Origin: Lytechinus pictus
Lineage: Eukaryota
DNA length: 64,000 nt
Reading direction: 5' to 3'
Assembly: GCF_037042905.1 (NCBI RefSeq)
Contig: NC_087250.1
Location: 20,400,001-20,464,000 of the forward strand
The notes under the pieces were generated by a model. That model saw only the letters and a program-made list of their open reading frames with translations. It searched no databases and had not been told where the DNA came from. A program made the translations under genes and the position numbers. Shown here in pieces: positions 1 through 64,000 of the stretch. Position 1 is the first letter of the stretch; each line of letters begins with the position of its first letter.

Positions 1-530
1 GCTTGTACTGTAAGGGGTCATTTTTAATAAGCCATCATTTGTGCTTTTTATGATCCCCCACTATACTAATATTGAGATGTATAGAACATTGTATCTATTT
101 GTATACATTGTTGCTTTTTAAAGTGGAAATAAATTGAATTGAATAATATATGCGCACTAGTTGTGCACTTTTTGTGACATCTTTCCCTAGTTTTAATCCA
201 TGAGAGTGTAGCCTTTTTAACATTAATCACGGAATTAAGCAGAACTCTTGACTAGAAGACTGTTACTGTTAGATGGTAATATTCTTATTTCTAATTATCT
301 TTCAAATTGACTTCAAACCTCAATTATATCTGTTTAAAACCATTGTTGCCTGTTGGTCATAGTGCACTCTATATAGAGTCTAGAAACTTTTTTTTTAGTT
401 TGGAGTGATTGCCAGCCTTTCTAAAGCTGCATACTGTCAAAATGGCCATCAAAATTCTAAAGTAAGTTAACCTGCTATGCTGGCTCTGATATCAACATTA
501 ACAATTTTTTTTTTCATTTCATTTTCTCAG

Positions 531-3500
531 CTACTATTACTTGAACACAGTAGGCTAAGTTCAGCTAGCGAGATGAAGACGGCCCTTGTTTACCTGACCT
601 GTATCTCATACGGCTATGTATGGTGTGAAGGAGAAGATGGCATTCCAGACGTAAGTTAGGGGAAAAAAGAAGAAATATGTCGTCGATTTGCTGGCAGACG
701 AACAATAGGTTGCGTGTGCGCGTGGATGTGTGAGTGCTGAATATTTCATTGCTGTGCAGCTGTTAAAAGGGCGTTAGCTCAAATGTACTACACAATGCAA
801 ATTGTAAAAGTGCATGCGACTAAAAACAATGTATTTGAGAGTTGAAGCTAAATGAACGTAGTTGCAGTAAAACACTAATTTCGTGAGAAAGTCTGTAAAA
901 CCAAGGTTAAGTATGACTATATCATAGTGGATCTAGATCTGGTACAGTTACATAAATTGAACTTTGTGAAATCATAAAATCTAAGCTGAAATACAATCAC
1001 TCTGAAGATCGCCAACACAGATAGGCACACGTGGGACAGTTTATTATTATTGCTGGAATAAAGACCCGACGGAAGTGACCGAATCCGCGCTTATTTTGCT
1101 TATTTCTCAGCAATTACACAATTTCTTCCAGAATCCTTTGGCACATATTTTTTATTCATACAAACAGACACTTGGGTGGTCATGATATTAGATTCTGTAA
1201 AAAGTCATTTTGAGATCGTTACCAGAACTGGAATTTACCTTTAATGCAATGCGAATTGTATGGTTCGTGGAGGAGTTGATACCCTTTGATGCCAATTTAA
1301 TACCATTTTGATGATCAAAAACAGTTTTTTGTGCATCGGTAGGACTAGTGAGCATGCGGTAACTATGGAAACTAGTCTAAACCCACTTGGCTGCGCCTCT
1401 TGGGTTAAACAGTTCCATAGCTACCTTATGCTCACAAAATTAACCTACTGACGCACTCACACCTGTTCATAATTTGTATAATAATGTTGACTTTAGAAAA
1501 GCTGTATAAAAGCTTGAATAAACATCAAATTTCTGAATGGGTTTTTCTTCCAACGAAAACAGGTTTTTACCCTCATGTCTTGAAAATTCCTAATTGTTGC
1601 CACTTTTTGGATCAGAGGCACAATGGTCTTGACTCCTCTATATAAGGTTTATGACATGTCAACAATTACCAATCCTCAAACTCCTGACTTGTTCCCTCTC
1701 CCAAATGACAGGTTTTACCCTCGTGTCTTGCTATACCCTATGCTGCTATAGCAGGGAAGCTTCAGGTTCTTCCTTCAATTAGTCAGTATAGCTTCATCCT
1801 TCTTAACTGGAGACTCAAGAACCCCAATGGAAAGGTGGAATTAGAGTAAGATATTCATTCTCATTCTTCAACCAGAGCTGCTGCCAACTATTCCATACAT
1901 ACATGGGCGGAAATCCCAGGGGGGGGGGGGGGACAGGAGGGATGCGTCCCCCCTACCCAATATATTAGGGGGACACAATATAAAATGTCCCCCCACTATC
2001 TTTGGTCTTTTATGATGGAAAGAAATACAGCATTCAAAATCGAAATAAAATTGTATTTTGGACGAGATGACCTTACTTTTTGGTGATAACCTTTTTTTTT
2101 CTTTTTTGAAATGTTTTTGCTTGTCAAATTTATTTGGGTCGAGGGGAATGACCTTTCATTTGGGGTGATAACCTTTTTTTTTGCTTCTCAAATTTTCCAG
2201 CCCCTGGTCCCCCCCTACCTTTGGGGAGGGATTTCCGCCCTTGTATACATACATTTTGGCATAAATGTAGTGCAACTGATGTAATGCCTTTCCTTAGTAA
2301 TATGTCTGAAGCGATTTACATTAACAAGTTCTAGGTAAATTTAGACCACACTTTTTGGAGTGCCAGTTGTGAACTAATTCACCAATTGAATTTTTTCTTA
2401 TCCTGTTGCAAAGAGGTGTAAAAAAGGAAATTACAAAAAAATATGATTAATTAAATGATACATAATAACCTATACCAATATGTAAGAAATATTGTGAAGC
2501 TGACATTCCATTGAAGTGGGGTTTAAAGTGTTAGTTAGGATGAGGGTGATACCTACTTGTAGGTTTAATTATCAGAAAACTAACCGAAGGGTTTGCGAGA
2601 GCTTACAATTTTTAGAGAGGATATGAGACAAGGAATGGGTTTTATTGGTTTTTTTATAAATATTTGTTGTGAATGACATGACCAGATGTTGCTGGGGAAA
2701 CTTATGAAAAGCGAGATTGTAGGACTGGAGATGTGAAATGTATGGTGGTGCCAAGTGGGCTGTTAAAGAATGGATTAGTTCACTTTTTAATACTGGATGC
2801 AACTGGGGATTTTATTGTGATTATTAACAGGGTGCTACATAACTTTTTAGAAGCTCTTGCCCGGTCGGGCAAGTAAATTTTTTCTATTTCACTTGCCTAA
2901 AAATTCCTTTAAAAAAAGTTTACCTCTTCAAAAGAAAGTTTTGTGGTTTTATAAACCATTGACCCTTTTCTCTCTTTTGACATGAACTGATCTACCTTGT
3001 TATTGCATTTCTTTTTCCAAAGTGAATATCTTGCCTGCCATGATTGAAATTAGGATAAATATCATATCACCTCAACCCTAATTTTGGTCATTCTTCTGTG
3101 AGAATTTTGCTTTCTACCATGTGAATTTTGCTTGCCCAATACGGGCAAGTAGTTTGGGCCTTTACTTCAAAACACTCTAAATTTTGCTTGCCCTGGGCAA
3201 TCCATTGTTACGTTACGTGGTGGAGCAGATGAGCGGATGGGTGCTTATGTAGCACCCTGTTATAAGTCACATTTCAATCCTTGTGAACCCCCCCTCTGCT
3301 CATATAAAATGTTGATTATAAAAAGAGTTGTTCAATGATTTGTTTCTTCCAGCAACATGGAATCCATTGTCACGTTACGTGGTGGAGCGGATGAGTCTTG
3401 GTTCTATTGTACAACTGTTCAAGTGGAGCTAGACTTCGCTCCAGCCCTTTCGAGTATTATTGAGGCTCAAAAGGTACTTTTGTTATTATGAATGAACAGA

Positions 3501-6500
3501 CATTATTCATAAATGTGATATGCGCTATACAAGGACTGTGTATTATTATTATTATTATTATTAGATGCCTTTGAAATAACAGTATTTTGAAATTTATGTG
3601 GTCTACTCCAACTTTTATCTTTCTTTAATTTGGTCCCGTCCAACATAGTATATCCCTTGTTCGTTTACAACCTTTTTTCTACTATCCAGTCTGTATAACT
3701 GCCATTAAGCCTGTCTTTAACTTTTATGAATGGTCGATAAAACTATTATGGAATATTGCAATATTAAAAACTTGTAGTAGCCATTTAATCTTTTTCCAAC
3801 TGCTCATTTCCTTGTGAACTTGTTAATATTCCAGTCAATAATATCTAGTGCCCTCTCTATAACATATTTTCATTTTGCTTCAAAAGGGCCCTTTGAGTAT
3901 TTATCTTACAAGTTTTACAGACAAAGATTATATCCTAAAATTTTCAGCCTGACCGTGCTTTGGAATAGGTTTTTTATATCAAATGGAATAACCATGCAGA
4001 TATTTCATAGCTTTTCATATAAAATCTCAAAATTTATCCGTATAACACTTTTTTTTGCATGCCACTGAGTTGTGCATATCCCCGTTTTGTGAAAAATAAG
4101 CGAAACTTTAAAATGTCCTAAATTTCTTATTGTACATGTGATTTTGATCAGCGCTATGCTGATTTGATTATTTCTCTATTTATTCCAATCAACATTTTTC
4201 TGGGGTGGACTTGTCCTTTAAATATCAATTAGACCAGATTGATAGTAGACCATGTGTGTTCAGTCCATGTGGTGCTAGACTATCTAAGAAGTAGATTAAT
4301 TACTTTTAGACCAAGGGCATAAAACCCTTTTATTTTGTGTTCATTGGTGACCTTGAGGTTCTAAAAAATTAAAAACACAAAGGCAAGTATTGTGAAGTTG
4401 GGTTTAAAGTAAACTCTGGTTTAAAGTTGTGGTTTAACTATGGAAAGCTAATTGTGACATTTTTAACAGTATGGATTCAAAGTATCAGCTAATTTGACTC
4501 TCAAAATCATTTTAAATTGTCTGGGTCTCTGGGAACAATGAATATGATGGTTGTATTTATTATTAAAGAAATAAGAAAGAGCATGGTAAACATAAGAAAC
4601 ATACCATGTGAACAAAATTTTGACATTATTGGCTTTCAATAATTTTAGCAAAAAGTTAGACCATGGCCTAAGTTAAACCTGACTTCAGAATACGGGCCAA
4701 AAAAGGTAGTCCTATATAGAATTGTGTTGTCCTTGTAACTTTAATACCTTATTTATACTGTAACAGATTCATATTCACCCATTTGCTTTCATTTTGAAGG
4801 CTGTTCTAGATGGATCCTCGCAGCGATTGGTAAAGCATCTGAAGACTATAGAGGCCGCTCTCTATAAGATGAGAAATAGCTTGAACAGAATGTCTGGTGA
4901 GTCACCCGCTCCTGTTCCCAAAGTATATGTATGTTACATAATTAAGCCGATTAGCCTTAAATCTCAAAATAAAAAGAAAGTGTTCAGGACAGCGGCTCAG
5001 AAAAAGGTCTGTTTTGGAGTAAGTGGCAAACTTCTTTTGCATAAAATGATTAAACGACAGAAAATAGGATACTATTTTCAGACAATTTGAGTACTCCTCT
5101 TTCAGTGCTTTTCTTAATTTCTAGAATTTTTAGATTTAAGATTTTATTAGCTTGGTGCCAATATTTTATGGTTTGCTGGGAAGAAGCAGTTTTAACTAGG
5201 AAGTGTTGTGGCTGAGTGGATAAGTCTCCAGACTTGTTCTGAGGTTCAAATCCCACCAAGACACTTGTGTCTTTTGGCAAGGCCTTTAACTACATTTGCC
5301 ACTCTCTACTCAGGTGTACATGTAGTTTATGGGTACCCCTTAGGAAGGAATTTTTGAATACTCAATGGGTGATTTCAAGTCCAGTGTTGACCTTGGTGTT
5401 GGTGTTGAAATTTGGACTGCCTCCCCTAGCTCCAAAACTTATTCAGAGTTTGCAAAACTGATCCAGATCACATTATTGACATCTCAACGACTAGTGAGTG
5501 ACTTTTCGAGACCATCTTCATTTTGTGTTTAGTGTTATATTTGTGTAAAAATTGACCTAACACCAACACCAAAAGGTCAACACTGAACTTGAAATCACCC
5601 AATCAGGATAGCCGTGCTAAATCCGGGGTAAAAATCTGCAGCACTTAGAAAACATTTTGTCAAGCACTCTACATATATATTATGTTGCATGTTGTTACTA
5701 TTTTTATTGGTATTAAGACAACAACTGGTTACATTTCTGTCTTAAAAACAGAGGGTTGTCGACCAGACGTGTTCTTTAATGTTTTCAGACCTTACATAGC
5801 AGGGTAAGTGTTAGGAATGGTGCTTTGCAATGGTGTCTTGACATCCAGTGCTAGTGTTTTGAATTGTGCTTTGCTATATCTACACCTTGCATGCAGTGTT
5901 TATTGCCAGTGCTAATGGTCATATTGGAGCTTTTCAAGTTCCAACCTATAGTGTTAATATCCAGTGCTAGTGTTTATCATGGTGCTTACAAGCTGACCCC
6001 ACATACACTTGTGGAGTTAATGTCCTGTGCCAGTGTTCATGATGCTTGGCAAGCTACAATCCATAAACCTTTGGCATTATCATCCAGTGCTTCTTTGATT
6101 TACAAGATGCAACCTTATACACTTTTGATGTAAATATTAAGTGCTAGTGTTTAATATAGCGCTCTTCAAGCCATACTATCTGTTCTTCTTATATCTTGAG
6201 TGCTTTGTGCTTTGCTATCTACATCTGCATGTGCTCTTTGTGGAGGCGCAATAGCTCACGTCGGTGGAGCAGAGGTTTTGGATTCCGGTGACCCGGGTTC
6301 GATTCCCACTTGGTGCGCTAGTGCCCTGTGGTAAGGCATTTATCCTCATTACCAGGTCCCTCGGAGAGGACCTCAAGCAGTTGATCATCTGGTTGCTTGC
6401 TTACAAACATTCATACTTTCTTAGCAATCAGGTAAAAAATCAACACCATTTACCATTTATATCTAGAGCTGGTGCTATATATGTCGCTTTTTATGGGCTA

Positions 6501-9500
6501 AATAAATGTTGCATATTATTATTATTAGGTGATCTGTCAATCGACAGATCAACTATTAATTTCGTACGAATTTTCTTTTTTATTTATTTATTTTTATTTT
6601 TCCGCCCTTTTCTTGTTGCCATAAAATCTCAAAATCTACATCATCAATTATCTTCAAAATATCATCAGATATGGGGACTTAACCTGTCATCTGTATGAAA
6701 CCAGTTCCAGGTCAAAAGGTCATCGTGACGCCATTTTGTAAATTCACATTATCAATCATATCTTCATTATCAATTATAAAAAATTAACCATATTTACATC
6801 ACATTAACTTCAGGTCAAGGGTCAACTGCCCATGTCATCAAAGGTCATGTAAAGGTCACGACGTGCGCATACGCGCGCGTCAAAATTTTAAAATGCTCAA
6901 AATCACTTTTTGACCAAAGTAGAGTATGAAATAGGCCATTTTAAGCATTTCAAAAATTTGCACGCGCGCACGGTTACGCGCGTAACGGCACTATGCAACA
7001 TAGGATCGCCATTTTTTTTTATATCAATGCACTGATAATATAATTCTGAACAATTTGATACCTTGATCAACCTTCTACGACAAGTAATAACGGAATTAGC
7101 CTCCATCAAAGTTTACAGCACGTGCGCGCGCGCACTAACCATAGACAATATACGTGCAAAAACATGCCTACAAAATTCATTATAGCTCTTCAGGAAGTCC
7201 GTTGACCCCCAATTTTTTTTTCATATTCGAATAGAGTATTATGAATGGGAGATATGATTTCATGTCACATTTGACCCGAAATTTTATCATGACGTCATCA
7301 AAATGGCGTCGGAACACAAAATTCCCATTTTGCTACTTATGACGTCATCATAATTATGCATATTTGACTCTAACTGCATAAATATTGGCCAATTTTTGCT
7401 AAGTTTTCAATATGTTGTAGCTGAGGACATACTCTTTCTAATTTGATGGTTATATTTACATTTAAAGGAACGAATCATCCTGAAAAATGGCAAGTTATAG
7501 AGACATGTCATTTTCGCTCATTTTGTGTGCAATCTCTATGGGAAATGACTTTTTCTCAAAACTGGATTTTACATTCCTCTATTTCGCGAGCCATATCTCC
7601 ATTTCTTTTTGTCGGTTTTCTCTGAGCTTGGAGTATGTTGTAGCTGAGATTGTAAGCTATCGCCAATATGGTCTCCATTTTCCGATCAGATGCCGGGATT
7701 ATGCCCGTATTTCACTTGCAAAATTGGATTTGAGATCCGCTTGTTTTGCTTATGTGTAAAGTCTATGGGAAGTGTGTAGCTCAATGGGTAAGGCATGAGA
7801 CTCGCGTCCTTAGGGTCCAGGGTTCGAGCCCAGGGGGCAGGGGTGAACATGATAATTTTTTTTTTTCTTTTCAACATATCACAAATGGTCCTTTATGACC
7901 ATTACAATGTATATAAAATAAAATATTGGACAATAAAAGATATTAAAATCCCTTTTAATGTATAATGTTCCTGTACAATATGTGTATGAGTATGACCTAC
8001 ACTTTTTCACACAACTTTTTCATTTCCCTCTTTTTCAAAAGTATTCAACACGTTCTTTTCGTAAGAGAAGTTCAGTTTTCATCATGATGATCATATTGAT
8101 CTCAATAAACATGCTGATTGTCTTCCTGATCATGAAATCAGAGACAGATCACCTAATTCGTCCTCATGACGAATTAAAATTCTAGTTTTTCTCATTATTA
8201 CAGTATAATGCAAAATACCCATTCATGTGTTTTATTTGTATGTATATTTGTTTCCTGCTGCAGTTGGGACTCACAGCCATTTAAAAAGAAAAATCTGAAT
8301 GGTCTGATCTACGAGGGAGTCAGCAAACAGCCTTTCTGTGTAAGTAAACCCATTAATACACGATTCAATTTCAGCTTTCCATATGATTTCAGCTTTTTAT
8401 ACACATTAGGGTCTGATCTATGAAGTGGTCGTCAAGGAGCCTTTCTGTGGAAGTAGACCCAATAAACCTTATTTAGTTTCAGTTTCCCTTATAATTTCAG
8501 ATTTCCATAGACATTAGGGTCTGATCTGCGAGGGAGTCAGCAAGCAGCCTTTCTGTGGAAGTAAACCCATTAATACATATTCAATTTCAGCTTTTCATAC
8601 ACATTAGGGTCTGCAGATCTGTGAGGGGGTCGGCAAAGGGCGTTTCTGTGGAAGTAGACCCAATAAAACTTATTCAGTTTCAGCTTCCCTTATAATTTTA
8701 GCTTTCCATAGACATTCTAGGGTCTTGTCTATTTATGAGGAAGAACCCTTACTGTGTAAGTTAACTACTTGAACGCAATTTGATTTCAGCTTCCCATAGA
8801 CCTTACAATCTGATCTAAAACAGAGTAAGCAAGGAGCCTTTCTGTGTGACCTGAACCTTGAAAATTATTTGATTTCAGCTTTTATACAATGTCAGCTAGT
8901 ACAACGCACGCAGTGCGAGTTAACCTGTTAACATCATTTGGGAATGGCACAACATACACATACTACTTTTAAAATGAAATACAAATTTTCAATCCATTTT
9001 ACTCGTTATGATGATATGATATCAAATGTTTAGCTTCAGGATTAAAAGAAACTTGAAAATTGTGTCCTATATGAGATGTTGAACCTCTGTGATTTCATTG
9101 TCTTTTTTTATGATATTTCTCTTTTTCTTCAAATAGTATACTGGTCTCAGTGCTGCACAGAGTTCAACCTTACCATGTCTTGATGCTGCTTTTGGAGTAG
9201 TTCATGAAGAAAAAGAAGGTAAGAATTGAGAAAGATGGAGAATTGTGACCAATCACTTACTGTAATTTCTTTGATTGCCATTAATAGCATCAATACTTTC
9301 AATTAAGACTTGATTTTATTGATAATTTCTTAGGGGTGTTGCAAGAAAATATTTGCCATCAGTTGCAAATATTCTGTTGCAGTTTTAAGTGTAGCAAATC
9401 AGATTACACTCCTTGTTTCAAGGAGCAGATGAGCAATCAACCAGAAATTGACAGTTAATTGCAAGACATATGATTGATTTAGGGACCAAACATAGACTTG

Positions 9501-12500
9501 AAATTGATCGCAAGTTTCTTGCAACACTCCATAATTTGTGAAATCATTACTTAAAATGCGTTTCTTACATGTACAGGCATGGATGGGGAGGGGGTGTCTG
9601 CAAAAATTAATGATATGACCGTTTTTTCCTTGTCAATTTTTTTTTTCTGGAGACCAATCCTTCTTCATTTATGAATGATGACCTTTTTTTGTGGGGGGGC
9701 AGCTTGTCAAATATTTTTGGACAAAACACACCCCCTTCATCAGAAAGATCATGGTGCCACGAAGGAACAAGTTCCAACTATTTTTTAGACTTAACATAGA
9801 AGAAAAAATTATTTGTCCATTTTGTAAATCTAGGCTCTGAGTGAATTGGAGGTCTACCTTTCAAAATTTGGTATTTAAGGTCATAATTATTATATTTTTC
9901 AGATCAGTCAAGACGATTCTTCCAGGAGTACATGCCGAAACCACACAGAGAGTTGATCGACGCCATCACAGCAGGACCATCAATCAAACAATACAGTAAG
10001 TCATCTTTCTAACAATCATAATAATTCAAATTCAAATTCAATTCGGTTTTATTAACCCTAAATCTCCCGGGGTATTTTGATTCTTGTCATTCCGGGGGGG
10101 GGGGGCCATTATGGCACCCCCTTAAGATCTCAGCCGCGGATTGCGCGATCACAACAAAAATTTGCATGATGGTAGAGAATGACGTAATCTACGCAGTTGC
10201 ATTGGTAAATTTCACTGAATTCATATATTTTTATTTTATATGAATTAATTATGCTAATTTATTCATGAAATCATACTTTTGCTCTGATTCACTAAATAAA
10301 GCTCCTAGAATGCTATTTTTTGGTGAAAATATTCTTTATAGCATTCCTAACAATTGTGAATGAAAAAAATTCTGGTACCAAGACCGATTTCTTATGTATT
10401 TTATTGTTTTTTTTAATTTCTTATGTATTTCTTTGTTTTTTTTACTTTTTGTTTTTTTATTGTTTTTTGGATGTAAATCGTTCCAGACTTAATTCTGATC
10501 ATAAACAAGGCAAAATTAATTAAGTTTAATCAGTAAAAGTAGAAATAATGATACATTTATGAATTTTGACTAAATACACAATTTGCATTGGATTTGTACA
10601 TGAAATCACGTTTATGAGCAATTTTGGGTCTGACATGCACTTACATAATGTTGCGTAATGTCGTAACCGCGTACCCGGGCGTCACAAATTTGGTCTCAAA
10701 ATTTGCGTGAGACTTAAAAAGTAAAAAGTCAGTGAGCAGCGAGGTCAAAAGGTTTTGCGCAGCAGATATATCTCGAAAATTGTCGAGGGGGGGCCATTAT
10801 GGCTCCCCTCCCCCGGGAGAATTAGGGTTAAACAATACTCATCAAAAAGTCTGAAGACTAACAATGTGAGTTTACATTTTTTTTAATACATAACAAAGAA
10901 TATTAAATAATAATAAATGATAATAATTCCCATTTTGATAATAATAATAATGATGATGATTATAATAATGATGATAATGATAATAATAATAATAATAATG
11001 ATAATTCCAGAGAGATGGGCAAGCATGTGCAAAAGCCCTTTATTATAATGATATAATTCAGTGCACGAATTTGAGATTACATTGATTTTTTTTCTTTCTG
11101 TCAGTACTCCCTTGCCTTTGTATATTTTGAAATGACAAGAATACCGGAGTTGGTTGAATCTTTCTAGATCAACTTTGAATAAGTGACACTGGACTCATGG
11201 GCCCTGTCTTACAAAGAGTTGAAATTGACCCGATCAACCACAACTATGGAAAGCCAGCAACGTCAACATCTAAAATGCATGTTTATTCAAATTATTTTCT
11301 AGATATGATGCATATTCATACATTCATTGTTTTCTTGATAATTCATTGTGCTTTTCTCTGTTCAAACAGTACATTATGGAAATTGTCTGATGAAAATATC
11401 ATAACATTGTGGGATTTCCATATACCTAGTAGTTAATGCTGATTGGATCAATCATAACTCTTTGTAAGACGGGACCCTGATTTGTAAAGATAGCGATATA
11501 ATTCAGTGAACGAAGTTGAATTTGCTTTGTTTCTTTCTTTCTATCAGTACATTCCTCTGGTTCGTCTGAAGCAGTTGAGGTGTTCAATGATTGTCTTCAA
11601 GCCATGAAGTGTTTCAGGGACTCTCACCTCCAGGTGGTAACGAGGTAAGATTGGTTGATCCTGGGTTGGAGGGGGGGGGGGGGGCAAACAGGCCTTGTAA
11701 ACCCACTATCCTGATGTGTTAGTTTGCTTTTAAGGTTGTTATAGAGGAAAAACTCCATCCCTCAGATTGGATGTTAAATGAATTAAAGGGGAAGTTCACT
11801 CTGACAAAAAAATTCTGTAAAAATAGAAAAATATTTAATATTATTGACAAAAGTTTGAGGAAAATACATCAAAGAATATAAAAGTTTGAATTTAATCATT
11901 TAATTTGTGACTTCATACGCAAGCAGCTTTCGTTCATATCATTTGGTTAAAAATCAATAAAATGTCATTTTATCAGAAAATTGAAAATACTTTTTAATCT
12001 AGTTTCATTATATCAATAAAAATATCATTTCACACGTGTTCCTTTAAAAAAAAAAAAAGTAATCACAAACCACTGAAAAATTGTTATTTATGTATTTTAT
12101 ATTAGATAACATATGGGGCAGGCCGCCCGGGCACTGAAAATTCTAATAACTTAATCTTTGGGTTTTCGTAAACCTCCACCAATATTTCTTATGGTTTTTC
12201 TGCTATTTTTACAACATACTTTCCCTCGGGGTGAACTTCCCCTTTAAGGCCCTTTGTAGAGGAGGGCAACCAACTTTGAACATTGGTTTCTAAACCCAAG
12301 ATTCTTATAGAAGTAGGGGAAGGACCCACGTGTTACAGTGACTCGGTTTGCATCCCAGGCACAGGAGATGCTAAACAAACAATAATGGATTTTTTTGCTT
12401 TCAGAACAAAAAGCCTTTTTCTATATTTGTTATGAACATTCATTTATTAATCATATATTTATAAATCTCTTTCCACAGAGATTGGTAAATGAATGATTTT

Positions 12501-13620
12501 TCAAAACATAAATTATTCATTCATCTTTTCAAGAAATCACATATTTGTAAATGCTTTTTAAAGATTGTGTAATTTATTGTGTAATTAATTTTCTCTTAAA
12601 AAGATGATTACGTTTTTTTACAGAATGTTTCGCACTGTAGAACACTTTTCTCAGCAAAACAGTGCACAATAAGAACTTACTCTGTAAAACAATTAGTCTA
12701 ATTTGCACTGAAATTTGTAAATACAGTTTCCTTAGCTGTAAATATAGTTCAATATTGTGTTAAGAAATAAATTTTGTGAAAATTTGACATTTTTTCAGAA
12801 TGCTAATCTTTTTAGACTTGATTTTTTTGTTGTTGGTCAGATTCATTATAAACATGGCTCATAAGAAGACTGACCCTGCATCATCAAGCGAGGGCGCAAC
12901 AGGAACAGGTGGAACAGGTATGAAGCATCAATATATCAATAGGTGGATAGAGCTACAATGTGCTCTTGAGACCAAAAAAGTACTCCAAATGGTCAAAAGT
13001 TCAAGTGGGCAAAATGAATTCCATACTTGTTTTCTATTGCATGTGTGCGCATTGTTACACATGGTATGGCTTCATAGTGTTGTATAGTATTTTTCCTTTG
13101 CTTTAAGGTCATGCATGCATCAGCGCACAACGGGCTCTATCCAGCTTATTGATATTGATAGAATGAAGTCATTTTATTCTTGATAACTCTCATTTCAAAT
13201 CAGATATTCCATTTTATGTCACCGACATTTACAATCACTCAAAATTCAAATTTTATTGTGTTTGTGTATTCAACCAAAGTATGGCTGCTTGCGTACATGC
13301 GATCAATGTCTTGAAATGGCCCAGTTAGAATATTAAGGTTATGGTATCATTTTTATAATCGGGATCATAATTATTTGATTTCTTTTATCACTGTCATGCT
13401 AGATTTAATGACCTTCCTGAAAGGTCTCCGGGATTCAACCGTCAGGGCGATGCTACGCACAACCGGGGGAGGAGGAGGGGATGCGGATGAGCATCCTGTT
13501 TCCAAGTCAACCCTTCCAAGATGGGTGAAAGGAGATGGGATGAGAGTCGTCCAGGTCACATCCGTGTTTATTGCTGCGGTAGCGGGGACCATGTTGATTA
13601 TGAAGAAGCTTTCCCGATGA
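531..13620 (+). CDS. IDO: Indoleamine 2,3-dioxygenase family heme protein, 5'-partial (388 aa in window), with C-terminal hydrophobic tail
   Basis: Exons 531-650, 1712-1845, 3353-3473, 4800-4896, 5752-5803, 8264-8339, 9137-9218, 9903-9995, 11548-11644, 12841-12917, 13403-13620; all AG/GT-bounded, phases join, total 1167 nt ending in TGA. IDO motifs: YGYVW..VLP, NW, FFNVFRPYIAGW, GLIYEGV, SAAQSS, YMPKPHR, FRDSHLQVVTRFI (proximal His), GTGGTDLMTFLK. The first exons lie upstream of the window. Confidence 0.93.
850..1243. mobile_element. Non-autonomous DNA element ending CCTTTAA; related decayed copies ~13741-14133 and inverted ~52420-52775
   Basis: Shared blocks such as gttgcagtaaaa, tctagatctggtaca and tttggcacatattttttattcataca between copies. 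Confidence 0.6.
1902..2243. mobile_element. hAT-like MITE with poly-G/poly-C arms
   Basis: TIR catgggcggaaatccc / gggatttccgcccttg; flanks catacata / tatacata (7 of 8 match). Confidence 0.7.
2828..3260. mobile_element. MITE with TIR cagggtgctacataa / ttatgtagcaccctg
   Basis: 15-bp perfect TIR; internal cttgccc/gggcaag repeats. Confidence 0.7.
5197..5690 (+). mobile_element. tRNA-derived SINE interrupted by a small inverted-repeat MITE (~5366-5602)
   Basis: A/B-box-like gtggctgagtgg...ggttcaaatccc; insert has tgggtgatttcaagtccagtgttgacc / ggtcaacactgaacttgaaatcaccca. Confidence 0.6.
5815..6230. repeat. Degenerate intronic tandem repeat (core atccagtgctagtgttt)
   Basis: Core recurs at ~5843, 5960, 6082 and 6140; the segment gtgctttgctatatctaca also recurs. 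Confidence 0.55.
6243..6520 (+). mobile_element. tRNA-derived SINE; same family inverted at ~43166-43380 and as a fragment at ~19243-19350
   Basis: tagctcacgtcgg A-box and ggttcgattccc B-box, then gtgccctgtggtaaggcatt; (tat)n tail; near-identical copies elsewhere in the window. Confidence 0.8.
6522..8187 (+). mobile_element. Helentron/HINE-like non-autonomous element containing a tRNA-like segment (~7773-7835)
   Basis: 5' subterminal ttaggtgatctgtc and 3' gacagatcacctaa, followed by hairpin aattcgtc..gacgaatt and ctagtt end. Confidence 0.6.
8301..8885 (+). repeat. Tandem array (~90-113 bp, ~6 units) derived from the 3' part of an IDO exon plus its splice donor
   Basis: ggtctgatct...cctttctgtg units at 8301 (real exon), 8410, 8518, 8608, ~8721, ~8808. 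Confidence 0.85.
10056..10827. mobile_element. piggyBac-like MITE (CCCT...AGGG ends, TTAA TSD)
   Basis: TTAA at 10052-10055 and 10828-10831; inverted near-identical copy at 55725-56498; related element ~16616-17877. Confidence 0.85.
11199..11478. mobile_element. ~280-bp MITE family (gggccc..gtcttacaaagagtt ... aactctttgtaagacgggaccc)
   Basis: Clear TIR; further copies ~14306-14579, 14621-14882, 42526-42789, 43010-43485, 55701-56752. Confidence 0.8.
11787..12243. mobile_element. TTAA-flanked AGG...CCT MITE (Kolobok/T2-like)
   Basis: ttaa|aggggaagttcac ... gtgaacttcccct|ttaa; partial copy ~59060-59390. Confidence 0.8.
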
Positions 13621-14305
13621 TGTTTGCTTCTCATATTTTTTTCACGCAGTGAAATTGAAACAAATGTGGGTCCCTCTTTCAAGTTTGTTCAAGAGTAGGT
13701 TGGCTGTAATAAAGGTGAGTCCGCCTTAAAGCCATATCTCTTTAAGGTAAAAGAAAGAAGTTGCAGCAAAAAAATTATTTAATGGGAAAGTCTTTTTAAT
13801 CAAGGTTTATTTTCACCATATTATCATAGATCTAAATCTGGTACATTAATGTAACTGATCTTAGTTTGTGAAATCATGAAATCTTAGCTCAAAACCAATA
13901 ATTCTTATGATCACTAACACAGAAAATCCACAAGTCAGACAGTGTATTAATATTGCTTGAAAAAATACCTGACATTTATTTTGCTCATTTTTCAGCAATT
14001 ACGCATTTTCTTCCAAAACCATTTGGCACATATTTTTTATTCATACATACATTACAAACACTTAGGTGGTAATATAATTGGACTCTATTTAAGCTCATAT
14101 TGATATCGCTACCACCACTGGTATTTATCTTTAAGATCATGGAAATCTTTTTAATTTTGGCAAAACTCAACTAAGTCATCAATAAAACATGTGCAGGTGA
14201 CTCTTCCTAATTTGGATCTCTTGGTTCCAAAGAAATCTGTAGGAATTTAAATAAAATTGATTTAATTAAATCCTATTTTATGTAGCCCTTTTGTATGCAA
14301 GCCAT

Positions 14306-14882
14306 GGCCCCGTCTTACAAAGAATTTCGGTTGATCCAATCAATCACAACTATGGAAAGTCAGCAACGTCAACATCTAAAATATATGTTTCTTCAAGATA
14401 TTTTCTAGATATTGTGATGTATATTTACACATTCAGTGTTTTCTTGGCAATTCAGACTGCTTCTCTTTGTTTACAAAGGACATTGTGCAAATTTCCTGTT
14501 GAAAAAATTATGACACTGATGGATTTCCCTAGAGTTACGATTGATTGGATCAATCTTTATTCTTTGTAAGAGGGGGCCCATTGATCAGCAGTAAATTTTG
14601 CAATTAATTGCAAGACTTCCGGGCCCCGTCTTTCAAAGAGTTATTGTTGATCCAATCAATCACAACTATGGAAAGCCAGCAACATCAATATCTAAAATAT
14701 GCTTCTTTTAAATATTTTATAGATATGATGTATATTCACTGTTTTCTTGGCAATTCACTTTGCTTCTCTTTGTTTACCAAGGACATTGTGCAAATTTCCT
14801 GTAGAAAAAATAATGACACTGATGGATTTCCATAGAGTTACGATTGATTGGATCAATCATAACTCTTTGTAAGACAGGGCCC
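14306..14882. mobile_element. Two tandem copies of the 280-bp MITE
   Basis: Both copies are followed by the same flank gatcagcagtaaattttgcaat, indicating local tandem duplication. Confidence 0.75.
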
Positions 14883-15538
14883 AGTGATCAGCAGTAAATT
14901 TTGCAATAAATTGCAAGAGTTCTGATTGATTTTGGGACCTAAAATTGACTTGCAATCAATCACAAGCTTCTAGCACCACCCCATTAGAATAAATTTGCCT
15001 TAGAAGATGTTTTTAACTTCATGTTCTGAGTATTATGGGCTATGTAACAAAGGTTTTGCGGTGAATTGCAAACATGAAAGAACCACTCTGATCGGTTCCC
15101 GGTCAGTATTTTAAACAGAGTGCGCATGCAACGATGATTGTGATTGGTCATTTCATTTAGTGATTGATTGCAAAAAGTCACAACACAAAAGTTAGTGATT
15201 AATCGTACATTTGATTTTCACGATTGATTGTACATTGTAGTCAATACAATCAATCGTAGAATAATGTTCTATGATCATTGCTAAGCTTTGTGTTACGGGC
15301 CCCAGTCTGTGATAATGGTTCGAGTTTGTTGATTAAATGATGTATCGAAGGTGGCCTTATGCAGAGTGTAGTGTATTTTCTATTTGGGGCCCTGTTTCAT
15401 AAAGACCTACAATTATAGTAAATTTGCCATTATTGTTACTAAAATGGAATCCTCATCGGTGATTGCCTACTGAGGACTGTTTTCATGGTAGATGTAATAA
15501 TATCAAAGTCACTACCATGTCCTATTATGTGGATTTGT

Positions 15539-15790
15539 GGGGGCGTCGTGGTATAGTGGTTAAGACTCGTCTTTCAATCTGAAGGACATGGTTATATTCC
15601 CAGTCATGGCGTGTTTTCCTTCAGCAAGAAATTTACCTACATTGTGCTGCACTCAACCCAGGTGAGAAGAGTCGGTACTGGCAGGAAGTCATTCCTCAAA
15701 AAGCCGTGAGCACTGGAATCGGTAGACAATTAGCCAGGGTAATAAAGGAGTGCCCTGAGCTCCTATTCTTCCTAACAAGGTGGATACGTA
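15539..15790 (+). mobile_element. tRNA-derived SINE (decayed)
   Basis: ggggcgtcgtggtatagtggttaagact head; ttccttcagcaagaaattta...gcactcaacccaggtg body. Confidence 0.65.
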
Positions 15791-15952
15791 AAACGGGCCC
15801 GTGATCTTATTTCCACTTAAGCGATTATTTGACTTTTGAGAAAGTCAACACACATGTATGCCGACTCTGCTGTATTTGCAGACCCGCTTTTGCAGGGCTC
15901 TCTGCCAAACGGGTATCAATCAAATCATAAACTTGTTAGCATATCATATACT

Positions 15953-16468
15953 TTTTGTCTCGCCCACCGGATCTGAAGGCGAGACTTAGGGATCAAAATG
16001 TCGTCTGTCCGTCACAAACCTAATGACACATAACTCCACAACCGTAAGTCGCTTTTCAACCAAACTTGGATGGTAGATGGACTTGGGGGACCTGCATGTT
16101 ATGCTGCAGTCGGAGGTCACATGGTAAGGTCAAAGGTCATTTTCAGGTCAACGTTAAAGTTTACATGCAAGACTCTCTTATGACACCTAATTCCGCAACA
16201 GTAAGTCGCTTTTCAACCAAACTTGGATGGTAGATGGACTTGGGGGACCTGCATGTTATGCTGCAGTCGGAGGTCACATGGTAAGGTCAAAGGTCATTTT
16301 CAGGTCAACATTAAAGTTTACGTGCAAAGCTCTTCTGACAAGTGTTATTCCATCCCAGTCATTTCACAATGAAGTTACGATACAATTCTGTTGCGTGCCC
16401 TCGTAAATCATTTTTTGTTGTTGGTTATTTTCATAAGTGGGCGAGACACAAAATCGCTTTTGCTTTGT
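15953..16468 (+). mobile_element. Helentron/HINE-like element with an internal ~157-bp tandem duplication
   Basis: gtctcgccca ... tgggcgagac subterminal inverted repeat; two units containing aggtcaaaggtca. Confidence 0.6.
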
Positions 16469-16994
16469 ATTATGTTACCAACTGAAATACAATGGATATA
16501 TTTATCGCATTTCAGATTTTGCGTTTCTGTACATATATTAAGTATAGTACTGGTTTGCCTATTATAATTTTTGACGTATATTTTTGTCTGAATGTTTGAT
16601 GTCTTTTTATTTTAACCCCTATCTAGGCCAGGGGGGGGGGGGCCTCACAGGCCCCATCTTGAGATCTCAACCGTTGATCGCACCGAGAATTGGCACACAA
16701 AATTATAAAGTAGTAATTTATTTCATGCAAATGACTATTATAATTATGGTGTAATTAGTATGCAAAATCATACTTTTTCTCCAGATCCCTACATAAAGCT
16801 CTAAATGTTCTATCTTATGGTATAAAACTCTTCACGGTGTTCTTAGCAAATGTGCATGAAAAATTTGCAATATCAGATCAATTTCTTGTGTATTATATTG
16901 TTTTTTGCAATTTATTATGTATTTCTATGTTTTTTGGACCTTTTTTTTCAATGAACTTTGTCAGGGACTCTTTTGAGATCATAAACAGCATTAA

Positions 16995-17576
16995 AGGAGA
17001 ATGAAACCCTTGAAACTAGCTGAATCCATATCAAAGAGAAAATCAAAGAAACATATTGTTGAAAGTTTGAGGAAGATTGAATGAATAATAAGAAAGTTAT
17101 GAGCATTTGAATATTGAGATCTCTAGTGCCATGTAGATCCTCCCATCGGCAATGCGACCAAGATCTGTGATATCACACACGTACAACTCCCTCATTACTT
17201 TAGTACTTATTTCACTTATATTCTCACTTTTATAGAGTCTATCACAAGGTTAGGTGTTTTCTTTATGAGATGACAAGAACAGAGGTTTCACAACATTATA
17301 TCATTGATGAATCGTTTGTCATATGATTAGAATGAGCAAAAAGAGATGTTTTGGGGTATATTTTCAGTGTCCGAATGGGAGAGTTGTACGTGTGTGACAT
17401 CACAGATCTTGGTCGCATTGCCAATGGGAGGATCTCCATAGCATTAGTGATCTCGACATTCAAATGCTCATAACTCTTTTATTGCTAGTCCTATTTTACT
17501 CAAAGTTTTGTTGATCTTATTCTTTGATTTTTCTGCTTTCACAAAAGCTAACTTGCTCCAAGAGTTTCATTCTCCT
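16995..17576. mobile_element. TTAA-flanked MITE nested in a piggyBac-like element; near-identical copy at 59787-60370
   Basis: ttaa|aggagaatgaaac ... gtttcattctcct|ttaa; internal inverted repeats. Confidence 0.85.
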
Positions 17577-18164
17577 TTAAACAAATCCATGTAACCCAGC
17601 AAAACTAAAAATAATCATACATTTATGAATTTTGGTTGAAAACATATATTTGCATTAACTTTGTACACGAAATCACATTTTTGAGCAACTTTGGGTCTGA
17701 CATACACTTACAAAATGTTGTGTAATATCGAAACGCATACCCGAACGTCACAAAATTGGTCTCGAAATTTGCGCAAGACTTAAAAGTAAAAAGTCAGTGA
17801 GCAACGTGGTCAAAAAAATTTCGAAGGGCGAAATTATTGCGCAAGTCGTTGAGGGCCCCCCGGCCTAGGTAGGGTGTAAACCTTCAGTTGGGTCTATGTA
17901 TCCCTCTTCAATATTAGCAATCTATTGTTTCATCAACATGTGTAAATGCTGAAATAAATTAATATAATCGAATTGGAAAGGTCTTCATTGCACCTGTATG
18001 TTATTGTTTGAAAATTACTGGCCCTATATAAATAAGTATTACAATTCGTGTGACTTTATTGCTAGTTGCTACTTCATAATTCATTATACTTGTAAGTTGC
18101 TATCAGCTGCAAAATGTAGCCAATCAGGCCATAAATTGGGGAAAGGGGGGTAGCTAATCACGGT

Positions 18165-20330
18165 GTGAGACAGTTTGTGTTCCCCTATGTGAACATGTGA
18201 AACACTACCATTTGGAACACACTATGCTTTACTCTATACACACTATGAAATAGTTTGCGTTCCACTATGCAAACATACTAACACCACAATGTGAACACAC
18301 ACTGTTTCACTCTGTGAACACACTATGGAACACACACTGTGTTTCATGCTATAAAAAAACTATCAGCCAGTTTGTGTTACCCTATGTGAACATGCTTAAC
18401 ATCACACTTCAGGCCACACTGTGTTTTACACTATGAACACATTATAAGACAGTTTGTGCTCCACTTGAATACTACACTTTGGACACACGATAAAGCATTT
18501 CACACTGTGAGACAGTTTGTGTTCCACTATTTGAACATACTAATCACTACACTCACTATAAGACAGTTTGTGTTCCACTCTTATGTGAAAATGCTAAACA
18601 CCATACTTTGGGACATACTGTGTTTCACTCTGTAAACACACTATAAACTAACTATGAGACAGTTTGTGTTCCACTTTGTGAACATACTAAACACTAACAC
18701 TCTTTGGGACACACTGTGTACACACCATAAGACAGTTTGTGCTCCACTGCTATGTGAAAATGCTAAACACCATACTACCGGACACACTGTGCTAAACTCT
18801 GTGAACACTCTATAAACACACTTTAAGACAGTCTGTGTACCACTATGTGAACATACTAATCTCTACACTGTGAACAAACTTTGAACACACTGCTTCACTC
18901 TGTGAACACACTATAAGACAGTTTGTGTTCCCCTTTGTGAAAATTCTAAACACCATACTTCGGGACACACTGTGCTTCACTCTATAAAAAAATATCAGCC
19001 AGTTTGTGTTCCCTTTGTGAACATGCTTAACACCACACTTCAAGCCACACTGTGTTTCACTCTGTAAACAACTATCAGCCGGTTTGTGTTCCCCTTTATG
19101 AACATACTAAACACCACAATTTGGGACACACTGTATTCCATCATGTGAACAACTGTCAGCCGGTTTGTGTTCCCCTATGCGAACATGCTAAACACCACGA
19201 TCTGGAACACACTGTGCTTTACTCTGTACACTCTGTATATTAAGGTCCTTCGGAGGGGACCTTAAGCCGTCGGTCCTCTGGTTGCTTGCTTACAAGCATT
19301 CATGCTTTCTTAGCAATCAGGTAAAAAAATCACCACCACCACCACCACCACACTATGAAATTATTTGTATTCCACTATGCAATCATACTAACACCACAAT
19401 GTGAACACACTGTGTTTTTTTTTTTTTTTTTGAATTCACTCTGTGTGTTCACTCTGTGAACACACTATGGAACACACACTGTGTTCCACTCTATAAAAAA
19501 AAGCTATCAGCCAGTTTGTGTTCCCCTATGTGAACATCCTTTACACCACACTTCAGGCCACGCTGTGTTTCGCCCTATGAACACATTATAAGACAGTTTG
19601 TGCTCCCACTATGTGAACATGCTAATCACTACACTCATTATAAGACAGTTCGTGTTCCACTTCTATGTCAAAATGCTAAATGCCATACTACCGGACACAC
19701 TGTGCTACACTCTGTGAACACACCATTAGACAGTTTGTGTTCCATATGTGAAAATGCTAAACATCATACTACCAGACACACTGCTACACTCTGTGAACAC
19801 ACCATAAGACAGTTTGTGTTCCATATGTGAAAATGCTAAACGCCATACTAGCGGACACACTGTGCTGCACTCTGTGAACACACCATAAGACAGTTTGTGT
19901 TCCACTGCTATGTCAAAATGCTAAACGCCATACTACCGGACACACTGTGCTACACTCTGTGAACACACCATAAGACAGTTTGTGTTCCACTGCTATGTCA
20001 AAATGCTAAACACCATACTACCGGACACACTGTGCTATACTCTGTGAACACACCATAAGTCAGTTTGTGTTCCACCGCTATGTCAAAATGCTAAATGCCA
20101 TACTACCGGACACACTGTGCTTAACTCTGTGAACACACTATGAAACAGTTTTTGTTCCACTTTGTGACCATGCTAATCACTGCACTGTAAACACTCTTTG
20201 GGATGTACTGTGCTTCACTCTATAAACACACTATAAGACAGTTTGTGTTTCACTACTATGTGAAAATGATAAACACCACAATATGGGACACACTGTATTC
20301 CACTCTGTGAACACACTATGAACACACTTA
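18165..20330. repeat. Complex minisatellite (~70-75 bp unit)
   Basis: More than 20 recurrences of gacagtttgtgttcc...aacacca...cacactgtg...ctctgtgaacacac; interrupted by a SINE fragment at ~19243-19350. Confidence 0.9.
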
Positions 20331-20659
20331 ATCTTGTACGTCGACATGATATGAGACAACAAAGAAATCGAAAACTGCATATTAACTCAGCCTTAATTGT
20401 GATGTACGTTGCCCATGCATGACTTATAGAAATAAAAATAGATTTAGATAAAAAAATACTCATGAATCATTGAAAACTTTATATAACACAGGATTAGACA
20501 GATTATTTTACTGAAGTGTGTGAATTCAGAGACTAATAAGTAACGTCGGTCCTCAAAAAGCTATCCGTGACGTCACACATAGTCCTAAATGACGTTATGA
20601 CATATTGACTTTCGATCTTGACTATGTTACACGAAGGTCAGCGATTAATACATATTCGA

Positions 20660-22770
20660 TAGAATAATAATAATTCAATTTTTATATAGCGCCTATCAAA
20701 ATTTCTCTAAGCGCTTTACATCACAAAACCTAACTACTTAACTTATCAACTTAACTACCTTACTTGACTAAACATCCAACGTAACTACCTTACATACAAT
20801 ATCTAAAATACCAACTTAACTACGGACATATTAACTGTAAAAAAAATCATACTATTTACGGAACAAAATAATATGTCTTAAATGCTACTTTAAAGGAACT
20901 TAGAGAAGAATGTGATCTTAAGCTAAGAGGAAGTGAGTTCCAGAGTGTAGGAGCCACAACTGAGAAGGCTCTGTCGCCATGGGTGTGGGAGGTTGCCTTG
21001 GGAACAACTAAAAGGTTCTTGTTGGATGACCGAAGTGATCGGGAGGGTTGGTAGGTGTTGATCATGCTCGCGATGTATGAGGGGGACTTTCCTTGGATGC
21101 TCTTAAATGTTATGACGAGGATTTTGAAGAGGATACGCTTCTCTACAAGTAGCCAGTGCAGTTGCTTGAGTGATTTAGATATATCCTGTTTTCGAGGGAC
21201 TTTATTGACAATTCTAGCAGCAGTGTTCTGTATTCTTTGTAGCTGAGAGATGAGATTTTGCGGAAGTCCAAAAATGAGACTGTTATTGTTGTCAAGCCTG
21301 CTAGTAATGAAAGCATGGACCAAGGCCTGCGTCACTTGGGTCGTAAGGTATTGTCTGATCTGTCCTATTCTTCGAATGGCAATCATGGCAGAGCGACAGA
21401 CTGCTGCAACATGTTCTTTCATCATAAGATGGCGATCCATTATGCATCCAAGGTTTCTTGCGTGGGAGGATGATTCAACTATACCTGGTTTCCAATAGCA
21501 ACAGACACTGATTCAGGTGAGGGCCGAAAACGTGATGAGAAGTGAACAATGTCTGTTTTAGATTCATTCATCGCGAGCATGTTTTTTTTTAGACCAAGCT
21601 TTGATATATCTGCAAGACATTCACTGATACGGGATAGCGACTGAGCCCTGTCAATTGGTTGAAAAGTCAAATATATCTAGGTGTCATCGGCGTACATCAT
21701 CGCGTCCAATCCATGTGCTTTTACAATATCATATATCGGAGCACTGTAGAGTGTGAACGTAAGTGGGCCAATCACAGATCCCTGGGCTACTCCACACGTA
21801 TCACTATAAACTCCTGAGGAAGAGCCGTTTATTGACACTACATGGGACCTGTCTTGCAAGTATGACTGGAACCAACTTAGGACCATGTCACAAAAACCAT
21901 AGCGTTCAGTCAATCTTCTTAAGAGGACTCGATGGTCGATCTTGACAAATGCCGCACTGTAGGTAGTTTAAGAGGACAAGCACAACTTCCTTGTGACCAT
22001 CAAGCGCAAGAATGTCATTTTGGACTCTTATTAGAGCTGGTTCAACCAAATGATGGGCCCTATATTCAGACTGGACATCTGGCAAAAGATTATTAGTGGC
22101 CAAATAATCATTGACCTGACCAGCAACTGTTCTCTCAACCAGCTTTGCCACAAAACTCAAGTTCGATATGGGTCGATAACTCTCATTTCGAGGAAGGTTG
22201 TCCTTCTTGATACTTGGTGACGCAATTGCCTGCTTCATTGTTTCTGGTACCACGCCTGCTTGAAGACTACTGTTGACGACATCAGTTAGGATAGGAAGCA
22301 ATGTTGGCGTGCATTTCTTTAGCAAAGATGTTTGAATTGGGTCCAGATTGCATGCAGGTAGAATTGGAGGCTGCCTTGATTGTCTTCAGCACTTCATCTT
22401 CTGTGACATCATCGAATTCTGCTAAAGAGGCATCACACGTGTCAGGAACTTGTACAGACATGTCTTGGTTGGGACAACAGTTCAACTCATCGCGCAACTT
22501 CTCGATTTTCGTTTCAAAGAAGTCACCAAATGACGTTGCGAGTTGTAGGTCAGAGTCATGTTCAGGAAGAACCATCAGCTGTCTTAGTATAGAAAGGCTG
22601 TTAGACGAAAAAGAGCACCGACTGTCAGAAGCACGCACCTTTTCAAGAAAATAACTGAACAATCTGATTGTTTCTTAGTCAGTCTACGGACCAAGTCTGT
22701 GATAGGCCATTTAATTTTAGCGATTAATCGTCGTGTTACGAGGCTCTGGTATACATAAAACTCCAAATCT
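20660..22770 (-). mobile_element. 5'-truncated, frameshifted L2/CR1-clade LINE (ORF2 reverse transcriptase remnant)
   Basis: Fragments YRPISNLSFVAKLVER, GVAQGSVIGPLTFTLY, YADDT, LVHAFITSRLD, LQRIQNTAAR, GDRAFSVVAPTLWNSLP in several frames; L2-type 3' end tgtaaagcgcttag..ggcgctatataaa with (tat)n tail. Confidence 0.92.
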
Positions 22771-24579
22771 GACAGAGTAAAACAAAAACCAATAACGCTA
22801 CTAACAAAAAATAATCAAATGACGCCGCATGAGAAGGACACATTCATAGATTAAACGCATACATACACATAAACAAAGTACACCCACACACATACCATAC
22901 ACACATGTACACCCACTTTCCTGCAACACACACACACACCCCACAAACAACGTTCACGATATTGTCAACGAGATCTGAACACTTTTTTCAGCACTCAGAA
23001 AACCTCTCAATCTAAGTTTCGTTATGACGTTGAATAACGTATGTACAGTGCAGTTACGTCTTTAATCACTCTTTGTATTTATTTTGTTATATAGATATTT
23101 GGCCTACATCTTGCGGGTCAATTTTCCAAAAAAAATAAAAATAAAAAATGAACGTTTAAGAAACTTGGTATGATATTCGATCAAACATAGAAATTAGAGA
23201 ACTACTAATTCTTGCTGACCAAACTGCTTAAATAATGAGGTCCCGTTTTCTGGTCAGTATACCCAATAAATTTAACTCGCTCCCCGCGGTTGCATATATA
23301 ATAAGCCCAATGATAATCGCAAATCTTTAAAATCTTAGTCCTACGTCGCTAGATCCATATCATTCAGGTGGAGGTACCGTGGCCGAGTGGTCTTGATCCC
23401 CGGCCACGACACCTATGCCGTGAGCAAGGCATTTAATGTACCATGTTCTTTTATCCTGCTTTCAAATAAATATGCATTATTGGTAACTTGGTGTGCACCG
23501 GGCGATTTTACATGAAGACAATATAGGCCTACCCCACCGCCGGCCCGACCCTATAGCTCTTCCAATCCGTGCTCCATGTGTTAAGTGATTACTCTTGGCT
23601 AATTTTTCAAAGTAAACCAAAACTTCTTTAAAGCAAAGACTCAAGAGCAATCAGTGCCAATATATTTTTTGTTAATACAAGTGAGAATTGGCTTGGTCAA
23701 CAAGTGTGCACGAGATCCCCTTAGCTAAATGACCTTATACACTTATTATTCAAACCCATTGAGCCATTCTCATTCTAATACGCAATGGTTTTGTCCAAAA
23801 AGAAAAGTAGGTGGCCGGAGGGGACAGTTGAAAGGGAGTGTTCAGGTGGAACGAAAATTAAATTTACAAAAAAAGGGAAGACCTTAGAAATCTTCTACAA
23901 TCGTCCGTTTCAGAGAGTACTAAATAACGTTGGTTTTATTGCTGGGCAAATCTGGCTGGCTGTGGACAACAACAGAGCAGCGCATATACTTTTTTACAAG
24001 TTATCGGATTGTGATATACAGTTGCCGCCAGGAGAGGAGAAGACTATCTTAAACTTGACCAAATAATATTGTTTGTAAAATCTTGCTTCTGACTCGACAA
24101 GTAGTATAACATATTCAACCGGTTAAGTTTCATTGAAGCGTACTGATCATAGTATTTCTTCCAACAATAACCAAGTCGTTTCCTGAAGTGCAGGGTGACG
24201 GAAAATAACCCAGGCCGGTTGGTTGGGTTTCTGTAAAACAAACTATTGCATCTGCTCCTTTTGTGCACGACTCCTCAAAATAATCTTTGCTCGGATGTTG
24301 ATATAGAAAGCCTTTGCTTCAAAGGGACTTTTTATATTAGATTTGGGCTTCTCAATACCGAAATTTTTATTGTTCTTGCATGTACCTCGCAAGACTGCAA
24401 GAGCTGATGTGATACCCGACTGACATCTATATAAAGTTGATCATAGATGTGATAACCTTGGATCAGCTAGCTTGTTCTACTGGAGGACTATATATATATA
24501 GTTCTACCCAGGAATTCTAAGGAGCAGCAATAAAAAGGAGAGGGGCATCTCAGCTACAGCAGTAGAAAAAATAAAGGTA

Positions 24580-24800
24580 ATTTGATGATGATGACGTTGA
24601 TGATAATGATGAGTGATGATGATGGTGATAATGATGACGACGATGATGATGATGTTGATGATTATGATCGTAAAGGTGGTCAATGATAGAGATAATTATG
24701 GTGATGATGATGACGATAAAGAGATGATGATGGTGATGAAGATGATGATGACGATGATGATGTTGATGATGATGATGATGCAATGCGTGATGATGAACAT
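24580..24800. repeat. (ATG)n microsatellite
   Basis: Long gat/gac/ggt triplet run. Confidence 0.9.
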
Positions 24801-25582
24801 CATTTCTTTAGCGCCAAATTATCTTTAAAAAAACATTTGAAGGCACCGGCTTCCTTATGTCGACACACTCACAAAGTTGCTTGAATGTGTCTAGTTCAGA
24901 TATAATATAATTCATCTCCCTCCTCGAGACATCAGATTTATTTGGGGGAAAGGGGCAATAATGAAAAATGTTAAACATTGCAAAAATCGGCTGCGAAGTG
25001 GATGCTAAAATCGCATTTTTTTTCTTTTTGTAATTCCCTCTATCGAGGATTTATTAATGAAACAAAATAAAATTCAGCAATACAAAATATACAAATCAAG
25101 GCAGCATCCTCCAGGGATCATAATGGCATATACAATGTTAGTATCAGATGAATTCAAATGTAGTGAAATAGTCTTCTTGGTAGCCTATTGTCTACCTTTT
25201 GCATATCTGTTCAATTAATCGAAATTTTCTGGCTATTTTTTTTTTTGACACATAAATAAGACCATTTTCTATGCTATCATACTGAGTTAAATTTCTTTCC
25301 AGAATAAACTTATAAATACACCATAGTGCTACTACTAAAACGAATGAATAAACAATATATTATTGATGTCGATTTTTATTTCTTTATGAAAAACATCTTT
25401 GATAACTCTCTGTAAATAAACAAACAAGGGTTCATTTAACTCGCAAGTGAAGAATGCCTGGATAACATCTTCTTCGACGTTCATCGCTAATAATTTTATC
25501 GCTGATAATAAATGTCTGTATATACCACTTCTGCCCTTTTACAGATTGTGACGTTTGTTGGATTGATATCTTTCTAATCATT

Positions 25583-26422
25583 ATGGAGGATCTTCACTCA
25601 CATCTAAACCACAGTATGTCACCATCAGATGACCCTGATCATCATTCTGACATTAGTACGGTAAGAATATAACGGGCAGTTCCCGGATGTTGCTAGCTTC
25701 AAGCAGTTCCAAGGGGTTGGATAAAAATAGGAGTTTTACCCATCACACGTCACACTATATAAATTAATTTATGTGCTTGTCCTCTACACATATTCCAATA
25801 GGCATATGATTATGGCGGGGCCGGGGGTTGAATTAAATTTTTTTTTTTCTTTCTTTGCATTTTTAACACACCATATTTAACTCTGTCACACGATGTTGGT
25901 TTTATCTATTGTCTTTGAAGTAATTTTGATTTATTTTATGTCCTTTTTTTTAAAGATGATCATTATACTGTATAGGGGTACATTTCAAGAAACAAATAGT
26001 CGTTGATATTTCACCAGCTAATGTTATTAAGCTACCGAAATCACTCCATCTGATTCGCTCAGAACGAATTCCACAGCCTGAGCAACCTATCGTTATAATA
26101 ATCGTTATTTTATGCTGTCCTTTTGAAAAACGGCTATGAAACGACGAATTTTGTCCACGTCGGACACCTTTGCTCACTGTGTTCGCAATATTATTGAAAA
26201 TCTCTTTTTCTACTACTACTACTACTTCTACTACTTCTACTACTACTACTATTACTACTACTACTACAATACTACTACTACTACTACTTCTACTACTATA
26301 CTACTGACCCCTCCGTCTTTTCTCTTTCTTCTCCCTCTTCGTCTTTCTTCTTCTTCATTTCCTTCTTCTTCTTCTTCTACTAAATACGTACTACTCCTCC
26401 TCTAATTCTTATTATTCTTCTT

Positions 26423-26457
<35 letters not shown>

Positions 26458-29400
26458 GCTACTACTACAACCCCATACTACTTCTTCTTATATTCGTCTT
26501 CTTCTTTTTCTTCGTATTTCTGATCTCTTTCTACTTCTTCTTGTTCTGCTCTTCTTTTTCTTCTTCTTCTTTTTTTCTTCTTTTTCTTCTTCTTCTCCTT
26601 CTTCTTCTTCCCATCCTCTTCTCTTTCTTCTTCTTCTTCTTCTCTTTCTTCTCTTTCTCTTTTCCTTCTTCTTCTTCTTCTCTTTTTTCTTCTTATCTCC
26701 TTTTTTCTTTTTCTTCTTCTTCTTATCTCCTTTATTTCATTTTTTTTCATGATACACTCCTCCACAGGCCTTGCTCGATACCCTCTCATTAACCCGGGTC
26801 TATCTCAGCGCTGCCGGAGTCTTTATCGCTCTCTTCGGGATGGGTTGCGTCATATCCATCAAAGATTTCTCTGAGCGGGAGAACCACCTCTCAAAGAGTG
26901 TGGTCATCGGCCTCGCCTTCCAGTCTTTCATCCAACCCGCCATCGGGTACGCTCTCGCTCTCCTACTCGACATGAAAGAGAACGAGGCGTTGACCATCAT
27001 CATGCTCGCGATCTCGCCGGTGTCGCCGCTGTGTGCTGTCCTGGTTTATTACGGCGAAGGCGTCGTCATTGTCGGGTTCGTATGCTGTTTGATCTAAATC
27101 AACGCGAATGTACGTAAATATGTGACATCAGATATAGTTTCCGGGGGATCTGAATTCTAAATAATGAAAAATATAATAGATCTATTTTTTGTCATTCTGA
27201 ACAAAACTTAAATAATATGCATGAACTAAAATACGATTGCTCCTGTATACAGAGGCAGCGTCACTACAGAGATGGGGGTGGGGGCGAGGGTTCACCCCCC
27301 CCCCTGTGATTTTTCAAGAAGTGAAACTCCAGGAAGAAGAAAAAGAAGGAAGAGGAAAGGAGAGTAGATCTAAATGCGACCGCACACCTTACGATTGGTC
27401 TGCATGCGACCCGATTTCAGAATAAAATGTAGTAGAATTTGATGCTAATATTGAGACTTGGAATATCTTACTATGTAATGTTCTAAATCGTCGTACGAAT
27501 ACCTATGTTCAAATCTGTGACTATGCTATCATCCTTCTTAGAATAAAAGCGAATTTAATATCTAGTCGTAATGACGTCATAGCAGTCGTACGATTGGCTA
27601 AGATTTGAAACTTATTTGGCCTTTACTCCACAATAAAAGCTTGCAATCTTTCAAAATAGTTATATTAGTATTCTTTCAATTAATTTTAACCTCAAATAAA
27701 ATGATATGTTCCATTCACATTTTCAGAAAACGAGCAAAAGTCTATTTGTTCCAAAATCGGATCGCGAACAGTCGTAAGGTGTGCGGTGGCCTTAACAGAC
27801 AACTGAGGTTTGGAGTGTGTTCTTGCACTTCCAATAATAAAAAAAAGAATTTTAAACTTTTTAGTCATATCTTTATACATTCAGAATATAGGTGATGACA
27901 GATACGTCCTCGTTTTCTTAACACTAGGCTTTGCTTGGCCATGCTCTCTACTGCCCTCTCCGTCGGTCTCATTCCATTTTGGTTCTCTCTCTACTCGACT
28001 ACCTGGTCCCACGAGTATTACGTCATTGCTCCGCCAATCAACATCGTACTGACAGAGCTGTTGATATTCTTTCCTACCCTACTAGGGGTGATGTACCAGA
28101 GGAGGTTCGGGAAACTCAAGGGGAGATTGATGGCCAAGGTAAGGTCTAGGATCAGCTCAGGGGCGGATCCATGCAGGATTTTCCCGATGAAAATCTGACA
28201 AGCCCCCCCCCCCCTCAAAAAAAAAAAATGTCTTCACTTTCAAAATTGGGGCACACTTTGGTAAAAATGGTATATTTACATTGCAAATTTTGATTATGGC
28301 TCTCAAAAGGGGGGCACGGGCCTGCTGCCCCGCCACCTGGATCCACCAGTGGATCAGCTTTATTTGGGGAGAAGAATGATCGAGATAAGGAGAGTGCGTG
28401 TTCCTTCTTTTAAAAATAACCCAATTCCCTCTATCGCCTGGTATCATGTTCGTAGAGTATACTCTTCAAAAGGATTATAACCATGCATTGATGAATTTGT
28501 CCGTCCAACAAATAATGGTAAAAATCAACCAATTTCCAATCTGGGCAGATAATTCAAATTAACTGGTTTCAAATCGATCCGATTCATTGGTAACTGGAAA
28601 TAATCTCCAATTGGAAACCAATTGGAAGTAATTTCCAACTGGAGAAATACTCGGCTGGTTCCTATTAGAAGTCATTTCCATTTTAAGTCATGTCCTATTA
28701 CCAGGCCTGTTACCCAATACAGTTTTCAGTAACTGGAACCAGTTGGGCAAGTAAAAATCCCAACTGTTGTGATTTCTACTTGCCTAACTGGTTCCAGTAT
28801 AGAAGTCATTTTGGTTACCCAACTGGTAACTGGTTCCAGTTGGGATGTTCAGTTACCGAAGTGGTTCTAGTTGTGATGTCCAGTTGCCCAACTGGTTCCA
28901 GTAAGAAGCCATTTGGTTCCAGCCGGCCCACCTGGTTCCAATTAGGATTTCCAGTTACTGTTTCCAATTGAAACCAGTTGAAGCCAATTGAAACCAGTTG
29001 GATCGATATCCAACCGGTTCTCTTCATCACCTACCTCATTTTTCTTTTCATTCTCATCTCAGATATGCAGCTTCGGCTTCTGGATAGCTTCCATAGTTAG
29101 TCCAATCGTGAACGCCGGTGTCAATCCCGACTTCTATGACGTTTCGTGGCAGATTTGGGTCGGCGCCATTTGTCTTCCGGTCATCGGATTCGTGTGCGGC
29201 CTGGTCTTCGCTCTCTTCGCAAGCCTCCCTTTCGACGTCTGCAGCGCTATCTCCCTCGCCGTCGGCGTCCCGAACGTCTACATCATGAGCCAGATCTCGG
29301 AGCGGTACCTGTCGGCTGATCCGAATACCTTGCACGACGTGCACGGTATTATCAACATCTTCAGCTTTGTCATGCCAATAGAGGGTTTCATCTGGGCAAT

Positions 29401-29554
29401 ATTGTATCGTGTCATCGAGGAAATGTTCGTGAAGTTGACACCAACTTGTTGCTCCGGCGGTATTGATGATGCAGATGACAGTGATACGAAAAGATTGTTG
29501 GTCAACATGGACAGTGGTACCGAGAGCGCAGAGAATGCAGAGAGTGCTACTTGA
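25583..29554 (+). CDS. SLC10 (bile acid:sodium symporter, ASBT/NTCP-like) family membrane protein, ~362 aa, divergent
   Basis: Exons 25583-25660 (MEDLHSHLNHS...DIST), 26768-27075, 27928-28138, 29063-29554; GT-AG and phase consistent. SLC10-like segments: LFGMGC, IGLAFQSFIQPAIGYALA, LSVGLIPFW, LPVIGFVCG, AISLAVGVPN. Many hydrophobic helices and an N-terminal NHS sequon. The first coding exon is less certain than the others. Confidence 0.85.
26210..26750. repeat. (CTA)n and (CTT)n microsatellite / polypyrimidine block upstream of SLC10 exon 2
   Basis: Directly visible triplet runs. Confidence 0.9.
27376..27795. mobile_element. MITE (gaccgcacaccttacga ... tcgtaaggtgtgcggtggcc); copies ~33073-33960 (interrupted) and inverted ~35400-35902
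   Basis: TIR and shared internal sequence among copies. Confidence 0.7.
28550..29025. repeat. Low-complexity short-period repeat (aactggtt/ttccaatt)
   Basis: Many recurrences of aactggtt, ccagtt and ccaatt. Confidence 0.7.
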
Positions 29555-29574
29555 ATGACCAGCGGCCGTCAAAT

Positions 29575-30165
29575 GCCCGGCTGGGGAGGGGGGGGCAGTC
29601 AAATGTATTGCTGTACACGTACGTGACCAAATTATTTCCAAACACCCCCTAAACAAGATTTTCGCGGGCTTCACACATTTTTTACCCCTAAAAAAGTTGT
29701 CGACATGCATATATACTGTACTCACTTAAGCAGTGCGCGTGGACAAAAATACTGTATGTGACAAATTTCACGATCTGTTTTCTCGTTTCCCAGGCCCGTT
29801 CCCATATGCAGGGTCGTTGCTTTACAATCGGGAAGAACCCGAACACTTTTCAGAAACGAGGAGGAAAAAGCCGCGGGGAAACATACCCTTAACAAGTTTG
29901 GCTAGTGTTATAGAAAAGAAAATTTGGTTGAAAAAACTTACCCTAAATACGTTTGACCCCGCGATTGACCATTGACCATGCTTTCAAAACCACCTTTTTT
30001 GTTTTTTGAAAATTTGTGTTTTTAATACCCTTAACGAGTGCATGTGCGGCCCGCGTCCAAAAAAAAAAAAAAATCGTTTTAGTAACGTGTTTTTTTTTGG
30101 TCACGCATGTGTACAGCAATATATTTGACTGGCCGCCCTCCCCCCCCCCGGGGGGGGGGGGGGGG
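29575..30165. mobile_element. MITE with ~45-bp TIR just after the SLC10 stop codon
   Basis: cagtcaaatgtattgctgtacacgtacgtgaccaaa / tttggtcacgcatgtgtacagcaatatatttgactg with poly-G/C ends. Confidence 0.75.
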
Positions 30166-31499
30166 TCAGAGGCCGTATGGCCTGGCGCTAAAGGGCGATA
30201 AATGCCAATTCAACTTGTTCAGGGAGGAATTAATCCTTGCTTCACTTGACAATGGGGAGAAAATTAGAATGTTTCATATAATAAAATACAAAAGAAATAG
30301 TGAGTTGATGATGTCTTCAGTCTTCTCATTTGCACACCGACCAGGGTGTGCATACAACTATTTTGTGAAATTAAGTGAAACTTTAAAAAGTCATAACTTT
30401 TTTATTTTACATCCAATTTTGATGAAATTTTCAGTGTTATGCTTGCTGGATTTTTCTCTTTTTATTCAACCAAACTTTTTGTTGGGTGGATTGTACTTTA
30501 AGTATATGGAACTATAATCTTAAATGTATTCTGTGCAATGGTAAATTAACCAAATAATATGATAAGATATATGATTATGATTTGAGATGAGATACATGAT
30601 ATAGCCCATTTGTCAGGTGGCAGTATATAAGTTGAACCAATGATCTGAATAGAGTACAAATCAGTAGGTTGAACCAACGAACCTCCAGGGCATGAAAACT
30701 TTGCCGGTGTTGCTGCCCTCTACGTTCCGCCGTTGGATTGTACAAAATAGGTATAATAAAGTTATTGAACAACTCGTGGGATCACGCGCGTAAAACACTT
30801 CCCATATACACTCGTGTTTTAAAATGGCACTGTTAAAAAAAAATCATATAAAAATAAAGTTGAAATTAGAGCGTCGAATGTTTACTACCAGTGGATAGGA
30901 TTATATCTGACATTCCATATCTGACCACATAAGGGTATTTCAGCTCATTTTGAAAAATAAATCGGCATTCATAAAGAAATCTCCTGACGGGTTAAAATTC
31001 ATCACCTGAAAAAGTAAAATAGCCCTAATTCCTCCGCCAGCCAAAATAGTTCCAAAGACATCAATATTTCTTCAAAATTTTGCCAAATTAGAAAGTTCAG
31101 TATAGTTGCCCCCCCCCTATAATCAGTGTCATATTCATATTTGTCAATCAGCAATATATCAAATGAAAACAAACTTAGTATGGGTTGGGTCAAATGAATA
31201 TATCTTTTGCCTTCCAGTTGGCTCGTGGCACCTCATCTACCGATTGGAAGAAACGGGGAAGAGATAGCGGCGAAGTGGAAACAAAAACCCTTACAGTCAA
31301 GTGCCTTTATGATATTTCTTGGTTGATCTGCTAAAAATGATTCATTTATATTTTACTATGTTCATTCACCTATATTTCCGTAGGGGGTGTTTCACAAACT
31401 GACTTAATTTTAAATTCCTATATAGTTGCGTGCGTTACATAAAAGGCATCACCGCGTTGCAGTGAGTGACATAAGTAGTAAACGTTTTTATAATCTGAT

Positions 31500-31800
31500 A
31501 TGTTTAAGACCGAATTATACGAAAAGATGTTTTTGGGGAAAATATATTGCAGACTGATATTTACTGGTTTTCTGTGTTTAAAAGAAACTTGACATGTACA
31601 GATGAGCTTCGTTTACGAGAGTTTAGTTTTAAACTTTTATACAATTTATTACCCGTTAGAAGTAATCTTTTTAAATGGGGTCTTGCTGACGATAAATATT
31701 GTCCGCACTGCCATGTTAAAGAAGACTTAATACACGCTTTTACTGAGTGTAATTTGAACAAACAGTTCTTTTCTCATGTTAGGAGTGTTGTGTATACTTT
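31500..31800 (+). mobile_element. LINE (L1/Tx1-like) ORF2 C-terminal zinc-finger fragment
   Basis: LREFSFKLLYNLLPVRSNLFKWG..CPHC..EDLIHAFTEC resembles the zf-RVT CCHC pattern. Confidence 0.75.
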
Positions 31801-34036
31801 TAATGTCGCATTTTGTGCAACACCTCAGTCCGGGTTGGTAAAGAAAAGTGGTATAGTTACATCACCAAAAAAGAACATGATTAATGGCGCAGTCACATTT
31901 CCCCTTCGGAGAGTCGAAAATAGCCGTTTGAACATTTTCTGTACCAGCTACATATAGGTGGTTTGAATAAAAATGAATAAAACGGCTGTTTTCGACTCGC
32001 TGTACGACCGCCGTACTGGGGAAATGTGACTGCAGCATTAAACTATATTTCAAATGGCACACAGGCGGTCGGTTTGTGATGGTTTCTCGTGGTGTCATTT
32101 GACTGCAATATATTATTATTCATGTCATTTGATTTGATTGGTGTTGGTAAAAGCGCTGGAATTATGCGAGAACTTTCGTATATCAATTATGTCGTATTTC
32201 GTCTTTAATTTGTGGTGTTTATGTAATTGTGTACATCATGTATTTTTACACATTTCCTTTATTAAAAATAAGGGAAAATTGATAAATGTTAACAGTATTA
32301 AAGTTGACGGTGAAATTATAAATAGCGAATAATCATGAATAATCGAATTTATAAAGTCTGTGTTATCGTGAAGTGTTTTTTTTTAATGATCATATTCATT
32401 AAATTCAATTCTATTCATGGTTTATCAAAAAGACATGCCTTGCAGAACTGAATTGCACAAGTTTACAGTCTCAATTTCAATTTCAAGGCATAAAATTACG
32501 ATTGAAATCATTTACATAGAGAATCATTGATAAAAGTAATAAAACAACTAGTAAAGGTCAAGTCCACCCCGATAAAAGTTGATTTGAATAAAAAGAGAAA
32601 AATCAAAGAAGCATAACACTGAAAATTTCATCGAAATCGGATGTAAAATAAGAAAGTTATGATATTTTAAAGTGTCGGTTATTTTTCAAAAGTTATGCAC
32701 AACTCGGTGATATGCAAATGAGAGAGTTGATGATGTACCTCGCCATTTCTTTTTGTTTTTATATTTACAGATGTTCGGGGAGGAATCAAACTTAGTTTCA
32801 AATGACAAATGAAGAGAAAATTAGAATATTTCTTATTCCATGTAATGAAATACAAAAGAAATAGTGAGTGGATGATGTCATCAGTTTCCTCATTTTCATA
32901 CCAGGCCAGTATGTGAATATAACTATTTCGTGAAATTAAGTAAAACTTTAAAATGTCATAACTTTCCTATTTTACATCAAATTTTGATGAAATTTTCAGT
33001 GTTATGCTTCTTTGATTTTCCTCTTTTTATTGAAACTGACTTTTGGTTGGGGTACGTGGACTTGACCTATATAGGCCACCGCACACCTTACGATTGGTCT
33101 GCGACCCGATTTGGGAATAGAATTTGATGCTGACGGATATTGAGACAAGACATGGAATATCTTATTTTATATCCTACCTAGAGTAAATCCTGTATAGTGA
33201 TTGGTTCAAGTAGCATCATGTGACCGAATATATTTCAACTATGATGTTGCGTGACGTCAGACCTCGATATATTTTTGGATATACCAATATTATGACGTCA
33301 TTATTTCACAAAACTGGATATCTCGGCGCACCGGCTTGCGCGCTCTCTCTCCCGGGCGCGCAAGTCCAGCGCGATGCGTCAGCGCAGACACTAATCTGCA
33401 CAGAGATACGATCTTACGTATTTAAGCTCGGAGAAAAGTAGGTAATTCAACGCAAGTAACAGGACTTTGCATGCTCAGCGCATGGATTTTGGTTATAAAT
33501 TATTAAAAGTAGGATATAAAACAAATATACCAGGCGTTTCATTCGAAAGCATAGTGGGAATTATTAATCCTCGGTTGGACTGGCAAAACTACTATATTTC
33601 CCTCGGGGCTTCGCCCCTCGGGAACAATAGTAATTGCCAGACCAACCTCGGATAAATAATTCCACTATACTTTCTCAAAGCCTGATATATTTGTTTAGTG
33701 TAATGTTCGAAATCATCGTACGAATACCTGTGTTCAAATCTGTGACACGTCTTAGCAATCGTACAATCGGCTACGATTTGAAACCAATTTGACCTGTGCT
33801 CCAAAATAAAGGCATGAAATCATCAAACATTCGTATATTAGCATTTCAGTTATAATTTGAACCTCAAATAAAAATGTACTTTTCATTCACATTTTTAGAA
33901 AATGAGCGAATTACGTTAAAATCGAATCGTGGACCAGTCGAAAGATGTGGGATGACCTTTAGTGTACATGTCAAAATTTATAAAATATAATCATAATTAT
34001 GAACCTTTATTTCGAAGGACCGCCAGAGAGGAATCA

Positions 34037-35397
34037 GGGGCCCTTTGTACAAAGAGTTACGATCAATCACAACTCTGAAAAATCAATCACAACTTGTTTT
34101 GCAACCAATCAAAAACGCGTATTTTAACACAGCTGGTGGATGTTTCATAAAGCTGTTCGTAAGTTAAGAGCGACTTTCAGAACGACTGGTGATCCTTTCT
34201 TGTGGTAAATGGTATATTCATTGGTGATGGTTTAGCGCGTAAGAAAGGATCACCAGTCGTTCTTAAAGTCGCTCTTAACTTTTACGAACAGCTTTATGAA
34301 ACGGCCCCCTGGGGTCCGTTGCAGAAAGAGTTGCGTTTAAGGACGTTCCACAGTTAAAGTGAAATCCATGTCATTTTCACCAAACTTTGCACATAGATAC
34401 TTTAGAACCTTAATATTCGAAATATGCAAAAATTAACATAGGTCCATGTGCTTGATTTTTTGCTATAGAGCTTCAAAGTTCACCCAAATTGATGTTCTTA
34501 AGAATTGCGCATTCAAAAGAATTTGGCATTTTTAGACCGCCCAAGATTACTACAATGAGTTTAAACCACTATTACTCAGTCAAAATACATGAAAAAGTCA
34601 TCAAATTTCGCAAGAGAGTTAATAATTATATCGTTAGAATGGTGAATCTATTTATAGTGCTATTTGTTTGCAATTTTAAGTTTAACAGCACTGTCAGTTT
34701 TTAAAAAAGGCGTAAACGATAACAAAATCCCAATCTCAAAAATGTAAAATTTCAGTAAGAAACTACGAACGTACAATAAATGCTGCACTTTATTCAAAAT
34801 CCATGTCATTTTCACCAAAATTTGCAGAGTTGTAGAGGAAGGTATACCTAAGAGGTACAAACATTAAAAAATAGGGGTTCATGTGCTTGTTTTTAAACTA
34901 TCAGCATTTTTATTAGAGCAAATGTGCTTTTTAAAACACCATAAATGCGCCGAATGCTTTGCATCTATGTGAAGAAAAAATCAAAACCACTCTACCATTT
35001 ATTCAAACTCGGGGTAATATTCGTGATTCTTGGCAGCAATGCGGAGTAAAATATTTTGCAATTGTAGAATTTTTTTTTGGAATGGTCCATGGAATAATTC
35101 CATTTTTTAGCTTCATGAAATAACGCATCGGATCTGCTCTTAAAGTGCAGAAGATGAGAGAAATCAGCTCATACCCGCAGCTAATTAATCACCTGTTCAT
35201 CCATTGTGACGTCAGTGCGCAGCGTGTAAACTATGCGCAGATCATAATGCGCAAAAACATAACTGTGCAACGTCCTTAAACGCAAGTCAAAAAATCAATC
35301 GCAAGTCCAAAATGCGCTCTGTTGATTGGTTGAAAATCAAGTTGCGCATGATTTTTAGAGTTGCGTTTGATTGCTACTCTTTCTGCAACGGGCCCCT
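34037..35397. mobile_element. Stack of nested/adjacent MITEs, including a TTAA-flanked element at 34341-35275
   Basis: ttaa|ggacgtt...aacgtcc|ttaa inside ggggtccgttgcagaaagag...ctttctgcaacgggcccc; adjacent gtttcataaagctgttcgtaag MITE (copies ~50420-50600 and ~57693-57870). Confidence 0.8.
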
Positions 35398-36039
35398 GCT
35401 ATTGCAAAGGAAGCATTTTATTAAAGCTGGCCAACATCCGACTTTAGAACAAATTACATCTTGCTCATTTCCTTAAAATGTGTACGATATTTTTATTCGA
35501 GGTCTAAATTAACTGAAAGAATAGGCCTACTAATGTTGGTTGATTGGAAGACTTTATTTCAGAGTAAAGGCCAAATTAGTTAAAAATCCTCAACGATTGC
35601 TATGACGTCATTACGGCTAGATAATAAATTCGCTATGCGCTGCCTGGACATGGGGCATCTTCCTGTACAATGTTCTTAATCACCGTACCCAATACGAATA
35701 CATATAAATGTTCAAATCTCTTATCATGCTATCATTCTTATTAAATCTAATAGCATAACAACATATTTGAACATAATTTATGTAGGCCTAGTAGCTTTTC
35801 GTATGGAGATTAAGAACATTACACAGTAAAATATTCCATGTCATCTACTACGTTTTACTCCAAAATCGGGTCGCAGACCAATTGTTAGGTGGGCGGTGGC
35901 CTAGCTGATAGAGATTTTTTTACAAGTCCTGTTTTATCTGACAGTTACCATGGTAACAATGCTTTTCGACCAGCCAATCAAAATCAAGGAAAGTTGTCAT
36001 ATCTGACAACTTGTCGGAAAAAAAGTGTTGATGAAACAC

Positions 36040-37352
36040 AGTGGCGTACCGTGAATCACGGCATGGGGGGGGGGGGCACCAGCAAAAAAATTGGAGTCAC
36101 TAGTGAGCGCGCGAAGCGCACTCGGTTGCCAGGTATACTAACCTAATAGAGACATTTTAAGGACAGTGCCATTAAATGGATATGTATCTCACTGATTAGT
36201 GCGAGAGCGAAGCGCGAGCTGAAAATTTTTGATATTCAGACCTAAAAAGGGACATTTTAATCAAATTTTTGTAATCATGATACGTACCTGTCTCGCTTTA
36301 ACAATACGAGCGCGAAGCGCGAGCTAAAATTTATGTATATATTGACCCCAAACAGTGAGATTTGAGGACTATATTTTAGAAATCCATTAATTAAGAGTAT
36401 ACATATCTCACCAGTCATCTAATACGAGTGCCAAGCGCTTCCTGATTTTGTTATAATTACATCTAACACAGGAAGCACTTGTAATTAACATACGCATCTC
36501 ACTGAGCTGAAAAATTAGGAAATTCAGACCTGAAGGGGAGCATTTTAAGACTTGTTTGTAGGAATTCACGAAGACCATACGTATTTCACTAATCAAATGA
36601 TGCGAGCGCAAAGCGCGAGCTTTACTTTTTGTATATATTGACTCCAAACAGGGATATTTTAAGGACTATCTTTTTAAGGAATCTCACCATAGTCATCTAA
36701 TGCGAGTGCCAAGCGTTGGCTTATTTTGTTAGAATTACATCTTAACACATGAAGCACTTGTAGTCATTGTAATCATGATTAACATATGCATCTTACTGAT
36801 CAAATATTGCGAGCGCGAAGCGTGAGCTGAAAATTTAGGAAATTCAGACATGAAGAGGGGCATTTTAAGGCTTGTTTGTAGGAATCCCCTAAAACCATAC
36901 GTACTAACCAAATGATGCGAGCGCGAGCTGACAATTTTTGATATTCAGATCAGAAAAGTGACATTTTAAGGAGTGATTTTAGGAATTCATGGAGAGCAGA
37001 CATATCTCACCAATCCACTAATGTGAACGTAAGCACGAACAGGAAATGTTTTATATTACAACCTTAAAATGGGGCAATCACTATAAGTAGTCATGAAAAA
37101 GAAGCATATGTCACTACATAAAACAATAATATCTCGAAGTGTGAGGAAATATATTTAGTGTATATTGACTTGAAAATGGGAGGTTTTAGTACATTGGGAT
37201 TATATATGTAATATATAACATAATGAACAATAATTTCTTCTTTCCCACTACGTTTCTCTTCCTTTCTCCCTCTTTTTCTCCTTTTCCCTGTTTTTTTTTG
37301 TCACCCGATGGGGGGGGGGGGGGGGCACGTGCCCACAATAGTTACGCCAATG
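36040..37352. mobile_element. TIR element with internal gcgagcgcgaagcgcgagct repeats
   Basis: cagtggcgta ... tacgccaatg ends; poly-G arms; repeated internal modules. Confidence 0.7.
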
Positions 37353-37431
37353 CACACACACGTGCGCCCCACGTATATCTCCCCTCTTTGACACACAGAC
37401 ACACACACACGCCCACTTTTAATTATATACT

Positions 37432-38067
37432 AATGAGGCCGGAAGTTTACATACTGTACACCCAGGAGATTCAAAGAAAAGTTGACACTTTCCAAACATC
37501 ATAAAATTGACTGTATCTTATAAAATATTTTTGCTGTCATGACGAATTTGATATCAAACAAATGAGTATGTCAAGCCCCTTCATCACATTGCTTTGTCAT
37601 CAGGAGCTGAAAAAAATATTTAGGTGTTATTTTCCCCCAAAATCTTCATATTTTAGTCAATTAAAAATAAAAATTTGACAAAAATATTTCATATTTGTGC
37701 TAGTTACTTTTCAACAGAAACATTTCAGATTACACTTTTTTGTTCAGTGGTAACATATGACAGAAAAAATAATATAAATCATAGATTTGACATTTATATA
37801 TTTCTATGAAACGATGTTTGAAAATATGACAAAATACATTTGGCACGAAAATTACTTTTTTCCTTCAAAGACAATTCCACCTGAAATATACTTTAATCCC
37901 AACAGCGTCCCAATCATGTGAAAGAGCTTAATATGCTCTTTCATTTGATACCAAATTCATCATGGTAGTATTTACATTTCTGAAGATATAGTAAATTTTA
38001 CGATGTTTGACAAGCGAACAAATTTCACTGAATTCCATGGGTGTATGTAAACTTTTGGCCTCAACTG
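37432..38067. mobile_element. Tc1-like MITE; left-end fragment also at 51240-51340
   Basis: TIR cagttgaggccggaagtttacatacac / gtgtatgtaaacttttggcctcaactg followed by TA. Confidence 0.75.
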
Positions 38068-39840
38068 TACCTCTATTGTTACATATAATAAACAACACCA
38101 GCGCAATTTGATCATTGAAATATAAGCCGAAAAAATGATTAATAACTAGTGCTGTGTAGTAGGAAATATATTTATTATATTACTTGATCAGATATTATAA
38201 TCATGTAAGCGTCCAATATGACAAGGCATTGAAATTCAGCTGCCTTTGAAAGAACACCATCGATTAGAATATTCAAAAGTAAATATTAATTCATTTTGGC
38301 TATGAAAAAAAACATTACAGTTTATCAATGCAGCATATACAGTAATTAAGCATACATGTAGAGGCATAACATGATCAATCGAAGTTCATTATAAACATGC
38401 TAAAATTACCAAAGAATTTCTGACAAAAATAAAAATTAACAAATCCAACTATTGCATAAAATAAATACGGAAATTAACATGCAGGTTTAAAACTATCGAA
38501 TGAATACCTCTTGAAAATGCAGCCCAAAATAGTGTGGAATGACTGAATGAAACTTATTTTTTTTGGCCGGGGGGGGGGGGGTTATGACACTGACATGGAG
38601 TAGTGTATGTGCAGTACTTAGTAACTGAAAGGAAAGGTGCTATATCAAATTTATATTGGATACTTGAACCGAATTCTTACACAAATATTTTGTATGAATG
38701 TATGCTGCATGCTATGGCAAAAGTCAAATAGGACAAGTGGTGTTCAAGATATTTGGTTTCTGTCATCATGATGAAATATAAACGATGGTTTAGCAGAGAT
38801 AGTTTTGGGGATTTTCCTTTGGGAAATCAGAATTATTATAGTACTCACACCAAAATATATTTCCACTAAAAGGTGTTCAGAATTATAAATGTATGTTGTA
38901 ATTTTGTATAATGAAAATAACAAGAAATAATGATAAAACTGATGATGATGATGATGGTGACTGTGATGATAATGATGATGGTGATGACAATGACAATGAT
39001 TAATGTGATGATGTTAATAATAATAATAGATGTCTGTAACCTTCATATAGTACTTCATACAATGTTACTACGCGCTGCATGTTATAAACATCCCGAACAT
39101 TTAAGGAATTCCTTCACCCTGAGTACCCATTTACTACACTGACAGCTTCTTTTACCACACCAAATTTGAACTACAAATGTTATACCCTCTAGAAAACGGT
39201 AATGTATAAAAATACATATGAACAGCAAAAATATATAAAAGATGATACATTAATAACCAGAGCTCAGCAAATTTCAGGTTTTTGAATTTGTGCTTGGGAG
39301 TACCGTACATACACCTTCTAAAATATTATATCATTATTATGAAATACAAAATAGACATAAAAAAGATACTACATGTATTTGCATTTTAGCATCAGTTTCA
39401 GCAGAATGAGGTACAGAAAATAATGATTACATAAGAAATTTGAAATACTGTAAACTCTGTTCTTAATAAATATCTACACACAAGTAAATCATTGTACGTT
39501 CCAAGGTAGTATAAAGCCAATGAATACCATGGTGGGGGGGGGGTTGGGATAGGGATAGTTAGTAGGAAGGGAAGGGACAAGATTCAGCCCAATGTATATT
39601 ATAAAATGCATGTATAAAAATATAATATGTATAAAATAGACCTTCTCTGTAACCAGTCCTGGGGCACAGAATTATCGAAACAAAATTATTTGGATTAAGC
39701 GACTTTCTTCTTAGTACTTTAAACTAATCATTTTTCATCAAGTCAGGAGTCTTTGCAAAGATCATGGTGGACAATTTTTAAACTCTCATATTCATCCATT
39801 CTACTTCTTAATGATGAATAGTTCTAAGAAGAGTACTGTA

Positions 39841-40373
39841 CAGTGCGTCCCACAAAAAAGGAAACCCGTTTTCAGAGATAGATTTCATGATTATTTAATA
39901 TGCTTTTACTATAAATTTGATACTCATGGGAGGATTGGCTCTCATCTCTAATTTGAAACCAACAGCTTAGCAAATTGTTCACGCATGACAGATAACAAAC
40001 AATAAATATTGAGACATATCAGAAACAATTTGCGCAGAAACTCGCGTGTGAATCTGAATCCACACTCATTTCAGGGATAAGTGATAATCTTAAAAAAGAA
40101 TACAAAAGAAATGCTAATGAGCCAATCGCCAAATAAGCATGATCGTCGTATTACTAACCAATTTTGTCCAAGTTTTCTGTGCAACCGGGTTTTGACATTA
40201 AAATTTCAAACTCGTCTTGCTCTCTAATGCGTGAAATGTTCGTCTCATATTAGGTATCAAAATAAAGAGGAATAATTGAAATATATGATTATGCATATGA
40301 AATATCATAATTCATTTGACTTCACACAATAAAGACATGGGAGTCCCGGTTTCCTTTTTTGTGGGATGCTCTG
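39841..40373. mobile_element. Tc1/mariner-type MITE
   Basis: ta|cagtgcgtcccacaaaaaaggaaacc ... ggtttccttttttgtgggatgctctg|ta. Confidence 0.8.
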
Positions 40374-40535
40374 TATATCAGGCCCCAAAAGATGGTTTAA
40401 CAGATTTCACATCCTCTGTTACTATACATGTCTCTCATGCTTTCAGAGCTTGGCTACTGCATGTACATATATCACTTAAATGAAAGAAGCTACTTTTTGA
40501 GGACCTGCATTCTGACCTACATGTACTGACCTTAA

Positions 40536-41130
40536 AGGGGAATCCAACCCAAATAAAAACTTGTTTTTATAAGGAAAAGAAAAATCAGATAGGTTGATAG
40601 GTGAAAGTTTGAACAATATTGGACAAACAACAAGAAAGTTATGAATTTTTAAAAGTTGTAAATATTGGTAATCACTATACCCATGGAGACTTCAAATTGG
40701 CCGCATATGGGATGTCATAGTGATGTAAGGCAAGGACTACTCTTCCATGTACTCCAATACATATTATGGCTAAAATGTCATTTTTCCTAAAAGTTTTATT
40801 TCAAATTATATTTTTCTTTCATGAGGACATAAAACAATATACTACCTGGGTTATATGTAGATTACCGCCCCAGGGGAATGGGTACTTAGGAGAAAACCAC
40901 AAATCCCTGATAATAAAGTACATGGCCTATGGGAAAGTTGCCCTTGCCCCTTGTCATAATTTACTTACCCAGTTGCCAATTTGAAATCTACATAGTATTA
41001 GTGATCTCAATTTTAAAGCAGCTATAACTTTCTTATAGCTTGTCCGATTTCTTTCAGACTTTCACCATTCTGTTTAATTTATTTTTCTCCTTCCCAACAC
41101 AACATTTTATGGCCAAGGCTGGATTCCCCT
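40536..41130. mobile_element. TTAA-flanked AGG...CCT MITE
   Basis: ttaa|aggggaatcca ... tggattcccct|ttaa. Confidence 0.8.
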
Positions 41131-43931
41131 TTAACTGAGAAAAAAATCTTATTACTTTTTCAAATCCAATTTTCAAGCCTAAAATCCTATTTTCCTACAA
41201 AAGTTGGGAAAACAAACCCAAAATCATTGAAGTTTCAAAAATGCTCTTTCTATGAGAATAGAGTTTCCCCTTTAAATCCTACTTAATTCAGATAAAAATC
41301 CTACAATTTGTCCTACTCTCTATCACCACATCACAAAACTATTCAAAAGTTTTTACAGTAACAAAGTATATGAAGAAAAGAATCCAGAGCAGTATAGAGT
41401 CATACATGTAAATCTTCAGAAAATAACTAACAGACATATATACCGGTACTGCACATACAGATGACTCTGCCCAAAACAAAAAACCTCTTTAGACAAAAGA
41501 AATCTGAATTAATTACAATGTATGAGATTCTAATTATTAGATGTCCAAAGTCCAAAAATGACTAAATTTCAGTCTGAAAGCAAATGCTTTGATTTGTATG
41601 AAAATGCAGATTACACTGTCTCTGTAATTAACTCTCTGATTTAATATTCAAGATACCACAACTGAATTAAGAATTAAATCAAGATAGCAACTGAAATCCT
41701 TTCACAGAATCTGCATTATTATTATTTTAAATGTATCTTTTTTTTACAGAAAGGAATTGCAAAACATCTCCATAATATACTAGTGCATTTTTGTTAAATC
41801 TAACATATACAAGTAATTAGGTTGCTAAATCTTAGAACATGATTAAATTTTCTCCAACCTCCGTATAAATACCAATGCCCAAGTAAACCAGAGACCGGCT
41901 TCCTAAGGACTTCAAACTATGACAACACTGTCATTATGACAGTTACCATGGTAACTGGACTCAGCAGCCAATAATAATCAATCATTCCATGGTATTTACA
42001 ATATTTACGCCACCAACGCCGTCGGAAAAGTGGCGTCTATCTAGCTCTGGCGGCTCTGCAATGCAGGCGAGACAAGAATTGTTATCAATCACATTATTGA
42101 TGGCTTCAAAACCTTGTGATGTCATCAACTAGCTGGTCTCACTTGAATTCTGGTGCTATGTCTGGACTACATATTAAAACAACAAACCGCCATCTGCCCT
42201 ACCTAGCAATCCACATCAGACATCTAAAAAACAGCATGCACATAAACACACACACACATCCACATCAATGGATAATTCAACACAAGAATTTGTAGTAAAG
42301 CAGTATTCATAATCAAATCGCAATCAAAATTTCAAGCATCCCACCGGGCAGAATTTAACTTGACATAAGCAGCTTCCATGAACGGCTTTCCCAGCCTTTG
42401 GCAGGAAAGAATAGATTCATTGACCAAAAAAATATAACAAACAAAGTTATCCACAAGTATTGCAAACCTTTCCCATCGCTATATATCAAAAGCACAGATT
42501 CACCTGCTAACACAATTCGTAACCTGGGCCCTGTCTTCAAGCGTTACAATTGATAAGATCAAACTCAACTATATGGAAATCCATCATTGTCATAATTTTT
42601 CCTTCAGGAAATTTGCACAATACTTGGTATAAAGAAAGAGGAGCACATTAAATTGTCAAGATATTAATGAATGTATGAGCATCTAGAAAACAGTTTGAAC
42701 AAGCAAGCATTTTAGATGTTGGCATTGCCTGCTTTCCATAGTTAATGGTTGATCAAAGCAATCACAGCTCTGTGTTAGAGATGGGGCCCTTCAAGTACTT
42801 AGCTGTCAATTAGAACAATGTGTAAAATTCGGACTTAGACATAGCATATAATACCGGCCCAGATGCGGAAACAATCAGTATCACAATCCAAGATGTCATG
42901 TGACCAGCTATTGCCCAACTGCATTTTAGTATTTGTACTAGGTAGCTAATAAATGATAAATGGATACTGGATATCACACTATTTTTCAAGCATGCAATTA
43001 TGTACAACAGGGTCCTGTCTTACAAAGAGTTGTGATTGATCCCATCAACCACAAGTATATGGAAATAATTTTTTTCTACAGGGAATTTTAATGAGGTTCT
43101 TTGAAAACAAAGAAAAGCACACTGAATTTTCAATAAAAAGGTGCATGTTTGAATATACATCATGGATTATGGTAAATGGTCGTAATATTTTACCTGATTA
43201 CTGAGAAAGCATGAATGCTTGTAAGCACGCAACCAGAGGACCGACGACTTAATTTCCGCTCCGAGGGACCTGGTAGTGAGGATTAATGCCTTACCAAAGG
43301 GCACTAGCGCACCAAATGGGAATCGAACCCGGGTCACCAGAATCCGAAAACCCTACTTTACCAACTGAGCTAGCGGGCCTCCTCATATCTAGAAAATATT
43401 ATGAACATGCATTTAAGATTTTGACGTTGCTGGCTTTCCATAGGTGTAGTTGACTGGATCAATCGCAACTCTAAGACGGGACCCTGACAATTATAGAGTT
43501 GAGCACATAAAATTTGACCACAAAATGAAGAGCACGACCTTCTACCTCACAGCAAATGATTTTATCAATTCCATGATTTACAAGAATATCTTAAATAAAT
43601 AAAACTTCCGAGACCTTTTGGAAGAAACTGACAATGTCCATGATTTCAAAAGTACATTATATTATTAAAATACATGATATTGAATGACTTTTGTAATTTA
43701 GAAAAAAGGGTGAATTCCTTGAACTTTCCACATTTCTAATTCAATTTTTAATTTTAATTTTTTTTTCTGAGGTAATGGTTTGGATTTTTCTGATCATCTA
43801 GAAATTCCTCTGACCTATTTGAGTGCCATGAGCCACCTGTAAGACAATACTGGCTAATTTGGGAAACTTATCCACGTATGCAAGGAGGAACATCCTGTTG
43901 GGATGAAATATCTTTCAATAGAATACCTAAT

Positions 43932-44395
43932 ATTAGGAGTGGGCTATACATTTGTCGAAAATACTTTTACTGGTTTTTTTTAATACGGCAACAGTTTTTT
44001 CTAAATTCCTTGTAATGTATCTGAACATGAAATGACAATATATTTTGTCTCGGGTCAGAGAAAAAGTGTGCCGGGCCAAAATCCAAAATGGCCACCAACC
44101 CCCCCCCCCCCCCCCCCAAAAAAAAATCACATCTTCCTGTCCCCCAAAATATATCAATAGACACCAAGACCAGAGAAGAAGACAACCGAACTAGGAGGTT
44201 GTGGCCCAAACTGTGATTTTGGGGGGTTTTGGCAGCCATTTTGTATTTTAGCCGGGCCTCCCTTTTTTCTCGTACCCGAGACAAAAACAGATGTCATATC
44301 ATGTTGACATACATTAAAAGGAATTTTTTAAACCTGCTGCCATATCGAAATGACAAAAAAAATATTTTGGACCCCTGTATAGCTCACTCTTATAA
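43932..44395. mobile_element. MITE with long imperfect inverted arms
   Basis: taggagtgggctataca / tgtatagctcactctta; internal tgtctcgggt / acccgagaca. Confidence 0.65.
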
Positions 44396-44429
44396 TAAAT
44401 ATCTTCCCAAAGAAGCCTCAATATACCTT

Positions 44430-45545
44430 TGTTGGTCAGGCAACAGAGTCTACACGCAGTCAAAAAGAATCTTTTCCAGATAGGCATTGAGGAACATTCG
44501 TACAATCATGTTAGATTCTTCCGGACAAAGCCCCAGGACACCACCCCAATGACCCCGCAGGATAATGCCATCAGCCAGGAGGCGAAGTCTAGTCTAAGAA
44601 TATCCTCTCAAGATACGTGTTTAGAAACATCCCATTGGGATCTAATCTCTTACGAACATGACGGCATTTGAGAGATTTCTTGTACAATGATGTTAGTTTC
44701 TTCCGGACAAAGCCCCAAGACCTCCCTGATGAACCCGCAGGATAATGCCATCAACCAGGAGGCGAAGTGTAGTCTAAGAATATCCTCTCAAGATACGCGT
44801 TTAGAAACATCCCATTGGGATCTAATCTCCTATGAACATGACGGCATTGGAGAGATTTTTTGTACAATGATGTTAGTTTCTTCTGGACAAAGCCCCAAGA
44901 CCTCCCTGATGAACCGGCAGGATAATGCCATCAACCAGGAGGCGAAGTGTAGTCTAAGAATATCCTCTCAAGATACGCTTTTAGAAACATCCCATTGGGA
45001 TCTAATCTCCTATGAACATGAGGGCATTTGAGAGATTTCTTGTACAATGATGTTAGTTTCTTCCGGACAAAGCCCCAAGACCTCCCTGATGAACCCGCAG
45101 GATAATGCCATCAACCAGGAGGCGAAGTGTAGTCTAAGAATATCCTCTCAAGATACGCTTTTAGAAACATCCCATTGGGATCTAATCTCCTATGAACATG
45201 AGGGCATTTGAGAGATTTCTTGTACAATGATGTTAGTTTCTTCCGGACAAAGCCCCAAGACCTCCCTGATGAACCCGCAGGATAATGCCATCAACCAGGA
45301 GGCGAAGTGTAGTCTAAGAATATCCTCTCAAGATACGCGTTTAGAAACATCCCATTGGGATCTAATCTCCTATGAACATGACGGCATTGGAGAGATTTTT
45401 TGTACAATGATGTTAGTTTCTTCCAGACAAAGCCCCAAGACCTCCCTGATGAGCCCCCAGAGTAACACCGTTGGTCAGGCAGCAAGTCTAGTCTGACAAA
45501 ATCCTTTCTAGATACGCGTTGAGGAACATCCCGTGAGGATCCAGT
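44430..45545 (-). repeat. 180-bp tandem array (5 full units plus partial ends) containing copies of the GULO C-terminal coding sequence
   Basis: Period 180 (ccggacaaagcccc at ~44521, 44703, 44883, 45063, 45243, 45423); minus strand reads RLDPNGMFLNAYLERIFLD. Confidence 0.92.
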
Positions 45546-48500
45546 TTCTTCCGAAGATCACAGAACTCTGTCCATCTTGGGTAAAGCTCGGATAACTCCT
45601 TGTTTCTCAGAGGGTGCTCCTGAAAAGACAAATTTAAAAGGAAATAAAATGCACTCCGCTATTACTGGACAGATCACCTGATAGTATGTGCTTCAGTGAA
45701 TGGAGATTTTCTATGACTCTTTTATCCAAAGGGCTTGTTTGTAAAAACAAGTGGAATGCCTCTGGCCGTCTCACCTGCATCACGCGATTCAATATAGCAG
45801 CAGTGCTGATTTTGAAAACTACTATAACTCGCACAAGATGTTCAGTGATACTTGGTTACTCTTATTTCCACGTTTTATGAACTAGACCAATACACTTATA
45901 GAGATATGATGGCAATTCAACAAATACCCCCAACGTGGCCAAAGTTCTTTGACCTTACATGACCTTTGACCTTGATCATGTGACCTGAAACTCGCACAGG
46001 ATGTTCAGTGATACTTGATTACTATTATGTCCAAGTTTTATGAACTAGACCAACACACTTTCAAATTTATGGCTGTAATTCAACAAATACCCCAATTTGG
46101 CCAAAGTTCATTGACCCTAAATGACCTTTGACCTTGATCATGTGACCTGAAACTTGCACAGGATGTTCAGTAATACTTGATTACTATTATGTCTAAGTTT
46201 CATGAATCAGATCCATAAACTTTCAAAGTTATGATGGTAATTCAACAGATACCCCCAATTCGGCCAAAGTTCATTGACCCTAAATGACCTTTGACCTTGG
46301 TCATGTGACGTGAAACTCATGCAGGATGTTCAGTGATACTTGATTAACCTTATGTATAAGTTTCATGAACTAGGTCCATATATTTTCTAAGTTATGATGA
46401 CATTTCAAAAACTTAACCTTAGGTTAAGATTTTGATGTTGATTCCCCCAACATGGTCTAAGTTCATTGACCCTAAATGACCTTTGACCTTGGTCATGTGA
46501 CATGAAACTCAGGCAGGATGTTCAGTAATACTTGATTAACCTTATGGCCAAGTTTCATGAACTAGGTCCATATACTTTCTAAGTTATGCTGTCATTTCAA
46601 AAACTTAACCTCAGGTTAAGATTTGGTGTTGACGCCGCCGTCGCCGTCGCCGCCGCCGCCGCCGCCGTCGCCGTCGCCGTCGGAAAAGCGGCGCCTATAG
46701 TCTCACTCTGCTATGCAGGTGAGACAAAAAAACAGCAAAATTAAATTAATTAAATCCTGTTAATGAAAATATACAATGTTGGGTATGCGTCCTGAAGGAC
46801 GCGAGCTATAAAGCTGCCATGGTAAAACTCAAGCTTCTAATATTAACATTACACAAGAGAACCCTATTCTTAACAATAGTGTCGCTAAAGCGAGCACATA
46901 CATGTAATACGCCCACCTGTAACGCGGAAAATGTAGTTATTGGTCAGTCGAGAAAAGTGGGAGGTGGCGACTTCACCTTTGACCTTCTGACCTCAAAATT
47001 CTTAACAAGAGTGTCGCTAAGGCGAGCACATAATACGCCCACCTGTAACGCAGAAAATGTAGTTATTGGTCAGTCAAGAAAAGTGCGAGGTGGCGACTTC
47101 ACCTTTGACCTTCTGACCTCAAAATCGATAGAATTCCTGGGATTTATGCTAGTATCATACACACCAAATTATATGAGCCTTGGTTAAATTAAACTTAAGT
47201 TATTGCGTTAACACGGACTTCAGAACGGTAAGATGAAAACATTCTTGACCTTTGTCCTTTTGACCTCAAAATCAATTGGCTTCCTGGGATCCATGCTACT
47301 ATCATACACACCAAATTATATGAGCCTAGGTTAAGTTAAACTGAAGTTATCGCGTTTACAAGGAAAAGCTAACGGTCGGACGGGCGGACAGATGGACAGA
47401 CACAGAGCGTGATACCATAATACGTCCCGACCCGTCACCGGGCATATAAAAAGAGTATAATATCTCAATATTCATGATTTTGCTCTAGATGTCTGATTTG
47501 GATTATCCAATGGCGATTGGATATAGCAGTAAGCACCTATTCCTTTACATTACAAAGCACTGCACACGTACTACTCCATGTTTGGGCCACTAATAATTCG
47601 ACACCTCAGAATAAGCTTAGTCCATGCAATCCATTGCCCTCTTAATACAATGGGATGGGATTGGGATTTAATGGCTAACTTTTTTATAATTAAAAAATAT
47701 TGACTAGCTCCTCTTTGGGGAATATTAAATATATTGCCCTGTTGCGGGCTATATATTTACTATTCCCTCAAAGCTTCTTTTACCTTAGCCCAATGAGGTC
47801 TTCCCCCTGCTCTTTTCAAAATGTCCTCATAAACCACCCAGTACTTGGTGTTCAAAGTTTTTCTTCCATAAGGCCTAATAAGAGATAAGATATAACAAAA
47901 TTAAATACACATGACTTAAAATGAATAAAATCCATATTCATTTTTTGTACATCCAAAATTGAATATATATATAATTTGAATACCTGTACATGGAAAATTC
48001 CTTAAAATATTTTTTTCTATTCCAAAATTAATACATATGTATAAAATTTTAATTCATTTGAGTAAACAGGCTTATTTGGATAATTCAAAACCTTGACAAT
48101 CATTCAAAGGCTTCAGGCAATATTGTCTATTTTTATTATCGTGAGCTACTTTTCACAGGTTAAAACAAAACAAAACAAAACAATAACTTCTTTGCATGTC
48201 ACATATGGGGTAATTGTGACAAGATCAGGGTTCCCAGCTTTTCAAGAAAACAAAATTCCCTGATTTTTTTCCCTGATGAAGTTTAAAAGTTCCCTGATAA
48301 TTATTTAAACCCATTCCCAGTTTCACATGTTTTCTAAGTTGTTGCAGTGAATTACATGTATTTTTAGTATCAAAACAATAATGTAGAACTAATTACTTTC
48401 TTAGTACCACCATAACCAGTCATTCAATGGATGTTGTTTTGATGTGTAACAAAACATGAGAGTCTGACTGACCACCCTGCTTTTCACTTTTGGGCCGATC

Positions 48501-51500
48501 AAAATTCCCTGATTTTTCCCTCATATGAAGCATTTTCCCCTGATTTGAGGTATTTTTAAAATCAAATTCCCTGATTTTTCCTGACTGGAAAAAAGTAATT
48601 AATTTTCCCTGATGGGCTGGGAACCCCGCAATATATATGGTAAGTGACTTTGCAAGCAAACAATAACTTTATTTTCAGGGGCTACTTTTCACAGCTTACT
48701 GCCTGAGTATGCAACATTGTAACATGGGGAGGGATCTTTCTTTTTATGTTTTATTGTAATCTATGTTTTCAGTATCAATCTTTGTGTACCTTTTAAATAT
48801 GTATACGTTTACCTATTTAGCATTTTCTTAATTTGATTTAAATAAAAATAAAAAAATCAAGGATAAGACCACCATAATCATGTGTTTAATGACGTTAACT
48901 GGCAGTTGCTGGTATTTGTCTTCATCCGCCACTGATTTTATTGTATTACTCTATTTTTAAGTATTTCTATTTATCATGCTGGTGTCATTTGTTTTACATT
49001 GTACAATATTGTAATATGTTTGAATCTTAACAGGGCTCTCTTGCAAAGCAGTTTTGTACTGAAGAGACTACCGTGGGTAAATATAACAAAATAAATAAAT
49101 AAACATTGGATAAGCTTTTAACATTGCAATGAACAGGGAATTCCAGGGCTCCTTTTTGTGTATCAAGGGCCCTTTTGAGCATTTCAGGGGCAAAATCATC
49201 CTGAGCCCATGTGTAAGTTTTTCTCCTGGCCTACATGTACCTGAAATGGATGATGTTGATGAAGCACGTCTCTCTCCCATTGGCCGGGCTTATCATGATG
49301 TCATCAGATCGTGTAAAGCGAACCTCTGTCGGCATGTGCGCATAGAAACGTCTCTTATCAATGTTGTCTCTCAGCTCTCGCAAAACTTCACCAGTCTTGT
49401 TCCTGATGATAAAAAAAAAATGATGAAAGGCATTTATTCAGTGCCATTTATCTATAACTATAACTTTAAAATTTTACAATTTTTAGAACTTTTTAAACTC
49501 AAACATATAATTGAATAGGTTTACAGGTGTTTTTGTAATGCTTTTAATGCATGTATTTCACATTGTAACAACTAAAAGGAAACGATATTTTGATTTTTAT
49601 ACCAATATTTCACTCATTTTTATCAAAATTTCTGTATGTGGTGGAAGACATTTATATCATTTTACAAAAATACATCATCTTTTATATTTTAAGTAAATGT
49701 TTTCAGGTTTGAGCAGGACGGATTCTTGGGACGAGCGATCACTCACCCCCCCCCCCCCCCGCATACTTTTTTTTATCCGTATGCTTAATGAGTACAAGGT
49801 GCCAGGGGTGACTGCTGGGTGGGTGAGTTCAGTTGTTTGACTTAAGTGTCTTTATGGTCGTTGGATGAATGAGGAGCGTGGTATGAATATAATGTGAGTG
49901 TGTTTTGTTTTGAAAGTGATTGTTAGTCGGCCCTATTAATGCATAGCTCCGGTGAAGTTAGCTGACCCTACAAAGTTCCACATGAGCGATGGATTTGAAT
50001 AACCAATTCCATTGCTCAGGTTGAATGGTGTTGTGGGATTAGCAATCCTTGGCTGGAGCTGTGCATTGGACTTGACTGCTCGCTCGTCCCCAGACACCCT
50101 CCTGTCTTTCGTTTTTGTTCCTGCTTAAAATAAGTTTTTTATTGTTTGAATTAAGATGTTTATCAATAAGCATCCTTCCACCACCTCATGTGTTTGTATT
50201 TTTTTATTACTTCATCTTTTCCTTTTAGTATACATAATATATTAAGTTGCATTATATTTTCGTCATCATTTCAAGTTTGATGTTTTTAAATCTGTACACT
50301 CTATGTATATATGCCTGTAAATTGTACGCAATTCAGCTTTTTGGCTGCAAAGTGCAATAATTTCAATAAAACCTTTTCAATTTCAATTTCAATTTCAATA
50401 TATGACAAGCAGATGTATCATGGGGGCCGTTTCATACAGCAGTTCGTAAGTTAAGAGCGACTTTAAGAACGACTGGTGAACCTTTCTTACACGCTAAATC
50501 ATAGCCAATGAACATTTTGGTGTATACATTTGACCACAAAGATCACTAGTCATTCTTAAAGTCACTCTTAACTTAAGAGCAGCTTTATAAAACACCCATC
50601 AGGTCATTTGATTGATCATGCAGCCCACAAAGACAACATTATACAAATAGCGAATGGGCATGAGTGCGATGGTGCAAGATTTCGCATGAGGTGAAAGAAA
50701 GATGCTCTATTCAACGAGGCGTTAGTCGAGTTGAGTACAGCGTTTCTTTCTTTCACCGAATGCGAAATCTCGCACCATTGCACGAATATGAATATTCGCT
50801 ATTTGTTTTGTAGAACGCCTCGGAATCTAGCGAAAATACGAAAAAACATGAGTTTTTTCCTGCAATAATCTATGAAAAAGGAGCAAAAATATTGAAAGCG
50901 AAAAGCAAAACCCCACAAGCGCACATAACCTTGGGCAGCATTGCGCATTTAGCCAGCAGGCTATACGCGTATTGCACCTTCATTTTTACTGAGTGCAATG
51001 AATTAAATCGTATTGTGACGTCACCTCCTAAAGCCGTGCAACGGTACATTTTGGATGGTACGTCTTGTGCGCAACGGTACAAATGTTTGACATTCAGTCT
51101 TCCATTTGCTCGCGTACAACAAGCTAAGTAGGCGTTGTACAATATTCTTGCACTAAACGACTTTGTCCATTGCACGCTTGCTGAGACCCCCTGCACTACA
51201 CGAATAAAACACTCAGAATGCAGCAGGGTATAACATCTACAGTTGAGGCCGGAAGTTTACATACACCCAGGAAATTCAAGGAAAAGTTGACACTTGCCAA
51301 ACTTCATAAAATTTACTGTATCTTATAGAATATAGTGCTATCATTGCGCGACTGCCCGACCGGACGCGATAACTTGATGCGATGGCACAAAAATGGTAAC
51401 CTCACCTCGGGACGTTCCATTCAGTGACAAGCTGTTTAAAGAGGCAGTCAAAATTGAACACTCTGTGCCCGATGTCCACCCTTTCCTTCGGTTGCGAGGA

Positions 51501-54500
51501 AAATATCAAGAAATACAACCAGTTGATCCAGGGAACAAGGGGTTGATAAAACTCACTGAAATTAAAAAGATTTAAAAAAAAGTTTATTAGAGATCACATT
51601 ATTTTGTTATTATTATTGTTATTATTATTATTAGTAGTAGTAGTATTATTTCAAAATGGGTGTGTACAGAAGCAAATCACATGACCACCCAAGTGTCTGT
51701 ATGTATAATTACAAACTATATTCTAAAGAACCAAGTCAATTCAGGAATTTCAAAATCTTTGTACCCTAATTGTGACATCACTCCTTTGTTTTCATTGTGT
51801 GAAGGGCTGAATTGAAAAGTTATTAAAATCTTGATTATTTGATTTGTGACCTCATATGGGAGCACCATTCCTAGATAGCCAATTGTAAGAAATCAATGAA
51901 ATGCCATTTTCTCAGAAAATTGAAAATGGTTTTTACTGCACTTTTTGTACTTTATTGAGAAATGCCATTTGTCGTAACGATCTCAAAATGAGTTGCTTAC
52001 TGACTTATCAGAGCGATCAATGCGATGTTATTTACTGGGTTGAAAGCCATTGATTATATTTACATTAAAGCAGTCCTCAACTACTCATACCTGGCCAGTT
52101 TCCTGACCCATAATGCTAGTGTAGTCTAGTAATATAGACCCACTTGGATGATAACATGCTAATTAACTACTCAATACATTTTTACCGCAATAATTATGTT
52201 GCTAAGTAGCAAAACAATTATTCTTCATCTCAAAACATTTTAGTTTCTCTACACAAATACAATAAAAGGTTAATTTATTCTCTGTAGTATTAGTAGATAA
52301 CGTACATTTTAAGACTACAATACATGTATGTATTTATAACACACAGTCAATGAGAGACCACACACAGTTCACTCCCCCTTTAAAAGAATATATTTGATAT
52401 CAAATATAATTGCCAGCTGAGGCAACCATCTCAAAATGAGTTTGAACAGAATCTAATAAAATGGCCACCCAAATGTTTGTATGTACAAATAAAAAAATAT
52501 GTGCTACTAACTCTTAGAAAAAATGTGTAATTGCTGAGAAATTAGCAAAGTAAGCATAGAATTCCATAAAATGTCCGGCAAGTCATATTAATACACTCTC
52601 CCACATATGCTGTTCTGTGTTAGTGATCATCCAAACTATCTGTTTTGAACTAAGATTTTGTGATTTTCACAAAGATAAGTTTGCATTAATGTTCTAGATC
52701 TAGATCTGTGATAAATATGTGGCAATTAAAATGAATATTAAAGACTTTCTCATGAAATAACTCTTTGCTGCAGCTACTTTTGTTTACCTTCAATCTCAAA
52801 CTTGCAATTACAATGTACATACCTAAGCCAGAGGGAGAATTCCATCGCATGGTAACCGATTAACTTGTTCCAAAACCATGAGGGTGGTGTCGTAGAGATG
52901 CTCCTCTCTGTGCGATTAAGCTTAGATATCACCACCATATCGGTATGAGGGTACCAAAGAAAACGAAAATGCTCACTCCCTTCAACATATGCATCTAAAT
53001 TATCCAGGACCTGATGGAAGAGAGATTCAATTGCGGGAATAATTATCATTGTCATCGTTGTCATTGTCACCATCATCTTCATCACCATCATTACATTCGT
53101 AATGAAATTCATGTATATCGTCAAATCATCACCATTTCCATCATCATCTTCATCATCATCACCATCATCCTTATCATCATCGTCATCATCATCATCTTAA
53201 TGATCTTCATCATCATCATCATCCATATCATCATCTTAATGATGTTCATCATCATCACCATCATCATTATCATATCATCACCATCATCCATATCATCATC
53301 TTAATGATCTTCATCATCATCATCATATCATCATCACCATCATCATCATCATCACCATGATCTTCATCATCATCATCACCATCATCATTATCACCATCAT
53401 CACCATCATCTTCACCACCACTACATTATTGTCATATTTATCAGCACCATCGTTTTCCACTACCATCATCATCATCATTACTATCATCGCCACCACCACC
53501 ACTTACGTCATCAAGTGTTGTGGAGGTCTGAATCTCATGCAGCCTGTATGCCGGTTCACACTGTATGGTCACTGTGAGAATAATACCAAGAGCTCCTAGC
53601 CCACAACAGGCAGCGCTGAAAACATCCGGGTTTTCTGAGGCTGAGCACTGCAAGACTTCTCCTCGCCCAGTCAACAGCTCCAAGCTAACGATCTAAGTAC
53701 AGAACAAAGAAAAAGTTACCTTCACTTGCAATATATATATTGTCCCAATTACACAAATCACTGATGTTGCAGTATTTTGCTTCAAATCATTCAAATTTGG
53801 CAGCTATGTTGGTTAAAATGGGAGGTGGATACTAGTACTGCCCAATTTCTCAAATCATGCACAAGAGTGAGAAACAAAGAAATCCCTTCTTTATACAAGA
53901 CATATATTTGGTAAATTGGACAATATACAGCTGTGCTCAAAAGATAGTGAACCCCTCTACAAAATGCACTACTTCATTGTGGGTGTTGAATGTTGACACT
54001 ACAAACGTACAACACTACAATGTTCAGTGAGCCTAGAGAAACAAACTTGATTGAATGTTATATCGCCTGACTTCACAATTAAATATCTGAAACATGTCAG
54101 AACTTGAAAACTTGATATATGTTCATATGTTAGGGTTCACTAACTTTTGAGCACCACTGTATATGGCAAGTGAGCAGGCAAATTCTATTTATTTATTTAC
54201 TTATTTATTTATTCATTCATTTATTTTGATTTTTCATTCATTCATTTTTTTTTCTTTTGGGGGGCCTACTTTTCAGATCCTAATGATTTAATCTGCAACA
54301 ATGAATAGGCTTTGACATTGCAGTGAGTGGAGCATGTTGGGGGCAAAACAGCCCGAGCCCACATGGCATTTTTCCCCCTGGAACTAATGGGGGTTTTTCC
54401 GTTTCACACCGCGCCAACCTTTGCAAGAGCAAATCAATACTCTGCACCTCTAAAATCAGTATTTACTGTAAAATCAGTGTTTATACCAATAAATGAATAA

Positions 54501-57500
54501 ATAAATGAATAAATGTTACCATTGAAATCTGTTTTTAATTATTTATTAGTATTATAAATTTTCACATTTTGATAAGAGTTAGTCAGTTTAATATTCAAGC
54601 TTTCTAATTGAAAGGTATTATTACATTTGTTGCCATGATACCGTGATTGTATCCAGTGCCGTGAGTACCGGTTGAAATAGCGCCAGCTATAGTCTGCTCT
54701 GAGATAGCTCCAAGTCTATGGGATAAACAAATGACAAAACAAAAAGGAGATAACATTGAATATGGGTCCCTGTTTCAAGGGGGATAGTTCACAAAGGTCA
54801 TCAGAATAATATCAGATGTGTATGATATTTTGCCCATTGAATTCTACTCTATTTATATAAATGCATATTACCTCTAGGCCTCCTTGGCAAGTTAATACTT
54901 TTATATGTACAGATAAGTTTGCCTAAGTCGTATCTTTTGGGACCACAGACTTTTGTTCGAATTAGGGAAATAGGTACACGTTTAGAATAATCTGGTCTAA
55001 ACATTGCTTTGACTTTCGGCAATTATTCGACTTATGGAAGGTCGACTTATTTTCAGCACAGCGAACCCCTTTAATACAAGCCCTGAGTGATGTGTACTTA
55101 CACACTAAGAGCAAGTCCATGTCTTGGTAGGATATCAATATTGAGTTTCTCCAGCTTGACTCCAGCCTCTACATGAATCTGACATTTGTCAACATCAACC
55201 TGAAAAAAAAAAGAAAAAAAATATGTTGAATAGCGCTATCTGCGGCGAGAAACAGGCAGTGCACAAGATGGATCAACATTGAAGCTGAACCCAAAAGTAG
55301 ACAAGTTTGAAGCCTCCGATATTAGTAGTTGTGAAACTGTATTGTAGTTATTAGTTACAGTAGCTGTAGAGGAAACAATATCGAACAGGCTAAGTATCTC
55401 ATTTTCCCATTCAATTGACCCAGTCTCCTGATGAAATTGACACTCCAGACCACTAACTTTTTAAGTGGTAAAGACAAATGGTTTCAAATTTTCTGACGAG
55501 AACAATTTATCCCATAATTTTATAGGCAATAATTCAAATTCCACATTTTAGGTTGACTTAACATGGATTTTATACATCTTATTATGATAATCCATACAGT
55601 TTAGAATAATATTTAGTCATTCTTAATAAAGTTGTCATCTTGCTTTGGGAATGTGAAATTTTAATTTCTCTATAATTGTTTTCCAACTACATGTACATCT
55701 GGGCCCCGTCTTACTAAGAGTTAACCCTAATTCTCCAGGGGGGGGGGCCATAATGGCCCCCCCCCCTTGACAATTTTCGCGATATATCTGCTGCGCAAAT
55801 TTTTTTGACCTCGCCGCTCACTGACTTTTTACTTTCAAGTCTCGCGCAAATTTTGAGACCAAATTTGTGACGCCCGGGTACACGGTTACGACATTACGCA
55901 ACATTATGTAAGTGCATGTCAGACCCAAAATTGCTCATAAACGTGATTTCATGTACAAATCCAATGCAAATTGTGTATTCAGCCAAAATTCATAAATGTA
56001 TCATTATTTCTACTTTTACTGATTAAACTGAATTAATTTTGCCTTGTTTATGATCAGAACTAAGTCTGGAATGATTTCCATTGAAAAAACAATAAAAAAC
56101 AAAAAGTAAAAAAACAAAGAAATACATAAGAAATTCATAAAACAATAAAATACATAAGAAATTGATTTCCGAACCAAAGTTTTTTTAATTGCGATTGTTA
56201 AGATTGCTACAAAGAATTTTTTTACAAAAAATTAGCATTCTAGGAGCTTTATTTAGTGAATTATAGCAAAAAGTATGATTTATGCATAAATTAGCATAAT
56301 TAATTCATATAAAATAAAATCTCATTATTTTGGAAAATTTTACCATACAGCCTTGTAGATTACATCGCACACTACCAGTGTGCAAATTTTTGCGTCGCTC
56401 GCGCAATCGGCGGCCGAGATCTTAAGGGGGGGCCATAATGGCCCCCCCCCCCCCCCCCCGGGATTGACAAGAATCAAAATACCCCGGGAGATTGAGGGTT
56501 AAGATTGATCCAATCAATCGTAACTCTATGGAAATCCATCAGTGTCATAATTTTTTCAACAGGAAATTTGCACAATGTCCTTTGTAAACAAAAAGAAGCA
56601 CAGTGAATTTTCAAGAAAACAATGAATGCATGAAGAATATGCATCATAGTTGGAAAATATTTTAAACAAACATGAATAATAGATGTTGACGTTGCTGGCC
56701 GTCCATAGTTGTGATTGATCAGATCAATCGCAACTCTTTGTAAGATGGTGCCAGGTCTCATTCTATATGGTCTTATCCTAGTTCCTCTACAACCAATTTG
56801 TCTATTAACAATTCATTTAGCCCATTCGCCAGGCATTTTGTGTAATTTCCAAATAGGAAATAGTCGTCTAATACCCACTTGGTTTAACACTTCAATAGTC
56901 TATATGTGTTTATAAGAAAAAAATTAATTTTACAAAAACATATAATACGTAGACCAAGAAGAAGTACGACCAACTGGGAATTAGACTAAATGAGAATTCG
57001 ACTAAATGAGAATTACACTATTAAAGTGGGTTTTACACCAAATGCAGAGTGGATCAAACAGCAATTAGACCACATTTTTAGTAGACCAAATGGGCTTAGC
57101 CAATGTGGAATTAGACTACAGCGTATCAGGTACCAGATAAGTAGACCAAATGCTTGTTGACTAAGACAATAAACTAGGTTTGGAAATAATTTCTGAATTT
57201 GCTGGCTATTCATTTTTATATTTGAAAGCTACTTTCTTGCACTAATGTCAATTGAGTGGTAAATACATAAATTTATATTAGAGATATTGTCTGAGGCAGA
57301 TCTGACAGCAACTCTATTGAAGTTGTTTGATCCAAAGAATTTCATTTGGGTAAAATTAGGGGTGATTTGGGTTGTTATTAGGGCATAATCAACGCATCGC
57401 AATCATCTTTTGCCAACACCAACATGAAGCGTCATGGTGTAGCGGTACTGAGTCTCGCCTTGTAATCAGAGGGTAGTGTGTTCGAATCCCACCATGGCCT

Positions 57501-58919
57501 AGCGTCCTTTGGCAAGGCGTCAATCCACACTTTGCCACTCTCCACCCAGGTTTTAAATGGGTACCCGATAGGATGCGAAAGCCTAATTTACGAAGTATGT
57601 ATAGCAACTGAGTCTTGGTACTCTCGTTGGATTGCTCCCCTGGGAGTGGTGGAAATGCATACATTGTATGCGGGCATGCCAGGATCCGAAGCCTGGTGGG
57701 TGTTTCATAAAGCTGTTCGTAAGATAAGAGCGGACTTTAAGAACAACTGGTGATCCTTTCTTTTGGTAAATGCTATGTACCATTGACAATGGTTTAGCGC
57801 GTAAGAAAGGTTCACCAGTCGTTCTTAAAGTCGCTCATAACTTACGAACAGCTTTAAGAAACACCCACCTGGGGTGGTAAAGCACTGTATATAAAGTGGA
57901 TTATTATCATTGTCATCCATCATTATTATTATTATCATTATTCTTAAGCCCATCATGTGCTCACCGATATGACTTTGTTGATGTGTTTCATGTTGATCAT
58001 GTATCCCGTTGTACAGGCGATATCTGATGGTGAATGCCTACTGCCACAGACCTTTACTCTCTTCCCTTCTTTACGAGCCATGTGGACCAACTAAAGTATA
58101 TCAAGATAAAACATCATTAAAAGGGATACTCAAGGCTGAATATAAAGCTTGACTTTCACAGACCTGGGTAAGCTCTAATGTTTTGTGGTTCAAATTGCCA
58201 CTCAGCCTTCCAGGAAATAAGATTGAGATGCTCTAAAATCCTAAATTATACAACATAAAGCTTGATTTTCACAGACCTAGAACCGTATTGCTCTGAAATG
58301 TCTTGTGGTTAAAATTGCCACTCAGGCTTACAGAAAATAATGTTGGAATGCTCAATAATACACAACATAAAGCTTGATGTTTACAGACCTGGGTAAGCTC
58401 TAACGTTTTGTGGTTCAAATTGCCACTCAGGCTTACAGAGAATAACATTGAGGTGCTCTAAATTATACAACATAAAGCTTGATTTTCACAGACCTAAAAC
58501 CGTATTGCTCTGAAATATCTTGAGGCTAAAATTGCCACTCAGGCTCACAGAAAAATAATGTAGGAATGCTCAATAATACACAACATAAAGCTTGATGTTT
58601 ACAGACCTGGGTAAGCTCTAATGTTTTGTGGTTCAAATTGCCACTCAGGCTTACAGAGAATAACATTGAGGTGCTCAATAATGTAACATAAAACTTGATT
58701 TTCACATTCCTGTTAAATACCTGTAAGTTGGGAAATGTCTTGAGGTTAAAATTGCCACTCAGGCTTACAGAAAAATAATGTAGGAATGCTCAATAATACA
58801 CAACATAAAGCTTGATTGTTACAGACCTGGGTAAGCTCTGAAATGTTTTGTGGTTCATAGTACCGCTCAGGCTTGCAGAAGAATGTCTCTGCCCAGTTTC
58901 TGAAGATGTATCCCTCCAT
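45488..58919 (-). CDS. GULO: L-gulonolactone oxidase (FAD-linked aldonolactone oxidase), 438 aa, intact
   Basis: Minus-strand exons 58919-58827 (gccaccATGG; MEGYIFRNWAETF), 58090-57965 (GSRHSPSDIAC), 55199-55102 (VEAG), 54715-54625 (LGAISEQTIAGAISTGTHGTG), 53692-53507 (GLGALGII), 53010-52823 (FRFLWYPHTD), 51555-51406, 49402-49241 (EVRF), 47874-47784 (GGRPHWAK), 45619-45488 (LDPHGMFLNAYLERI, TAG); 1317 nt with no internal stop. Confidence 0.96.
45745..46730 (-). mobile_element. Helentron/HINE-like element with ~160-190 bp internal repeats rich in tgacctttgacct
   Basis: Subterminal gtctcacctgcat / atgcaggtgagac, (gcc)n tract; small related fragment ~42010-42075. Confidence 0.7.
46870..47452 (-). 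mobile_element. Second HINE-like element with a duplicated end
   Basis: aacaagagtgtcgctaaggcgagcac..taatacgccc present twice; ggacggacaga tract; terminal hairpin. Confidence 0.55.
48226..48629. mobile_element. hAT-like MITE
   Basis: cagggttccca ... tgggaaccccg ends; repeated aaattccctga. Confidence 0.65.
50640..51140. mobile_element. Fold-back interspersed element
   Basis: caaatagcgaat..tggtgcaagatttcgcat..ggtgaaag mirrored by ctttcacc..atgcgaaatctcgcacca..attcgctatttg; similar architecture at ~33170-33700. Confidence 0.55.
53040..53500. repeat. (CAT)n microsatellite filling a GULO intron
   Basis: Directly visible triplet run. Confidence 0.9.
53928..54159. mobile_element. Tc1-like MITE
   Basis: ta|cagctgtgctcaaaagatagtgaaccc ... 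gggttcactaacttttgagcaccactg|ta. Confidence 0.75.
55725..56498. mobile_element. piggyBac-like MITE nested at a TTAA inside the 280-bp MITE
   Basis: TTAA at 55721-55724 and 56499-56502; host MITE resumes gattgatccaatc. Confidence 0.85.
57426..57900 (+). mobile_element. tRNA-derived SINE with a nested MITE (~57693-57870)
   Basis: gcgtcatggtgtagcggta...gtgttcgaatccc head; gtcctttggcaaggc; insert gtttcataaagctgttcgtaag. Confidence 0.7.
58140..58875 (-). repeat. Tandem array (~102-118 bp, alternating A/B units) derived from the GULO first coding exon 3' end and donor
   Basis: acagacct..gctct..tgtggtt..gccactcaggcttacag units at ~58158, 58271, 58383, 58488, 58601, 58703 and the real exon at 58821. 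Confidence 0.88.
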
Positions 58920-61224
58920 GGTGGCTGGTTATATCTGGGGGAAATAGAAACAAATGAACTTGGTGGTGATTTTTTTTTATCCGATTGCAAGGCATGAATG
59001 CTTGTACAGCAAACAACCAGGGCCTGCTTCATAAAACTTGAAGACATTTACAATACCGTTTAAAGGGAAAGTTCACTCTGACAAAATTTTATTGTAAAAA
59101 TAGAAAAAATAATTTAAAAAATATTGGCGAGGTTTGAAGAAAATCCATCAAAGAATTTGTGACGTCATATGCCTGCATCGATCATATGGTAAAAATCAAT
59201 GAAATTTCATTTTCTCAGAAATTTGATAATTGATGGTTTTTATTTTCAGTACCGGTATATAGCGGCATATCAATAAACAAATGGTTTTACATCCGCCCCT
59301 AAAAAGTAAATAAAAATTAAGTCATCATGAACCATTAATGCATTTTATAATTACATAACATATTGGGCAGCTGCTCATTAATGATGCCAGAAAGTACACA
59401 AATACCTACAAAATCTAAATATGCAAAAAATTTGCCAAAATCTGTTACGATATCAGCTTCCAAACTTTGCATGTGAAATATTTTGGTCAATTGAAAATGG
59501 TATCGTATTACCAAATGTTGGTTTTCTATGGAAAAAATTGGGGAAAAAAATCACTGATGAGCTATTTTGACAATACAAAGTCAAAGACTTTGCCTTTGAA
59601 AATGTGTTTTTTGACCATTTTTTTATCATCTTCCATTCAAGTTCTAATGTTGCAAAATTTTGAGCGTATGAAATAATTTTCTAAAGCCATGATGTGCGCA
59701 TACGGTATGCCGTCAGGTAATATACAACAAGCCTGGTCCAATCACTCACTGTACTGAATGGACTGATTTGTCATTACACAACTTAAAGGAGAATGAAACC
59801 CTTGAAACCAGCTGAATCCATATCAAAGAGAGAAATCAAAGAAACATATTGTTGAAAGTTTGAGGAAGATTGAATGAATAATAAGAAAGTTATGAGCATT
59901 TGAATATTGAGATCACTAATGCCATGTAGATCCTCCCATTGGCAATGCGACCAAGATCTGTGATGTCACACACGTACAACTCCCTCATTACTTTAGTACT
60001 TATTTCACTTATATTCTCACTTTTATAGAGTCTATCACAAGGTGAGGTGTTCTCTTTATGAGAGGACAAGTACAGAGGTTTCACAACATTATATCATTGA
60101 TGAATCGTTTGTCATATGATTAGAATGAGCAAAAAGAGATGTTTTGGGGTATATTTTCAGTGTCCAAAAGGGGAGAGTTGTTCATCTGTGACATCATAGA
60201 TCTTGGTCGCATTGCCAATGGAAGGATCTCCATAGCATTAGTGATCTCGACATTCAAATGCTCATAACTCTTCTATTGCTAGTCCTATTTTACTCAAACT
60301 TTTGTTGATCTTATTCTTTGATTTTTCTGCTTTCACAAAAGCTAACTTGCTCCAAGAGTTTCATTCTCCTTTAAGCTTGTTTTCAGTATTTTGTTGTAAG
60401 ATAATTGGGATGTCATTTATCATTTATTTAGACAAACTTAAATATACCAAATCAGGATTTTTAAAAAAATGTTTGCAGCAGTGAGATTTGAATAGATAAA
60501 TAATTAATTTGCTAATTGATAATTACTAATCAATACATTTATCCAATACTGCAATACTGAGATCTTTCTGTAAGTATTCAATGTTTTATCATTCTGAAAG
60601 TTTTATTTAGAAGATGTGTTGTTGCAGAAGTTCCTGTAAAAAAATTCCAAACAATAAGGAAATTATATAAGTTTGTATATGTTCGGTAATGAGTTTATGA
60701 ACAATTAACATATCAATTTACTAATTGATAATTACTAATTAAATATTTAATACATTGATTAATTAAGACAAATAATGATATCCTTTCTCATCACCTGTTT
60801 TTACTCAGTTTAATAGAGTAAAATGAATAATTTGTATAATTTTGTAAAAAAACATTTTTTGGTCACGGTCGGTCACACATTTTGAATGGTCGCAATGGTA
60901 AGACAATGCAATGGCAATAATTAAATCAGATTTTTAATATTAAAAAAATCATAACTCTCTTAATATTTGGCCTATAGTAATGGTTAATTTACCATTTTAA
61001 ATGTTTTTTTCAGCCCTTTCCAATGGACTAGGTAACATGCAATGTAATTCCATGATTTTTATCTTTTTTGTCACATACCTAATTTAGGTCTAGGCCTTTA
61101 TCTTCTCTTGATTTTTTAATACATTTTATTTTTTGGCACACATACCGTACAGACATACTAGAATCTAGGCGGCCTAGGCCTACTCATAAACAGATAAAGC
61201 CTTTTTTTTTTAAGGTACATTTTC

Positions 61225-61669
61225 GGAAAGAGTTCCATATGCACCCCCCACCAAAAATAACAAAAGATTGTTGAGACTTCCGGTTCGTTCACTTCAGATT
61301 TTTCTATCATTTTTTTACTGTTGCTCACCTTATTTGGGACTTGAACTCACCTCGTTTGATCTGCAGTCAAGACCTTTCCCGCTATGCTAGCGAGAAGCGC
61401 TGATACCGGAAAGGGTATTTTTACGATTATTAGCCGATAGTTCGACTAGTCTTGACTCGCAGACCCTTTACTGACTAAATAAACCGATGTCTATGGACAA
61501 TTACACGCACAAGATCTCGCTCGAAATTTGACGGAATAAAGCCATATTTTGGTATGTATTTCCACTTCCCCATCATTTATGTTCGATATTAGGACTAAAT
61601 ATATTATTCTGAACCTTCTCCATGTTTTTATTTTCAATTTTAGTGGGGGGTGCATATGGAACTCTTACC
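61225..61669. mobile_element. MITE with GG termini and perfect 8-bp TSD (Merlin-like), carrying a tRNA-Cys-like segment
   Basis: acattttc|ggaaagagttccatatgcaccccccac ... gtggggggtgcatatggaactcttacc|acattttc. Confidence 0.8.
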
Positions 61670-61699
61670 ACATTTTCAACTGATTTTGAGGGGAAAGGA

Positions 61700-62950
61700 T
61701 TGGATTTGGACAAAAGAGTGAGTTGTGCGAGAATATGCGGCTGGTCTACGGGAAACTGCCCGCCTAAGTCTCGGCTGTCTAGTTGGTCGTGATTGCGGCT
61801 TTATTTAATTACGGCAATCAGCATGCAGCAGACCTCCCTGTACCTCAAGCGATGTTCGTGCAGGCTCCACTCCACTACCGCTACACTACGCTCCACTACG
61901 CTCCACTACCCGGGTAGGTGGAGCGTAGAGTGTAGTGGTTGTGAAGTGGAGTGCGAGTGGAGCCTGCACGAACATCGCTTGAGCTAACCCAGGGAGCTCC
62001 AGCCCGCGCAGCGGGCCGGAGCCCAGGAGCTTACTGTGTAATTCGCCATACCCCACGGTAGTAGCGTGAGGTATGGTCTAAATCATTTTAAGAGTAAATA
62101 CTTAAAGCAGAAATTAAGCACTTACCACGATTATATTGTAGTAAATTAATTATTAATAAATTAATTTCTTGATAACTTGGATATATTATTCTCTATGTTC
62201 TTCATGTTACATGTTTATATGTCGTTTTGATTCGAAATTAATTGAATCATCACTATTGGTAACTCTATGTGCTGATTTTGATTTCCATTGATTCGCAAGT
62301 CAAGAGGTAATAGATTGTTTTTTACCAAAAATTAACAATCTTCCCTCGATCGCCTAGCTCGCTTGGCGAAACACTTCCGAACCGAATCACGTGACTGCTA
62401 TGTTTTTTCACTTAATCGAGAGACTCTCGTTGAAGTAAACACAACAGTCGATCAGAATTAGAATTTAACTCTGATTTTATACGATTATCGTGCTTGACCG
62501 TTGATTTATTCTAAAGATTAGTCCCAAGCAGGAACTCGTAGAAGTTGATTTTGTAAATTGATCATTCTTTATTAGTTAATTTTAGGTCTAACGTCGCGCG
62601 GTTTTCAACCAACATCAGCGCAACGCACCTCTCTGTCTGGCCCGAAGCTCCAGGCAGGGGTAACGTTCACGAGCCGGCTGTCGTCTCCATGAAGGCAAAT
62701 TCTGAACGAGTTTTCTTTTCGTCAGTTTTTACTGACAATTTGCTGGAGTTAGCTGCCAATTGTCTCTTGATTCAATATTTTCGCGAAGATAGCTAAATTC
62801 CTTGTTTCCATATTGTCATATTTCTTGTTCGTAGATCTAACCTTAACTTAACTTCACGCCAAGCTTTGTCTGGTGTCAGCCAACGGCAATAGCGTATACT
62901 ATAGCGTCTGCCTATCTGACGTGTAGGTGTTGTGCTGTAGGCAGCACTAT
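61700..62950. promoter_or_regulatory. CpG-enriched putative promoter region upstream of GULO, with E-box TCACGTGAC (~62387)
   Basis: Local CpG enrichment; the GULO ATG exon has an acceptor at 58935-58936, so a non-coding exon lies further right; candidate minus-strand donor GTAAGT at 62125-62120. Confidence 0.35.
61843..61984. repeat. ~140-bp GC-rich fold-back palindrome flanked by TA
   Basis: ctcaagcgatgttcgtgcaggctccactc / gagtggagcctgcacgaacatcgcttgag perfect 29-bp arms, with further pairing inside. Confidence 0.85.
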
Positions 62951-64000
62951 CACTACTTTGTCTTTGCATTGTTTGAGCTCAATTCGGCTCTTACTGGGAA
63001 TTAAAATAATTTATTTTAATTCCTTTAACCTCTTGAATTTGAGCTTATCAGCTGAGTTAGAGCTGTGAATTGGTTTTTTTACCTAAAATATATATCAGAT
63101 CTTTGTCAGTTTGTGATAATTCTGATTTTTGTAAAACTAGCTCGACGACGAATTTAGCCATAAAAATATTGGATCAGAATAATTCCAAAGTGAGAATTTA
63201 ATTAATCCCGAATAGATCTAGTATCTTCATATAGTTTAGGGAATTTTCTTTTGCAGATAATCTTGTTCATCTTTCAGGTGTTTGTAATTTCCTGACTGTG
63301 TATACCTGGAGCCAACAAGTGCAATTGTTTTGCTTTGCCTTTTGACTCGGTGTACACTTGTTTGAACGAGGACTTGGAATTTAATTTCAGGCCCTTAGTT
63401 CTTTGTAGGAAATTTTTCTTGGAGGTTATCCTGGATTGTCTTTTTGTCTGTTTGAAATTCAGGTTTTTTAAGTTGAACTTTTAACAAGCATTGTTAGATC
63501 AGGATTTTTTCTTTGGAATAATTCTTGCTTGTAAATTTGATTTCTATATTTCTAAAGAAAGATAGATCTCAACTGAAGGTACAAGAAGACCTGAATTAAA
63601 TTTTAATAAGGCTCTTGAAAATACTTTAAGCAAATCAACTTTTGATTCTGATTTTAAGTGAGATGTACAGATACTATTGATCTTTGATATCAGAATATTT
63701 GATATCAACATTCTTTGAATTTTTTTTTTCTTCATATGGTTGCTCTGTTAATGTACTTTGGAGCATCATTCTTGCATTGACAAATTGCAATTTTTTTTCA
63801 GACTCGTGAATTCAAACCTTCAGTGAAATACAAAATTCACTGCTGTCATTTTGCGCGAATTGATTTCTAAATAGTCATTTTTAGGCTCATTGCCATTCAC
63901 TTTCATTTTAAGTTGGTAACTTATCCCCATTCTAAAAAAGGAACCAAAAAGAGGGGGAAAAAAAGAAAGAAAATCGGATGTGGGATAAATATGTTTGTAA

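What the first reader, a model, noticed from the sequence alone, without database searches (positions are those of the whole stretch)
13456..13620. IDO-family enzyme with a C-terminal tail-anchor
Seen: after the normal IDO end (GTGGTDLMTFLKGLRDSTVRAML) the frame continues 54 aa: a Gly linker, then a 19-aa uncharged segment VVQVTSVFIAAVAGTMLIM (13546-13602), then KKLSR-stop. Known: characterised vertebrate IDO1/IDO2 are soluble; a moderately hydrophobic C-terminal TMD with a short basic tail is the signature of tail-anchored proteins, often mitochondrial outer membrane; tail-anchored cytochrome b5 is a proposed IDO1 reductant. Inference: a membrane-tethered IDO-like heme protein positioned beside its redox partner.
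Basis: partly seen in the sequence, partly recalled or inferred. Interest (0 to 1): 0.78.

Follow-up and report, generated by a model that had tools for sequence, protein, structure and literature searches.

The report
Membrane-anchored IDO in sea urchins
A sea urchin member of the normally soluble tryptophan-oxidising IDO enzyme family ends in a predicted membrane anchor, shared with other urchins and a sea cucumber, and has a reshaped substrate pocket, which suggests an IDO-like heme protein that works on an organelle surface; neither location nor activity has been shown.

Summary
13403-13620 is the last coding exon of an IDO-family gene. The 11 exons in the window splice to 388 aa, identical to the end of Lytechinus pictus XP_063957238.1. 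Contigs from 2 of 3 runs join the last three exons exactly. The tail is a ~30-aa disordered linker, a 19-aa uncharged helix (GRAVY 2.09) and KKLSR. A terminal hydrophobic segment is present in 18 of 20 urchin and sea-cucumber records that reach the C-terminus, and in 3 of 172 other IDOs; sea stars lack it. New here: urchins have two anchored paralogues, A (this gene; basic tail, mitochondrial/peroxisomal type) and B (no residue after a more hydrophobic helix, ER type). Clade A also has Leu at IDO1 Gly262, seen in 0 of 205 non-urchin homologues, while heme ligand H346, R231 and GTGG are kept. Aplysia and an environmental clade gained similar tails independently. Membrane insertion, organelle, substrate and the cytochrome b5 partner are untested inferences. 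Verdict: a real new variant of a known family.

The parts
531..650 (+). First IDO coding exon inside the window (residues 68-107 of XP_063957238.1); residues 1-67 lie upstream, outside the window
   Evidence: AG/GT borders, open spliced frame, 0 differences to P0003
1712..1845 (+). Coding exon carrying Q132/F135/I136 (human IDO1 Y126/C129/V130)
3353..3473 (+). Coding exon carrying F169/Y170/T173/E177 (IDO1 F163/F164/S167/E171)
4800..4896 (+). Coding exon
5752..5803 (+). Coding exon carrying F232/F233/R237 (IDO1 F226/F227/R231, kept)
8264..8339 (+). Coding exon (the donor after 8339 gives the open frame that matches P0003)
9137..9218 (+). Coding exon with the DE loop G270-L271-S272-A273; Leu stands at the position of IDO1 Gly262
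9903..9995 (+). Coding exon
11548..11644 (+). Coding exon with R349 and proximal heme ligand H352 (IDO1 R343/H346)
12841..12917 (+). Penultimate coding exon: JK loop and GTGG motif
13403..13455 (+). Last exon, end of the IDO core (last helix)
13456..13545 (+). Linker, residues 402-431, poorly conserved; pLDDT below 50 over 404-434
13546..13602 (+). Predicted transmembrane helix, residues 432-450, 19 uncharged residues, GRAVY 2.09
   Evidence: (helix 428-454)
13603..13620 (+). Basic tail KKLSR (net +3) and TGA stop
13621..13765 (+). 3' UTR covered by the spliced contigs; true 3' end not established (AATAAA at 13708 is changed in the X3 allele)

Best explanation
The gene encodes a tail-anchored IDO-family heme protein. 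SHOWN: an intact IDO fold with the heme-binding and substrate-carboxylate residues, then a flexible linker, one C-terminal hydrophobic helix and a short basic tail, with no N-terminal signal. INFERRED (about 0.85): the helix inserts after translation and leaves the IDO domain in the cytosol. INFERRED (about 0.6 given insertion): the +3 tail sends this paralogue (A) to the mitochondrial outer membrane and/or peroxisome, while paralogue B goes to the ER. INFERRED (about 0.6): it is a heme dioxygenase with low L-Trp efficiency or a shifted indole substrate, because Y126/S167 are Q/T and the pocket is crowded by C129F, F164Y and G262L. INFERRED, weakest (about 0.35): the anchor serves to place the heme on the membrane that carries cytochrome b5 and its reductase, which keep it ferrous, and KMO, which acts two steps downstream.
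For: Splicing and transcript. Fold: Pfam IDO E=1.3e-97 over 18-398 and no other family; Foldseek best hits human IDO2/IDO1, TMq 0.78-0.80; model has a disordered linker and a terminal helix 428-454. Conservation of property rather than sequence: 18 of 20 echinozoan records with a long C-terminal extension end in a segment of KD19 1.67-2.82, within 6 residues of the end, against 3 of 172 other homologues. Versus Diadema A, identity is 8/19 in the helix and 4/30 in the linker. The two amino-acid changes of the X3 allele inside the helix are V>I and I>M. On a core-only tree the tailed holothurian and echinoid genes group together (92/61), with echinoid A and B as sisters (100/99). Targeting classes: PMC5450235 passages. 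Role of Y126/S167 and G262: PMC13440583 and PMC5700043 passages. Cytochrome b5 as proposed reductant that improves low-efficiency mouse IDO2: PMC4191572 section 11. KMO on the mitochondrial outer membrane through its C-terminus: PMC8747024 passage.
Against: No localisation, membrane or activity data. No dedicated TMD predictor was available; the helix is only moderately hydrophobic (approximate summed biological-scale dG +1.5, scale typed from recall) and its model confidence is 54-66. GRAVY 2.09 exceeds the yeast ER cut-off, and Diadema A has tail charge only +1. The targeting rules come from mammals and yeast. Both Diadema setosum B models lack the helix. The Apostichopus-echinoid node is not strongly supported (92/61), and the tails share little sequence, so one origin is not proven. 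No cytochrome b5 or reductase fusion was found in the 26 long or unusual homologues scanned. Leu at G262 could mean that Trp is not bound at all.
Confidence: 0.5

Rival explanations
1. Tail-anchored, but on the ER or secretory membranes like paralogue B, where cytochrome P450 reductase or ER cytochrome b5 would supply electrons.
For: GRAVY 2.09 is above the yeast ER threshold of 1.75, and hydrophobicity can override tail charge. Diadema A tail charge is +1. Sister paralogue B has an ER-type tail.
Against: Tail +3 in Lytechinus and Strongylocentrotus A, and +2 in Apostichopus, against an ER mean of 0.21. A helices (1.75-2.09) are all less hydrophobic than B helices (2.24-2.82).
Confidence: 0.2
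2. Membrane-anchored but no longer a dioxygenase: an O2-binding or O2-sensing heme protein (a functional parallel of abalone IDO-like myoglobin and of membrane-tethered globins), a peroxidase/peroxygenase, or a scaffold.
For: Leu at G262 in clade A, in 0 of 205 non-urchin homologues; G262 lines the Trp site. IDO-like myoglobins lost Trp activity, and IDO1 has peroxidase side activities (PMC4191572). S. purpuratus has two TDO genes, so bulk Trp catabolism does not need this gene.
Against: R231, F226, F227, the GTGG motif, S263 and A264 are all kept in clade A from Diadema to Lytechinus. That is expected if an amino-acid substrate still binds. Position 262 tolerates Ala, Glu and others in 63 of 205 homologues.
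Confidence: 0.2
3. The terminal helix is not a membrane anchor. It packs on the core, mediates oligomers, or acts as a degron.
For: Moderate hydrophobicity, with Gln/Thr/Ser/Gly inside; hydrophobic moment 0.53 in Lytechinus A; low model confidence.
Against: The moment is only 0.09-0.35 in the other echinozoan tails. An uncharged run of 16-25 residues is kept while sequence identity falls to 2-4 of 19. A packing helix should keep specific residues.
Confidence: 0.08
4. A neutral read-through extension or a gene-model artefact.
For: 11 of 335 long six-frame segments of this window end in a similar stretch. The linker accepts many changes (4 amino-acid changes between two alleles).
Against: Spliced contigs cover it in 2 of 3 runs. 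Tail GC is 0.54 against 0.34 in the intron and 0.37 in the UTR. The feature is kept in two paralogue lineages across four genera.
Confidence: 0.02

Closest known systems
Human IDO1 (PF01231; PDB 5WMU, 4U74)
   Same: Fold (TMq about 0.78, 30% identity); H346, R343, D274, R231, F226, F227, F163, E171, S263, A264 and the GTGG motif are kept.
   Different: IDO1 ends a few residues after the last helix, with no anchor. Pocket residues Y126, C129, F164, S167 and G262 are Q, F, Y, T and L here.
Human IDO2 (PDB 9UZ0 series)
   Same: Best structural and sequence match (32%). Thr at the S167 position and a non-Tyr at Y126, the pattern linked to low L-Trp efficiency. Reported in membrane fractions of A549 cells.
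   Different: The searched words 'transmembrane' and 'anchor' do not occur in that paper, and the IDO2 chain in the crystal construct ends right after the core. Gln rather than His at 126. The RefSeq name 'IDO2-like' is not orthology: echinoderm IDOs form their own clade (96/96), apart from the clade that holds mammalian IDO1.
Tail-anchored proteins of the mitochondrial outer membrane / peroxisome (FIS1, GDAP1 type; C-terminally anchored KMO)
   Same: One C-terminal hydrophobic segment, a short basic tail and no N-terminal hydrophobic signal (first 60 aa, best KD19 -0.21).
   Different: Unrelated catalytic domain; insertion and organelle not shown here.
Abalone IDO-like myoglobin
   Same: An invertebrate IDO-fold heme protein diverged from the IDO1 pocket.
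   Different: A muscle O2 carrier of Vetigastropoda that has lost Trp activity. No abalone sequence was compared here, and O2 binding was not testable.
Aplysia californica XP_005095612.1 (IDO family, RefSeq name 'myoglobin')
   Same: Also ends in a 19-residue uncharged segment (GRAVY 2.02) and a +3 tail.
   Different: Groups with tail-less Lottia and Lingula proteins (97/91, 97/90), so an independent gain. Keeps Gly262. A single gene model, not checked against transcripts.

Membership tests
IDO family (PF01231) | Profile match and two-domain IDO fold | tested here: met
   E=1.3e-97, residues 18-398; Foldseek E 1e-27 to IDO2 and 2e-25 to IDO1
IDO family (PF01231) | Proximal His, D274-R343 pair, R231, GTGG motif | tested here: met
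   H352, D283, R349, R237, G379-T380-G381-G382
IDO family (PF01231) | DE loop G261-G262-S263-A264 | tested here: inconclusive
   G, S and A kept; Leu at 262, absent from 205 non-urchin homologues, though 63 of them are also not Gly
IDO family (PF01231) | Heme binding and dioxygenation of Trp or an analogue | not testable with these tools
   needs purified protein
High-efficiency IDO1 type | Tyr126 and Ser167 | tested here: not met
   Gln132 and Thr173; role of the residues from PMC13440583 passages
Vertebrate IDO1/IDO2 orthologues | Falls in the vertebrate clade | tested here: not met
   Lies in an echinoderm clade (96/96), sister to a hemichordate protein (97/95); no named IDO2 row was in the tree
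Tail-anchored proteins | Single hydrophobic segment close to the C-terminus, short tail | tested here: met
   KD19 2.09, 5 residues after it; helix in the model. Hydropathy only, no dedicated TMD predictor
Tail-anchored proteins | No N-terminal signal peptide or signal anchor | tested here: met
   Best 19-residue hydropathy in the first 60 aa of P0003 is -0.21; this part lies outside the window and rests on the RefSeq model
Tail-anchored proteins | Post-translational, carbonate-resistant insertion, N-terminus in the cytosol | not testable with these tools
   needs fractionation and protease protection
Mitochondrial/peroxisomal TA class | Positive tail charge with moderate TMD hydrophobicity | tested here: inconclusive
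   +3 fits; GRAVY 2.09 overlaps the ER class; Diadema orthologue +1
GPI-anchored proteins (considered for paralogue B) | N-terminal signal peptide plus C-terminal hydrophobic signal | tested here: not met
   B proteins end in a hydrophobic run, but their first 60 aa reach only KD19 0.12-0.38
IDO-like myoglobin | Stable reversible oxy form, loss of Trp activity | not testable with these tools
   needs spectroscopy; abalone sequence not compared

The most novel reading that the evidence does not exclude
IDO-family heme proteins have repeatedly become organelle-membrane enzymes: C-terminal anchors in echinozoans, Aplysia and an environmental clade, and N-terminal anchors in another clade. In sea urchins one anchored gene split into a mitochondrial/peroxisomal copy with a uniquely rebuilt pocket (Leu262) and an ER copy with a small-residue pocket. 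Each would take electrons from its own membrane's redox chain and act on a substrate other than free L-Trp. This would be an undescribed membrane-bound heme-oxygenase chemistry and a natural test of the physiological IDO reductant.
Probability: 0.25. Interest if true: 0.8.

Novelty: new variant of a known kind. Interest (0 to 1): 0.52.

Why it matters
Two questions about IDOs are open in the review read here (PMC4191572): what keeps the heme ferrous in cells, and why low-efficiency IDOs are kept across kingdoms. An IDO that evolution tethered to a membrane, in two paralogues with different predicted addresses and different pockets, lets both be tested directly: swap or delete the tails, remove cytochrome b5 isoforms, and screen substrates, in a genetically tractable urchin. 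Repeated independent anchoring suggests a recurring advantage of membrane location for this family. The limits: gaining a tail anchor is a common evolutionary step (own knowledge), the protein is already in RefSeq with its tail, and everything functional is prediction.

Tried and rejected
No whole genome is held for this window, so the upstream exons, paralogue loci, cytochrome b5 and KMO genes could not be read. No listed run is on record as RNA; the contigs show presence of the spliced form, not its level, its strand or the absence of other last exons. Artefact or retained-intron reading rejected. GPI-anchor reading for paralogue B rejected for lack of a signal peptide. Reductase or cytochrome b5 fusion looked for in 26 selected homologues: none. 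One origin for all C-terminal tails in the family rejected: 6 changes on the tree, 0% of 200 bootstrap trees with one; two of the six are the D. setosum B models, which may be annotation errors. No complex prediction was run, because no urchin cytochrome b5 sequence was in hand. Literature searches: indoleamine+dioxygenase+sea urchin (47 papers, 30 listed); +echinoderm+Yuasa (0); +tail-anchored (15); IDO2/membrane localization/transmembrane domain (94, 20 listed); Apostichopus+IDO+tryptophan+kynurenine (5); IDO-like myoglobin/mollusc (63, 15 listed). None showed a title or abstract on an anchored or echinoderm IDO; I read listings only for most. Yuasa 2020 (PMID 31276825), which covers invertebrate IDOs of at least 15 species in 6 phyla, is not held and may treat an echinoderm IDO. 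Earlier scan notes held nothing relevant.

Full report
OBSERVATION. The window is AT-rich animal DNA. Eleven exons on the + strand, all with AG/GT borders (531-650, 1712-1845, 3353-3473, 4800-4896, 5752-5803, 8264-8339, 9137-9218, 9903-9995, 11548-11644, 12841-12917, 13403-13620), splice to one open frame of 388 codons. It has 0 differences to the last 388 residues of Lytechinus pictus XP_063957238.1, 455 aa, named 'IDO2-like'. After the IDO core the frame continues for 54 residues: a linker, 19 uncharged residues at 13546-13602 (Kyte-Doolittle mean 2.09) and KKLSR-stop. Three runs of one study were laid on 11500-14250. In X1 one 576-nt contig reads the last three exons in a row with 0 differences, through the stop to 13765. 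In X3 a 654-nt contig does the same with 18 differences in the last exon. X2 covers pieces but does not bridge. The RNA label of these runs is the tool's guess, but the contigs lack both introns. By itself the pattern is not very rare: 11 of 335 six-frame segments of 54 aa or more in this window end that way, against 27 of 20000 shuffles of the tail's residues.

WHAT IT IS. Pfam finds only the IDO family (18-398, E=1.3e-97). The AlphaFold2 model (mean pLDDT 82, 19-row alignment) has the IDO fold, a low-confidence stretch at 404-434 and a terminal helix at 428-454 with pLDDT 54-66. It matches human IDO2 and IDO1 at TMq 0.78-0.80. Of 230 homologues gathered reach the GTGG motif; the other 38 were left out of the tail count. 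Twenty of the 192 are sea urchin or sea cucumber records (several are alleles or isoforms of one gene), and 18 of these end in a hydrophobic 19-mer (1.67-2.82) within 6 residues of the C-terminus. The two exceptions are Diadema setosum models that depart from their D. antillarum counterparts just before the helix. Of the other 172, three do so: Aplysia californica XP_005095612.1 and two unnamed environmental proteins. Acanthaster, Asterias, Branchiostoma, Nematostella, Lottia and tenrec proteins stop shortly after the core, as does the hemichordate protein. A divergent S. purpuratus paralogue (XP_030845473.1) has no tail and lacks GTGG.

A maximum-likelihood tree of 63 chosen proteins, cut at the end of the core so that tails cannot drive it, puts echinoderm IDOs in one clade (96/96). 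Two echinoid paralogues are sisters (100/99): A (this gene; Lytechinus, Strongylocentrotus, Diadema; 100/99) and B (Lytechinus, Diadema; 98/94). Apostichopus joins them with weak support (92/61). Aplysia sits with tail-less Lottia and Lingula. The tail label needs 6 changes, and no bootstrap tree allows one. The simplest reading is one gain in the echinozoan line before the A/B duplication, and independent gains elsewhere; the single echinozoan origin is not proven.

The two paralogues differ in signal. A tails have GRAVY 1.75-2.09 and are followed by a tail of net +3 (Lytechinus, Strongylocentrotus) or +1 (Diadema); Apostichopus has 1.67 and +2. B tails have GRAVY 2.24-2.82 and nothing after the helix. 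In mammalian TA proteins mean tail charge is 6.03 (peroxisome), 2.5 (shared peroxisome and mitochondria), 1.12 (mitochondria) and 0.21 (ER), and a hydrophobic TMD with low charge favours ER (PMC5450235, passages). A therefore looks mitochondrial/peroxisomal and B looks ER-type. The same paper gives GRAVY above 1.75 as the yeast ER mark, which A meets, so the assignment is uncertain. Property is kept better than sequence: against Diadema A, identity is 8/19 in the helix and 4/30 in the linker; against B and Apostichopus it is 2-4/19 in the helix. In the X3 allele the helix has two silent changes plus V>I and I>M, and the linker has four amino-acid changes.

The active site is not standard. Aligned to human IDO1, H346, R343, D274, R231, F226, F227, F163, E171, S263, A264 and GTGG are kept, but Y126, C129, F164, S167 and G262 are Q, F, Y, T and L. 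Leu at 262 is in all five clade A sequences tabulated and in the divergent S. purpuratus paralogue, and in 0 of 205 non-urchin homologues (24 urchin records dropped before the count; 142 have Gly, 39 Ala). G262 and Y126 line the Trp site (PMC5700043 and PMC8689440, passages), and the Y126/S167 positions account for most of the IDO1-IDO2 efficiency gap (PMC13440583, passages). Clade B has another pocket (S or A at 126, A at 167, Gly262).

HOW IT MOST LIKELY WORKS. Shown: gene structure, spliced transcript, fold, conserved terminal hydrophobic helix, residue changes. Inferred: post-translational insertion with the heme domain in the cytosol (about 0.85); mitochondrial outer membrane or peroxisome for A (about 0.6 given insertion); dioxygenase with weak L-Trp activity or another indole substrate (about 0.6). 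Weakest (about 0.35): the purpose is nearness to cytochrome b5 and its reductase. IDO needs ferrous heme; cytochrome b5 is the proposed reductant and greatly improved mouse IDO2 in vitro (PMC4191572, sections read, passages). KMO sits on the mitochondrial outer membrane through its C-terminus (PMC8747024, passage), so pathway co-location is an equally untested motive. That cytochrome b5 isoforms are tail-anchored on ER and mitochondria is my own knowledge. Rivals: ER location (0.2), an anchored non-dioxygenase such as an O2 binder or peroxidase (0.2; S. purpuratus has two TDO genes), a non-membrane helix (0.08), a neutral extension (0.02).

COMPARISON AND NOVELTY. It is an IDO-family member by profile, fold and heme residues. 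It is not of the high-efficiency IDO1 type and not a vertebrate IDO orthologue. It meets the sequence criteria of a tail-anchored protein; the biochemical criterion could not be tested. Human IDO2 has been found in membrane fractions, and signalling IDO1 on early endosomes (PMC10671178, passages), so membrane association of IDOs is known; the words 'transmembrane' and 'anchor' do not occur in that paper. Six searches of the open library (listings read) showed no paper on an integral-membrane or echinoderm IDO. Subscription papers are missing, among them Yuasa 2020 (nothing seen but its citation). PMC9620070 was read in passages. No supplements were opened; the tree supplement of PMC4191572 may list urchin IDOs. 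Verdict: real, conserved, and not found described in these searches; a new variant of a known kind, interest 0.52.

Noticed in passing
proteins P0043, P0045, P0047, P0051, P0052, P0067, P0165, P0172, P0181, P0187, P0225: Long, mostly unnamed IDO homologues with an N-terminal hydrophobic segment (KD19 1.97-2.77) ahead of the core; the four put in the tree form one clade (100/100). They look like a second, signal-anchored route to membrane IDOs.
   Followed up: partly
P0110 (Aplysia XP_005095612.1), P0126, P0224, weakly P0228: Independent C-terminal hydrophobic tails on non-echinoderm IDOs; the Aplysia one has the same +3 tail charge as the urchin gene.
   Followed up: partly
P0011 and P0082 (Diadema setosum paralogue B models): Both leave the D. 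antillarum sequence just before the hydrophobic helix and end in polar or repeated sequence: annotation error, alternative splicing to a soluble form, or real loss.
   Followed up: no
P0234 / P0101 (S. purpuratus XP_030845473.1): A third, long-branch urchin IDO paralogue without tail or GTGG motif, with Lys at R231 and a P-L-T DE loop; a likely non-dioxygenase heme protein.
   Followed up: partly
window 52777-53070 (-): Exon matching Pfam ALO (E=8.8e-14), likely L-gulonolactone oxidase-like (ascorbate synthesis; name inferred). About 39 kb from the IDO gene; no link shown.
   Followed up: partly
window 26753-29554 (+): Exons of a sodium/bile-acid symporter (SLC10-like) gene; Pfam SBF hits at 26753-27094 and 27899-28195.
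   Followed up: partly
window 3199-3233 and 8410-8845: Partial copies of IDO exons inside neighbouring introns: 35 nt of the 3353 exon (94%), and three copies of the 3' half of the 8264 exon (79-95%). Possible cryptic splice sites.
   Followed up: partly
window 20856-22674 (-): Broken ORFs that look like a non-LTR retrotransposon reverse transcriptase (recognised by eye, Pfam gave no RT hit for the one piece scanned).
   Followed up: no
window 44399-45496: Tandem repeat of about 180 bp giving repeated open frames with no Pfam hit.
   Followed up: no
P0003 residue 69 (window 531-540): The window allele has Leu where other alleles and nearly all homologues have Pro; effect unknown.
   Followed up: no
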